Assembly: GCA_964566495.1 (NCBI GenBank) | Contig: CAZMIT010000002.1 | Coordinates: 1 to 48,000, forward strand | From: an uncultured bacterium | GTDB lineage: Bacteria; T1Sed10-126 | Length of the DNA stretch: 48,000 nt | Reading direction: 5' to 3' | Part shown: positions 1 through 48,000 of the stretch, in pieces | Layout of the letters: each line of letters starts with the position of its first letter | Numbering within the stretch: the first letter of the stretch is position 1 | The notes under the pieces: generated by a model | Database searches by the model: none | Told to the model about the DNA's origin: nothing | Seen by the model: only the letters and a program-made list of their open reading frames with translations | Program-made: the position numbers and the translations under genes

Positions 1-200
1 ACTTTACTCAGTGCTTCAGCTAAAAAGTCCGCCTGTTTCTGGTTGTTGCCTTCAAGACAGACGACGTCGCCAGGCTTGATAGCAGTTTCCAGCAGCTCAA
101 CTGTTTGCTCTGGCTTGACGAAAAGTTCAGTGTCAAGCTGACGGGCAACAGCTTCGCGTCGAGATCTGTAGTCGGAAAGCAACTTATCGTGAGAACTCAT
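1..200 (-). CDS. 5' part of an MdcA-like (malonate decarboxylase alpha subunit / acyl-transferase family) gene that runs off the left edge
   Basis: Own minus-strand translation from ATG at 198-200 (GGAGGG 6 nt upstream): MSSHDKLLSDYRSRREAVARQLDTELFVKPEQTVELLETAIKPGDVVCLEGNNQKQADFLAEALSK... The LEGNNQKQADFL block matches my memory of MdcA N-termini. Absent from the ORF track because the window edge truncates it. Confidence 0.45.
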   Translation of the reverse strand, partial: MSSHDKLLSDYRSRREAVARQLDTELFVKPEQTVELLETAIKPGDVVCLEGNNQKQADFLAEALSK

Positions 201-221
201 ATTTTTCCCTCCGGTTGGGTT

Positions 222-1070
222 TCACAGTTCGGTCAGGTAATCCTGGTAGCTTTCAACATTGCGGTCCTTGAGGTGATCAAACAGGACGGGGTAGTTGGAT
301 TCAATACCCTCGTGTTCATCAAGTGGTTTGAGCGTTGCGGAAATTATCTCTTCGCCGGCCCGGGCCAGGTGAAGACGTCTTCCCGCCGGAGAAACTATCA
401 TACTGTGGCCAAAAAATTTAGTGCCGGCACCATCCTCGCCAATTGCGTTTACGCCGAGGAAGTAGACGTCATTTTCATAAGCTCGCATCCGATTGCTCAT
501 ATCCCAGATTTCAAAACTGCGCAGCAGGGCAGCGGGACGAACAATTATTTCAGCACCTTTTAAAGCCAAAATTCGAGAAAGTTCGGGGAAGTCACCGTCG
601 TAGCAGATGATGATCCCTATTTTGCCGAGCTTTGTCTCAAAAACGGGAATTTTTTCTCCGGCGCTCGACCAGCCTTTGTTTTCAACCCGCTCGGTCGGGA
701 AAAGGTGGGTCTTGCGGTAGCGGCCTTCTATCTCGCCGCCCGGTCCGCAGAGGAAGGCGCTGTTGTAAACAATACTATTCTCCTCCCCGGGCTCATACGA
801 TGTGACAACCGCGTAGCTATTAGTTTCGCGAGTTGCTTCAAGTACAGGGGCCAGTCCCTCTTCCATAGACGAGGGGAGGGCTTCGTGGAGCTCTGGTGGT
901 TTGGCGCCCGGGGTAAAGCCGGTTGTTATGGATTCGGGGAAGACGACAAGCTGAGCGTTAAAACGGTCGTTGGCGCGGCGCTGGTAACGGGCAACCTTCC
1001 GGATATTCTCTGAAAAATTATCCGGTTCTTCAATAGCAATTTGCGCTGCCGCAGCAACAAATTCTTGCAT
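222..1070 (-). CDS. carbon-nitrogen hydrolase (nitrilase superfamily amidohydrolase)
   Basis: 282-aa ORF with the Glu-Lys-Cys triad contexts of the nitrilase superfamily (LVVFPES, YRKTHLFP, IIICYDGDFPE). GAGGT RBS before the ATG at 1070. Confidence 0.85.
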   Translation of the reverse strand: MQEFVAAAAQIAIEEPDNFSENIRKVARYQRRANDRFNAQLVVFPESITTGFTPGAKPPELHEALPSSMEEGLAPVLEATRETNSYAVVTSYEPGEENSIVYNSAFLCGPGGEIEGRYRKTHLFPTERVENKGWSSAGEKIPVFETKLGKIGIIICYDGDFPELSRILALKGAEIIVRPAALLRSFEIWDMSNRMRAYENDVYFLGVNAIGEDGAGTKFFGHSMIVSPAGRRLHLARAGEEIISATLKPLDEHEGIESNYPVLFDHLKDRNVESYQDYLTEL

Positions 1071-1138
1071 GAATATTACCTCGCAATCATTAAAGAGTAT
1101 TTGTTTTACTTTTACTATTGATCAGATAGACTTTAGCC

Positions 1139-1179
1139 CGAATTATGCACAAAGAGTTGCGATCTTTGAGCATAATTCG
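1139..1179. other. 41-nt hairpin / inverted repeat
   Basis: CGAATTATGC-A-CAAAGA [GTTGCGA] TCTTTG-A-GCATAATTCG: 16 bp with one A/A mismatch. Lies 69 nt from the CN-hydrolase start codon. Confidence 0.6.
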
Positions 1180-1330
1180 TCCAGAGGACAGCCCTCAGGG
1201 CGCTGAGGGCTGGGCTAACCCAGCTGTCAAACTAATAGAATTATTGCCATAAAAACACTCTGTAAATCTAAACATTTTATTAGAACTTGATTTATTTGGC
1301 GATTTAAGTTTGACGGCTGCCTCGTAGAGG

Positions 1331-1369
1331 CGCTTAATGCAAGAAAATTAAATTTTCATGCATTAAGCG
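1331..1369. promoter_or_regulatory. 39-bp near-perfect palindrome (candidate operator) in a divergent intergenic region
   Basis: CGCTTAATGCAAGAAAATTAAATTTTCATGCATTAAGCG: 18 of 19 symmetric positions pair, centre at 1350, single A/A mismatch at 1342/1358. Confidence 0.5.
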
Positions 1370-1515
1370 GGTTAGGATAGGATTATAAACAATTATGAGG
1401 TGACGGTAAAGTTCCACTTCCTTTTACCAGAGTCCAAAAAGCTGATAAGATTATGAGCAGGTTAGAGAGCCACCGGGGGAGAACCGTTAGGTTAATTTGG
1501 AGGAGAGTGATCTAT

Positions 1516-2433
1516 ATGCCTACTTTGACGGGCGAGGATGACATTCAATTGGTGTCAGTAATTATTTTGACCCGAAACCGCCGGGAACAGTTGAAAGAGT
1601 GTCTTAATTCAATTAAGAGACAGAATTTCCCGGGTGTAGAGGTCATAGTTGTGGACAATGCGAGTGACGATGACACGGCTCTGATGGTCAAGGAAAATTT
1701 TTCTGACGTCAAGCTTATAAGATTAGATAAAAATCATGGGGTTGGTGGGAGAAACATCGGTGCGGAAGAAGCGGAGGGGGAGTTAATAATATCACTTGAC
1801 GACGACAGTAAATTAATTCAGACAAATACGATCAGCAGGATTGTTGAAAAATTCCGTAAGAATTCGGATTTAGGGGCGGCCGGGTTTCGAGTAATTAATG
1901 CTGAAGGAGAAGAAGACGAGTGGTTTAGTTGGGAGAAGGTGGGGAATGAGAAAGAGGGCTATTTAAGCCCGACATTTCGGACCTGCGCTGCGGCTATTCG
2001 GCCGGAAATGTTCGAACGAACAGGTGGTTTTTGGGAGCGTTACTTTATTTATGTTGAGGAGCGAGATTTTGCGACGCGGATATTAAACTCCGGAGCTGAG
2101 GTAAGATACTTTCCGTTGATCACTATTCAGCACCGGCGGGCCAATCGAAATCGCGAGACGAGCCGTCTGTTTTATTACGTTACCAGGAATACAACCTGGT
2201 ATTTCTGGCGCAATTTCAGCATACCGCGAGCGCTTGGCAGAACCCTCTTTTTCTGGACAAAGCAATTTTTTAAGTCATTTTTCAAGCGAAAAGGTTTAAA
2301 GTTTTATCTGCAAGCACTTATTCATGCCGGAGAAGGTATGGGAGAGGCCCTGGAGACGCGCAAACCGGTTAAAGGCAAATATATGTCTCTTGTCGATGGA
2401 AACTTTGGAAGTCCGGAAGATCAGCCCGGTTAA
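1516..2433 (+). CDS. family 2 glycosyltransferase
   Basis: ORF 1453-2433. I prefer ATG 1516, with GGAGGAG about 12 nt upstream. GT-A signatures: VSVIILTRNR, VVDNASDDDT, SLDDDS (DxD). Confidence 0.85.
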   Translation: MPTLTGEDDIQLVSVIILTRNRREQLKECLNSIKRQNFPGVEVIVVDNASDDDTALMVKENFSDVKLIRLDKNHGVGGRNIGAEEAEGELIISLDDDSKLIQTNTISRIVEKFRKNSDLGAAGFRVINAEGEEDEWFSWEKVGNEKEGYLSPTFRTCAAAIRPEMFERTGGFWERYFIYVEERDFATRILNSGAEVRYFPLITIQHRRANRNRETSRLFYYVTRNTTWYFWRNFSIPRALGRTLFFWTKQFFKSFFKRKGLKFYLQALIHAGEGMGEALETRKPVKGKYMSLVDGNFGSPEDQPG

Positions 2434-2469
2434 TTATCCGGCGTAACTGTTTAGCGTCACCGGTTAGAA

Positions 2470-2546
2470 TTCAAGATAGATTCCGGCTCAGGGGCCGGAA
2501 TGACGTCACATTCAAGATTGATTCCGGTTCCCTTGTCCGGGATGAC
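2470..2546 (-). repeat. two tandem copies of the GTCAT-hairpin-ATCCA intergenic module (minus orientation)
   Basis: Reverse complements read GTCATTCCGGCCCCTGAGCCGGAATCTATCTTGAA (2470-2504) and GTCATCCCGGACAAGGGAACCGGAATCAATCTTGAA (2511-2546). Confidence 0.85.
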
Positions 2547-2625
2547 GGGACACGGGATATTTTGTCTGGACCAGGCCAAACAGGTAGCATCCGGCTTAAT
2601 CGAACAATTTCGATAATTATAAGGA

Positions 2626-2751
2626 GAGTCCACTCCAAAAAGTCTACCCTCCCCTGGAGGGAGGGGATTAAGGGGCGGGGGATGGCTCTGAATCGCTAAT
2701 CCCCCCTTTGTGTGTCCCCCCTGCAAGGGGGGAAAGTTTTGGAGTGGACTC
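2626..2751. mobile_element. 126-bp MITE-like element: perfect 15-bp terminal inverted repeats flanked by a 7-bp direct duplication
   Basis: GAGTCCACTCCAAAA (2626-2640) is the exact reverse complement of TTTTGGAGTGGACTC (2737-2751). ATAAGGA occurs immediately outside both ends (2619-2625 and 2752-2758). The interior consists of C-run/G-run hairpins. Confidence 0.65.
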
Positions 2752-2765
2752 ATAAGGAGAAACTA

Positions 2766-5369
2766 ATGGATATAATTGTTGGGCATCAGAATCTTGATTT
2801 TGACTGTGTAGGTTCAATGGTGGCGGCAAAGAAGCTACATCCCGACGCAAAGATATATTTGCAGCCAACGGCGGAGGGGGGTGTGCTGGAGTTTTTAAAT
2901 TTATACCGGGATCATTTTTCCTTTTTTCGCTACTCAGAGTACAGGGACCAGAAAATTGGTGAGATAATTGTGGTGGATACCAATAAAGGAGAGCGTCTTG
3001 GTCCTTATGAAAAACTTCTGGAACAAGCCGAGCGGGTTGTTTTATACGACCATCATCCTCCCGACCAGGGAGACATTGTTGCCGATGAAACTATTGTGGG
3101 GGAAGCGGGGTCGTTAATTTCTTTGATGGTGCAGAAGCTCCGGGACAAAAATCTGGGGATAACCTCATTTGAAGCGACGCTCTTCATGATTGGTTTGCAC
3201 CAGGAGACGGGGAACCTGCAGTTTGGCACCGCCACACCGTCTGATTACCGGGCCGGGGAGTTTTTACTCGAAGCGGGGGCCGATCTGGACCTGGTGCAGA
3301 ATTTTTGCAACCGTCCCCTCAGTTCTGAGCAGAAGGAGTTACTGAACGAAGTTCTGGCCAAGAGTGAAAAAATAACGATAAACAACGTGCCAGTAATAAT
3401 ATCGACTGCTGAGCGGGACCGCTATATTCCCGAAGTGGCTTTGATCGCGCACAAACTGCGTGACATGGAGAACGCAAACCTGCTGATTTTATTGGTAAGG
3501 ATGAACCAGCGGATTCAGATGGTGGTGCGTAACCGCTATCAGCACGTCGACGGTGGCGCCATCGCCAGGCAGTTCGGAGGTGGCGGTCATAAACGGGCGG
3601 CCTCAGCCACGCTTGCCGGAGTGACACTGCCGGAAGCTCGAGACGCATTAATTAGATTCCTGGAGGAACGGCTCAAACCAGAGCTGACCGCTGCCGAGGT
3701 TATGACCACCCCGGCCCACTCAATAAAGGAGGAATTAGAGGTGGAAAAAGCACACCAGATAATGCTTGAGCTGGGCCATGGTGGTCTGCCGATTACTGAC
3801 GGGGAGGATAAGCTCTGTGGGATTATTACCCGCAGCGATGTTGACAAGGCGGTTGAACACGATTTGACCCATGCCCCGGTAAAAGGCTTTATGACGCCGG
3901 AAGTAGCAACAATTTCTCCTGACACGGGTCTACAACAAATCCAGGACATTATGACTGAAAAACAGGTTGGCCGTCTGCCGGTGACAGAAGACGGTCGATT
4001 AGTTGGTATAGTTACAAGAACTGACGTAGTTCGGATTCTGCACGAACGTTACAGCCCCGCGCGAGTCAAGGAGGCGGCGCCCCCTTACTCCCGCCAGCCG
4101 GAACCGGACAACGTAAAGAGGTTACTAAAAGAAGTGATTTCTGAGGAACAATTCAAGGTGCTTAAAGAGTGGGGGAGAGTGGCGGAGGAAACCGGGGAAA
4201 AGCTATATCTTGTCGGGGGGAGTGTCCGAGATATTTTGTTAGAGATTCAGCCGGGCGAATTAGATCTGGTAGTGGAGCAGGACGCAATAAGTTTCGCCAA
4301 AGAAATCTGTCGGCGCTATGATTACGATTACAACACTCACGAAAAGTTTAGAACTGCCCGGATCTATATGCCAGAAAGTGAAAATATAGACCTGGCCACC
4401 GCTCGTTCCGAGTATTACTCGCACCCGGCGGCTCTACCCAGGGTTAATATTGATCAGGCTTCAGTGCAGCAGGACTTACGCCGCCGCGATTTCACAATCA
4501 ACAGCATGGCCGTAAGTGTCAGCCCGGACGATTTTGGCGAGCTGCTTGATATTTTTGGTGGGCGCCAGGACCTGGAGGAGGGCCTGGTAAAAATAATTTA
4601 TCCGATGAGTTTTCTAGACGATCCGATAAGAATATTTCGCGCCTTCCGATTCGCCGCCCGGTTTGATTTTAAATTACATAGAGGAACCCGTTTCCAACTG
4701 GCACAGGCGCTGAAAGGTCAGCCCTTCGCTAAAGTAAGTGGCGATCGGATACGTGACGAGCTTGACCGGGTTTTTCTGGAACCATCGCCTCTGCAAGTAG
4801 TCAAGCGTCTTTTTGAACGGAAGGTATTCCCAACTTTTATGCCAGAATTTGAGTGGCGAGATGAGATGGAAACATGGTTTGAACAAGCCGACAATTTGCT
4901 GGCCAAGGAGGAGGTAAAACGGCCGGAGATGGTTTACTATTGCTTACTTTTGCGCCCGTTTACTCCAGAAAAGATCGAACAGTTGTCAGAACGATTGATG
5001 TTTAATCAGCGCCGCTGTCGTATAGTTAACAAATACAAGAGTTTTGAAGAGATTCGGGGGGAGGTTGAGTTTGCAAGCCAGCCATCGAGGTTGTATAATT
5101 TGCTGAATTTTATTCGTGAACCAGAAGTTTTTGTGGCACTGCTGGCCAGTGAAAATGACAACATCCGGGAAAAGATTAAGACATATCGCGAGGAAATAGC
5201 ACCGGTTTCACGTATTGTTGACGGAGAGGATTTAAAAGAATGGGGGGTTGAACCCGGTCCGATCATGGGGGAAATTCTGGAGGATATATTTGCTTATCAG
5301 CTTGATACCGGCGTTGCGGACAAAGGTGAGTTGAAAGAATACTTTGAAAGGGAATACGATTTTGACTGA
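2766..5369 (+). CDS. DHH/DHHA1 phosphoesterase - tandem CBS - tRNA nucleotidyltransferase (CCA-adding / polyA polymerase family) fusion protein
   Basis: ORF 2712-5369. I prefer ATG 2766, with AAGGAG 6 nt upstream, because the upstream extension lies inside a repeat. Motifs: DFDCVGS and LYDHHPP (DHH), FGGGGHKRAAS (DHHA1), two CBS-like segments (GGLPITDGEDKLCGIITRSD, GRLPVTEDGRLVGIVTRTD), nucleotidyltransferase head (YLVGGSVRDILL, ELDLVVE, RRRDFTINSMA). Confidence 0.85.
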   Translation: MDIIVGHQNLDFDCVGSMVAAKKLHPDAKIYLQPTAEGGVLEFLNLYRDHFSFFRYSEYRDQKIGEIIVVDTNKGERLGPYEKLLEQAERVVLYDHHPPDQGDIVADETIVGEAGSLISLMVQKLRDKNLGITSFEATLFMIGLHQETGNLQFGTATPSDYRAGEFLLEAGADLDLVQNFCNRPLSSEQKELLNEVLAKSEKITINNVPVIISTAERDRYIPEVALIAHKLRDMENANLLILLVRMNQRIQMVVRNRYQHVDGGAIARQFGGGGHKRAASATLAGVTLPEARDALIRFLEERLKPELTAAEVMTTPAHSIKEELEVEKAHQIMLELGHGGLPITDGEDKLCGIITRSDVDKAVEHDLTHAPVKGFMTPEVATISPDTGLQQIQDIMTEKQVGRLPVTEDGRLVGIVTRTDVVRILHERYSPARVKEAAPPYSRQPEPDNVKRLLKEVISEEQFKVLKEWGRVAEETGEKLYLVGGSVRDILLEIQPGELDLVVEQDAISFAKEICRRYDYDYNTHEKFRTARIYMPESENIDLATARSEYYSHPAALPRVNIDQASVQQDLRRRDFTINSMAVSVSPDDFGELLDIFGGRQDLEEGLVKIIYPMSFLDDPIRIFRAFRFAARFDFKLHRGTRFQLAQALKGQPFAKVSGDRIRDELDRVFLEPSPLQVVKRLFERKVFPTFMPEFEWRDEMETWFEQADNLLAKEEVKRPEMVYYCLLLRPFTPEKIEQLSERLMFNQRRCRIVNKYKSFEEIRGEVEFASQPSRLYNLLNFIREPEVFVALLASENDNIREKIKTYREEIAPVSRIVDGEDLKEWGVEPGPIMGEILEDIFAYQLDTGVADKGELKEYFEREYDFD

Positions 5370-6091
5370 TGGAGCTTGATTACGAGGTATTTGACGAGCA
5401 TTACCAGGGGCCGCTGGAGGGACTGCTGGAGGTAGCCCGCAGCCATGACGTGCCGATCAGCGAGATAAAACTGGCTCGCCTGGTTGAGGATTTTATGAAT
5501 TATCTTGAAAACAGTAGCGCCTGGAGTGTGGGCGAGGCTTCCTCCATTCTGCTGCTCTTCTCGGAATTGTTGCGGATAAAGACCCGGGACCTTTTGCCGG
5601 GCAGTGAAGAGGAACCGGCCAAAGAGGAGGAGGATGAGTTACCCGATGAAAAACGGGAATTCTTCCTTCAGGTGGGGGAGACGCTCAGGGAAAAGGCAAA
5701 AGAAAGAGCGCGGCTTTACGATACACGTCCTGATTTGCCTGAATTTGTAAGTTCCGGCGAGACGGTTTATAAAGAGGTAACGTTATTCGAGTTAATTAAG
5801 GCCTTTCAAAATATTGTTGTCACTCAGCGTGACCAGCGGGAAATGCCGCATTTAAAATTTTCTGACGACTATGATACTGAAGAACAGATGGAGAGTATAA
5901 AAAGTAGAGTACAGCCTGGTAATCCGGTTGCTTTTGAGGAATTACTTAGTTCCAGTCCCGTTCGGGAGGAGATAGTGGTAACCTTTGTGGCGCTTTTACA
6001 GCTGGTAAAACAGGCCGAGCTGAGGATTGTGAAACAGGTCGACACGGAGGAAATTTTTGTGGTTGCCCCGGGCAAAGCAAATGCTGGTTAA
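5369..6091 (+). CDS. scpA: segregation and condensation protein A
   Basis: 240 aa with the N-terminal YQGPLEGLLEVA motif typical of ScpA. TGATG stop/start overlap with the upstream gene; immediately followed by scpB. Confidence 0.8.
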   Translation: MELDYEVFDEHYQGPLEGLLEVARSHDVPISEIKLARLVEDFMNYLENSSAWSVGEASSILLLFSELLRIKTRDLLPGSEEEPAKEEEDELPDEKREFFLQVGETLREKAKERARLYDTRPDLPEFVSSGETVYKEVTLFELIKAFQNIVVTQRDQREMPHLKFSDDYDTEEQMESIKSRVQPGNPVAFEELLSSSPVREEIVVTFVALLQLVKQAELRIVKQVDTEEIFVVAPGKANAG

Positions 6092-6115
6092 CTCAATAGC
6101 ATGAGGGAGTAAGTG

Positions 6116-6673
6116 ATGGAAACAGAGGACGATGAATTAAATCTAAAGCCCCTGGTTGAGGCGGCACTTTTTGTCTCTGAAGAACCGCTAAAAGGGGCTG
6201 ACTTAAGTGATATCCTGCCGGTGAACGGTGGTAAAATACGCCAGGTTATGCTTGAATTAAGGGACGAGTATCAAAAAGAAGAGCGTGGTATGCAGTTGCT
6301 TGAAATTTCGGGGGGGTTCAAAATGACCACCAGGGAGGAGCACTACACGTTCCTGGAGAAGCTCTTCGGCCGGCAAACCCGGGCCCGTTTATCGGACTCT
6401 GCTATTGAAACCCTGGTCATAGTAGCCTATTATCAACCAGTTACCCGAGCCGAAGTGGAGTCGCTTCGGGGGGTTAACTCTCAGTCGGTGTTGAATACTT
6501 TGCTGGAGAAGGAGTTTATAAAAATCAAGGGGCGTCGGGACGAAATTGGCCGACCGATGGAGTATTCAACCACCCAGAAATTTCTTGATTATTTCGGGCT
6601 GGGTAGTTTAAAAGATCTGCCCGATGAGGACGAAGTAGAAACACTGCGTAGCCGGGAGGAACAACATGAGTGA
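6116..6673 (+). CDS. scpB: segregation and condensation protein B
   Basis: ORF from GTG 6113; ATG 6116 is better spaced from the GGGAG RBS. ScpB-like blocks: LVEAALFVSEEPL, ETLVIVAYYQPVTRAEVESLRGV, GRPMEYSTTQKFLDYFGL. Confidence 0.88.
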   Translation: METEDDELNLKPLVEAALFVSEEPLKGADLSDILPVNGGKIRQVMLELRDEYQKEERGMQLLEISGGFKMTTREEHYTFLEKLFGRQTRARLSDSAIETLVIVAYYQPVTRAEVESLRGVNSQSVLNTLLEKEFIKIKGRRDEIGRPMEYSTTQKFLDYFGLGSLKDLPDEDEVETLRSREEQHE

Positions 6674-7751
6674 AAAACTGGATGATTTTCGCCGCCAAAT
6701 AGATAAAATAGACAGGCAAATGGTTGAGCTTTTACACAAACGTGCTCGCATTGCCGGAGAGGTCGGTAAGATAAAAAAGAAGCGTGACCTCCGTCTCTAT
6801 GTACCCGAGCGGGAAAAAGAAGTAGTTGAACGAGTATTGGAATTAAACCGTGGTAGATTTCCGGAAGCCTCAATGCGTCGGATATACAACGAAATAACCT
6901 CGGCCTGTCTGAATCTTGAGAAACCCCTTCAAGTGGCCTACCTGGGACCGGAGGCCACCTTCACTCACTCTGCAGCCATGGAGCGTTTTGGAGCAGCAAG
7001 CAGTTACAAATCTCGGGAAAGCGTTGATGAAGTTTTTGACGTTGTCAGTCGCGGGGAAGTAGATTTTGGGGTGGTCCCAATTGAAAACAGTCAAGAAGGG
7101 GCGGTCCGACATACGCTCGACCGTTTTTTGGAGTCCAATCTCTACATCTGTAGTGAAAGCTACCTGGCGATTGATCTCTGCCTGCTCGGGCAGATGGAAA
7201 ATTTAAAAGAAGTAGAGCTTCTCTGTTCGCACAGGCAGGCCTTTGCCCAGTCACGACAGTGGATAGAGAAAAATCTATCTCATGTTGAAATCCGCGAGGT
7301 AAATAGCACCGCCAGGGCGGCGGAAATGGCCTCACAGGAACCGGGGACGGCGGCTGTCGCCAGTCCGGTGGCAGCGGAAATATACAACCTCGGGATTCTT
7401 GCTCAAAAAATTGAAGACAGCCTCGACAACTATACCCGCTTTTTAGTGCTCGGCCGGGAGATACCGTCGCCGACCGAAGATGATAAGACGACGATAGCAT
7501 TCTCAGTCAAAGACCGTGTTGGAGCCCTCTACGACACGCTTGAACCGTTTGGAAAGATGGACGTGAACATGACTAAGATAGAATCAAGGCCGGCTAAAAG
7601 CAAAACCTGGGACTATATCTTTTTTGTTGATTTTCTTGGACACCAGGAAGAGGATAAAATAAAGCAATTGTTAGGTGAGTTAAAATCTCAGACACCATTT
7701 TTTAAAATACTTGGTTCTTATCCAAGGGAGGAACCTTTTGATGACAGATAA
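6666..7751 (+). CDS. pheA: bifunctional chorismate mutase / prephenate dehydratase (P-protein)
   Basis: N-terminal chorismate mutase helix (LDDFRRQIDKIDRQMVELLHKRARIA), PDT domain (VAYLGPEATFTHSAA), C-terminal ACT domain with TKIESRPAK. Overlaps the scpB stop. Confidence 0.9.
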   Translation: MSEKLDDFRRQIDKIDRQMVELLHKRARIAGEVGKIKKKRDLRLYVPEREKEVVERVLELNRGRFPEASMRRIYNEITSACLNLEKPLQVAYLGPEATFTHSAAMERFGAASSYKSRESVDEVFDVVSRGEVDFGVVPIENSQEGAVRHTLDRFLESNLYICSESYLAIDLCLLGQMENLKEVELLCSHRQAFAQSRQWIEKNLSHVEIREVNSTARAAEMASQEPGTAAVASPVAAEIYNLGILAQKIEDSLDNYTRFLVLGREIPSPTEDDKTTIAFSVKDRVGALYDTLEPFGKMDVNMTKIESRPAKSKTWDYIFFVDFLGHQEEDKIKQLLGELKSQTPFFKILGSYPREEPFDDR

Positions 7752-8871
7752 AAAGTCACCATTTAGAGTACGTGAGACGTTGGCCAGTTTACAGGCTTAT
7801 GAACCGGGAAAACCGATGGAGGAGATTCAGGCCAAGTATGATCTTGACGAGCTACCGGTAAAGCTAGCCTCAAACGAAAACCCCTATTCGCCTCCGGATG
7901 AGCTGAAAAGTAGCTATGACCGGGAATTTCAGAGATTAAATCGTTATCCGGACGGCGGTTGTTTTTATCTGCGAGAAGCGTTGGCTGAAAAATACGACTG
8001 GCCGGCGGAAGGAATAGTGGTTGGAGCGGGTAGTGATGAAATACTAGATTGTCTGGCCAAGGCGACACTGGAACCGGGGCTGGAGGTAGTCTGCGGTGAC
8101 CCCTCGTTTGTGATCTACCAGATGGACGCCCTGATGATGGGAGCAGAGCCTAAACCGGTTCCGGTGGATGCTAATTTCAATCTTGATCTTGAGGCGATGC
8201 TGGAACAGGTGGGTCCGCAGACCCGCTGGGTCTGTATCCCAAATCCAAACAACCCCACATCTCGCTATCTTTCGCAAGCTGATTTTTGGGAATTTTACGA
8301 GCGTTTGCCGGCGCACTGTCTGCTGCTTATTGACGAGGCCTATTTTGAGCTAATGACACAGTCGGACTATCCCGACGGCTTGAACTTCCTGAAGCAGCGG
8401 CAAGATGGCCAGGCCGGAGTGGTTGTCTTGCGTACTTTTTCTAAAGCTTATGCTCTGCCCGGGCTGCGAGTTGGCTATGGGCTGATGGATCCGGAGCTGG
8501 CAGCGGAGCTGCACAAGGTACGACCGCCCTTTAACGTGAATCGTCCCGGTCAGGCATTGGCCCGGGCGGCCCTGGAAGAGACTGAATTTCTGGCTACCTC
8601 CCGAGAAAAAATTATTACTGAGCGTCAGCGGTTGTTGGAAGAATTCGACCGCCGGCGAATAAATTATGTGCCGCCGTCGGCCAATTTTATCCTGGTGGAA
8701 GCACCCGGCGATTTCAAGGGAGATCAGTTGTTTGAAGCTTTGCTTCCCGAGGGGGTCATAGTTCGCTCTATGGCTCCTTATGGACTTGATAATCACTTTA
8801 GGTTGACGGTTGGTCGCCAGGAAGAAAACGATCAATTTTTAGCAGCTTTGGATCAGGTTTGTGGGTTCTGA
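7741..8871 (+). CDS. hisC: histidinol-phosphate / aromatic aminotransferase (class II)
   Basis: ORF 7711-8871. ATG 7741 overlaps the pheA stop and is the more likely start. Motifs: ASNENPYSPP, and the PLP-lysine context LRTFSKAYALPGLRVGY. Confidence 0.85.
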   Translation: MTDKKSPFRVRETLASLQAYEPGKPMEEIQAKYDLDELPVKLASNENPYSPPDELKSSYDREFQRLNRYPDGGCFYLREALAEKYDWPAEGIVVGAGSDEILDCLAKATLEPGLEVVCGDPSFVIYQMDALMMGAEPKPVPVDANFNLDLEAMLEQVGPQTRWVCIPNPNNPTSRYLSQADFWEFYERLPAHCLLLIDEAYFELMTQSDYPDGLNFLKQRQDGQAGVVVLRTFSKAYALPGLRVGYGLMDPELAAELHKVRPPFNVNRPGQALARAALEETEFLATSREKIITERQRLLEEFDRRRINYVPPSANFILVEAPGDFKGDQLFEALLPEGVIVRSMAPYGLDNHFRLTVGRQEENDQFLAALDQVCGF

Positions 8872-9952
8872 GTTGAACTTACATATCGTTGGCCTGGGGT
8901 TGATTGGAGGGTCTGTGGCCCGCGGGCTTTCGGACACCGAAATTGTTCTTAGTGGTTGGGACCGGGACAGCAAAAGATTGCAATCGGCTCTAAAAAACGA
9001 GATAATTGAGGAGGCTTATCAGCCGGGAGAGCTGCCAGAAAAAATTGACGGACTGCTGCTGGCGCTTCCCGTGCCTGCGATGCCCCAGGTGCTGGAAGAA
9101 GTTGCCGCCGGCGGCTGTCAGTTAAATTTTGTAACCGATGTTGGCTCGACCAAAGAGTGGATATGCAGCCGCGCCTGTGAAATTTTGCCCGGTTCAGTTG
9201 AGTTTGTGGGCGCTCATCCGATGGCCGGCTCTGAGAAACAGGGGTTGGAAGCATCCGACCCGCTACTTTTTGAAAATGCAATCTGCGTGCTCACACCGAC
9301 TTTAAGTAACGGCGAGTGGTTGAGTGCTGTTCGACAGATATGGGACCAGCTGGGGGCCCATATTATGAACTTGTCTCCCGAACAGCACGATCGTGTTGCG
9401 GCACACATCAGTCACTTGCCGCATGTCGCCGCCGCCGCTCTTATTCACGCGGTTGGTGGTGTGGAAAATTACGAAAGAGATGCTCTACCGCTTGCCGCCG
9501 GGGGGTTTAGAGATACTACCCGTATAGCCTCGAGTGAGCCGGCACTCTGGCGCGATATTTTGGAGACAAACAGGGAAAAGGTTCTCGCGGCGCTGGAAGA
9601 GTTTGAAGAGCGTGTTGATAAGATAAAAAATTCTATCAGGGCGGAGGAGTGGGAGGAGGTCAGCAACTGGCTGGAGCGAGCCCGTGAAATTCGTGCCATC
9701 ATACCCAAAAAGGCCAAGGGGCTGGTGGGCAAGCTGCATGAGTTGAGAATTCAAGCTCCTGACAGCCCCGGTATACTGGCTGAAATTACCGGTATACTTG
9801 GTGAGGAACAGGTAAATATATGTGATATCGAGGTGCTGCGGGTTCGCGAGGGGGAGAAGGGAACAATAAGACTTGCCTTCCGCCGCCAGGTCGAGCAGGA
9901 GAGGGCGCGGGAGTTATTGCAGGAAAGAGCAACAGGAGTGAGGATTATTTAA
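8861..9952 (+). CDS. tyrA: prephenate dehydrogenase with C-terminal ACT domain
   Basis: IVGLGLIGGS Rossmann motif, GAHPMAGSE, SHLPH, C-terminal ACT-like segment. GTG 8861 overlaps the hisC end; TTG 8873 is an alternative start. Confidence 0.85.
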   Translation: MGSELNLHIVGLGLIGGSVARGLSDTEIVLSGWDRDSKRLQSALKNEIIEEAYQPGELPEKIDGLLLALPVPAMPQVLEEVAAGGCQLNFVTDVGSTKEWICSRACEILPGSVEFVGAHPMAGSEKQGLEASDPLLFENAICVLTPTLSNGEWLSAVRQIWDQLGAHIMNLSPEQHDRVAAHISHLPHVAAAALIHAVGGVENYERDALPLAAGGFRDTTRIASSEPALWRDILETNREKVLAALEEFEERVDKIKNSIRAEEWEEVSNWLERAREIRAIIPKKAKGLVGKLHELRIQAPDSPGILAEITGILGEEQVNICDIEVLRVREGEKGTIRLAFRRQVEQERARELLQERATGVRII

Positions 9953-9973
9953 CCAAGATAGGGATGATCTACG

Positions 9974-10654
9974 TTGACAGAAGAACAAGAAGTTATTGCT
10001 ATAGACGGTCCCGCCGGGAGCGGGAAGAGTACGGTTTCAAAAGAGCTGGCCAAAAGAATGGACTGGGATTATATCGACACGGGGGCGATGTATCGCTGTC
10101 TCTGCCTTAAAGCCCTGCAAAACTCAGTTTCAGTTGTGGATGAAGAAAGTCTGGTTGAACTGCTTAATGATACGTCTATGCGGATGAGTTTTGAGGACGA
10201 AGAGTTAAAGGTTTTTATGGACGGAAAAGACGTGAGTCGAGAGATTAGGCGTAACCACGTCAACCAGCAGGTGAGCAAAGTTGCCGCCCTCCCCCGGGTA
10301 AGAGAAAAGCTGGTAGAAAAGCAGCAGGCGCTTGGAGAAGAGGGTGGAGTAATAATGGACGGTCGTGACATAGGGACAGTAGTTTTCCCTCAAGCCCGCT
10401 ATAAGTTTTATCTGGATGCAACGCTTGATATCCGTGCTCAAAGGCGATATAATGAACTACAGGATGCAAGTGAGAATGTCAGCTACGAATCAGTGGTAGA
10501 AGAAATAGAAGAACGAGACGCGACCGACCGGGGTAGGGCGTCAGGGCCTTTGAAACCGGCAGAAGACGCTTGCATCATTGATACGTCTGATTTTACAATA
10601 AATGAAGTTGTTGAAAAAGTAATGGAGAAGATAGAAGAGAAGCGGGATGTCTGA
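9974..10654 (+). CDS. cmk: cytidylate kinase
   Basis: P-loop IAIDGPAGSGKST, DTGAMYR, DGRDIGTVVFP. TTG start. The cmk-plsC-rpsA neighbourhood is common. Confidence 0.9.
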   Translation: MTEEQEVIAIDGPAGSGKSTVSKELAKRMDWDYIDTGAMYRCLCLKALQNSVSVVDEESLVELLNDTSMRMSFEDEELKVFMDGKDVSREIRRNHVNQQVSKVAALPRVREKLVEKQQALGEEGGVIMDGRDIGTVVFPQARYKFYLDATLDIRAQRRYNELQDASENVSYESVVEEIEERDATDRGRASGPLKPAEDACIIDTSDFTINEVVEKVMEKIEEKRDV

Positions 10655-11297
10655 CATACAGATTCCGGTCAGGGCAGAGCGCAGCTGGTATTATCGCTGG
10701 GCCCAGCCCCCGGTTAAAGCGATTTTTAAACTCATTTTCAGGCATGAAACAAGAGGTATTGAAAATCTTCCCGTGCAAGAAGGAGCTGTGATAGCTACTA
10801 ACCATGCCAGTGTTCTCGACCCGCCTTTAGTCGGCGTTGATCTGCCCCGGCCAGTCTATTACATGGCCAAACAATCCCTTCATGACATTCCCATTTTTGG
10901 TTCACTTATCCGAGCTTACCACTCCTTCCCTGTGAAGCGTGGTGGATTTGATCGGAGGGCGATGAGAAGAGCGGTAGAAATCCTGCAGAAAAAGAATTTG
11001 TTACTGATGTTCCCCGAAGGTACACGGACCAGGGACGGAAATGTTCAGGATTTTAAAGCGGGGATTGGCAAAATTGTTCTTGACGCCGGGGTTGGTGTTG
11101 TTCCGGGGTATATTGATGGAACTTTTAAGGCCTGGCCCGCCGGCAAGGTGTTGCCCCGCCCAGGCAAAACAACGGTGACATTTGGCAGCCTGATAAATTT
11201 TGACGACCTGGCCGATGAGGAGCCGGATCGTAAGACTTATAGAAGAGTAGCTGAGCGGATACGCTCTGCAGTAATTGATCTCAAAAGTTGTGAATGA
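10647..11297 (+). CDS. plsC: 1-acyl-sn-glycerol-3-phosphate acyltransferase
   Basis: HX4D motif (NHASVLDP) and FPEGTRT motif. Overlaps the cmk stop. Confidence 0.85.
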   Translation: MSDIQIPVRAERSWYYRWAQPPVKAIFKLIFRHETRGIENLPVQEGAVIATNHASVLDPPLVGVDLPRPVYYMAKQSLHDIPIFGSLIRAYHSFPVKRGGFDRRAMRRAVEILQKKNLLLMFPEGTRTRDGNVQDFKAGIGKIVLDAGVGVVPGYIDGTFKAWPAGKVLPRPGKTTVTFGSLINFDDLADEEPDRKTYRRVAERIRSAVIDLKSCE

Positions 11298-11328
11298 ATT
11301 AATTTTTAACAGGAGGTTTTAAGCGGCA

Positions 11329-13077
11329 ATGGTAGATCCCAAACCCACGATGTTAGACCCAGAAGACGAGGACTTTGATTATGAGCCTCCTTCCGCCGAA
11401 GAAGCCGGCGAAGAGGAAAAGGTTGAGGAAGAAGAACAGGAGATGGCGGAGATTAAGAAAGGAGCTATCTATGGCGCTGAGGTCGTCCAGGTAGAGGACG
11501 ATCATGCACTGGTTGACTTTGGTGGCCCGTCCGATGGGGTTTTACCGTTTGATAAGCTGCACCAGGGAGGCGTTTCTGTTGGCGACACTAAATACGTGAA
11601 AATCATCGAGACGGAATACCGCGAAAATCTTCCGCTTTTAAGTGAAAAAGAGGCCGTCGCCGATCGAACTTGGTCGAAAATAAAAGCGGCTTACGAAAAC
11701 GGCGAGGTTATTGAAGGTGAAATATTTAAGAAAATTAAAGGTGGCTTTTTGGTCCAACTTTTTGGCCACTTGACCGCTTTTATGCCCTATTCTCACCTGA
11801 GTTTGAGTCACAAGAAAAATACTGATAAATATATGGACCGTTCTTTTAAGCTGAAGGTGCTGGAGTATGATCGGGACGAGGAAAATGTCGTGGTCAGCCG
11901 CCGGGAGTACCTGGAGGAAAAGCGGCGGGAGGAACAGCAGGAATTTTTTGAGGATGTATCGATAGGCGATTGGATAGAAGGTCGGGTGAAAAATATTGTT
12001 AATTTCGGTGCCTTTGTTGATCTCGGCCCCGTAGATGGTCTCTTACACAAGAGCGACGTCGCCTGGGGACCGGTGAGAAATGTCGGCGATTACGTTGAGA
12101 TGCAGGAGCAAATTGAGGTTAAAGTGTTGGATATGGACCGGGAGGAGGGCAAGGTTTCGCTTGGCCGGAAACAGAAATATCCTGACCCCTGGGAAACTAT
12201 TGACGAGAAATATTCCGAGGGGGAGGAGACAACCGGTGAGATCGTTGATGTCTGGAGCGACGGCGTATTTATTCGTCTGGAGCGTGACGTCGAGGGGAAG
12301 GTTCCTGAGGACGAGTTGTCCTGGGCAAAAACCTGGGACCATCCGGAGGAACAATTCTCCGAGGGGGACAAGATGGATGTGAAAATTGTCTCAATTGATA
12401 AAAAGCGTCGTCATGTTCTCTTGAGTCACAAACAGACCCAGAAGAATCCCTGGCAGGTTCTGGAAAAGCGCTTCCCAACTGGTACTGTGCTCGCCGCTCC
12501 CGTGGTTGATATAACCCCTAACGACATTAAAGTTCAGTTGCTGGAAAACGTAAAGGGTAGAATTCAGAAGAGCAATATCCAATGGGAAAACCAGGAAGTT
12601 GACCTTTTTGATCAGTTTCAGATAGGACAGCAGGTTAAGTGTAAGGTACTGGCTATGGATTCTGAACGCCAGCGTGTTGAGCTGGGTATTAAACAGATGT
12701 TGCCCAATCCCTGGGTGAAAAAAGCCAGACAGTATCCGGTTGGATCGACTGTTGATGGAAAAGTCACCAGCGTGCTTCAGTTCGGTGCCTTTGTCAAAAT
12801 TGATAAGGACCTGGAGGGGCTTGTGCACGTCAGCGAGATGGCTGATGGCAAGCGAGTTAACCCTTATGAAGAAATTTCTGAGGGTGATAAGGTTAAAGTG
12901 AAAGTTATCGGTATTGACGAGGACGAGCGTAAAATAGATCTGAGTATTAAGGAATACGAGAAGGAAAAGGCCAAGGAACAGATGGAGGAATACATGGAAG
13001 AAGAAGGTGCCGGTGGTGACGGTATTACTTTTGGTGAACTTTTGGGGGACGAATTGCCTAACGCTATGAAAGGCTGA
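11329..13077 (+). CDS. rpsA: 30S ribosomal protein S1 with an acidic N-terminal extension
   Basis: 582 aa with repeated S1 OB-fold units (e.g. GRVKNIVNFGAFVDLGPVDGLLHKSD, GKVTSVLQFGAFVKIDKDLEGLVHVSE). GGAGG RBS. The first ~45 aa are Glu/Asp rich. Confidence 0.9.
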   Translation: MVDPKPTMLDPEDEDFDYEPPSAEEAGEEEKVEEEEQEMAEIKKGAIYGAEVVQVEDDHALVDFGGPSDGVLPFDKLHQGGVSVGDTKYVKIIETEYRENLPLLSEKEAVADRTWSKIKAAYENGEVIEGEIFKKIKGGFLVQLFGHLTAFMPYSHLSLSHKKNTDKYMDRSFKLKVLEYDRDEENVVVSRREYLEEKRREEQQEFFEDVSIGDWIEGRVKNIVNFGAFVDLGPVDGLLHKSDVAWGPVRNVGDYVEMQEQIEVKVLDMDREEGKVSLGRKQKYPDPWETIDEKYSEGEETTGEIVDVWSDGVFIRLERDVEGKVPEDELSWAKTWDHPEEQFSEGDKMDVKIVSIDKKRRHVLLSHKQTQKNPWQVLEKRFPTGTVLAAPVVDITPNDIKVQLLENVKGRIQKSNIQWENQEVDLFDQFQIGQQVKCKVLAMDSERQRVELGIKQMLPNPWVKKARQYPVGSTVDGKVTSVLQFGAFVKIDKDLEGLVHVSEMADGKRVNPYEEISEGDKVKVKVIGIDEDERKIDLSIKEYEKEKAKEQMEEYMEEEGAGGDGITFGELLGDELPNAMKG

Positions 13078-13082
13078 TAGGT

Positions 13083-13874
13083 TTGGCTCAAATTGAGGCC
13101 GGCTGGTCCTCTCGACATGAGGAAAAAATCAAAGAGCTGGAAAGGAAGCTGGGGAGAGAGGTTTGTGGAGTTCTCCGGGCAGACGGGACTCCCTGCTCAC
13201 GCTGGCCAACTCCGGCGGGAGAAGGGCGCTGCAGCAAACACGCCAACCAGGAATCATTTCCCGAACAATCCGATCAAAATATAACGGATGAAAATGAGCG
13301 CCGCCGGGTAAAGGTGGTTGCCCCGCCGGAACAGTCCGCTACAACAAGCTCAAAGCTGACCTCCCTCCAGGATTGGAAATCACTCTTAGCACTGGCCCTG
13401 GTTGCTTTTTTCGTCGGCGCAGTTCTTACCTATACCGGGCTTCGTCTCACTTCCAGCCCTGAAAGCAAAGAAACCACAAGTAATAATACGGTTGAGGCTT
13501 CGAACGAATTTGAAGTGGATGTTGATGACCCCGATTTTTCTCGTCTGCAGGAATTTGCGCGCGGCGGGGTGGCGGCAAGAATTGCTCCTTTCCTGCAGCA
13601 GATAATTGATGAGACTGACAGCCCTGAAGCCCGGGCAGAAGCCCTTTACAGGCTGTTCGTATTTTACGAAAGCCAGGCAGAGTTTGAACTGGCCCTACAG
13701 ACCGCCGAGCGTTTTCTGTCCAATTTTTTCGGTCATCCACGGACTCCTGAAATCCTTTATGGCGCCTGGTTTATCTCTGTAAACCTGGTTGATGACAGTG
13801 CACGGGCGGAAAGATATCGCCGTCGGTTGCTGGCAGATTATCCTGATTCGAGATGGGCGGAACAGTTACCGTGA
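13083..13874 (+). CDS. hypothetical membrane-anchored protein (N-terminal Cys-rich segment, one TM helix, C-terminal TPR/YbgF-like region)
   Basis: 263-aa ORF with a TTG start 5 nt after the rpsA stop. CGVLRADGTPCSRWPTPAGEGRCSKH (C-x9-C-x11-C-x2-H), hydrophobic LLALALVAFFVGAVLTYTGL, C-terminal ...RRRLLADYPDSRWAEQ. No family recognised with certainty. Confidence 0.6.
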   Translation: MAQIEAGWSSRHEEKIKELERKLGREVCGVLRADGTPCSRWPTPAGEGRCSKHANQESFPEQSDQNITDENERRRVKVVAPPEQSATTSSKLTSLQDWKSLLALALVAFFVGAVLTYTGLRLTSSPESKETTSNNTVEASNEFEVDVDDPDFSRLQEFARGGVAARIAPFLQQIIDETDSPEARAEALYRLFVFYESQAEFELALQTAERFLSNFFGHPRTPEILYGAWFISVNLVDDSARAERYRRRLLADYPDSRWAEQLP

Positions 13875-15970
13875 AGTTAGCGATTATCGTGCTGGTCCTG
13901 GTATTTGCGAGTTTTGGTGCTGTCCTGCCTTCGGCGGCGGAGCAGCCTGGCGATTTTTCCGAAGAGGAGATGGAAGCCCTTGAACAGCCCCCGGAGGAGG
14001 AAATACCGGAGGACGAGATGGAATTTATTGAAGACCCCGAGGCGGTTGAAGAACCGGAAGATATAGATCCGGGCGATACTGAGACACAATTTACTTTTGG
14101 TTATCTTGCTTACCATGAGGACGGTAATCTACTGGTTGCCCTTGACCGCCTGGAGCGAGCCTTGGCCGGTGACGCCGGGTATGATGAAGCCCGCTACTGG
14201 TTGGGGAAAACTTATTACGCCCTGGGAAAGAATGAAAAAGCGATAGAAACCTGGGAGGGAGGATTGAACAGAAGTAGAGATAATCGCGACTTGTTTCAAA
14301 AAGCTCTGAATAGCCACCAGCTAAATTACGAACCTCCGCGCCCCGTCCCGGGCGAAGAGTGGCGTCTCGTGAGTCGCATAAGAGGGACAGATCCCGGGAG
14401 AAAGCAGAACTTGAATCCGGTCGCTCTGGCGCCGCGCGAGGCGGGGGGCTTTTTTAGTGCTTCTTATAAATTGGGCAGAATTTTTCTATACTCCGAGGAG
14501 GGAGAGCAGTTAAACCGCTGGCGAGGTTTTCAACGTCCCATCGATCTGACGCCGTTGGAGGGTCGGGGGGTAATAGTTACAGAGTTTGGCGGTGACCGGC
14601 TGACATTGATTGGTCGTGATGGTCAACCGGAAATATTTGCCGATACCAGGCTTGAGGCACCGATGCGAAGTTTCGCTGCCGATGGGTCTATATACGTTTA
14701 TAATGACGGCGGTCGGGAGTTGGTAAGGTTTTCCAGGCGCGGGGATTTTATCGAAACTGTCTGGGAGGCCCCGCCGCTTTTTGACGTCCAGGACGTCGCT
14801 TATAGCCCAGAAGATGAGTTTTGGGTGCTGGATTTGGAAGAGGAGAGAATAGTTATCCTGGACCGGCGTGGTAATGAAACAGAGACTCTCAGCCTCGACC
14901 CGGAGCTCGGGGTGCGGCATTTGTTCTGGCGGGAGGGGAAATTGTTTGCCGCCGGGGGGCCGAGGCTATTTAAATTTGATGACAACATGGAACCGGTTTA
15001 CCTTAGATCCAACAACGAGCTAATGACTGGAAGCGACGTCTCAGATATCTTGTTTTCGGGGGATAGGCTTATTCTTTCTCTATTTGAAAACAGCTTGCTT
15101 CCGATCTACCGCCAACCCAACCCTCCCGAGCCGGACGTTTTATTTCAGGATAGACGGATAAATTTCACGGCTTATCCGGTTGTCCGGATGAACTTTCTAA
15201 TTCGTGATCCACTTTTAAGCAGTCGGTTTAGGCATCTCCAGGATAAGAACTTTGGCATTTCAATCGAAGATCGCAAAGCGCTTCCCAGTCTTTTGCGTTC
15301 GACCCGGGACCAGTACAGTCCAAGCTGGGTGATAATAATAGACGATGCTTTTAGAAGCCAGACCCAGTGGGAGGAAATCCAACAATTTTTACTTGAGGTT
15401 GTTAGCGTTTCACCGGCGGATTCCCGGGGCTCCATCTGGTCGGTGCACAATTTTCCCCGGCCTGCTATACAAGCGCGTACCCGACACCGAACCCTGCTTC
15501 GAAATGAAATAGCTCGACTTCATCCTTACCGGCAATCGGTCAGCGCCGACACTGTTTTTGAAGAAACGCTCCATAGAGCGCTTGATTATGGATTCCGCCG
15601 CCGCGGCTCACTGGGAGTGATTGTTGTTAGCCCGAGACTTAGCGACTACTCCGAAAGTGAAGAAATGCAAAGATTGGCCAACCGGCTTCGCAATAACGCC
15701 GTCCCTCTTGCTCTCATAAATCCAACCGTCGAGTCTCTGCCTGAAGATTTTAGTCTGACAAATGTTGGGAAGGCAAAACATATGAATTTATATGAGCTCT
15801 CTTATAATGATCTTTGGGCCCAATACAATCGAGTTTTACGAAGTCATTACACGGGAATCTTTCGCAGCCCCATAGATGTCATCCGGCCGGGGGCCTGGCG
15901 AAACTATGAATTGTCACTTCATTACATGAATTCAGTAGTCCGATTTTCAAACGGTTATTTATTACCATGA
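13853..15970 (+). CDS. hypothetical secreted multidomain protein (signal peptide, acidic linker, TPR, beta-propeller-like repeats, degenerate vWA-like C-terminus)
   Basis: 705-aa ORF. In-frame GTG 13871 (GTGA overlap with the upstream stop) is an alternative start. Signal-like KLAIIVLVLVFASFGAVLPSAAE; TPR-like YWLGKTYYALGKNEKAIETWE; C-terminal SWVIIIDDAFRS ... GVIVVSPRLSD resembles a vWA fold without an intact DxSxS MIDAS motif. Confidence 0.7.
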   Translation: MGGTVTVKLAIIVLVLVFASFGAVLPSAAEQPGDFSEEEMEALEQPPEEEIPEDEMEFIEDPEAVEEPEDIDPGDTETQFTFGYLAYHEDGNLLVALDRLERALAGDAGYDEARYWLGKTYYALGKNEKAIETWEGGLNRSRDNRDLFQKALNSHQLNYEPPRPVPGEEWRLVSRIRGTDPGRKQNLNPVALAPREAGGFFSASYKLGRIFLYSEEGEQLNRWRGFQRPIDLTPLEGRGVIVTEFGGDRLTLIGRDGQPEIFADTRLEAPMRSFAADGSIYVYNDGGRELVRFSRRGDFIETVWEAPPLFDVQDVAYSPEDEFWVLDLEEERIVILDRRGNETETLSLDPELGVRHLFWREGKLFAAGGPRLFKFDDNMEPVYLRSNNELMTGSDVSDILFSGDRLILSLFENSLLPIYRQPNPPEPDVLFQDRRINFTAYPVVRMNFLIRDPLLSSRFRHLQDKNFGISIEDRKALPSLLRSTRDQYSPSWVIIIDDAFRSQTQWEEIQQFLLEVVSVSPADSRGSIWSVHNFPRPAIQARTRHRTLLRNEIARLHPYRQSVSADTVFEETLHRALDYGFRRRGSLGVIVVSPRLSDYSESEEMQRLANRLRNNAVPLALINPTVESLPEDFSLTNVGKAKHMNLYELSYNDLWAQYNRVLRSHYTGIFRSPIDVIRPGAWRNYELSLHYMNSVVRFSNGYLLP

Positions 15971-16638
15971 CCGACAACTATAATTCCCCTGATTCACTGC
16001 AGCAGAAGCGTGAGGAGATGGTCCGTTATCATCTGGAACGGCGGGGTATAAATGACCCCCGTGTTTTAGAAGCTTTTCGCAGCGTTCCCCGGGAAATCTT
16101 TGTGCCGGAGGCGCGTCGTGACCAGGCCTACAATGACTGTGCTCTGCCAATTGGAGAGGGACAGACGATCTCGCAGCCCTATATTGTTGCTCTGATGACC
16201 CAGCAACTTGAGGTAGAGCCGGAGAAAAAAATCTTAGAAATTGGAACCGGTTCCGGCTATCAGACCGCTATTTTAGCTGAGATTGGTGGGCAGGTCTATA
16301 CCGTTGAAGTTAGTGAGTCATTATCAGACCGTGCCCGCTCCCGGCTTGAAAAATTAGGGCTTGCCGACCGGGTAGAATTTAAGTTGGGCGACGGCACCCG
16401 GGGCTGGGAGGAAAAAGCACCCTTCGACCGAATTATTGTCACAGCGGCTGCCCCAGAAATTCCTATGCCCCTGGAAGAACAACTGGCGCCGGGAGGGCGA
16501 ATGGTTATCCCGGTCGGTGGGAGGCGTTCTCAAACGATGACCGTTGTAATTAAAAAAGGACCCGGAAATTTCGAGCGCCGGCAGAACATATCCTGTGTAT
16601 TTGTGCCGCTGGTGGGGGCATTTGGCTGGAATGATTGA
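15967..16638 (+). CDS. pcm: protein-L-isoaspartate O-methyltransferase
   Basis: GEGQTISQPYIVALM and SAM-binding LEIGTGSGYQTA motifs. ATGA overlap with the upstream gene. Confidence 0.9.
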   Translation: MTDNYNSPDSLQQKREEMVRYHLERRGINDPRVLEAFRSVPREIFVPEARRDQAYNDCALPIGEGQTISQPYIVALMTQQLEVEPEKKILEIGTGSGYQTAILAEIGGQVYTVEVSESLSDRARSRLEKLGLADRVEFKLGDGTRGWEEKAPFDRIIVTAAAPEIPMPLEEQLAPGGRMVIPVGGRRSQTMTVVIKKGPGNFERRQNISCVFVPLVGAFGWND

Positions 16639-16672
16639 GGGGATTGAGAAGTTTTCGGAACGTCGGCGCACT

Positions 16673-17806
16673 ATGGTTGATTGGTTTTTTCTCTATTTAA
16701 AGGGTGTATGCATGGGAGTAGCCGACGTAATTCCTGGTGTAAGTGGCGGGACAATGGCGCTTGTGCTGGGCATTTATCGGGAACTGGTTGAAGCCCTGGG
16801 CTCACTTGATCTGGCCTGGTTAGTTCGCTGTGGACGTTCCCTGAGCGAGGGACTAAGTAATTTTATCTCAGTAGTGATAGCCGAATGCAAGAGGCTAAAA
16901 CTACTTTTTTTCCTGGTGCTGGGCGGCGGGATATTTACGGCGCTGAGTTTGGGAGGGGCTCTGATCCCGCCAGTTCTTGAAAGTTACCCGGCCTTTGTTA
17001 GAGCGATTTTTTTCGGACTAATACTGGGTAGTGTTCACGTACCGGCCCGCGCTATTCAAACCCGGGCGCCGCGGCGTTTAATTCCTGCCCTTATCCTGCT
17101 GCTGGGCTTGTTTATGGTCGGTTTACTAATAACCGGTAACGGCGACCGCGCCACCACCGGTTCGCGCACCTGGGTCGAGGTGGAATCGAGCGGTCAATCG
17201 CTGCAGCAGTTGTTGTTTGAACAATATTCAGCCGGCGCTGTTTCTGAAGTCCTGGCCCGCGAAGAAAATCAGCGTCTATTTTCTAACGCTGATGATTCTG
17301 CCGCCGAAATGCATGTGCCAGTCGGGGCTGAGGTTTTAATCCCCCGGCCGTCCTACTGGTTTGTTTTCATCTCCGGTGCCCTGGCTGTATCCGCAATGAT
17401 TTTGCCGGGCATAAGTGGCGCCTATATCCTTTTGATTCTGGGCAGCTATACATTTGTGCTCAACCTGCTTCATCTATTTAACAGCCGGTTGGCCGGCGGT
17501 CGACTGCCCGGTGGAGAAATATTTTACCTGTTTACTTTTGCCTCCGGAATGCTGATCGGAATCGTAACAATCTCACGCCTTTTAAAGTATTTACTCAACA
17601 ACTATAACGATTACACAATGGCCGGATTAATTGGCTTTATGCTCGGTTGTTTGCGTGGTATATGGCCCTGGAGGTGGTTGGCTGACGGGGCCACTTTCTT
17701 GGCCAACTTCAGTCTATTGGGTGTGATAATGACTGCCGTGATTTTTGTCTGGGGGCTGGACTACTTTACTGATGGCGAGACAACCCCGGCTCGTCCGGGC
17801 CGATGA
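16673..17806 (+). CDS. DUF368 family polytopic membrane protein (family linked in the literature to undecaprenyl-phosphate recycling)
   Basis: ORF 16595-17806. The first 26 codons overlap pcm, so ATG 16673 (or 16631) is more plausible. Duplicated signature IPGVSGGTMALVLGIY and LPGISGAYILLILGSY; many hydrophobic helices. Confidence 0.8.
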   Translation: MVDWFFLYLKGVCMGVADVIPGVSGGTMALVLGIYRELVEALGSLDLAWLVRCGRSLSEGLSNFISVVIAECKRLKLLFFLVLGGGIFTALSLGGALIPPVLESYPAFVRAIFFGLILGSVHVPARAIQTRAPRRLIPALILLLGLFMVGLLITGNGDRATTGSRTWVEVESSGQSLQQLLFEQYSAGAVSEVLAREENQRLFSNADDSAAEMHVPVGAEVLIPRPSYWFVFISGALAVSAMILPGISGAYILLILGSYTFVLNLLHLFNSRLAGGRLPGGEIFYLFTFASGMLIGIVTISRLLKYLLNNYNDYTMAGLIGFMLGCLRGIWPWRWLADGATFLANFSLLGVIMTAVIFVWGLDYFTDGETTPARPGR

Positions 17807-18726
17807 ATTCTATTGATCAAGATATGGAATGGGGACATTTTCTTGACCTGTTTCGCCGGCAGTTGATGGTTTCCGAGGGGCTGGCGCAAAATACGGTTAA
17901 TTCCTACTGCAGTGATCTGTCGCATTTTATAGATTTTGTTCGAACAAAAGCGTTGTCGCCGGCCGAGGTGGACATTTACGTTTTGACGGATTACCTGGAG
18001 AGCTGTCGGGGAGGCGAGTATTCGCCGCGAACAATAAGTCGCCGTCTGGCAACTTTGAATCGCTTTTTTGCTTTCCTTAAAAAAAATCAAAAAATTGATG
18101 CCAATCCAGTGGAAAAATTGGAACGCCCCCAGGATAAAAGGCAATTTCCCAATTATCTGGACGAAGAGGAAGTAAAGCAACTGCTCACCGCTCCCAGGTC
18201 GGATGAAGATGATGTTGAGTTGCGTGATCGAGCGCTGCTTGAGACATTATATGGTGCCGGGCTGCGGGCTTCAGAAGCGGCTGAGCTGTGTAATGAAAAT
18301 GTCGACTGCGAGCGGGGAGAGATTCGGGTTACCGGGAAGGGAGATAAACAACGGCTGGTGCCCCTGGGCAGGCAGGCGCTCAACTGGTTGCAGGAATATT
18401 TTGATAAAGTGCGTAAACAGTGGGATCCTGCGGGTAAATCAAATCGAGTTTTTATCACCCCGGAAGCAAAGGCATTAACCCGGCAGCAGATCTGGCAGGT
18501 GGTAAAAAAATACGCCGCCCGGGTGGGGTTGACTGACGTAAGTCCTCATACCTTACGTGATTCTTTTGCCACACACATGCTCACGCGTGGAGCCGATCTA
18601 CGCAGCTTGCAAAAAATGCTCGGCCACAGTGATTTACGGACAACCGCCGATATATATGTCCATCTGAGGGAAGAAGTTAGGGAAGCGCATGAAGTTTTTC
18701 ATCCGCGTGGCGGGGAGAAAACTTGA
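17803..18726 (+). CDS. tyrosine recombinase, XerC/XerD family
   Basis: 307 aa. N-terminal SAM-like core-binding domain (YCSDLSHFIDF), catalytic contexts RDRALLETLYGAGLRASE, HTLRDSFATHML, GHSDLRTTADIYVH. ATGA overlap with the DUF368 gene. Confidence 0.85.
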   Translation: MNSIDQDMEWGHFLDLFRRQLMVSEGLAQNTVNSYCSDLSHFIDFVRTKALSPAEVDIYVLTDYLESCRGGEYSPRTISRRLATLNRFFAFLKKNQKIDANPVEKLERPQDKRQFPNYLDEEEVKQLLTAPRSDEDDVELRDRALLETLYGAGLRASEAAELCNENVDCERGEIRVTGKGDKQRLVPLGRQALNWLQEYFDKVRKQWDPAGKSNRVFITPEAKALTRQQIWQVVKKYAARVGLTDVSPHTLRDSFATHMLTRGADLRSLQKMLGHSDLRTTADIYVHLREEVREAHEVFHPRGGEKT

Positions 18727-18805
18727 ATAATTTCAATTTATTGCGGACAATAATTTACAACAGTTAAGCTACCGCGAATTTTTTAGGCTATGGAGGTGCT
18801 CGCTA

Positions 18806-19774
18806 TTGGAACTTGACAACTGGTTGGATACTAACACCTATCACCACTCGCGTTATAGCGATATAGAACGACTGCTGGATTTGAAGGAAAGGAAAGATTT
18901 GACGATTTCTGTCAGTCTCCCCACTCTGAACGAAGAGGAGACGATAGCAAAAGAAATAATTTTAATCCAGACGGAGTTGATGATTCAATACGACCTGGTT
19001 GATGAAATAGCAGTAATTGATAGTGGTTCTGAGGATAGAACACGAGAAATAGCCCGCAAATACGGTGCCTCAGTATTTCTGGCCAGCGACTACCTGAAAG
19101 AGGAAGGGGTTCACCAGGGGAAGGGGGAAAACCTCTGGAAAAGTCTCTATCTCCTCAAGGGCGATATAATTGTTTACCTGGACGCGGATATTAAAAACAT
19201 CGATCCGAAGTTTGTCTACGGTCTGGTTGGCCCCCTGCTTGAGCGGGAGGAATTAAGCTACGTTAAGGCTTTTTATGAGCGTCCGCTGCAGTTTGGTGAC
19301 GAGGTCAGGACTGGCGGCGGTGGTCGAGTTACAGAGATACTCGTAAGACCGCTGTTTAACATGTTTTTTCCAAAACTGGCCGGTATGATGCAACCGCTGT
19401 CCGGGGAATACGCCGGCCGTCGCAGTCTGCTTGAAAAGCTCCCGTTTTTTATTGGTTACGGGGTTGAGACAGGGTTGCTTATTGATATTAGTGAGCAGTT
19501 TGGAATAGAGAATATTGCCCAGGTCGACCTTGACAAGCGGGTGCACGAAAACCAGGACTTGCAGTCTCTTGGGAGAATGGCTTTTGGAATTTTACAGACC
19601 TTTTTCAGTCGGGCGGATGCGCTGGGCAAGGTAGAATTGAAAGAAGAGTTGCATCGGTTATACAAAAGTATTATTGCCTCCGGCGAAGAGTATGACCTGC
19701 GTGGCGAAGAGTTACGCGAGATTGAGCGACCGCCCATGGTGGAGCTTGAACAATACAGAGAAAAGTGGAAGTAG
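18806..19774 (+). CDS. gpgS: glucosyl-3-phosphoglycerate synthase (GT81)
   Basis: Block-by-block resemblance to my recollection of mycobacterial GpgS: LPTLNEEETI, GKGENLWKS, LVGPLL, VKAFYERPL, GGGGRVTEILVRPL, MQPLSGEYAG, GYGVETGLLID, IAQVDL, ERPPM. TTG start 9 nt after GGAGG. Confidence 0.8.
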   Translation: MELDNWLDTNTYHHSRYSDIERLLDLKERKDLTISVSLPTLNEEETIAKEIILIQTELMIQYDLVDEIAVIDSGSEDRTREIARKYGASVFLASDYLKEEGVHQGKGENLWKSLYLLKGDIIVYLDADIKNIDPKFVYGLVGPLLEREELSYVKAFYERPLQFGDEVRTGGGGRVTEILVRPLFNMFFPKLAGMMQPLSGEYAGRRSLLEKLPFFIGYGVETGLLIDISEQFGIENIAQVDLDKRVHENQDLQSLGRMAFGILQTFFSRADALGKVELKEELHRLYKSIIASGEEYDLRGEELREIERPPMVELEQYREKWK

Positions 19775-19787
19775 AGCGGCTATCAAA

Positions 19788-20342
19788 ATGAAAGTTTATC
19801 TGGTTCGACACGGCGCAACCTACTGGAATCAGCGAGGTTTGATCCAGGGGAATGTTGACGTAGGGCTTACCGGCGAGGGAGAAGAACAGTCCCGCCAGGC
19901 TGCAGACAAATTTCCTGCGGAAAGGGTTTTTGATCTTGCGGTTAGTCCACTTCGCCGCGCCCGGCAAACCGCTGAGGTTCTCAAACAAAGACTCAAGATA
20001 GACCAGAACTGGGTGCTGGACGGACTGCGAGAGTTTGACCAGGGCTACTGGAATGGATTGCCAAACGATGAAGTTGCGGAGCACATTGATCCGGCTACTT
20101 ATCAGAGCTGGCAGAAAGATCCTCTTAACTCTTCGCCTCCGGCTGGAGAAACTATGCTTGAGGTTGAAGAGCGAGTTAATGAGGCTGTTGATTTTTTAAA
20201 AGAAAATTCTAGCCATCCGTTGATCCTGGTGGCTCATAAAGTTGTAAACAGCATTGTTGCTTCACTGGGTGGAGAGTGGCCCCTAAAAGATGTCCTGGAC
20301 TCTCTGCCCGCTAATGCTGCTGTGTTCGAGGTGCGTCTATAA
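19788..20342 (+). CDS. histidine phosphatase (phosphoglycerate-mutase-like) family protein; candidate glucosyl-3-phosphoglycerate phosphatase
   Basis: ORF 19674-20342. ATG 19788 gives the canonical N-terminus MKVYLVRHGATYWN (RHG catalytic motif). The upstream extension overlaps gpgS. The phosphatase role is inferred from adjacency to gpgS. Confidence 0.75.
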   Translation: MKVYLVRHGATYWNQRGLIQGNVDVGLTGEGEEQSRQAADKFPAERVFDLAVSPLRRARQTAEVLKQRLKIDQNWVLDGLREFDQGYWNGLPNDEVAEHIDPATYQSWQKDPLNSSPPAGETMLEVEERVNEAVDFLKENSSHPLILVAHKVVNSIVASLGGEWPLKDVLDSLPANAAVFEVRL

Positions 20343-20436
20343 CCAGATACTTCCCTCCAAAAAACTTCTCTCATTGAGCTGAAAAAAAGAGGGGGAGCTT
20401 TTTGGAGGTAACTCAACAGATAAAGGAGAGGTATAA

Positions 20437-21696
20437 ATGTTTCCAACCCCACTTGAGGGATTGCAAATAAAACTTTTACATTACAGCTGTCCTCCGGTTA
20501 TTGGTGGAACTGAATTTATAGTTGAAGCTCACGCACGCTGGCTCAAAAAATATGGTGCAGACGTTGAGTTGTTAGTGGGCGAGGGCGAGCAGTTTGAGGA
20601 CGATATACCCGTCCGTCAGATACCAGAAATGGGCTCAAATTATACTGGTAAGAAAGAGGTTATTCAGACACTTGAGAACGGAGACCTGTCTCTTTTTGAG
20701 AAACAAAAGCGGAAGTGTAAGGAAAAGATAGCCCCATACTTTGAAGAAGCCGACCTTGTTATACCCCATAATATTTTTACAATGCCCTTCAATTTGCCCC
20801 TGACCGCAGCGCTCTTTGAGTTGGTTGAAGACACCTCTGCAAATACTCTCGCCTGGACCCATGATATAGCCTGGTTAGATGATAAATACGATACGCCCGA
20901 TGAATACCCCTGGAAGCTGCTGGCTGAGCCGGCGGCCGTCGACCGCTACGTCGCAATTTCGGGTCTGCGCGCAGATCAGCTCCGGTCGGTGTTTGAGAGG
21001 AAGACGCGGGTTGAGGTGGTCCATGACGGCATTGAATTTGATGAGTTTCATGAGCTTGATTCTGTTATTCAGCAAATATACAGGGAAAATAAGATGTATT
21101 ACGACGATATTTTAGGCATCTATCCGGCACGGATTGTCAGGCGGAAAAATTTTGAACTGGCGCTTGAGATTCTATATCATCTGAAAAAATTGGGCTATTC
21201 GATGCACTTCATTATTACCGGACCACCCGACCCCCACAATCCCGATTCGCTGGAATATTTTGAGGAGTTAAAAGAACTAAGGTCCGATCTTGAACTTGAG
21301 GACGAAGTTATATTCTGCTACGAGCTGGAGCACCCGGAGACCGGGGAACCGCTGCGGATCAGTTATAATAGGATGCGCCAATTTTATCGATTGAGTGATT
21401 TGCTTCTCTTTACAAGCCTTCAGGAAGGGTTTGGATTGCCTCTGCTTGAGGCCGGTCTCAGTCGGACATTAATCTGTTGTTCAAACATGGCACCGCTCCC
21501 CGAGGTCGGCGGCGAGGCACCGCTCTATTTTGATCCCGAGGAGCACCCGTCGATTATTGCCTACGAAATACGTGAGGAGATTGAATCCCAGGCGGCCACG
21601 CTTCTTCAGCGCCGGGTGCGCAAAAATTTCACCTGGCCCGCTATTTTTGAACGCTATTTGATACCGCTAATAGAAAATGTTTGTGAAAAAAATTAA
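20437..21696 (+). CDS. family 4 (GT-B, retaining) glycosyltransferase
   Basis: 419 aa. AGGAGAGG RBS. C-terminal GT1/GT4-type block SLQEGFGLPLLEAG (E-x7-E region). Confidence 0.8.
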   Translation: MFPTPLEGLQIKLLHYSCPPVIGGTEFIVEAHARWLKKYGADVELLVGEGEQFEDDIPVRQIPEMGSNYTGKKEVIQTLENGDLSLFEKQKRKCKEKIAPYFEEADLVIPHNIFTMPFNLPLTAALFELVEDTSANTLAWTHDIAWLDDKYDTPDEYPWKLLAEPAAVDRYVAISGLRADQLRSVFERKTRVEVVHDGIEFDEFHELDSVIQQIYRENKMYYDDILGIYPARIVRRKNFELALEILYHLKKLGYSMHFIITGPPDPHNPDSLEYFEELKELRSDLELEDEVIFCYELEHPETGEPLRISYNRMRQFYRLSDLLLFTSLQEGFGLPLLEAGLSRTLICCSNMAPLPEVGGEAPLYFDPEEHPSIIAYEIREEIESQAATLLQRRVRKNFTWPAIFERYLIPLIENVCEKN

Positions 21697-21707
21697 TAGG
21701 GATTGTA

Positions 21708-21860
21708 AATTCAACGCCACTGGATTCCCGCTTCCGCGGGAATGACAACGTGTGAATAGCCCGTCATTGCCGGACTTGATCCGGCAATCCAGCGATTTTG
21801 AAGTTGATCTTTAAATGGTTCAATTCAACTCCACCGGATTCCCGCTTCCGCGGGAATGAC
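21708..21860. repeat. three copies of the GTCAT-hairpin-ATCCA module (-, +, -)
   Basis: 21708-21746 (-), 21763-21807 (+), 21821-21860 (-). The two minus copies share the stem/loop CCCGC-GGAA-GCGGG. The plus copy has GCCGGA-CTTGA-TCCGGC. Confidence 0.9.
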
Positions 21861-21886
21861 GTGGAAAAATTTAGGAGGTAATTAAA

Positions 21887-22633
21887 ATGAAGGCATTACT
21901 GCTTGCTGCCGGTTATGGCACACGGCTTTACCCGCTGACTAAGGACCGTCCCAAGCCTTTACTGGAGGTCGGTGGTCGACCGATGCTGGATCATATCATG
22001 GACAAAGTGGAGGAAGTGTCTGCCGTCGACGAAGTCTTTATTGTCAGCAACGATAAATTTTACGAGAGCTTTTGTGACTGGGCCAATCAACGCGAAACCG
22101 GACTACCGGTTAAAGTGATTAATGACGGTACCAGCCAGGACGGCACGAAACTGGGTGCTATTGGCGATATCAAATACAGCGTTGACGAGGCGGGAATCGA
22201 GGAGGATCTAATGGTACTTGCCGGAGACAACCTGTTTGACTTCTCTCTCGTTGATATGGTCCAAACTTTTGATGAGAAAGGTGAAAATGTTATCGGAGCG
22301 CTGGAGTTTGAAGACGAGAGTAAACTCTCCAAGTATGGTATCGTTGACGCGGCACCTGACGGGCAGGTTGTGGATTTTGTTGAAAAACCCGACGATCCAC
22401 CTTCAAATCTTGTCGCAATGGGTATGTATTTGTTTCCCGGTGAAAAACTGAATCTGCTGGAGGAATACCTGCAGTCGGGGGGTAATCCCGATGAGCCGGG
22501 CTGGTATGTCACCTGGCTGGTTGAAAACGACGCTGTTTACGCCCACCGGTTTGAGGGTTTATGGTTTGATATTGGAGACAAGGATTCGCTAAAAAAGGCC
22601 GATGAATACGTAAGCAAGCGTGGTCTTTCCTGA
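21887..22633 (+). CDS. sugar-1-phosphate nucleotidylyltransferase (NDP-hexose pyrophosphorylase)
   Basis: N-terminal MKALLLAAGYGTRLYPLTKDRPKPLLEVGG signature. AGGAGG RBS. Confidence 0.85.
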   Translation: MKALLLAAGYGTRLYPLTKDRPKPLLEVGGRPMLDHIMDKVEEVSAVDEVFIVSNDKFYESFCDWANQRETGLPVKVINDGTSQDGTKLGAIGDIKYSVDEAGIEEDLMVLAGDNLFDFSLVDMVQTFDEKGENVIGALEFEDESKLSKYGIVDAAPDGQVVDFVEKPDDPPSNLVAMGMYLFPGEKLNLLEEYLQSGGNPDEPGWYVTWLVENDAVYAHRFEGLWFDIGDKDSLKKADEYVSKRGLS

Positions 22634-22683
22634 GGCTGTAGCTGTATCTGTTTAGCGTGTCCTTATTCAATGCCACTTAGTTT

Positions 22684-22818
22684 GTCATTCCGGGCAAGCG
22701 ACCGTAGGGGGCGCGACCCGGAATCCAACTTGAATTTTAAGCGGTTATCGTTCAAGACCATCCCCCCTTTCTTTTCTCCCCGTCAAGGGGGAAAAAGATG
22801 AGGGCTTCGGTAGGTTGT
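22684..22818 (+). repeat. composite repeat: GTCAT-hairpin-ATCCA module, C-run/G-run hairpin module, CTTCGGTAGGTTGT module
   Basis: GTCATTCCGGG...CCCGGAATCCAACTTGAA (22684-22736); ATCCCCCCTTTCTTTTCTCCCCGTCAAGGGGGAAAAA (22760-22796); CTTCGGTAGGTTGT (22805-22818), identical to 29664-29677. Confidence 0.85.
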
Positions 22819-22915
22819 GGTGGAATAGAAGGTAAAGGTTACCTTCTGCGTCGCTTAATGATAGAATAGTTCCTTTGAAATTTGATTATAATCTAAGCTT
22901 TAGATAGAGGAGTGA

Positions 22916-24187
<1,272 letters not shown>

Positions 24188-24250
24188 GATCCGTCCCAAA
24201 AGTCCATTATGCATTATGCGTCCTCTCCCAGGGTTCTGGTTACAGACGTG

Positions 24251-24466
24251 TCAAAGATGAAGGAGGTATCTTATTATCTCATTCTCCCCAGCCGGTTTTT
24301 TATGATGAACCGGCTGGGTCCGAGGTATACCTGGCAACGAGCAAATCCTCCAGGATCTATTGCCGGCTTTAAATCCGTGAAATACCCTGAATCTTCTCAG
24401 CCGTAATAGTGGTAAGGATAGTGAAGGAGATTTAAAAATCCGATAATAAGCACCTCCTTCATTTGA
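24251..24466. other. ~216-bp intergenic element bounded by ~26-bp inverted repeats (structured RNA or MITE-like)
   Basis: TCAAAGATGAAGGAGGTATCTTATTATC (24251-24278) versus the reverse complement of GATAATAAGCACCTCCTTCATTTGA (24442-24466). They match except for one 1-nt indel and a 2-for-1 AT/G difference (two indel/substitution sites). Internal perfect 11-bp hairpin at 24287-24318. Confidence 0.6.
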
Positions 24467-24535
24467 AAACGAATTGGCGGGGGAAGACACATTATGGATT
24501 AATACTGGTGCTTATATCTGGGAGATGATTCTTGT

Positions 24536-26803
24536 ATGAATCAATCAGCTCCTGCAGTCGACGAGTCGGCCGGGGCGATTGAGTGGTGGCGTCGGTTGCC
24601 CGGCTGGCTTGAACATTCCACTCCCGAGAAATTTTTGCAGACGGTGAAGAATGAACTGAAGGATTTTAATCTCTACTTGCGACTGGCAGATGAGTCGGCG
24701 CCAGAAGGGGTCACCGGCAAGGTATTAAAATACACAGAAGACGGACTTGAACTGGAACTGATAATTGCTGACCGTGAAACTGTTGAGAACACCGGTCATT
24801 ATCACGGTTTGATGGCCTGGATAGCGGCTCGCTATGCTCGGCTTCGCGAACAGAAACACCGTGATTTCAATCGCCGCGCCGATGGTTTTTTAAGCGATTT
24901 TTTAGATCGCTACACTGCCTTTGGATCGGCGGTCACTCCCTATATGCTAGCCTCTGTGCTGGCAGAAGTATCGGTCAGGCATTTCAACCGGGAGATCAGT
25001 AGTTTTATTTTTTACAACGAAGATCCCCCCCACCAGGTTTTTGGAGAAGCGGAAAATTTCCCTGAAGCTGAAAAGTTTGAAACTCATGAGCCCCCCCTGA
25101 CGTCCGGTGACGGTTACCACTGGTTTCCAATTTACACTGAAAATTGTCTTTTAGCGTCGGTTGCTTATCAGGAGCGTTTCTGGCCGTCAATCCGGGTCGA
25201 TTACCTGGTTGATGTTTTTAACTGTATTGGTGACCGGCTGAGCGGTATGGCTGAAGCCAAGCCGCCCCGCCACCGAGTTTATGAACTGGGCCAAGCGATT
25301 GACTTAACTTCTGATCACCTGCGAACCAGTCGCGGTCTTGATTACATACTTCAGTCTTATGTAGATATGATTTTTGAAGTATTTGACTGTGACGTTTGCC
25401 GACTTTTTTGGCGCGAATCCGATCATGAACTTAAGTTGCGGGCCTCGACACCACCGGCCGAGGAAGAAAATACAATTATCATTGAGGAAGACCCGCTGAT
25501 TGAGTCGGTTATAAACGAAAGCAAAGGTGTGCTCATCAATAACGTTCCCGCCGCTGATGAAGAAACAGGTCGTGACGATGGCTTTCGAAGTTTTATTTCT
25601 GTTCCCCTGCGGTTGGAGGAACGAGTTATAGGTACTGTTAATATTTCATCGGAACGGGCTAACTCCTACACCGAGGAGCAACTGGCCCGGCTTTCCAGTT
25701 TCTGTGATCGGCTGGCCGGGATCTATTCTATCGCCCTGGATTTTGCTAATCTGACCGCCTACGTTGAAGAGCTATTGCTTGAATTGCCAGTTGGTGTGAT
25801 TAATATTCGCTTTGGCTCCTCGGAAGTTATATTAAATCCCGTCGCACGTCAGCTCCTTTCAATTCCTGCGGGACGACTTGGGGAGGAGGAGTTTGTTGAG
25901 CGAATCAAAAAACTTGATTCCGAGGAGTTAGTGAGTCTTGTTGGGGGGGCGAAAGAGGCTGATCTTGTAGGACCGGTAGACATCGAACTGGGCGGTGAAC
26001 AGAGCCACCCAACAGTAATATCAGCGCTTCGATCATACGTAAAAAATGTCTCGGGTGAAGTTATTGGGGCCATCATCGTTTTGTCCGATGTTACCGAACA
26101 GCGGCTCTTAAACCGGCAGATGAGTCGGACGGAAAGATTGACGGCTCTCGGCGAGCTCGCTTCCAGTCTTGCTCACGAGATAAAAACACCCCTGACTTCC
26201 ATTCACGGTTTTGCTCAGATGATTCCGAAAAAAATGGACCAACCTGAATTTCTTGAACGAATGTCTGAGGTTGTGCAAAGAGAAGCGGACCGGCTCAACT
26301 CTCTGGTTGAAAATCTGCTTTCTTTCGGCAAACCGCAGGTTGAGGAAAAAAGGCGGGTTAACATTCCGGACCTGGTTGAGGATGTGCGGGTTTTAGTGGA
26401 TAAAAAAATAGAAAAAAAGCAAGCCAGTCTAAAGGTGAAATTGCCGGATCAGTTGGAAGTAATGGGGGATGGCGCCAAGTTAAAACAGGTGTTCATCAAT
26501 CTTCTGCTCAATGCGCTTGATGCAGTTGAGCCGGACGGCGAGATCATTGTTCGTGGAGAAAAAACCGACGAGCGCTTTGTAAAAATTGAGGTGGTGGATG
26601 ACGGCGAAGGAATGGAGCCGGAAATTTTAAATAAGATATACAATCCTTTCTTTACCACCAAGTCCGAAGGATCCGGGCTCGGGCTGGCTATCACTCATAG
26701 AATTATTGAGGAACACGGGGGCGAGCTGGAAGTTAACTCGTCGCCCGGCGAAGGGACAGAAGTAAGCATTTTATTACCTGTTTTTGCGACGGGTGAGAGG
26801 TGA
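24536..26803 (+). CDS. cytoplasmic sensor histidine kinase (GAF-like and PAS-like regions, HisKA, HATPase_c)
   Basis: 755 aa with no obvious TM helices. H-box SLAHEIKTPLTSI; N and G boxes NLLLNALDA, DDGEGM, GSGLGLAI. Confidence 0.9.
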   Translation: MNQSAPAVDESAGAIEWWRRLPGWLEHSTPEKFLQTVKNELKDFNLYLRLADESAPEGVTGKVLKYTEDGLELELIIADRETVENTGHYHGLMAWIAARYARLREQKHRDFNRRADGFLSDFLDRYTAFGSAVTPYMLASVLAEVSVRHFNREISSFIFYNEDPPHQVFGEAENFPEAEKFETHEPPLTSGDGYHWFPIYTENCLLASVAYQERFWPSIRVDYLVDVFNCIGDRLSGMAEAKPPRHRVYELGQAIDLTSDHLRTSRGLDYILQSYVDMIFEVFDCDVCRLFWRESDHELKLRASTPPAEEENTIIIEEDPLIESVINESKGVLINNVPAADEETGRDDGFRSFISVPLRLEERVIGTVNISSERANSYTEEQLARLSSFCDRLAGIYSIALDFANLTAYVEELLLELPVGVINIRFGSSEVILNPVARQLLSIPAGRLGEEEFVERIKKLDSEELVSLVGGAKEADLVGPVDIELGGEQSHPTVISALRSYVKNVSGEVIGAIIVLSDVTEQRLLNRQMSRTERLTALGELASSLAHEIKTPLTSIHGFAQMIPKKMDQPEFLERMSEVVQREADRLNSLVENLLSFGKPQVEEKRRVNIPDLVEDVRVLVDKKIEKKQASLKVKLPDQLEVMGDGAKLKQVFINLLLNALDAVEPDGEIIVRGEKTDERFVKIEVVDDGEGMEPEILNKIYNPFFTTKSEGSGLGLAITHRIIEEHGGELEVNSSPGEGTEVSILLPVFATGER

Positions 26804-26812
26804 AAATTAAAA

Positions 26813-28171
26813 GTGTCTGATTTGGTGAAGGTTTATGTGATTGACGACGATCCCAGCATATGTCAGTTGTTTGAAGAAGCTCTTGGAGACAGCTACGATG
26901 TGACTTCATTCCAGGATGGTGAGTCGGGGATAGAGGCGATTGAGGAGTCAACCCCGGATGTGCTGCTGCTCGACATAATGCTGCCGGGGAAAGGGGGGAT
27001 GGAGATACTTGAGGAAGTGCGAGAAAAATTCCCGCGAGTTGTTGTGATAATGGTTACTGCCTATGACGACGTTGACACCGCTGTTCGCGCTGTCAAGCTG
27101 GGAGCACACGATTACATAGCCAAGCCTTTTGACCTCGAGGAGGTTGAGGTGACTATTGAAAAAGGATTGGAAAATCGTGAATTAAGGGAAGAGGTTAAAC
27201 AGCTGCGTTCTTTTCTTGAAGGTGATTATCAACACTCACCTCTGATCGGAGAAAGCCAGGCGATGGAAGAGGTTAAGCAGCGGATCGAAAAGGTGGTTGA
27301 CACTGACACGGCGGTTTTGATCCAGGGGGAGAGTGGGACGGGGAAGGAAGTTGTGGCCAACACTATACATTACAACAGCAGCCGGAGCGACCAGCCGTTT
27401 GTGGCGGTGAACTGCGCTGCTATTCCTTCTGATTTGCTGGAAAGCGAGTTGTTTGGACATAAAAAGGGGGCTTTTACCGGGGCGGAAGAGGACAAAAAGG
27501 GGAAAATTGAACTGGCTGACGGAGGCACCTTGTTTCTCGATGAAATCGGCGCAATGCCTTTGCCGATGCAGGCAAAAATGCTGCGGGTGCTCCAGGATCA
27601 GCAGGTCATGCCGGTCGGGGGCGAGGAGGCCAGACAGCTCGATTTTCGCTTGATCAGTGCAACCAGTTCGGAGATCGAAAAGATGGTTGAGGAGGAGCGC
27701 TTCCGACGTGATTTATACTACCGGATTAATGTCTTTGAAATAAAATTACCACCGTTAAGGAAAAGAAAAAAGGACATCCCTGTATTTTGTAATTATTTTC
27801 TCCAGGAAATAAGCAAAAAAGTGGAGAAAGAAGTGAACGATATTAGTCCGGAGGCGATGGAAATTTTAACCTCTCACGATTGGCCGGGAAATGTTCGTGA
27901 GTTGCGAAACGCCCTTGAAAGTGCTGCCGTGGTTGCTGAAGAGGAGGTGCTTCAACCCGGTGATTTTGATCTGCTGAAAGGATCCCGGGAACGGGCGGCG
28001 GGCGAACAGTCAATCCTGGAGGAGGGTCTCTCCCTACAGGAAGCCGAAGAAAAGCTTGTTGAAGCCACTTTAAAAAGATATGACGGCAACATAACCCGGG
28101 CTGCTAAAGAGCTGGGTATTACTCGAAAAACTCTACGTAAAAAAAGAGATGATTACGGAATTGAGGTGTAG
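26813..28171 (+). CDS. sigma-54-dependent response regulator (NtrC family enhancer-binding protein)
   Basis: REC domain (DVLLLDIMLPG), AAA+ Walker A GESGTGKE, GAFTGA loop (GHKKGAFTGA), C-terminal Fis-type HTH (ITRAAKELGITRKTLRKK). GTG start after a GAGAGGTG RBS. Confidence 0.9.
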   Translation: MSDLVKVYVIDDDPSICQLFEEALGDSYDVTSFQDGESGIEAIEESTPDVLLLDIMLPGKGGMEILEEVREKFPRVVVIMVTAYDDVDTAVRAVKLGAHDYIAKPFDLEEVEVTIEKGLENRELREEVKQLRSFLEGDYQHSPLIGESQAMEEVKQRIEKVVDTDTAVLIQGESGTGKEVVANTIHYNSSRSDQPFVAVNCAAIPSDLLESELFGHKKGAFTGAEEDKKGKIELADGGTLFLDEIGAMPLPMQAKMLRVLQDQQVMPVGGEEARQLDFRLISATSSEIEKMVEEERFRRDLYYRINVFEIKLPPLRKRKKDIPVFCNYFLQEISKKVEKEVNDISPEAMEILTSHDWPGNVRELRNALESAAVVAEEEVLQPGDFDLLKGSRERAAGEQSILEEGLSLQEAEEKLVEATLKRYDGNITRAAKELGITRKTLRKKRDDYGIEV

Positions 28172-28176
28172 TAGCC

Positions 28177-29565
28177 GTGCAGTTTGAAACAGTAATCAGA
28201 GGAGGAAAAATTTATACCGGTCAAGATTGTTTCCGGGGCGATATTGGGATACGGGAGGGAAGCATCGCTGCTATAGCAGCTGAGCTATCTTCCGGGGAGG
28301 AGAAAACTATCGACGCCCGCGGTATGGAGGTGCTGCCGGCGGCGGTGGATCCCCACGTTCATTTCAATCTTGAGCTTCCTCTTTTGGATATAAGCTCCCG
28401 GGACAGCTATTGGACCGGAGGGCGAGCGGCGGCCCGGGGAGGCCTGACCACTGTTCTTGATTTCAGCGAACAGCGCCCGGGTGAACAATTAATTGCCGGC
28501 GTGGAGAGAAAAATTGAGCAGGCACGGGGAAACTCGCCGATCGACTATGGAATTCATCCGACAGTATACGATTGGGACCCCCGGCTGCTGGATGAAATTG
28601 AAAAGCTGGTTGAGGCGGGGTTCCCAACCCTGAAAATGTTTATGATTTATTCGGAAGAAGGCTGGCGCTCCCCGGAACCGGCGCTGCTGGAGGCGATGCG
28701 CCGGGCCTCTGAAGTCGGAGCCACTATTTTGGTTCACTGTGAAAACGATAAGCTGCTTGGATATTTTACCGAACAGGTGGCAGCCAGCGAAAATGAGGTC
28801 GGTGCCTACGGTCTGGCTCTGTCGCGTCCGAATGTCGTTGAGGCAAGCGCCGTTCAGCGAGCTGTTGACCTCTGTGAACACGTTGATGGCCGGCTTTACG
28901 TCGTCCACCTTTCGACTGCTGAGGGGGCCCGGTGCCTCAAAAAGGCGCAAAAACGGGGAGTCGATGTTACGGTCGAGACCTGTCCGCAGTTTTTACTCCT
29001 GACAGAGGAAAAATTGCAGGGCGAGGAAGGCCATCTCTTTGCCGCCTCCCCGCAGCTTAAGTCAACAGCTGATAACGAGGCTCTCTGGCAAGCCCTGGAG
29101 TCTGATGTAATCGACGTGATTGGCACCGATAATTGTACTTTTAACCGCCAGCAGAAAGATCTCTGGGAAGGAGATTTCCGCAAAATCCCCCGGGGACTGC
29201 CCGGCTGTGAGACACTATTTCCCTTGATATACACTCATGCCTATCGTCGCCGGGGTTGGCCTTTGAACGAGGTCGTTAGAAAAACCAGCCTGCTTCCTTC
29301 TCGTGCTCACGGTTTATATCCGGACAAAGGTTCGCTGCAGCCGGGTACCGATGCCGATATCATTGTTATTGATCCCCAAAATAGTCTTACCGTTAACCCG
29401 CAATCATTGCTCACTGACTCTGACTGGTCTCCCTACGAGGGTTTTGAACTCTACGGTTTCCCCGAGTATACAATCTGTCGGGGTAAAGTAGTGGTGGAAG
29501 AAGGAGAGATAATCGAGTCAATGCGCGGTCATGGCAAGCTTGTTCGACGATCACCCGTGGGGTAG
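28177..29565 (+). CDS. cyclic amidohydrolase (dihydropyrimidinase / D-hydantoinase family)
   Basis: 462 aa. DPHVHF (HxH), LKMFMIY (carbamylated-Lys context), VHCEN, VVHLST, GTDNC (Asp). GTG start only 5 nt after the regulator's stop. Confidence 0.85.
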   Translation: MQFETVIRGGKIYTGQDCFRGDIGIREGSIAAIAAELSSGEEKTIDARGMEVLPAAVDPHVHFNLELPLLDISSRDSYWTGGRAAARGGLTTVLDFSEQRPGEQLIAGVERKIEQARGNSPIDYGIHPTVYDWDPRLLDEIEKLVEAGFPTLKMFMIYSEEGWRSPEPALLEAMRRASEVGATILVHCENDKLLGYFTEQVAASENEVGAYGLALSRPNVVEASAVQRAVDLCEHVDGRLYVVHLSTAEGARCLKKAQKRGVDVTVETCPQFLLLTEEKLQGEEGHLFAASPQLKSTADNEALWQALESDVIDVIGTDNCTFNRQQKDLWEGDFRKIPRGLPGCETLFPLIYTHAYRRRGWPLNEVVRKTSLLPSRAHGLYPDKGSLQPGTDADIIVIDPQNSLTVNPQSLLTDSDWSPYEGFELYGFPEYTICRGKVVVEEGEIIESMRGHGKLVRRSPVG

Positions 29566-29580
29566 AATTTGCAGAATTAT

Positions 29581-29677
29581 ACAACCTATCGAAGCATCTT
29601 CCCCTCAGCCTTTTACTGGGAAAGAGCTGGGTTAAGGGGAGAGGGGAAGGAATTTTAGAACCCCTTCGGTAGGTTGT
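29581..29677. repeat. 97-nt extended imperfect hairpin closed by ACAACCTATCGAAG / CTTCGGTAGGTTGT
   Basis: 29581-29594 pairs with 29664-29677 (13 Watson-Crick pairs plus one T-G). Inner CTTCCCCTC (29598-29606) pairs with GAGGGGAAG (29641-29649). Confidence 0.8.
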
Positions 29678-29696
29678 AAGAAGAATTAAAAAATAT

Positions 29697-29725
29697 TTGA
29701 CAGCGTTTGAGTTACCTTTTATAAT
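29697..29725 (+). promoter_or_regulatory. perfect consensus sigma-70 promoter (TTGACA-17 nt-TATAAT)
   Basis: TTGACA at 29697-29702, exactly 17-nt spacer, TATAAT at 29720-29725, counted base by base. Confidence 0.75.
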
Positions 29726-29731
29726 ACTTAC

Positions 29732-29817
29732 CCTATAAATCCCCAATCCCCTCTTAAAGCCCTTCCCCACCAAAAGCCGGCTCCGGAAAACCGGGGCCGG
29801 CGTTTTTTCTTTTTTTT
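29732..29817 (+). ncRNA. candidate ~85-nt C-rich small RNA (promoter plus intrinsic terminator, no ORF)
   Basis: The predicted start lies about 7 nt after the -10 box. The body CCCUAUAAAUCCCCAAUCCCCUCUUAAAGCCCUUCCCCACCAAAA has no start codon and ends in the terminator at 29776-29817. Confidence 0.5.
29776..29817 (+). terminator. rho-independent terminator
   Basis: GCCGGCTCCGG (29776-29786), loop AAAA, CCGGGGCCGGC (29791-29801): 11 bp including one G-T. Followed by GTTTTTTCTTTTTTTT (29802-29817). Confidence 0.85.
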
Positions 29818-29942
29818 GACTGTAACCTTTCAACGTTATCCCAGGTAGGGCCTCCCGGAGCATCTCCCAGCCAAGCAACGTCATGCCCGACTTGCTCCGG
29901 CACAGGTAATGATGAAAGCGTTGGTGGTTAGGGGCTTGATCC

Positions 29943-30157
29943 CGGTCTATTCATGAAGCCCTATGAATAGACCGCCTGTAAGGCCGCCCATTCTAAGAAT
30001 GGGCGGGGTTAACCCAGCCGTTTACAGAACAACTGGAAAACTACAGCATGTAGAAATAACTAAACTGGCAAATAATTATTTAATCCTCACACGAAGCTGA
30101 TAAACGGCTGTCCTGTGGATGAACTATTCACGACAATCATGCTGTCGTGAATAGTTC
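29943..30157. repeat. cluster of three perfect hairpins plus one long-range 10-bp inverted repeat
   Basis: H1 29943-29974 (12 bp, CGGTCTATTCAT/ATGAATAGACCG). H2 29984-30006 (10 bp, CCGCCCATTC/GAATGGGCGG). Long-range pair CAGCCGTTTA 30015-30024 with TAAACGGCTG 30101-30110. H3 30121-30157 (15 bp, GAACTATTCACGACA/TGTCGTGAATAGTTC). H1 and H3 share CTATTCAYGA. Confidence 0.85.
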
Positions 30158-30176
30158 AGGTTGATGGGTTCTGTCG

Positions 30177-30205
30177 TTGACATTTAGGGGTTGTTTTCAT
30201 AGAAT
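30177..30205 (+). promoter_or_regulatory. candidate sigma-70 promoter of the pilus motor operon (TTGACA-17 nt-TAGAAT)
   Basis: TTGACA 30177-30182, 17-nt spacer, TAGAAT 30200-30205. Lies 58 nt upstream of the pilB TTG start. Confidence 0.6.
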
Positions 30206-30262
30206 TATTTATCAATGCTCCGGGTTATAAGACAGATGACTCTTTTCTGGAGGTAACTTTAA

Positions 30263-32023
30263 TTGCCCGTTCAGAAGAAAAAACTTGGTGAAATACTTAT
30301 CTCCGCCGGGTTAATCACCGAAGACCAACTCAACGAAGCGCTTGAAGAGCAGGAAGAGTCTGGTGAGCGCCTGGGTAAAATATTGAAAGACCTGGGGTAT
30401 ATAAAGGGGATTGAACTGGCAGCAGCCCTCTCCACCCAGCTAAACATACCTTATGTAAGTCTCTCCGACTACAATTTATCCGAGGAACTGGCTGAAGTCA
30501 TCCCCGAAGACGTGGCCCGGGAGAGGCGACTCATACCGATTGAAGAGCTTGAAGACCAGGTTGTGATAGCTGTTGCTGACCCCTTAAACGTAGCGGCCAT
30601 GGATGAAATCAAGATGATGGTCGGCAAGGCCGTCGAGCCGGTTATTGCGGCCGAGGAAGAGATTAACAATGCGATGGGCGACATTTATGGTTCTGCCGAT
30701 CAAATTTCCGGCGTAATTGAGGATATGACCGAAGACGACGTGGATATTGTCTCGGACCAGGGGCCGGAGGTTGGGCAGGATATCGAAGAACAGGTTAACG
30801 AGACGCCGGTGATCAAGCTGGTCAATATGATCCTGCTGGAAGCGATAAAAAATCGCGCCAGTGATATTCACCTGGAGCCGTTTGAACACCGGTTTGTGGT
30901 TCGCATCAGAATTGACGGTGTCCTGCAGGAACTGAATCCGCCGCCTAAGGAATTGCAGTCGGCTGTCATCTCCCGGGTGAAGGTAATGGCCGATCTGGAT
31001 ATCGCTGAGACCCGGTTGCCGCAGGACGGCAGAATTCGATTGCAGTTGAGCGGCCAGGTGCTTGACTTTCGGGTAAGCACAATTCCCACCGTTTTTGGTG
31101 AGAGTGTTGTTCTGCGGCTTTTGAGCCAGGATGACATTGACCTCGAAACGGATGTGCTCGGTTTTATTCCGGAAGTGGAGGATCGCTTTCAGGAGATTAT
31201 TGAAAGACCTAATGGCATAGTTCTTGTTACTGGTCCTACGGGTTGCGGAAAGACTACGACGCTTTATGCCGGTTTAAACCATATCAACAATCCGGAGGAT
31301 AAAATAATTACGATGGAGGATCCGGTTGAATATGAGCTGCCCGGTTTAATCCAGTGCCAGGTGAACGAAGAGGTTGGCTTTACTTTTGCCTCCGGGCTAC
31401 GTTCCATTTTGCGCCAGGACCCGGATATCTGTCTCGTCGGTGAGATTCGTGACGTTGAGACGGCGGAAATTGCCGTCCAGGCCTCTCTGACCGGGCACCT
31501 TGTAATGTCCACCACCCATACTAACGAGGCGGCGGGAGCAATCACTCGTCTTGTTGACATGGGAGTGCAGCCTTTTCTGCTCACTTCCACCATCCAGGCC
31601 ATTGTGGCTCAGCGGCTGGTTCGTCTGATCTGTGAAGAGTGTCGCGAGGAGTATGAACCCGATCCTGACGATTTGCGACAGTTGGGTAAGGACCCCGCCG
31701 AGTGGGCAGATCATAATTTTACCCACGGGACAGGTTGTGAAAACTGTGGCGACACCGGTTTTCGGGGACGTACCGGTATATTTGAACTGCTGGAGATGTC
31801 AAAGGGAGTCAGTGAGCTCGTCAATGAACGTGCCTCGGCTGAACAGATCTTTCAGCAGGCGACCGACGAGGGAATGATACCGATGCGTGATGATGGCTGG
31901 CAGAAGGTAGTTGACGGACAGACGACGATTGAGGAAGTGCTGCGCGTCGCCCCCGTTGAATCTGGTGTTTCTATTGAAATCTCGGAGGAAGACTTTGACG
32001 AGGAGTTCGCCCAATACCTGTGA
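30263..32023 (+). CDS. pilB: type IV pilus / type II secretion assembly ATPase (PilB/GspE/MshE family) with an intact MshEN-type N-terminal domain
   Basis: 586 aa, TTG start after GGAGG. Walker A GPTGCGKTT, tetracysteine CEEC...CENC. The N-terminus carries two 24-residue MshEN motifs (see findings). Confidence 0.9.
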   Translation: MPVQKKKLGEILISAGLITEDQLNEALEEQEESGERLGKILKDLGYIKGIELAAALSTQLNIPYVSLSDYNLSEELAEVIPEDVARERRLIPIEELEDQVVIAVADPLNVAAMDEIKMMVGKAVEPVIAAEEEINNAMGDIYGSADQISGVIEDMTEDDVDIVSDQGPEVGQDIEEQVNETPVIKLVNMILLEAIKNRASDIHLEPFEHRFVVRIRIDGVLQELNPPPKELQSAVISRVKVMADLDIAETRLPQDGRIRLQLSGQVLDFRVSTIPTVFGESVVLRLLSQDDIDLETDVLGFIPEVEDRFQEIIERPNGIVLVTGPTGCGKTTTLYAGLNHINNPEDKIITMEDPVEYELPGLIQCQVNEEVGFTFASGLRSILRQDPDICLVGEIRDVETAEIAVQASLTGHLVMSTTHTNEAAGAITRLVDMGVQPFLLTSTIQAIVAQRLVRLICEECREEYEPDPDDLRQLGKDPAEWADHNFTHGTGCENCGDTGFRGRTGIFELLEMSKGVSELVNERASAEQIFQQATDEGMIPMRDDGWQKVVDGQTTIEEVLRVAPVESGVSIEISEEDFDEEFAQYL

Positions 32024-32060
32024 ATATAACGGCTATTAACGCCGTTAAGGAGGTCCTTTT

Positions 32061-33779
32061 ATGGACGCCGGTAGATTAATAGAGTCCCTGGTTGAAAAGA
32101 AAAAATTGACCCCCGAAGAAGGGGATGAAGTGTTGACCCGCGGGGAGACGACCGGAGAAGAAGTTCTTGCTATAATCACACGGGAATTTGAGATAGATCG
32201 AAAGGAAACCCTGGAAACTTATGCCCATAGTTATGGGATGGAATTTGTTGATCTATCCGACGCCGAGCCAATCGATGACGCTGACGAAATTATTGACTCC
32301 GCAACGGCTCAACAGTATTTTGTTTTTCCCTACGAAAAGACATCAACCTCTCTGAAACTGGCTGTTGCCGAACCCCCCGACTTGCGTATGATGGATGATT
32401 TAGAAGCTATCCTGGAGATGCCTATCGAATGTTCGCTGGCCGATCCGGAGGAATTAGAGGAGTTAATTACCACCTATTATGGCACCTCGATGGATGATAT
32501 TGACAACGTGCTGGATGAGCTGGGAGAAGAAGACCTGGTACACGTCGAGGAAGAGGATGAGGAGGCAGATGTTGCGGAGCTGGAGGAGCAGGCGGAAGAG
32601 GCACCGGTAATTAAGCTGGTAAATATGATTATAATGGAAGCTGTTCAACGGGGGACCAGCGACATTCACATTGAACCCCTCGAGGGACGATTGCTCGTTC
32701 GCTACCGCATTGACGGGGTCCTGCATAAAGCACACGAACCCCCGAAGCGACTGCAGGGGGCGATTGTTTCGCGGATAAAGATAATGTCGGAGATGGATAT
32801 TGCCGAACGGCGTATACCTCAGGACGGGCGGATCAAGTTAAAGATGATGGGGAAGGAACTTGATTTTCGGGTTAGCTGTCTGCCCGGTATTCACGGCGAG
32901 AGCGTCGTACTTCGAATTCTTGACAAGGAATCTGTGAATATCGGCCTGGAAACGCTGGGATTTCTACCGGATAATAAGGCTATATTTGACAAATTGATTC
33001 GCAAACCGAACGGGATTATTCTGGTCACCGGTCCGACCGGTTCGGGTAAGACGACGACCCTGTATTCTGCTTTGCAGGAACTTAATACGCCGGACCGCAA
33101 GCTGATTACGATTGAGAACCCGGTTGAGTATCAGCTGGAAGGCATAAACCAAATGCAGGTGAACGACGAGATCGGGCTGGATTTTTCACGGGGATTGAGT
33201 TCACTGCTCCGCCAGTCGCCGGACGTTATTCTTGTCGGGGAAATACGTGACTACGAGACGGCCGAGACGGCAATACGGGCGGCTCTCACCGGTCACCTGG
33301 TCTTTTCGACACTGCATACCAACGATGCCCCCAGCGCCGTGAACCGCCTGGTTGACCTTGGTGTCAACGCTTACCTGATCAGCTCGGCCGTGCAGGCTAT
33401 TATGGCCCAGCGCCTGGTCCGGAAAATTTGTGACAACTGTAAGGTTGAATACGAGCCGGAGATGGAATATATCCACCGAGTCGGATTCCCAGAGGAAGAC
33501 GTTGAAGAGACGACTTTCTATCAGGGAGAAGGCTGTGAAAATTGCAACATGACCGGCTATACCGGTCGGACCGCTGTCTTTGAAATGATGGTTACTAACG
33601 AACAAATGAAGGATATGATACTTGAAGGCTGTACGACTAACGAGCTGCGCGATGTGGCCATCGATAGCGGCATGAGGACCCTGCGCCAGGACGGCTTCAT
33701 CAAGGTTAAGATGGGCGACACGACGCTGATGGAAGTCGCCCGGGTAACTCAGGCCCACGGAACCGCGGCCGCGGTGTAA
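32061..33779 (+). CDS. second PilB/GspE-family assembly ATPase paralog
   Basis: 572 aa, AGGAGG RBS. Walker A GPTGSGKTT, tetracysteine CDNC...CENC. The N-terminal domain is diverged. Confidence 0.9.
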   Translation: MDAGRLIESLVEKKKLTPEEGDEVLTRGETTGEEVLAIITREFEIDRKETLETYAHSYGMEFVDLSDAEPIDDADEIIDSATAQQYFVFPYEKTSTSLKLAVAEPPDLRMMDDLEAILEMPIECSLADPEELEELITTYYGTSMDDIDNVLDELGEEDLVHVEEEDEEADVAELEEQAEEAPVIKLVNMIIMEAVQRGTSDIHIEPLEGRLLVRYRIDGVLHKAHEPPKRLQGAIVSRIKIMSEMDIAERRIPQDGRIKLKMMGKELDFRVSCLPGIHGESVVLRILDKESVNIGLETLGFLPDNKAIFDKLIRKPNGIILVTGPTGSGKTTTLYSALQELNTPDRKLITIENPVEYQLEGINQMQVNDEIGLDFSRGLSSLLRQSPDVILVGEIRDYETAETAIRAALTGHLVFSTLHTNDAPSAVNRLVDLGVNAYLISSAVQAIMAQRLVRKICDNCKVEYEPEMEYIHRVGFPEEDVEETTFYQGEGCENCNMTGYTGRTAVFEMMVTNEQMKDMILEGCTTNELRDVAIDSGMRTLRQDGFIKVKMGDTTLMEVARVTQAHGTAAAV

Positions 33780-33926
33780 AGCGCAGATCGCGGATCGCAG
33801 GGAGTAAATTTTTTCGACTTGTTCGGCCACAGATATTGATTTATGATTTTGAATTTGATTTTGCGCAGCGCGCTAAGCGCCATGCGCCCCGCGATTACAT
33901 ATAACTCTATCGAGGAGGAAGTTTGA

Positions 33927-34979
33927 ATGGACGTTTTTGACCTTATGCAGATGTGCATAGACCAGGATGCCTCGGACATTCATTTGACCGTGGGAACCAA
34001 GCCAGTGTTACGGGTTGACGGGGGAATTAAAAAGGTGGACGAAGCTGAAAAATTAACCCCCCAGGACACCGAAAAGATGGTTAAGGCTGTCGCGCCGGAC
34101 GAACACCTGGAAAAGCTGGCCAAGGCCGGCCAGAGTGACTTTGGTTACGAAATGGAGGACGGCAACCGTTTCCGGGTCGCTATTTTTAAACAGCAAAAAT
34201 ACGCCGGCATGGTTATGCGGCTTATTCCTAAAAAAATATTTACTTTTGAAGAGCTGGGGTTGCCTTCAAAAATGAAGGAAATTTGCACCTACCCCCGGGG
34301 AATAGTTCTCGTCACCGGGCCTACCGGTTCCGGGAAAACCACCACCCTGGCCGCTTTTATCGATTATATAAATTCTAACTTTGGCAAGCATATAATTACA
34401 ATCGAGGACCCGATAGAATTTAAACATCCGCACAAGCAGTCGATTATAACTCAGCGTGAACTGGGTGTCGACGTGCTCTCGTTTAGCGACGGCATCCGTT
34501 CCGGCCTGCGTATGGACCCTGACGTTATGCTGGTCGGTGAGATGCGCGACCAGGAGACAATCGGTGCCGCGATAACCGCCGCTGAGACCGGTCACCTCGT
34601 TTTTGCAACTCTGCATACTAACAGTGCCGCACAGACGGTCAACCGGATTATTGATACTTTCCCCCAGGAAGAACAGTCCCAGGTGCGTTCGCAGCTTTCA
34701 ATCACACTGACTTCGGTCATCTCCCAGACGCTAATGCCCTTAAAGAGTGGCACCGGACGGACTGCGGCTTTTGAAATAATGATTGCAACACCCGGAATTC
34801 AGAATTTGATTCGCGAGAAGAAGGAACAGAACATCCCCTCGGCCATTCAGACCGGTGGCAACCTGGGCATGCAGACTCTTGACCAGCACCTGCAGCAGCT
34901 TTACCAGCGCGGTAAAATTTCCTACGACGAGGCTGTTGCCAACGCCCAGAACGCCGAGGAACTGAAGAAAAAATTGTAA
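33927..34979 (+). CDS. pilT: twitching-motility (retraction) ATPase PilT
   Basis: 350 aa. ASDIHL, GPTGSGKTT, and PGIQNLIRE (variant of the AIRNLIRE PilT signature). Confidence 0.9.
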   Translation: MDVFDLMQMCIDQDASDIHLTVGTKPVLRVDGGIKKVDEAEKLTPQDTEKMVKAVAPDEHLEKLAKAGQSDFGYEMEDGNRFRVAIFKQQKYAGMVMRLIPKKIFTFEELGLPSKMKEICTYPRGIVLVTGPTGSGKTTTLAAFIDYINSNFGKHIITIEDPIEFKHPHKQSIITQRELGVDVLSFSDGIRSGLRMDPDVMLVGEMRDQETIGAAITAAETGHLVFATLHTNSAAQTVNRIIDTFPQEEQSQVRSQLSITLTSVISQTLMPLKSGTGRTAAFEIMIATPGIQNLIREKKEQNIPSAIQTGGNLGMQTLDQHLQQLYQRGKISYDEAVANAQNAEELKKKL

Positions 34980-35024
34980 CTCCACTGTAGTAAAAAAAGT
35001 TTTTAATCCCATGGAGGTTTAACG

Positions 35025-36242
35025 ATGCCTACTTTTGAATATCAGGCGATGGATTCCAGCGGTCAGGAGGTCTCGGGCCGGATTGATGCGGCCAGCGAAA
35101 GTGCTGCCGTCTCCGACCTGAAAGACCAGGGTTACCGGCCCTTTGAAGTCAATGAGGTCTCCACTGGCGACTTCGACATCTTGGATTATATTCCACTGAT
35201 TGGCGGTACTCCGGTAAGTGGTGAGGAGGTTGCCCTGTTCACCAGGCAGATGGCGACCCTGCTGGACGCCGGACTGCCGCTGCTGCGGGCCGTCAACGTC
35301 CTGAAAGAGCAGACAGAGAACGAGGATTTTCAACAAATACTGGGCCAGATTGCCCAGGACATCCAGGGAGGAGCCAGCTTCAGCGAGGCCCTGAAAGCAC
35401 ATCCCGACGTCTTCGAAGAGCTTTACATTAACATGGTCAAGGCGGGTGAGGTCGGTGGAGTGATGGAACAGGTGCTTGACCGGCTGGCTGATTTTGCCGA
35501 GTCCGCACAGGAGCTGCGGATGAAGATTAAGTCGGCAACCATGTATCCGGCTATTATGTTTGGCATAGCAATCCTGGTTGTATCTTTTCTGCTGGTATTT
35601 GTTCTGCCCACCTTTATCGACCTTTTCTCTGAGATGGGAGTCGATTTACCGTTGCCGACTCGAATTGTAATTGGTTTGAGTAATTTCCTCCAGCATCGCT
35701 GGTATGTGGTTATTATTGCTGCCATCGGTGGCTTTTATGGTTTGAAGTGGTATTATGGAACTGACCAGGGAGAATACAATATTGATAAAATGAAAATAAA
35801 CATGCCCATTTTCGGGACGCTATTTCGGAAGGTAGCCGTGGCTCGCTTCGCTCGCACTCTATCAACGCTGATTCAGAGCGGGGTTCCGATACTGCAGGCG
35901 ATTGAGATTGTCCAGGACACTATCGGCAATCGAGTTGTCTCTGAAGTTATGGATGACGTCTACGACAGTATCAGCGAGGGTGATACAATTAGTGAGCCGC
36001 TGGCTGAATCGGGTGTCTTCCCCCCAATGGTCACCAACATGATATCGGTCGGGGAAGAGACCGGTAATCTCGACGGTATGCTCAGCCGCGTCGCCGACAC
36101 CTATGAGATGCAGGTCGACGAGATGGTCGAGGGGCTCAGTTCAATGCTCGAACCGATTCTTATTCTTTTTATGGGGATTATGGTCGGGACAATCGTCATG
36201 GCCATGTTCTTCCCGATGTTCCAATTGATCCAGGTGGTCTGA
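35025..36242 (+). CDS. pilC: type IV pilus platform protein PilC (GspF family)
   Basis: 405 aa with a duplicated GspF domain, three hydrophobic segments, and blocks LATLLDAGLPLLRA and LSTLIQSGVPILQA. Confidence 0.9.
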   Translation: MPTFEYQAMDSSGQEVSGRIDAASESAAVSDLKDQGYRPFEVNEVSTGDFDILDYIPLIGGTPVSGEEVALFTRQMATLLDAGLPLLRAVNVLKEQTENEDFQQILGQIAQDIQGGASFSEALKAHPDVFEELYINMVKAGEVGGVMEQVLDRLADFAESAQELRMKIKSATMYPAIMFGIAILVVSFLLVFVLPTFIDLFSEMGVDLPLPTRIVIGLSNFLQHRWYVVIIAAIGGFYGLKWYYGTDQGEYNIDKMKINMPIFGTLFRKVAVARFARTLSTLIQSGVPILQAIEIVQDTIGNRVVSEVMDDVYDSISEGDTISEPLAESGVFPPMVTNMISVGEETGNLDGMLSRVADTYEMQVDEMVEGLSSMLEPILILFMGIMVGTIVMAMFFPMFQLIQVV

Positions 36243-36279
36243 TAACCAGTCACGATAATCTCACAATGAAGGTGTAAAT

Positions 36280-37206
36280 ATGAATTACAAAACAACTCTA
36301 TCGCTTCTGCTAACCGTAACTCTTGCTCTCTTTCTCGCCGGCTGTCCGACCGAGGAGGAGCCCCCCGAAGTTTATGAAGAGCTGGGTATAGATGGAGAAG
36401 AACGCGTGGTAATTGAATACGGTCACGTGCCCTCTATCTCTGCTTCCGAAAGGCGGGCGGAGTTGCGTCCGCTTGAGGAGTATCTGGAGGAGAATTTGCC
36501 AGTAGAGTTCAGCATAAATTTTGACAGTGATTACGGTTCAGTTATCGAAAAAATAAAAGAGGGCGAGTATAACTTCGCTACTTTTGGTCCCATGTCTTAC
36601 GTGGAAGCGGCCCGCGAGAAGGCGGTAACTCCGGCGGTAAAGCCGCTCCGCTTTGGTGAGGAAAGCTATAAATCTCTCCTTCTTGCACACGAAGACTCCG
36701 ATATTTATGAACCCGAAGATTTTCGCGGCCGAAGTTTTGCTTTTGTCGACGAAAAATCAGCTTCCGGCTACCTCTTTCCCTACGCTTTTCTCAAGGACCA
36801 GGGAATAGATCCTCAGGCGGATTTGGGCGTGACCAGTTTTCTTGGCGGTCACACTGATGTTGTTGCTGCCGTCTGGTTGGAAAACTACGCCGGCGGCGCT
36901 GTCTATGACGACGCTCGACAGGATATGGACAATCCCGAGCGCGTTATCGAAAATACCCGCGTGGTTGCTAAAACACCACCGATTCCTAACGAACCCTGGG
37001 CCTTTCGGGCAGAATTTGTCGAGCAATATCCGGAGCTGGTTGAAGAAATAATCAGTCTGCTGGTCGGGCTGGAAGATGAGGGCCCAAGCGGTAAGCGCAT
37101 TCTTGACAGCCTCGGGATTAGCGGTTTCACCAGGGCTGAAGATGCTGATTACGACGTTGTGCGTGATCTGGAGGATTACCTGCCCGAATTCGAGGAAGAA
37201 CTGTAA
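36280..37206 (+). CDS. PhnD-like (phosphate/phosphonate-type) periplasmic substrate-binding lipoprotein
   Basis: 308 aa. Lipobox LALFLAGC. Blocks recalled from PhnD-family binding proteins (ATFGPMSYVEA, SASGYLFPYAFL). Very acidic. Confidence 0.75.
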   Translation: MNYKTTLSLLLTVTLALFLAGCPTEEEPPEVYEELGIDGEERVVIEYGHVPSISASERRAELRPLEEYLEENLPVEFSINFDSDYGSVIEKIKEGEYNFATFGPMSYVEAAREKAVTPAVKPLRFGEESYKSLLLAHEDSDIYEPEDFRGRSFAFVDEKSASGYLFPYAFLKDQGIDPQADLGVTSFLGGHTDVVAAVWLENYAGGAVYDDARQDMDNPERVIENTRVVAKTPPIPNEPWAFRAEFVEQYPELVEEIISLLVGLEDEGPSGKRILDSLGISGFTRAEDADYDVVRDLEDYLPEFEEEL

Positions 37207-37213
37207 TCTCTTA

Positions 37214-37269
37214 CCCCACCGCCCCATCGCCCCACCGCCCCCTCGCCCCATCGCCCCACCGCTCCACCG
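37214..37269 (+). repeat. tandem octanucleotide repeat, 7 units of CCCCAYCG-like sequence
   Basis: CCCCACCG CCCCATCG CCCCACCG CCCCCTCG CCCCATCG CCCCACCG CTCCACCG, in the 75-nt gap between the binding-protein stop (37206) and the kinase ATG (37282). Confidence 0.9.
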
Positions 37270-37281
37270 TCGGTCTACCCC

Positions 37282-39237
37282 ATGTTACCTGACAAACTGG
37301 CTGACAGTCGGGCGACTGGCCTGCTCTCCTTCTTCGGCTATTTTCTTGCAATCCTGGTTCTCTTTGTTTTATTTTCCCATTTTGTCCCGGTTGTCGACGA
37401 GCTGGTCGGCTGGTTCTGGCTTGCCTTTTTTCTCTTTTTATTTTTTGTGCTCGAGCCGCTCTACCGCCGTTTTACCGATCGTTTTGAATATCACGTGCTG
37501 GTCCTTGAGTTTTACCTGTTTAGCGTCTACCTCGTCCATCTCTTTTTCCCCGAGCTTGACTACGTCCACCTTTTTTACTTGATCCCTATTTTTTCGGCCG
37601 CTTTAAGTTTCGGCCTCCTCGGGACAATGCTTACAGCTTCCGCGGCTTTTCTGCTTGAAACTGTTCGTGTTTCACCCCCCTGGGCTTTTGAACTCGAGGC
37701 CCTGCAGCCAATCCTTCCCTCAATTCTACCACTTTTCATCCTTGCCCTGTTGCTCGGTTTTACGGTCGAGCTAAAAAATTACACACAGCGCCAGCTTCTT
37801 AACCGGCTTTCAAAAATGGATACTTTTCAGGCACTGCGGCGGGTTGTTGACACCACTGGTGAATTATTTCCCTTTACCAAAGAGCTGCTGCAGACGGTTG
37901 TGCAAATTTCGGAAGTTAGCGGCGGGATGTTTGTCGAGAGCAAAGCGGAAACCATCGTTGTCTCTGTCAACCTGGAAGCGGAAGAAAAAGAACAACTCTT
38001 AAAAGCCCGGCGGGAAGAGCTTGATAGCCACAGTGGCAGGGAAATATATCGAATTAAATTACCCTGGGCCGAGAAATCTTATGAAATGGTACTCTGGGGC
38101 TCACGTCTGCAGGGCATTCTCAAGCGGGCCGAGCGAGAGATGATACGCGCCCTGGCCATATACCTGGAGCACTTTGTTGACAACCTGCGCACACAACACG
38201 AGAAAGAACGGGCCTACCGCCTGCGCGAGGCTTTGATTGAAGCGGTGCCCCTGGGTATCGTTGTCACCGATAACCGCGGTGTTGTCGTTGAGATCAACCG
38301 CCACGCCGGCGAGCTGATCGGACTGACGGCGGCGGACGTGGTCGGTTGCCGGTTTGAGGAGGTTTTTAATTTTTCTGAAGACGAGATTAATCTGGCTGAA
38401 GTTCGTTGTGAAACGGAACTGGTTGTTGAGCGTATAGATTGTGAGACAATTCCGGTAGATCTATCAATTACTGAGGCCGAGTTTGGTCCCGGCCAGGCGG
38501 GCCAGTGGATAGTTGTCTTTTCCGACTTGCGGCCTCTGAAAAAACTACAGGAACAGGCCGAACGCCGCCGGCGACTGTTGGCCCTGGGTGAGTTTGCGGC
38601 CGGTATGGCTCACGAGATCAGAAACCCGCTTGGCAGTCTCTCCGGCTTTATTTCTCTGCTTCAACAGAAGGTTGAAGCGCTGCCGGGGGGAACCGACGTT
38701 GAAAAATTGATCGAGAAGATTAGAAATAGCTACAATCGGGTTGACGAGCTGGTAGAAAATTTTCTGCTCTACGCGCGTAAACCGGAAATTGAGGTTGAAA
38801 AAGTCAACCTGGCAAAATTCCTTGAGTCCTGGATTGCCGATATAAGTCCCCCTGAAGGCATTAGTCTGGAGACAGATTTCAGTGATCTCGATGGATTTGT
38901 GACCGCTAATCGCTCGCGCTTTCGCACGGCGCTTGACAATTTAATTCGTAACGCCGCCGAAGCTACGGGCGGCGAGGGCACGGTGCGGGTGGAAGCCCAC
39001 TCCCGGGGAAATGAGGCTCTGATCGCGGTTGAGGATGATGGCGAGGGTTTTGATCAGCAGCTACTTGAGCGGGCTTTTGAACCTTTTGTCTCTGGCAAAG
39101 AGGAGGGGCTGGGACTGGGACTGGCAATAGTTCACCGGATAATTAGCGAAGAAATGGACGGAGAGTTGGAACTATCGTCCCCGGCTGGAGAGAGGACGCG
39201 AGTCACGATTCACTTGCCCCTGCAACCACAAGATTGA
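37282..39237 (+). CDS. membrane sensor histidine kinase, PilS-like architecture (multi-TM N-terminus, PAS, HisKA, HATPase_c)
   Basis: 651 aa with about six hydrophobic helices in the first ~170 aa and no large periplasmic loop. H-box GMAHEIRNPLGSL; NLIRNAAEA, DDGEGF, GLGLGLAIV. No Shine-Dalgarno visible upstream (C-rich repeat instead). Confidence 0.85.
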   Translation: MLPDKLADSRATGLLSFFGYFLAILVLFVLFSHFVPVVDELVGWFWLAFFLFLFFVLEPLYRRFTDRFEYHVLVLEFYLFSVYLVHLFFPELDYVHLFYLIPIFSAALSFGLLGTMLTASAAFLLETVRVSPPWAFELEALQPILPSILPLFILALLLGFTVELKNYTQRQLLNRLSKMDTFQALRRVVDTTGELFPFTKELLQTVVQISEVSGGMFVESKAETIVVSVNLEAEEKEQLLKARREELDSHSGREIYRIKLPWAEKSYEMVLWGSRLQGILKRAEREMIRALAIYLEHFVDNLRTQHEKERAYRLREALIEAVPLGIVVTDNRGVVVEINRHAGELIGLTAADVVGCRFEEVFNFSEDEINLAEVRCETELVVERIDCETIPVDLSITEAEFGPGQAGQWIVVFSDLRPLKKLQEQAERRRRLLALGEFAAGMAHEIRNPLGSLSGFISLLQQKVEALPGGTDVEKLIEKIRNSYNRVDELVENFLLYARKPEIEVEKVNLAKFLESWIADISPPEGISLETDFSDLDGFVTANRSRFRTALDNLIRNAAEATGGEGTVRVEAHSRGNEALIAVEDDGEGFDQQLLERAFEPFVSGKEEGLGLGLAIVHRIISEEMDGELELSSPAGERTRVTIHLPLQPQD

Positions 39238-39332
39238 AGGTACTTGTTTAGCCCGGTCCTGACAAAATATTCCGAGTTTCGTCATCTCGGGCTAGTGCTT
39301 GGTCACAGTCGAAAATGTGACTGCTTCTGGTT

Positions 39333-39645
39333 GTCATTCTCGTGGAAGCGGGAATCCAGTGGCGTTGAATTTCTGATGGTCTAAAGTCAAAGTCACTGGA
39401 TTGCCCAATCAAGTTGGGCAATGACGATCGTTAGGTCAGGTTCGTTCTTGAACTTGACGTCATCCCGGCCCCCGAGCCGGGATCCATCTTGAACTTGATC
39501 TTGATTTTCGGTCTTGCGCCTCTTCGCCCGTTCGCAAGCTCGCCTCTTCGAGCTCTCCCCCCGAGGGAGAGGACCCGGCCTCCGAGCCGGAATCCATCCC
39601 CCCTTTCCTTTTCCCCCCTTGAAGGGGGGGAAGACAAAGGGGGGT
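39333..39645. repeat. mosaic array of hairpin modules between the kinase and regulator genes
   Basis: GTCAT-hairpin-ATCCA copies at 39333-39372 (+), 39384-39425 (-), 39459-39493 (+) and 39572-39597 (+, 5' truncated). TTGAA/TTGAT periodic stretch 39488-39510. CTCTCCC/GGGAGAG hairpin 39553-39571. Nested C-run/G-run hairpin 39596-39645. Confidence 0.9.
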
Positions 39646-39698
39646 GCAAGTGAGAAGTAAATTAGAGAGCAAAACAATTCAAAAACGGAGGAAAAACA

Positions 39699-41033
39699 AT
39701 GTCCAATCAGACGGTTCTTGTCGTCGAAGACGACGAAATGATGCGCGATTTTCTCTGTCAGGCACTTGAGACCTACGACTACCGGCCTCTTGCTGCTGCC
39801 GATGCCAGGGCTGGCCTGGAGCTCTTCCGCAGCGATGCCCCCGACCTGGTTGTTGTCGACATTCGTATGCCCGGCGCCTCTGGACTTGACTTTCTCGACG
39901 AGCTGCGAAACGAAGACCAGCGCGTCCCCGTCGTCATGGTTACCGCCTACGGCGACACCGACACAGCCGTCACGGCTCTCCGCCGGCAGGCCGACGATTT
40001 TTTACAGAAACCGTTTGAAGCAGAGGAATTTATCCAGGCGATTGAGCGCCAGTTTAAAAGACAGAAGCGCACCGATCTGGCCGCCCGGGCCGACAGCTTT
40101 AGTCTCGTCTACGAGAGCGAGCAGATGCAGCAACTTGTCGACTACGCCCGCCGCATTGCCCCTAAAACCGATCCCGTCCTGATTGAAGGTGAGAGTGGCG
40201 CTGGCAAGGAGGTCTTCGCCCGCTTTATCCACTACCAGGGTCCCCGCGGCGAGACCCCGTTGGTTACCGTCAACTGCGGCGCTATCCCCGGTGAGTTGCT
40301 GGAAAGTGAACTTTTTGGTCACACCGAGGGCGCTTTTACCGGCGCCAGCTCCGACCGACAGGGACTCTTTCAAACCGCCGATGGTGGCACGGTTTTGCTT
40401 GATGAAATTGGTGATCTACCGCTTGAACTTCAGTCTAAACTTCTGCGCGTCCTGGAAAACAATCAGGTCCGTCCCGTTGGAAGTGACAGCTCAATTTCGG
40501 TCGACGTCCGCGTTCTTGCCGCCTCTAACCGAGACCTTGAGTCGATGGTCGACCGCGGTGAATTTCGTGATGACCTCTTCTACCGTTTGAATGTCTTTGC
40601 GCTGCGCGTTCCACCGCTGCGCGAACGACCAGCCGATATACCCGTTCTTGTCCGTTACTTTTTAGACCAGATGGGTCTCGATCTTGAAATATCGGCGTCG
40701 GCTCGGGAGCTGCTGACTGCTTACAACTGGCCCGGGAACGTTCGCGAATTGAAGAACTTGCTCCGTCGCCTCCAGGCTCTCGACGTGGGGACAGTTCTGG
40801 AACCGGAAAACTTACAAGCAGTCGGGCTTACTGCGTCGGAAAGTGATTTCGCTGAAGCAGGCTTCGATTTCCCCCCGGACCCCGACCTGGATACAATGCT
40901 TCGCCAGTTAAAACGTCGTTATATAGAACAGGCGCTGGAGCAGACCGGGGGCAATAAATCAGCCGCCGCCGATCTGCTCGGCATGAACCGCACCACCCTC
41001 GTCGAAACCATCAAACGCCTGGACCTTGATTAA
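39699..41033 (+). CDS. sigma-54-dependent response regulator, PilR-like
   Basis: REC (DLVVVDIRMPG), Walker A GESGAGKE, GAFTGA (GHTEGAFTGA), C-terminal HTH (NKSAAADLLGMNRTTLVETIKR). GGAGG RBS. Confidence 0.9.
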   Translation: MSNQTVLVVEDDEMMRDFLCQALETYDYRPLAAADARAGLELFRSDAPDLVVVDIRMPGASGLDFLDELRNEDQRVPVVMVTAYGDTDTAVTALRRQADDFLQKPFEAEEFIQAIERQFKRQKRTDLAARADSFSLVYESEQMQQLVDYARRIAPKTDPVLIEGESGAGKEVFARFIHYQGPRGETPLVTVNCGAIPGELLESELFGHTEGAFTGASSDRQGLFQTADGGTVLLDEIGDLPLELQSKLLRVLENNQVRPVGSDSSISVDVRVLAASNRDLESMVDRGEFRDDLFYRLNVFALRVPPLRERPADIPVLVRYFLDQMGLDLEISASARELLTAYNWPGNVRELKNLLRRLQALDVGTVLEPENLQAVGLTASESDFAEAGFDFPPDPDLDTMLRQLKRRYIEQALEQTGGNKSAAADLLGMNRTTLVETIKRLDLD

Positions 41034-41182
41034 CCAATTCTCTTCCTTAACTAAACTCTCTCCCAAAAGCCCCCTCTGTATATACATTGATCACAGAAGC
41101 CGATAAATAAGTCCTTCAGTATTTACCATCTGAATGGACCTGAAACTATTAATTTATCACCAATTAAATTTGATCAAGATAA

Positions 41183-41611
41183 TTACCCGGGCAGTGCGAT
41201 CATGCTGAAGACCATGACAAACAGGGCTACGGTCTCAACAATACCAACGACCATAATATAGTTACCGAAACCTTCGCCTGTTTCACCCAGTGCGTCTGAG
41301 GCCCGCGCTCCAGCTTTGCCCTGGAAAAAGGCGGAAAAGCCCATCGCTATTCCAGCTACGCCCCCCAGGATTAGCGGAAACCAGACCGGCATTTCAGCCC
41401 AGGTAGCGTCCAGTATGGCGTCACGCAGGATCATCCCATAAATTGTCTGGGTCAGGGGAGCACCAACAAAAGCTATGATAATAAAGGGAGCGGCTCGATT
41501 TTCGGCGTATGCTTTCTTCCAGGCGCCGATTGCCGACATCCCCGCCACCCCCGTCCCAATCGCAGAACCAATAGCCGCAAGCGTCAGCGACAATCCTAAA
41601 TCACCTAACAT
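41183..41611 (-). CDS. atpK: V-type ATPase proteolipid subunit K (four-helix c-subunit)
   Basis: 142 aa with four hydrophobic helices. PLTQTIYG, FFQGKAG and VETVALF contexts. AGGAGAAG RBS. Confidence 0.85.
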   Translation of the reverse strand: MLGDLGLSLTLAAIGSAIGTGVAGMSAIGAWKKAYAENRAAPFIIIAFVGAPLTQTIYGMILRDAILDATWAEMPVWFPLILGGVAGIAMGFSAFFQGKAGARASDALGETGEGFGNYIMVVGIVETVALFVMVFSMIALPG

Positions 41612-41757
41612 AACAACTTCTCCTTTCTAAAATAGTTAATTTTTTTAAAAAGTTATTCACAAAATCAAACAGAATTTTAAAAGCATTTAGTAACTGTTTA
41701 GTATTTCCCCGAGTAATTTTGGGAACGTATACCGTTCCAGGGTTTGATCTAACGACC

Positions 41758-41825
41758 GTCATTGCGGGCCCTGACCCGCAATCCATTTTTTCCCCCCTTC
41801 GTTTTTCCCCCCTTCAAGGGGGAAA
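41758..41825 (+). repeat. composite GTCAT-hairpin-ATCCA plus C-run/G-run hairpin module inside the V-ATPase operon
   Basis: GTCATTGCGGGCCCTGACCCGCAATCCA (41758-41785), then TTTTTTCCCCCCTTCGTTTTTCCCCCCTTCAAGGGGGAAAC (41786-41825). Plus orientation, while the flanking genes are on the minus strand. Confidence 0.85.
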
Positions 41826-41871
41826 CGATAAGGTGAGTAGTTACCATTTATTTATCCGTGCTTATCTCTGT

Positions 41872-43704
41872 TTATCCGTGTCCCAGGTCTCTCTTCCCAC
41901 CAAACGGATTATACCTACTTCCCGTCCACTGCATACCAACGTGATTAGAAAATTCCAGCATATTCAGTCGAATACCGTGGACTACAATTGACATCAAACA
42001 GAGGATCAAATTCAAGCCGTGGCCCAGGACCAGTATTACGGCTCCAATGATAACAGCAGCAATTATATTGTCGACGCCACCGGCCGCTTCCATCGCAATT
42101 TCGTTAAAACTCTCCATAATTACCACGGTCGCCAGGCCGACAGCAAAAAGCCGAATGTAGGAGACAATGTCAGCAAAGGCACTAATTATATCCATCGGCA
42201 GGTTGCCCAGCGTAAAGGCAATCCCGGACCAGAACTCACCCGGCTTGAAGTTTTCAAAAAGTAAAACTAGTATTGCTCCACCGCCAATCGCGACTCCAAG
42301 CTGACCGTAGGATACGTATTCGCCTACCATTTCTCCACCTAACACTAACTCATCGGCGACAAAAAGCATTGAGCCGACAATTACCACCCAGCCGGCTTCC
42401 GCCAGCGCCTGGGGTTTGAAGAGCGCTTTGAGTAGCTGCATCAGGTGGCCAAGCATTAGTTGTGTACAGCCGATAGCAAAGGTGATAAACATGAGCAGCG
42501 AATCGTTGTCGGCAAAGGTCCGGATTGGTTCAACAATAATTGAGCGCAGGACCGGCACTTCCTGTAGCTGTTCAACTCCAAAGATAGTCCCGGTTAGCAA
42601 TCCCCAGATAATTGTTGATATACTCAATATGTAAAACAGCGTGAAAGTTTCGCCGGGAACATTGTCGCTAAATTTTTTATGAGCAAAAGCGGTTAGACCG
42701 AGGTAGATGAGTCCGTAAGCAGCGTCGCCAACAATCAGTGCCACAAAAACAGCGAAGAAGGCGAGGAAGGCCGTGCTTACATCAAATTCGTCGTAACCCG
42801 GCAGGGTTCCCATAAAACGGTAGATTGGATCAACCAGCCGGCTGAACAGTGAATTCGAGAGCATGGTTGGAACTTCCCGGGGGTCCGCGGGATCTTTTAT
42901 CAGATAGCCCCACCCACCGCGGGCGGCAGCTTCTTTCAGGGAATCAATCTCGTCCACCGGGCAGAAACCGCGCAGGTAACTGATTTCGGTCTCCGCTCCC
43001 ATACCGCTTCGCACTCGAGCAAACTCCAGATCCTCCTCAAGCTCTTTCTTGTAACTCTCTATGGTTTCAATACTATTGCTTAATTTTATCAGCTCTGATT
43101 TGATTGCCGCGATTCTCTCCCGGGTCTGTTCATACTCGGCTTCAACGACTTTGAACTCTTCCTCAGGTGGTTTTTCTTCTTTCAAATCCAGCGACTGATC
43201 CTGGTCTTCAGTAACCAGGGCCAGGTAGACCCGGCTGGCGCTCTCGTTTATTTTGTAAACGGGAAGATCCTCGGGCAGCTCCTCGTAGTAACTTTTACCG
43301 GCTTTATAAAGGCGGACGTAGACACCGCGTCTCTCAAGCGTCTGCAGGTCGTCGCTGTCGATCTTTCCCCAGGTGTCATACCACTTCAGTAGCTCCCGCT
43401 TCTGGTCGAGCTGATCCTGGAGATCAAGCTTTTCTTTCTGCAGCTCAAGGACTTTCTCTACCAATTCAGCGCCCTCTACGTTGAAGCCCGACCCGGCCGT
43501 TTGCGCCTTTTCCTCATAATCGCTCAAGATGTGAAGAGCGCTGTTCGCCTGGCGGATTTCTTCTTCTAACTCGCTGACCTGTCGGGACTCAGGTGGCTGA
43601 ATATTTTCGACGTGTAAAATACCGAGTTCTCGCAGTTCTTCAAGCGCCGCGTCTCTGCTGTCCGCAGAGACAAAAACGGTAACTTCCTTCATGTCAACTA
43701 TCAT
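41872..43704 (-). CDS. atpI: V-type ATPase subunit I (stator/a-subunit)
   Basis: 610 aa. Soluble coiled-coil N-terminal half, polytopic C-terminal half with LRLFAVGLA-type arginine helix (YIRLFAVGLATV). TAATG overlap with atpD. Confidence 0.85.
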   Translation of the reverse strand: MIVDMKEVTVFVSADSRDAALEELRELGILHVENIQPPESRQVSELEEEIRQANSALHILSDYEEKAQTAGSGFNVEGAELVEKVLELQKEKLDLQDQLDQKRELLKWYDTWGKIDSDDLQTLERRGVYVRLYKAGKSYYEELPEDLPVYKINESASRVYLALVTEDQDQSLDLKEEKPPEEEFKVVEAEYEQTRERIAAIKSELIKLSNSIETIESYKKELEEDLEFARVRSGMGAETEISYLRGFCPVDEIDSLKEAAARGGWGYLIKDPADPREVPTMLSNSLFSRLVDPIYRFMGTLPGYDEFDVSTAFLAFFAVFVALIVGDAAYGLIYLGLTAFAHKKFSDNVPGETFTLFYILSISTIIWGLLTGTIFGVEQLQEVPVLRSIIVEPIRTFADNDSLLMFITFAIGCTQLMLGHLMQLLKALFKPQALAEAGWVVIVGSMLFVADELVLGGEMVGEYVSYGQLGVAIGGGAILVLLFENFKPGEFWSGIAFTLGNLPMDIISAFADIVSYIRLFAVGLATVVIMESFNEIAMEAAGGVDNIIAAVIIGAVILVLGHGLNLILCLMSIVVHGIRLNMLEFSNHVGMQWTGSRYNPFGGKRDLGHG

Positions 43705-44333
43705 TATTTATTTTCAGCCGCCTCGGCCTGTTTGGCCTCTTTTTTGGCTTTGATCTTGTCCTTGGCTATCTTGCCGCGGACTACCTCGGCTGTCTGCAGG
43801 TCGTCGAGGTAGATCTGGATTTGTCTGATATTTTCCTTCGCCTCGGGGATCTTGACCTTCTCAAATAGATTTATCCGCTGGATTGTTATCCGTAATTCCT
43901 CCTGCAGCGCCTCAATTTGCCGTTCAAGCACAACAATTTTGCCCCGCAGTTCAAGTTGTTGCTTGATCTCTTTTACCGCGGCATCAACCCAGAGTGGTGT
44001 CGAAAAGTAATCATAATCATTTTCTTCAAAAGTTACTTCTTCAAAAGATTCGGTGTCGACACCGGCCACGTTGTCGGGGTAGGTTTTTATTTCGTCAAGA
44101 GCTATGAACTCGGTCAGGTCTATATCCTCGGCCATGACTCCGGCCCACTCAGAAACTTCTTGTTGACGACGCTGGATTTGAGAACGAATATCTTCAATTT
44201 CTTTTTCCAGGCTTCTAATTACCGAAAGAAGCTGCTTCTTCTTCAACTCCAGGGTAGGGAGGAAGCGCTCAAACCGTTCAAGATTTTCCTTCTGTTTTTT
44301 GAGCTCTGTCTTTGTCTTACGAACTTTGGCCAA
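43704..44333 (-). CDS. atpD: V-type ATPase subunit D (central stalk)
   Basis: 209 aa, long coiled-coil, N-terminal KTELKKQKENLERFERFLPTLELKKKQL. TTG start. Sits between B and I. Confidence 0.8.
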   Translation of the reverse strand: MAKVRKTKTELKKQKENLERFERFLPTLELKKKQLLSVIRSLEKEIEDIRSQIQRRQQEVSEWAGVMAEDIDLTEFIALDEIKTYPDNVAGVDTESFEEVTFEENDYDYFSTPLWVDAAVKEIKQQLELRGKIVVLERQIEALQEELRITIQRINLFEKVKIPEAKENIRQIQIYLDDLQTAEVVRGKIAKDKIKAKKEAKQAEAAENK

Positions 44334-44339
44334 TGGTCT

Positions 44340-45638
44340 CTAATCCTCGGGCCAGTATTTATCCAGCAAGTCGGTCTTAATTCCCGTCTCTTCCGGCTCA
44401 AAACATTGGCCAAGAATGTCCCAGCCCCGGTCAAGACCTTCTTCCAGTGGAATATTTACCTCCAGGTCCATCATTTGGTCCACGAACAGGTCGCCGTAGT
44501 GCAGCAACTTCTTATCCCACTCACTCATCCGGAATCCCATCGACTTTTTCTCCTCGGTTTCCCGAAAGTCAGCGTAAAGTTGAATCATGTTGTCCATGAT
44601 AGCTCGGTGGTCGTCGCGTGAATCCTCATTAACCAACTGCTTCAGGCGGCTCAAGGAGCCAAAGGGATCGATATAGCCGTCGTGCAGATAAAACTGTCCC
44701 TCGGTTATGTAGCCCGTGTTGTCGGGGATTGGGTGGGTGACGTCGTCACCGGGCATAGTCGTGGCGGCCAGAACTGTTACTGAACCGGCCTCCGCAAAGT
44801 CAACGGCCTTTTCGTAGCGTGAGGCCAGCTGACTGTAAAGGTCACCCGGATAGCCCCTGTTTGAGGGAACCTTTTCCATGGTGATAGCAATTTCTTTTAG
44901 AGCATCAGCAAAGTTGGTCATGTCCGACAGTAGAACCAGGACGTCAAGATCCTCGTGCAGGGCGAAGTTTTCAGCTACTGCAAGTGAGAGGTCGGGAACC
45001 ATGAGACTCTCAACAATTGGGTCTGCGGCAGTATGGACGAAAAAGATCGTGCGGCTGAGGGCGCCACCGGCCTCCAGCCGGTTGCGGAAAAACATGTACT
45101 CGTCATATTTTAGTCCGATTGTTCCCAGGATAATTAAGTCTGCTTCCGCCTGCAGTGCAATGCGGGCGAGCAGTTCGTTATAGGGTTCCCCGGAGACGGA
45201 AAAAATAGGCAATTTTTGTGACTTGACCAGCGAGTTGAAGATGTCAATCATGGGGATATTGGTGCGAATCATTTCGCTGGGGATAATTCTCTTGGCCGGG
45301 TTGACTGAGGGACCGGCGACTTCGATCATGTTTTCAGTCAGACGCGGACCGTCGTCCCGCGGTTCACCACTGCCGTTGAAAATCCGCCCGATCATATTTT
45401 CGGAGAAGTTAACCTGCATTGGCCGGCCCAGAAATCTCACCTCAGCGTCGGTGGAGATCCCCTTACTGCCGGCAAAGACCTGCAGTGAGACCAGGTCGCC
45501 GTCAATTTTGATTACCTGGGCCAGGGAAGTGCCCCGGCTGGCCTCTATCTCGGCCAGCTCTTCGTAGGCGACTCCCTCCGCTCTTACGGTTACTACGTTA
45601 CCGGAGACGTTTAAGACTTTGTTGTATACCTTACGCAT
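44340..45638 (-). CDS. atpB: V-type ATPase subunit B
   Basis: 432 aa. Typical non-catalytic B subunit blocks ([26 protein letters not shown]). 8-nt overlap with atpA. Confidence 0.93.
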
Positions 45639-47400
45639 CGGCGAGATGTTCCTCTATATATGACATGATCTCATCTTCCTGTTCTTGAAATTCTTCGGTT
45701 TTGACGATCTCGTCGCTATCACGTTCCTCTTCGGGTTCCATTCTTGTATAGTTTAAGTCGGTAAACATCTGTCTCAAACGGTTGAAAAAGTCGCGTGCGG
45801 CCGCTTTGTTTTCGAGATCAAAGTCTGCTTCCAGGATATCAACTACAAGTCCGTAAATGTATTTCTGCCGCTGCAGAGAGGTCCGTCCCTCGATGTTGTC
45901 AAAGGAATCCTGCTGCAGATAAACATTGTCTAAAAATTCCGACTTCAGGTAGATAATATAGTCTTCAAGGGTTGTCCCTTCTTCCCCGACTACCTTCATC
46001 ATCTGGTTAACTTCGTCTCCTTTTTCAAGGATGTCTCGACCAATCTGTATTTTTTCATCAGCAATCATACCGTCGTATTTAGTCCAGCTGTCGAGTGGAT
46101 GAATAGCCGGATAGCGGCGCTGATTGGCGCGGTCCCGGGAAAGACCGTGGAATGCTCCGACGACCTTCAGTGTCGATTGAGTGACCGGCTCCTCAAAGTT
46201 ACCACCGGCCGGACTGACCGTGCCGCCAATCGTCAGGCTGCCGGTCTCACCGTCACCCAGTTCAACGTAGCCGGCCCGTTCGTAAAATTGAGCAATTCGT
46301 GACTCCAGGTAAGCAGGAAAGGCCTCTTCGCCGGGGATCTCTTCCAGGCGACCGGAAAGCTCACGCATTGCCTGTGCCCAGCGCGATGTTGAATCGGCCA
46401 GCAGAAGAACGTCCAGGCCTATCTGACGGTAGTATTCACCCAGTGTTACTGCCGTGTAAACAGAAGACTCCCGGGCGGCGACGGGCATTGAACTGGTGTT
46501 ACAGATAATTATTGTCCGCTCCATCAAGGACTTGCCGGTGCGCGGGTCTTCAAGCTCGGGAAACTCCTGGATTGTCTCAACAACTTCGCCGGCTCGCTCT
46601 CCACAGGCGGCAATTACTACGACATCAACTTCGGCGAAACGGCTGGTGACCTGCTGCAGGACTGTCTTCCCGGAACCAAACGGCCCCGGAATACAGTAAG
46701 TGCCTCCCTTGGAAACAGGGAAGAAGGAGTCAATTATTCGCGTCTGTGTAATCATCGGTTCCTGCGGAACCTGCTGCTGCTCGTAGAGGTCGATTGCCTC
46801 TTTCACCGGCCAGCGAAAATACATGTTCAGCTCGTGGGTTTGACCGTGTTCATCGGAGACCTCTGCTATCGTCTCATCAATAGAATATTCGCCGGCTTCG
46901 GCTATCGACTCGACTGTATATTCGCCGCTCATTCGGAAGGGCACAAATATAGGATGTTCGAAAATCCCCTCGGGCACGTACCCTAACTTGTCAGCGGCCT
47001 CAACAGTTTCACCAACTTCTGCTGTCGGGGTAAACTCCCACTTTTTGCTGCGGTCGAGCGAGTCGACGATTGCACCTCGTTCCATAAAAAAACCATAATT
47101 TTCAGCTAATTCGTGCAGCGGGTTTTGCAGTCCGTCGTAAACCATGCTGAGCAGTCCGGGACCAAGTTCAACCGAAAGCATACGATTTGTAAACTCTACC
47201 TCGTCACCTACTCGCACCCCCTTGGTATCCTCGAAGACCTGCATAAAGACCGTGTTTCGGTCTATACGCACGATTTCTGACTTGAGGTGCTCTTCGCCGG
47301 CCTGCACGTAGCCAATTTCATTCTGGATTACTTCGCCGTCCACATCAACAGTAATCATGTTACCGCTGATGCTTGTGATTTTACCTGTAGTTTTACTCAT
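45631..47400 (-). CDS. atpA: V-type ATPase catalytic subunit A
   Basis: 589 aa. Walker [10 protein letters not shown], non-homologous region typical of A subunits, [16 protein letters not shown]. Acidic C-terminal tail. Confidence 0.95.
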
Positions 47401-47407
47401 AATTTAT

Positions 47408-47905
47408 TCACAGACTCACTTCGGTGTAGTGTTTGAATTTCTCTTCGCCAACATCACGGTCAAATGTGTCCATTCGTTTGAGTATCTGTAGTTTGAGAAC
47501 GTAGAGGGCGACCACGGGGAACTGGAAGTGCAACCCGGTTTCCAGCTCCTCTATCTTTTTCCAGCGCAGCCGGAAGAGATTTTCTTCGACGTCAAGCGGC
47601 GTGCCCTCTTTTAACAGGCCGATTCGAAACAGGTTTGGCTTGTGCTCGGTTCCTTCATCACGGGCCTCGCGCCAGGCAACAAGTTCCTGCCGCAACTTCT
47701 TTTCAAAACGTTTGTATTGTTCTATAACAGCGGTCTCGTTTCCGTAAATTTTTGTATCTTGAAAATCAATTGACTGCAGTAGCGTAAGTTCTGATTCCGA
47801 CACCCATTTTTTTGCCTCGTCCAGCAACTCTTCCCCGGACAGTGGTGGTTTTTCACCAAACTCTAAATAAGGTAGCTGAGAGACGAGGTAATAATAACTG
47901 CTCAT
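47408..47905 (-). CDS. DUF2764-like V-ATPase accessory protein (occupies the second position of Bacteroidetes-type operons)
   Basis: 165-aa ORF directly upstream of atpA. Assignment rests on operon position (E, DUF2764, A, B, D, I, K order as I recall it) and the MSSYYYLVSQLPYL N-terminus. No search run. Confidence 0.55.
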   Translation of the reverse strand: MSSYYYLVSQLPYLEFGEKPPLSGEELLDEAKKWVSESELTLLQSIDFQDTKIYGNETAVIEQYKRFEKKLRQELVAWREARDEGTEHKPNLFRIGLLKEGTPLDVEENLFRLRWKKIEELETGLHFQFPVVALYVLKLQILKRMDTFDRDVGEEKFKHYTEVSL

Positions 47906-48000
47906 TTAGTCGTTGCTTTCCAGGACTTCCTGGATGGCCGGATTTAAGAATTCGTTCAGGTAGTTGGCCAGCCCCTCGTCGGTGAAGTCGTAGTAAACAT
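47906..48000 (-). CDS. 3' end of a gene running off the right edge; candidate V-ATPase subunit E
   Basis: Own translation: ...VYYDFTDEGLANYLNEFLNPAIQEVLESND*, with stop TAA at 47906-47908 abutting the next start. The function is inferred only from operon position. Confidence 0.35.
   Translation of the reverse strand, partial: VYYDFTDEGLANYLNEFLNPAIQEVLESND

Follow-up and report, generated by a model that had tools for sequence, protein, structure and literature searches.

The 48-kb stretch of DNA analyzed here (the window) carries, between an amidohydrolase gene and a cluster of type IV pilus genes, a consensus promoter that is followed at a short distance by an intrinsic terminator. Does this element give rise to an RNA of its own, or does it belong to the pilus genes downstream, to the amidohydrolase gene upstream, or to the repeats of this genome? 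A first-pass annotation had proposed a small RNA with a C-rich tract and had offered the attenuated leader of the pilus operon as the alternative. The features described below support an independent promoter-to-terminator unit without an open reading frame (ORF), and, as far as can be judged from sequence, the element is very probably a real, selected transcription unit. As the best explanation, in which we have slightly better than even confidence, we propose a new, lineage-restricted small RNA (sRNA) whose unpaired C/U-rich tract would pair with G-rich RNA sites in the manner of RsaE/RoxS, sX13, and RepG, but outside those families.

Promoter, C-rich tract, and terminator

The promoter lies on the plus strand, as do all parts of the element, and consists of the −35 hexamer TTGACA (29697..29702) and, 17 nt after it, the −10 hexamer TATAAT (29720..29725). 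It had been described as a perfect consensus promoter, and indeed, TTGACA-17-TATAAT (29697-29725) is the sole 12/12 match in the window. Shuffles of the window gave an expectation of 0.03 for 12/12 promoter sites with spacers of 16 to 18 nt, and the chance expectation of 0.006 given earlier, which applies to a spacer of exactly 17 nt, is arithmetically correct. We infer that an RNA is made from this promoter; transcription would start at about 29732, for a predicted length of ~85 nt in the window and 60 to 95 nt in relatives.

The predicted RNA begins with a variable 5′ leader (29732..29755); in alignment A1, 15 to 40 nt lie between the −10 box and the core of the element, and the leader sequence is unrelated between lineages and cannot be aligned (alignments A1 and A2). 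The leader is followed by a conserved unpaired tract, AAAGCCCUUCCCCACCAAAA (29756..29775), with the proposed seed GCCCUUCCCCACC at 29759-29771. The terminator was found where the first-pass annotation had placed it, about 50 nt downstream of the promoter, and comprises an 11-bp GC-rich hairpin, GCCGGCUCCGG-AAAA-CCGGGGCCGGC (29776..29801; 10 G-C pairs and one U.G pair), and, directly 3′ of it, the T-tract GTTTTTTCTTTTTTTT (29802..29817).

The RNA from ~29732 to 29817 is predicted to fold into an unpaired 5′ part of 44 nt and the hairpin, with a free energy of −25.3 kcal/mol (z = −3.3), and 0 of 200 shuffles folded as stably. The C-runs, which had been thought to be unpaired, lie within this single-stranded 5′ part of the predicted fold; they number five of at least three bases (CCC, CCCC, CCCC, CCC, and CCCC) and not four, as counted before. 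The enclosed sequence had been said to lack a start codon, and ATG, GTG, and TTG are all absent between the predicted start and the T-tract. ORFs on the minus strand over the element have no counterpart in relatives, and neither the leader nor the flanks are conserved.

Conservation of the element in relatives

Seven instances of the element were compared: the window, L081/L082/L090, L001, L083, L084+L002, L089, and L102. L084+L002 and L102 represent one lineage, and the seven instances therefore correspond to about five lineages, about four besides that of the window. The promoter, part of the C-rich tract, and the terminator are kept in every close relative with sequence spanning this intergenic region. 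The −35 hexamer is invariant in 7/7 instances (alignment A1, with L102 compared separately), and the −10 boxes of the relatives read TATAAT, TACAAT, TATACT, or TAGGAT, with T1, A2, and T6 of the hexamer invariant, at a spacing of 16 to 18 nt.

The closest instance, L081/L082/L090 (amidohydrolase 86% identical to that of the window), has TTGACA-17-TATAAT 15 nt past the stop codon, a similar leader, an identical core, and a T-tract. In L001 (PilB 82%, amidohydrolase 63%), TTGACA-17-TACAAT lies 24 nt past the stop codon, core and T-tract are identical, and only 15 nt separate the −10 box from the core, which leaves a leader of roughly 8 nt. L083 (amidohydrolase 63%) has TTGACA-18-TATAAT, 40 nt of unrelated sequence from the −10 box to the core, and a core with one extra A. 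L084 and L002 derive from one genome (amidohydrolase 63%, PilB 76%), and their contigs overlap by 55 nt inside the element; the promoter is TTGACA-16-TATACT, the T-tract is weak, and the core differs by an A-to-U change at the last unpaired base and a swap of C-U to U-C in the stem. The same variant is present without a contig break in L102 (amidohydrolase 61%), with the promoter 8 nt past the stop codon. In L089 (amidohydrolase 63%), the amidohydrolase gene and the element are separated by an acetyltransferase gene, and the element has TTGACA-17-TAGGAT and an identical core. Amidohydrolase homologs that are more distant (48 to 52% identity; L086 to L088 and L103 to L105) are found in a different gene order, and the element was not found there.

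A core of 47 nt, made up of AAAGCCCUUCCCCACCAAAA and the hairpin, is nearly invariant in all instances and identical in four lineages. Apart from the positions marked as alternatives, the consensus T[A/G]AAAGCCCTTCCCCACC(A)AAA[A/T]GCCGG[CT/TC]CCGGAAAACCGGGGCCGGCG does not vary (alignments A1 and A2); within the unpaired tract, the only changes are the extra A in L083 and the A-to-U at the last position in L084/L002/L102. A T-tract follows in the window, L081, L001, L083, and L089 and is weaker in L084/L002/L102 (GATATTTATGT in L002, GATATTTTATGT in L102). The C-runs to which attention had been drawn are thus conserved in part: the last block, GCCCUUCCCCACC, is kept, whereas the first three are shared with L081 and, beyond it, only partly with L084/L102.

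The extent of this conservation becomes apparent from the neighboring genes. Between lineages, the amidohydrolases are 55 to 64% identical as proteins, with an identity at third codon positions of 0.35 to 0.41; the corresponding values for PilB are 76 to 82% and 0.40 to 0.44, and the intergenic flanks of the element cannot be aligned. The silent sites of the neighboring genes are saturated, and an identical intergenic block of 47 nt must therefore be under strong selection. In the hairpin, 66/66 pair cells are paired (11 pairs in 6 sequences), and the sole variation of the stem is the replacement of C-G/U.G by U.G/C-G at two neighboring pairs. The stem changes pass through G.U wobbles, which fits a constraint at the level of RNA rather than DNA; there is no double-sided compensatory change, and the structure is therefore unproven by covariation. 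Centroid folds of the predicted RNAs leave the seed unpaired and form the hairpin in 6/6 cases.

The conservation of the hairpin and its loop exceeds the needs of a terminator, and a protein could be the partner of the RNA, instead of or besides a pairing target. In the main rival to our explanation, the RNA is real but acts by binding a protein (a poly(C)-binding, KH, or cold-shock-type protein, a chaperone, or a component of the pilus locus) and not by pairing with mRNA; hairpin and C/U-rich tract would be the recognition site, and the RNA would sequester, scaffold, or deliver the protein. We consider this unlikely, though worth retaining. Nine of the 11 pairs and 4/4 loop bases never vary, while the silent sites nearby are saturated, and the constant position of the element beside the pilus ATPase genes and two sigma-54 two-component systems would suit such a role. 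However, slow evolution is to be expected of any perfect GC-rich stem, in which a single change already disrupts the pairing, each RNA has one copy of the motif compared to several sites in known protein-sponge RNAs, and no candidate partner was identified. In another reading, for which we see rather little probability, the RNA would be no ordinary mRNA-pairing regulator but either the RNA component of a ribonucleoprotein of its own or a specific mimic of another molecule, and it would thereby control functions of the pilus or the surface; this is suggested by a tract and hairpin that are frozen in sequence across the lineage and always located within a cluster of type IV pilus and sigma-54 regulator genes. 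As for what might be mimicked, the tract CUUCCCC-A-CCA resembles the 3′ acceptor end of tRNA and could imitate it.

Position between the amidohydrolase and pilus genes

All genes neighboring the element are on the plus strand. A GAF histidine kinase (24536-26803) and a sigma-54-dependent response regulator (26813-28171) are followed by the upstream amidohydrolase (28177..29565), which was assigned to the dihydropyrimidinase type by a Pfam match. Downstream are a first pilB-like ATPase gene (pilB, 30263-32023, with a TTG start), a second pilB-like ATPase gene (32061-33779), pilT (33927-34979), and pilC (35025-36242), and a second pair of kinase and sigma-54 regulator is encoded 3′ of pilC. The element keeps its position in the interval between the amidohydrolase gene and pilB in all carriers, despite insertions on either side.

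Some features of this cluster are noted in their own right. The genes pilB-pilB-pilT-pilC, in which pilB is duplicated in tandem, are flanked by the two pairs of histidine kinase and sigma-54 response regulator (24536-28171 and 37282-41033), and no pilin gene was seen in the window. Furthermore, seven tandem 8-nt units (CCCCACCG / CCCCATCG) at 37214-37269 occupy a gap of 75 nt between the stop of an ORF resembling a phosphonate-binding protein (37206) and the start of a histidine kinase (37282).

The pilus operon begins some 530 nt downstream of the element, as had been stated (TTG of pilB at 30263), and in the window, L081, L089, L002, and L102, the element is located 5′ of pilB on the same strand. 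A leader that attenuates the pilus operon, with transcripts that stop at the hairpin unless a signal permits read-through into pilB, has therefore to be considered, and the weak T-tract of the L002/L102 lineage makes some read-through plausible there. Against the leader, which the first-pass annotation had put forward, stands the finding that pilB has a near-consensus promoter of its own, TTGACA-17-TAGAAT (30177..30205, plus strand), 3′ of the element. Equivalents are present 3′ of the element in L081, L089, L001, L002, and L102, so that in every case a promoter separates the element from the start codon of pilB. In L081, it is TTGACA-17-TAAAAT, ~10 nt after the terminator; in L089, the gene pilB after the element has its own TTGACA-17-TACAAT. 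L001 has two more ORFs (370 and 381 amino acids; one of the two looks glycosyltransferase-like on our reading of the L001 sequence), ~2.9 kb in total, between the element and pilB, and its pilB promoter is TTGACA-17-TACAAT. In the window, a spacer of 359 nt with several hairpins (29818..30176, plus strand) extends from the terminator to the pilB promoter; it is specific for the window, not conserved, and outside the conserved element. Neither an alternative, antiterminating pairing was predicted, because the C-tract stays unpaired, nor did Rfam return a match to a riboswitch or leader family. Taken together, a leader of pilB is very unlikely.

The opposite connection, to the gene upstream, is closer. 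In L081, L001, and L102, the −35 box lies 8 to 24 nt past the amidohydrolase stop codon, with no terminator in between, and the hairpin of the element probably also ends the upstream amidohydrolase mRNA. The element may then be mainly the shared terminator and untranslated 3′ end of the amidohydrolase operon, with a promoter that yields a by-product or serves insulation or the loading of polymerase before the pilus genes, and without any function in trans. We regard this as improbable. A terminator does not require the invariant unpaired tract of 20 nt upstream of it, and terminators normally diverge fast at such an evolutionary distance. In L089, moreover, the upstream gene is the acetyltransferase gene, and the core is still identical. 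Finally, the −35 box is invariant and the −10 box is kept at a varying distance from the core, which points to selection for transcription of the unit itself.

Copy number and repeats

REP-like hairpin repeats with C-runs and G-runs abound in this genome, and the contigs L084 and L002 break inside the element, with the overlap of 55 nt that can signal a repeat. The element might accordingly be a copy of a dispersed repeat or the end of a mobile element, with incidental promoter and terminator features. This is the least probable of the explanations considered, and we give it hardly any weight: a single copy of the core is present in the 48-kb window, with no other in the 772 kb of sequence searched, it has the same chromosomal position in all carriers, and the sequence of L102 runs uninterrupted through the L084/L002 junction. 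A covariance model built from six cores found no other or diverged copy in the 772 kb beyond the known instances. A scan of 241 million metagenome records with the exact pattern CCCTTCCCCACCAAAN{1,2}GCCGG retrieved no core besides the one in the contig of L081; 10 further matches fall in the coding sequence of an unrelated enzyme, where they encode a Q-P-F-P-T-K-P-P motif. Two scans of viral contigs and a BLAST search of plasmids gave one chance match in a coding sequence (L101) and nothing else. What had been feared in the first-pass annotation, one more copy of a dispersed repeat whose promoter is not conserved in relatives, is thus not what we found: the element is a single-copy sequence with a conserved promoter.

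The repeats themselves are located outside the conserved element. Between the amidohydrolase stop codon and the promoter, the window has an insertion of ~130 nt (29566..29696, plus strand), in which a G-run-containing REP-like hairpin (CTTCCCCTC ... GAGGGGAAG) and the motif CTTCGGTAGGTTGT, found again at 22806-22819, are located; L081, L001, and L102 lack this insertion. It contains the G-rich stretch GGGGAGAGGGGAAGG at 29636-29650, one base off the coordinates given earlier, to which the C-runs had been said to be complementary. This complementarity is no part of what is conserved in the element, since the repeat at 29636-29650 was inserted only in this genome and not in L081, L001, or L102.

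Other repeats were observed in passing. A hairpin element of 62 nt, GATAAACGGCTGTCCTGTGGATGAACTATTCACGAC...GTCGTGAATAGTTCAGG, at 30099-30160, just 5′ of the pilB promoter, recurs with 93.5% identity in the relative of 86% identity (L090:12850-12911, minus strand), where it lies upstream of the ortholog of the window gene 18806-19774 and not of pilB. Possibly, this hairpin is a small module that is mobile or has a regulatory role. REP-like intergenic hairpin repeats with C6/G6-runs (TCCCCCCTTT..CCCCCCTTSAAGGGGGG) are found at 2700-2748, 22761-22801, 39597-39644, and 41791-41831. A second family (AATTCAACGCCACTGGATTCCCGC..GCGGGAATGAC) is present at 21708-21746, 21822-21860, and, inverted, 39330-39372 and also at the end of a contig of a relative of 59% identity (L085:5800-5848), and hence, it is spread across the lineage. 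In an ORF of 885 amino acids at 2712-5369, DHH/DHHA1 and CBS domains occur together with poly(A)-polymerase/CCA-adding head domains; the true start of this ORF is uncertain because the listed GTG start falls inside a repeat element.

Search for targets and proposed mode of action

If the C-rich tract is a seed, G-rich complements are to be expected in target RNAs, and the first-pass annotation had suggested Shine-Dalgarno sites. Searches by pattern, duplex energy, and G-motif gave no support for this in the window. Besides the opposite strand of the element itself, the window has three sites complementary to the seed with at most two mismatches, compared to 5.3 expected, and none of them is at a gene start. 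Duplexes of the seed with 38 translation-initiation regions had a mean energy of −8.7 kcal/mol and were no better than those of shuffled seeds (−9.1 kcal/mol). The gene starts of the window have a plain GGAGG without G-runs, and an extended G-rich site was found at 1/35 of them, compared to 9% of background windows of 30 nt. No seed-complementary target was found in the window or in the loci of the relatives. The absence of an mRNA target from the sequence searched speaks for the protein-binding alternative, but this is weak evidence, given that the window has only ~38 genes. If the RNA acts by pairing, its targets would be specific sites elsewhere in the genome and not Shine-Dalgarno sequences in general.

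For the sRNA that we favor, we envisage the following working. Transcription would be driven by the near-consensus promoter through the housekeeping sigma factor. The 5′ leader, variable in length and sequence, would come first, followed by the conserved C/U-rich tract of 13 nt, GCCCUUCCCCACC, which A-runs on both sides would hold single stranded. The strong intrinsic terminator would end the RNA and, in most relatives, probably the amidohydrolase mRNA as well. The exposed tract would serve as the seed for target RNAs encoded elsewhere in the genome, with which it would pair at G-rich stretches (close to GGUGGGGAAGGG), and this pairing would alter the translation or stability of the targets, as described for the C-rich sRNAs RsaE/RoxS, sX13, and RepG. 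The base-pairing mechanism is drawn by analogy to these sRNAs, and we advance it tentatively, with a confidence that reaches even at most. Like the production of the RNA and its start site, the pairing with G-rich targets is a prediction.

Phylogenetic context

Ribosomal protein S1 (11329-13077), with six S1 domains, gave an indication of the lineage. Its relatives down to 45% identity are found only in metagenome-assembled genomes, and named phyla follow at 39% or less, a pattern that points to a deep lineage without cultured members. For PilB, two relatives were found at 82% and 76% identity, after which the identity falls to 52%. The contigs of the closest relative come from two JGI samples, one of which, SL_8KL_010_SED, we read as soda-lake sediment. 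If expressed, the RNA would join the very small number of candidate regulatory RNAs described from a deep bacterial lineage that is known through metagenomes alone. The near-invariant core of 47 nt also lends itself as a convenient sequence marker for the lineage.

Comparison with known RNAs

At gathering score, Rfam returned no family for the whole window. At E ≤ 10, seven weak matches were obtained for 29400-30400, with RsaE not among them; the best was rli38 (E = 0.38), and it was driven by the terminator. The likeness to RsaE/RoxS that had been pointed out before does not extend to membership in the Rfam family, whose model gave no match.

Some further comparisons were rejected. An RNA is associated with pilE in Neisseria, and by analogy, a G-quadruplex or i-motif was considered; however, only the window and L081 have four G/C-runs, too few runs remain in the conserved core, and the template strand would be the one rich in G. 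The sequence CCCCACCA suggested a tRNA remnant or integration site, but no T-arm-like sequence precedes it, and ARAGORN found no tRNA or tmRNA gene. A sponge of the CsrA type was dismissed because the only GGA is at the stem-loop junction.

DapZ and MicL of enterobacteria are sRNAs that share their terminator with an upstream mRNA. Similarly, the element has its own promoter near the end of the upstream gene and probably shares its terminator with that gene. In contrast to DapZ and MicL, its promoter does not lie within the coding sequence but just past the stop codon, the gene upstream of it can differ (L089), and there is no homology.

Closer in proposed function are the C-rich sRNAs. RsaE/RoxS use unpaired C-rich motifs for base pairing with G-rich sequences that coincide with ribosome-binding sites or are close to them (PMC4409812, PMC6158497). 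Like RsaE/RoxS, the element is short, has an intrinsic terminator, is strongly conserved over large distances, and is predicted to be transcribed independently. RsaE/RoxS have several CCCC motifs, whereas the element has one conserved C/U-rich tract, CCCUUCCCCACC, and this tract is in a linear stretch and not in loops.

The C-rich motifs of sX13 from Xanthomonas are directed at G-rich motifs close to the start of translation, and the regulon includes type IV pilus genes (PMC3771888); the element, in turn, is located among type IV pilus genes. In sX13, the C-rich sequences form the apical loops of three stem-loops, whereas the element has a single hairpin with an AAAA loop and a linear unpaired tract, and no sequence or model match between the two was found.

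A C/U-rich region of RepG from Helicobacter pylori pairs with a G-repeat in an mRNA leader (PMC8295292). This region is the loop of the terminator hairpin, whereas the terminator loop of the element is AAAA in all instances, and there is no homology. The genome studied here also has many G-runs in intergenic repeats, but those in the window are themselves paired within hairpins and not conserved beside the element.

In sum, the element resembles a familiar type of sRNA and introduces no new principle. If expressed, it would be another independent case, besides those in Bacillota, Xanthomonas, and Helicobacter, of a C-rich seed that pairs with G-rich targets.

Follow-up and report, generated by a model that had tools for sequence, protein, structure and literature searches.

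A PhnD-family binding lipoprotein encoded between pilC and a PilS/PilR-type two-component system in a halophilic candidate-phylum lineage

The stretch of DNA analyzed here, 48 kb in full and referred to as the window, carries a type IV pilus locus with the gene order pilB-pilB-pilT-pilC-SBP-kinase-sigma-54 regulator, where SBP is a solute-binding lipoprotein. All of these genes lie on the + strand, and the open reading frames of the SBP, kinase, and regulator were confirmed. The first PilB-type assembly ATPase (30263..32023; T2SSE, 9e-137) has an MshEN-type, c-di-GMP-binding N-terminus (MshEN, 1e-21) and scored 65 bits against a cut-off of 38 for the NCBIfam c-di-GMP motif NF053729. It is followed by a second PilB-type assembly ATPase (32061..33779; T2SSE, 1e-139; TIGR02538, 648 bits), a PilT retraction ATPase (33927..34979; TIGR01420 pilT_fam, 472 bits against a cut-off of 319), and a PilC platform protein (35025..36242; T2SSF, 1e-70; PilC and GspF models, 425 to 434 bits). 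The SBP gene (36280..37206) begins after a 37-bp gap and precedes genes for a PilS-like histidine kinase (37282..39237) and a PilR-like response regulator (39699..41033). Domain matches of the SBP, kinase, regulator, and pil genes are far beyond chance.

A sigma-70-like promoter (TTGACA-17-TAGAAT; 30177..30205, + strand), recognized by consensus match only (11/12), lies ahead of pilB1. No convincing terminator was found between pilB1 and the stop codon of the kinase gene, where the number of terminator-like sequences equaled that expected by chance, and a transcript spanning pilB1-pilB2-pilT-pilC-SBP-kinase may possibly start at this promoter-like site. The surroundings of the locus consist of pil genes and a V-type ATPase operon; no arsenic metabolism genes occur near the SBP, kinase, or regulator genes. 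Upstream of the pil genes, a second pair (24536-28171) encodes a cytoplasmic GAF kinase and a sigma-54 regulator.

An earlier note on this DNA had proposed that a lipoprotein of the PhnD fold is inserted between pilC and the kinase, and this was borne out. The 308-amino-acid product has a signal peptide ending in the lipobox LAGC (Cys22), followed by an acidic tether up to about residue 42, and it matched the Pfam Phosphonate-bd profile (PF12974) over essentially its full length (E value of 2e-59, profile positions 2 to 242 of 242). It passed the cut-off of the NCBIfam phosphate/phosphite/phosphonate ABC SBP subfamily (TIGR01098; 153.9 bits, cut-off 112) and fell below that of the PhnD equivalog model (129 versus 261). 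The AlphaFold model (pLDDT of 92.6) displays the two-lobed type II periplasmic binding protein (PBP) fold of the solved PhnD, PtxB, and AioX structures. Foldseek returned PtxB, ArrX, AioX, PhnD, and HtxB as best matches, with target TM-scores of 0.6 to 0.83 (about 0.73 for AioX), and the best 42 PDB matches were all PhnD-fold proteins of the phosphonate-binding type (PtxB, ArrX, AioX, HtxB, PhnD, XAC2383, and GpxB), with E values down to 5e-24.

Comparison of the binding pocket in the structure model, which had been suggested as a check, aligned the SBP with E. coli PhnD rather than with AioX or PtxB. Residues Y85, Y130, S160, S162, H191, D211, and E238 are invariant across 13 family members and correspond to PhnD Y47, Y93, S127, S129, H157, E177, and D205, respectively; because these ligand-binding residues do not vary, ligand binding is under selection. 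The first five, identical in PhnD, form the oxyanion-binding core (two Tyr, Ser-x-Ser, and His), and the two acidic positions, which in PhnD hold the ligand amino group, remain acidic. The pocket thus matches the 2-aminoethylphosphonate type of E. coli PhnD, from which we infer the kind of ligand bound. The two proteins nevertheless differ in that they share only about 22% identity, PhnD T128 is replaced by Ala, PhnD is a soluble periplasmic protein whereas the SBP is a lipoprotein, and the SBP gene accompanies a kinase gene rather than phnC/phnE.

Placement of the SBP relative to AioX, ArxX, and PtxB was based on E-value ranking, pocket residues, and genomic context. Among solved relatives, PtxB ranked closest (1.3e-24), ahead of AioX (6e-11) and ArrX (6.5e-10). 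In AioX-type pockets, Cys106 and Asp210 are added to the shared Tyr/Ser/His core (PMC5908839); these positions were mapped through PhnD, where they are Gly65 and Asn175, respectively (PMC5908839). In the SBP they are occupied by Gly103 and Tyr209, and with PtxB ranking closer, membership of the AioX subfamily was rejected. Phosphite binding of the PtxB type relies on a strictly conserved capping tyrosine that provides a P-H...pi contact (PMC5700983). This mode was likewise rejected, because the capping tyrosine is absent: the PtxB motif PQYPW is an invariant PNEPW (E238) in the SBP family.

The kinase (651 amino acids) was described in the earlier note as having about six transmembrane helices and no periplasmic sensor loop, in agreement with our analysis. 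Hydrophobic segments span residues 13 to 31, 41 to 59, 72 to 90, 95 to 127 (a single long helix or a pair of short ones), and 144 to 162, giving 5 or 6 helices within residues 11 to 162, and the positive-inside rule favors six. The predicted periplasmic loops are only 9, 4, and 16 amino acids long, so a periplasmic domain is lacking. These outward loops are among the least conserved parts of the protein and, compared with the SBP-less homologue P0067, carry no SBP-specific insertion; therefore, no docking surface is evident. The cytoplasmic part comprises a GAF-like domain (approximately 200 to 280), a PAS domain (315 to 415), HisKA (H444), and HATPase_c.

Six transmembrane segments are present in PilS, and PilR works together with sigma-54 at pilA (PMC6058289). 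The catalytic half of the kinase is closest to PilS kinases, and its closest counterparts outside the lineage are PF25323 (6TM_PilS) kinases encoded between pilC, which they follow directly, and a sigma-54 regulator, with no SBP gene. The membrane domain itself gave no Pfam match to PF25323 at E<0.01; hhalign aligned its N-terminal profile collinearly with 6TM_PilS over 166 columns, at a probability of only 4% and an E value of 0.01. This N-terminal module is rare. A word-indexed search returned just 2 matches because its words are hydrophobic, and exhaustive phmmer, used in its place, found 11 representatives among 1.84 billion proteins. In another metagenome-assembled genome (MAG; L018), a kinase with the same membrane module occupies the same position in a pilB-pilB-pilT-pilC-HK-RR cluster with no SBP gene, which fits the earlier suggestion that the SBP was grafted onto a pilS-pilR position.

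The regulator (444 amino acids) is an NtrC-family sigma-54 enhancer-binding protein with REC, Sigma54_activat (4e-68), AAA_lid_14, and HTH_8 domains. It is separated from the kinase gene by a 461-bp spacer (39238..39698) filled with short MITE-like repeats and hairpins. Further copies of these repeats lie at 21707-21860, 2701-2735, and 41792-41822, as well as in the related contig L010, and a long gap between kinase and regulator is also present in relatives. Identity to canonical PilR was 38% for this regulator and 42% for its upstream paralogue; the values are not separable, and identity was dropped as a means of choosing between the two. Assignment of a PilR role therefore rests on synteny. 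Regulator orthologues in contigs L002, L006, and L010 (56 to 90% identity) are each followed by a type IVa pilin gene with the N-terminus FTLIELLVV. In L010, pilA is preceded by a perfect sigma-54 promoter (TGGCACACAAATTGCT; 16178) and in L002 by one with a single mismatch (GGGCACAAAAATTGCT; 6266); that of L006 is weaker. The promoter search proposed in the earlier note thus succeeded ahead of pilA in two relatives, but scans of the window turned up none close to the pil or sensor genes, and allowing two mismatches there yielded four sites, all within unrelated genes and at chance frequency. No pilin gene was found in any of the six frames of the window, and synteny with the closest relative ends right after the regulator stop codon.

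A survey of synteny found the order pilC-SBP-kinase kept in seven independent metagenomic contigs (L001, L002, L006, L007, L008, L009, and L010), with identities of 68 to 97% for PilC, 50 to 92% for the SBP, and 38 to 92% for the kinase. These include MAG T1Sed10_126, the namesake of candidate phylum T1Sed10-126. In one relative (L001/L011), the regulator is absent downstream of the kinase. Two canonical loci (L012 and L013) have pilC followed directly by pilS-pilR, as the earlier note had given as the norm. The adjacency of SBP and kinase extends to a distant lineage (L020), in which the gene for a PhnD-like lipoprotein of 43% identity overlaps the beginning of that for a homologous 6TM kinase from the same membrane-module family; a regulator is present, and no pilC lies within 285 nt upstream.

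All of the nearest SBP relatives (33 to 43% identity) adjoin histidine kinases, hybrid kinases, or HAMP-GAF-GGDEF proteins. Next-nearest SBP genes, from four distinct contexts, directly precede a gene for a HAMP-GAF-GGDEF protein or a hybrid kinase, two of them overlapping the partner gene, whereas the first relative linked to an ABC transporter shares just 27% identity. No ABC_tran or BPD_transp genes were found in the window or on relatives' contigs. Grouping with transporter PhnD proteins, raised in the earlier note as an outcome that would count against a sensory role, was thus not observed. Members of the PhnD-like family routinely receive the annotation "phosphonate ABC transporter substrate-binding protein"; that they recur beside kinases and diguanylate cyclases speaks for a signaling branch of the family that has been under-described.

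Several known systems share parts of this arrangement. Pairing of a PBP with a membrane diguanylate cyclase is known from NspS-MbaA, and the Xanthomonas citri PBP XAC2383 reportedly signals via XAC2382, a membrane diguanylate cyclase encoded by the adjacent gene (work attributed to Teixeira et al. 2018, J Biol Chem 293:10767). XAC2383 is a free PBP of the same fold class, its structures (5ub3 and 5ub7) are among the SBP fold matches with query TM-scores of 0.66 to 0.68, and the nearest non-kinase SBP relatives lie directly upstream of HAMP-GAF-GGDEF genes. Sequence similarity of XAC2383 to the SBP is marginal, however (E value of 0.0026), and the SBP has as its partner a histidine kinase that lacks a periplasmic domain. 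The tetrathionate kinase TtrS uses a PhnD-like domain as its periplasmic sensor; SBP residues 129 to 193 match the TtrS model (NF040750, E value of 5.5e-7), although this binding domain forms part of the TtrS kinase itself, in contrast to the separate lipoprotein here.

The genes of sensor kinase-stimulating SBPs are typically found beside signaling genes, AioX (PF12974) with AioS being one case (PMC8050422; PMC5908839). Likeness to AioXSR/ArxXSR, as proposed in the earlier note, held for gene logic and order, namely, a PF12974 SBP, a histidine kinase, and a sigma-54 AAA+ regulator, and for the fold of the SBP. It did not hold for the SBP subfamily, as described above, or for the kinase: AioS carries a periplasmic (sCache-like) sensor domain, and the characterized SBP-kinase pairs reviewed with it all use such a periplasmic domain (PMC8050422), which the kinase described here lacks. 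Similarity to the PilS-PilR systems of the P. aeruginosa, Geobacter, and Myxococcus type is broader, covering the position after pilB/pilT/pilC, a kinase in which about six transmembrane helices, without a periplasmic domain, precede PAS-HisKA-HATPase, an NtrC-family REC-AAA+-HTH regulator, and, here in relatives only, a downstream pilin gene with a sigma-54 promoter. The locus departs from this type in the insertion of the SBP gene between pilC and the kinase gene, in a kinase membrane domain not recognized by the 6TM_PilS model, in an extra GAF-like domain and about 100 additional amino acids (651 versus approximately 550 to 565), and in the lack of pilA from the window.

Taken together, these observations favor, by a modest measure, a PilS/PilR-type two-component system for type IV pilin transcription that has acquired an SBP as co-sensor in this halophilic candidate-phylum lineage. 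With a conserved ligand-binding lipoprotein placed on a pilus switch, pilus expression in the lineage probably responds to a small molecule from outside, and a phosphonate-like compound is the likely ligand. An acidic linker of approximately 20 residues would hold the lipoprotein at the membrane, and the ligand would be small and anionic, of the phosphorus type, and carry a cationic moiety. That the SBP contacts and signals to the kinase is suggested by their conserved and recurrent adjacency; in its liganded or unliganded form, it may touch the kinase, either at its short periplasmic loops or at its membrane face, and so shift the kinase/phosphatase balance. The kinase would phosphorylate the PilR-like regulator, driving sigma-54 transcription of pilA and possibly of other genes. 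Since the same membrane domain occurs in an SBP-less pilC-HK-RR cluster, it probably retains an additional input of older origin, namely, PilS-like intramembrane sensing. The more specific proposal, that a free PhnD-fold lipoprotein gates a PilS-type kinase lacking a periplasmic domain through its loops or membrane face, such that pilus expression answers an extracellular phosphonate-like or organophosphorus compound, is put forward only tentatively.

Textbooks present PilS/PilR as the regulator of pilin supply, and the membrane pool of pilin is, to our knowledge, the sole input established for it. If the co-sensor reading is correct, a PilS/PilR-type system would for the first time be described with a chemical input, and some bacteria would couple pilus production, and hence adhesion, twitching, and DNA uptake, to a chemical cue from outside. 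The mode of SBP-kinase coupling would be one absent from the characterized pairs, all of which have a periplasmic sensor domain, and would provide a test case for SBP signaling to a kinase that has only membrane helices. A functional trait would also be added for the almost unstudied candidate phylum T1Sed10-126.

Alternatively, the SBP could be the ordinary uptake protein of a PhnCE-like ABC transporter encoded elsewhere, its gene riding in the pilus operon, for instance to be coexpressed, with no signaling to the kinase. This would be compatible with its score above the NCBIfam ABC SBP cut-off, with the transporter-type PhnD ligand residues kept in its pocket, with a kinase that offers no periplasmic docking domain and has an SBP-less homologue in the same gene position, and with a search for transporter genes that spanned the window and the contigs of relatives. 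We consider it improbable given that no permease or ATPase gene appeared in that search, that relatives with 33 to 43% identity all adjoin signaling proteins and transporter linkage begins at 27%, and that pairing of SBP and kinase recurs outside the pilus context with overlapping genes. It is very unlikely that the lipoprotein acts on the pilus machine instead of the kinase, for example by making PilC/PilB assembly or pilus function depend on the ligand: the homologue in L020 travels with a kinase and regulator and has no pilC in the 285 nt upstream, the other closest relatives pair with diguanylate cyclases or kinases rather than pilus genes, and literature searches returned nothing relevant on a PhnD-fold type IV pilus component or on a PhnD-like protein tied to PilS/PilR. 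Such a role would nonetheless accord with the conserved position of the SBP gene immediately after pilC and its probable cotranscription with pilB-pilT-pilC.

The three genes might also form a sensor whose regulon is other than pilin, their pil position being historical and the pair at 24536-28171 serving as the real pilus regulator. The missing pilA after the regulator in the window, the slightly closer match of the upstream regulator to canonical PilR, and the absence of a downstream regulator in L001 all point in this direction, but we hold it to be unlikely. Against it stand three relatives in which pilA comes after the downstream regulator and, in at least two cases, has a sigma-54 promoter, the affinity of the kinase catalytic half for PilS kinases, and the classical pilC-HK-RR order of the SBP-less cluster in L018.

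The three open reading frames that the earlier note had taken for a PhnD-like solute-binding protein (SBP), a kinase and a sigma-54 activator are all present, on the plus strand. The first (36280-37206) encodes a 308-aa SBP with a lipobox (L-A-G-C22) at the end of its signal peptide and, behind it, an acidic linker some 20 residues long. The match of this SBP to Pfam Phosphonate-bd (PF12974) spans the whole profile (E 2e-59); the NCBIfam cut-off for the phosphate/phosphite/phosphonate SBP subfamily is passed, that for the PhnD equivalog is missed. A 651-aa histidine kinase (37282-39237) and a regulator of REC/sigma-54 AAA+/HTH_8 architecture (39699-41033) follow. PilT, PilC and two PilB-type ATPases are encoded upstream of the SBP, and a V-type ATPase operon starts downstream of the regulator on the minus strand; no pilin gene was found anywhere in the 48-kb window. 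As a strong sigma-70-like promoter (by consensus match) lies ahead of pilB1 at 30177, the intergenic gaps are 37 bp (pilC-SBP) and 75 bp (SBP-kinase), and no convincing terminator was detected from pilB1 to the kinase, pilB1-pilB2-pilT-pilC-SBP-kinase are probably transcribed together. In the first of the two tandem PilB-type ATPases (30263-33779), a cyclic-di-GMP-binding motif of the MshEN type scores 65 bits (NF053729; cut-off 38); the tandem is kept in the related metagenomic loci L001 and L010 and in the distant L018.

The nearest public relative of the window is L010, from the soda-lake sediment MAG T1Sed10_126 (81-88% nucleotide identity across shared genes). The MAG bears the name of a GTDB candidate phylum, T1Sed10-126 ('Ca. 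Salsurabacteriota'), whose members are described as halophiles having acidic proteomes, and this match suggests that the MAG is the name-giving genome of the phylum. Proteins of the window are very acidic; the SBP has a pI of 4.2 and 21% Asp+Glu. Within this lineage, the order pilC-SBP-kinase occurs in seven independent contigs (L001, identical to L011, L002, L006, L007, L008, L009 and L010) and persists at identities down to 68% for PilC, 50% for the SBP and 38% for the kinase. In these contig-level data, the SBP-kinase adjacency to which the earlier note drew attention is thus conserved in relatives, both in the seven contigs and at the distant locus of the homologous kinase P0071.

Three of these loci (L002, L006 and L010) carry the regulator after the kinase and, farther downstream, a type IVa pilin gene (product start ...G/FTLIELLVV). 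Upstream of pilA lies a perfect sigma-54 promoter in L010, TGGCACACAAATTGCT, one with a single mismatch in L002, GGGCACAAAAATTGCT, and only a weak candidate in L006. The ~400-nt leader between promoter and pilA in L010 holds several tandem AT-rich units of ~65 nt and two AAAAATCCCTCTCCCCTGGAGGGA elements (16250-16590). Because synteny between the window and L010 stops 4 bases past the regulator stop codon (window 41033-41183 versus L010 13884-17036), the lack of pilA in the window is best explained by a rearrangement after the regulator. Past this point, L010 carries repeats, a HigB/HigA-like small pair called by eye (14016-14982) and pilA (16593-17015). The kinase-regulator and regulator-pilA gaps are insertion hot spots of the lineage, and toxin-antitoxin-like gene pairs, judged by eye from ORF translations, occupy gaps in L006 and L010. 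In L006, a putative RHH/CopG-like antitoxin and PIN-domain toxin pair (3638-4535, by eye) sits between kinase and regulator, bringing that gap to 1.6 kb. The window's own spacer (39238-39698) is occupied by MITE-like short repeats with GC-rich hairpins (e.g., CCCGGCCCCCGAGCCGGGATCCATC), copies of which lie in further intergenic stretches of the window (21707-21860, 2701-2735 and 41792-41822) and also in L010. No regulator follows the kinase in L001/L011, where microcompartment shell genes take its place; that region (11948-15513) comprises small ORFs and three EutN/CcmL vertex genes.

Hydrophobic helices of the kinase were located at about residues 13-31, 41-59, 72-90, 95-127 and 144-162, with segment 95-127 forming either a single long helix or two short ones about the invariant G111/G114. 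The positive-inside rule favors a predicted topology of six transmembrane helices with a cytoplasmic N terminus, which leaves outward loops of just 9, 4 and 16 residues. Behind the last helix come an alpha/beta domain (~200-280), predicted to be GAF-like from a GAF_2 match of P0071 in that region, and then PAS, HisKA and HATPase_c. The best whole-kinase matches outside the lineage were kinases of 550-565 aa with the Pfam domain 6TM_PilS (PF25323), annotated by some sources as PilS, which align with the PAS-kinase half only (30-33% identity). Two of their loci were inspected, and both bear out the canonical pilC-pilS-pilR order given in the earlier note, the kinase gene lying directly behind pilC and ahead of a sigma-54 regulator, with no SBP. 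A PF25323 search of the N-terminal half of the window kinase gave no match, and profile-profile comparison with 6TM_PilS was collinear but below significance. Exhaustive phmmer of residues 1-310 against 1.84 billion representative proteins (E <= 1e-3) returned only 11 proteins, 5 of them from the lineage. The homologue P0067 (652 aa) has the architecture of the window kinase and is encoded in a pilB-pilB-pilT-pilC-HK-RR cluster without an SBP. The gene for P0071 (689 aa) is preceded by that of a 318-aa PhnD-like lipoprotein, 43% identical to the window SBP; the two genes share one base, at 1241, and a regulator is next, with no pilC in the 285 nt present upstream. Motifs common to the window kinase and its homologues (E58-P59, Y78, P102/S105/F110/G111/G114 and G159-F160..E163) all fall within the transmembrane helices or the juxtamembrane stretch, none in the outward loops.

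The regulator is 38% identical to a canonical PilR, compared with 42% for an upstream paralogue (26813-28171); since identity does not separate the two, its equivalence to PilR rests on synteny and the downstream pilA. Architecture and gene context of the window system agree with PilS/PilR, but no significant match to the 6TM_PilS profile was obtained; we are highly confident that in this lineage the two proteins, kinase and regulator, correspond to PilS and PilR. A second sigma-54 two-component pair (24536-28171) is encoded shortly before the pil genes and consists of a GAF histidine kinase that is cytoplasmic, having no transmembrane helices, and a regulator of the NtrC type. An amidohydrolase gene comes next; regulator and amidohydrolase are kept in L010 (89% and 86%), which starts inside the regulator gene.

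An AlphaFold model of the SBP built from 34 homologues had a mean pLDDT of 92.6, and its top PDB fold matches were PtxB, ArrX, AioX, PhnD and HtxB, which the fold search does not tell apart. In sequence comparison, the best-matching solved structures are those of phosphite-binding PtxB proteins (E 1e-24, ~27% identity), followed by HtxB, AioX (6e-11), PhnD (3e-10) and ArrX. The pocket was mapped by alignment to Escherichia coli MG1655 PhnD, giving the PhnD/SBP pairs Y47/Y85, G65/G103, S68/S106, Y93/Y130, S127/S160, T128/A161, S129/S162, H157/H191, N175/Y209, E177/D211 and D205/E238; all mapped SBP positions are invariant among the 13 members of the family, except A161 (Ala or Thr). A Tyr/Tyr/Ser/Ser/His oxyanion core is common to AioX and its relatives, Cys106 and Asp210 are specific to AioX, and their PhnD counterparts are Gly65 and Asn175 (PMC5908839). 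An AioX-type SBP was ruled out because Gly and Tyr replace these AioX-specific residues. The capping tyrosine is strictly conserved in phosphite binders (PMC5700983) and corresponds in the alignment to the Y of 'PQYPW' in PtxB; a PtxB-type SBP was ruled out because the SBP family has an invariant 'PNEPW' there, without that tyrosine. The SBP belongs to the PF12974 fold family but to neither the AioX nor the PtxB subfamily. PhnD E177 and D205 grip the amino group of 2-aminoethylphosphonate (PMC5908839), and the SBP is acidic at both positions. The pocket thus appears PhnD-like, with an anionic phosphorus head group and a cationic tail as the putative ligand, a class proposed with low to moderate confidence. 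The signature Y209-D/E210-D211 ... P236-N237-E238-P239 is common to the family and the next clade out (P0014-P0018).

A transport role would place the SBP among bona fide ABC-transporter PhnD proteins, from which contig-level data set it apart: an ABC ATPase and permease accompany only a 27% identical relative, and nearer relatives adjoin signaling genes. The 43% identical relative is found with a 6TM kinase and regulator, those at 33-38% directly precede HAMP-GAF-GGDEF proteins (three different loci, two with overlap), and one at 33% neighbors a hybrid histidine kinase between an RR-HD protein and a GGDEF-EAL protein. No ABC transporter genes were found in the 48-kb window. The SBP also partially matches the model of TtrS, in which the PhnD-like fold is present as a fused sensor; in XAC2383-XAC2382, it reportedly partners a diguanylate cyclase as a free protein. 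Several metagenomic lineages unrelated to one another (L003, L014, L016 and L022) have a PhnD-like SBP gene directly ahead of one for a HAMP-GAF-GGDEF protein or a hybrid kinase; these SBPs and the pilus-linked family have the YDD...PNEP pocket signature in common, and the former are annotated in source databases as phosphonate ABC transporter SBPs.

For the signaling role, we propose that the membrane-tethered SBP would take up ligand in its pocket and then modulate the kinase, which would phosphorylate the PilR-like regulator for sigma-54 transcription of pilA. That the SBP feeds the kinase we rate slightly better than an even chance. The main weakness is that the kinase lacks a periplasmic domain and exposes just short outward loops of low conservation; every characterized SBP-kinase pair in a review that lists AioX (PF12974)-AioS among its cases uses a periplasmic sensor domain (PMC8050422). 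Since the SBP-less homologue P0067 occupies the equivalent gene position, the membrane domain probably keeps an older SBP-independent input, e.g., intramembrane pilin sensing as in PilS (PMC6058289). The AioXSR-style module that the earlier note placed at the pilS-pilR site would operate as PilS/PilR does, with an added accessory sensor resembling AioX; its SBP, judged by pocket residues, is not of the AioX subfamily. Literature searches turned up no account linking a PhnD-like protein to PilS/PilR or type IV pilus genes. The arrangement of PilS/PilR with an SBP is a conserved feature of a candidate phylum that has received little study, and it is found again in at least one further lineage. 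Elsewhere in the window (2712-5369), a single 885-aa ORF joins DHH/DHHA1, a CBS pair and poly(A) polymerase/CCA-adding head domains.
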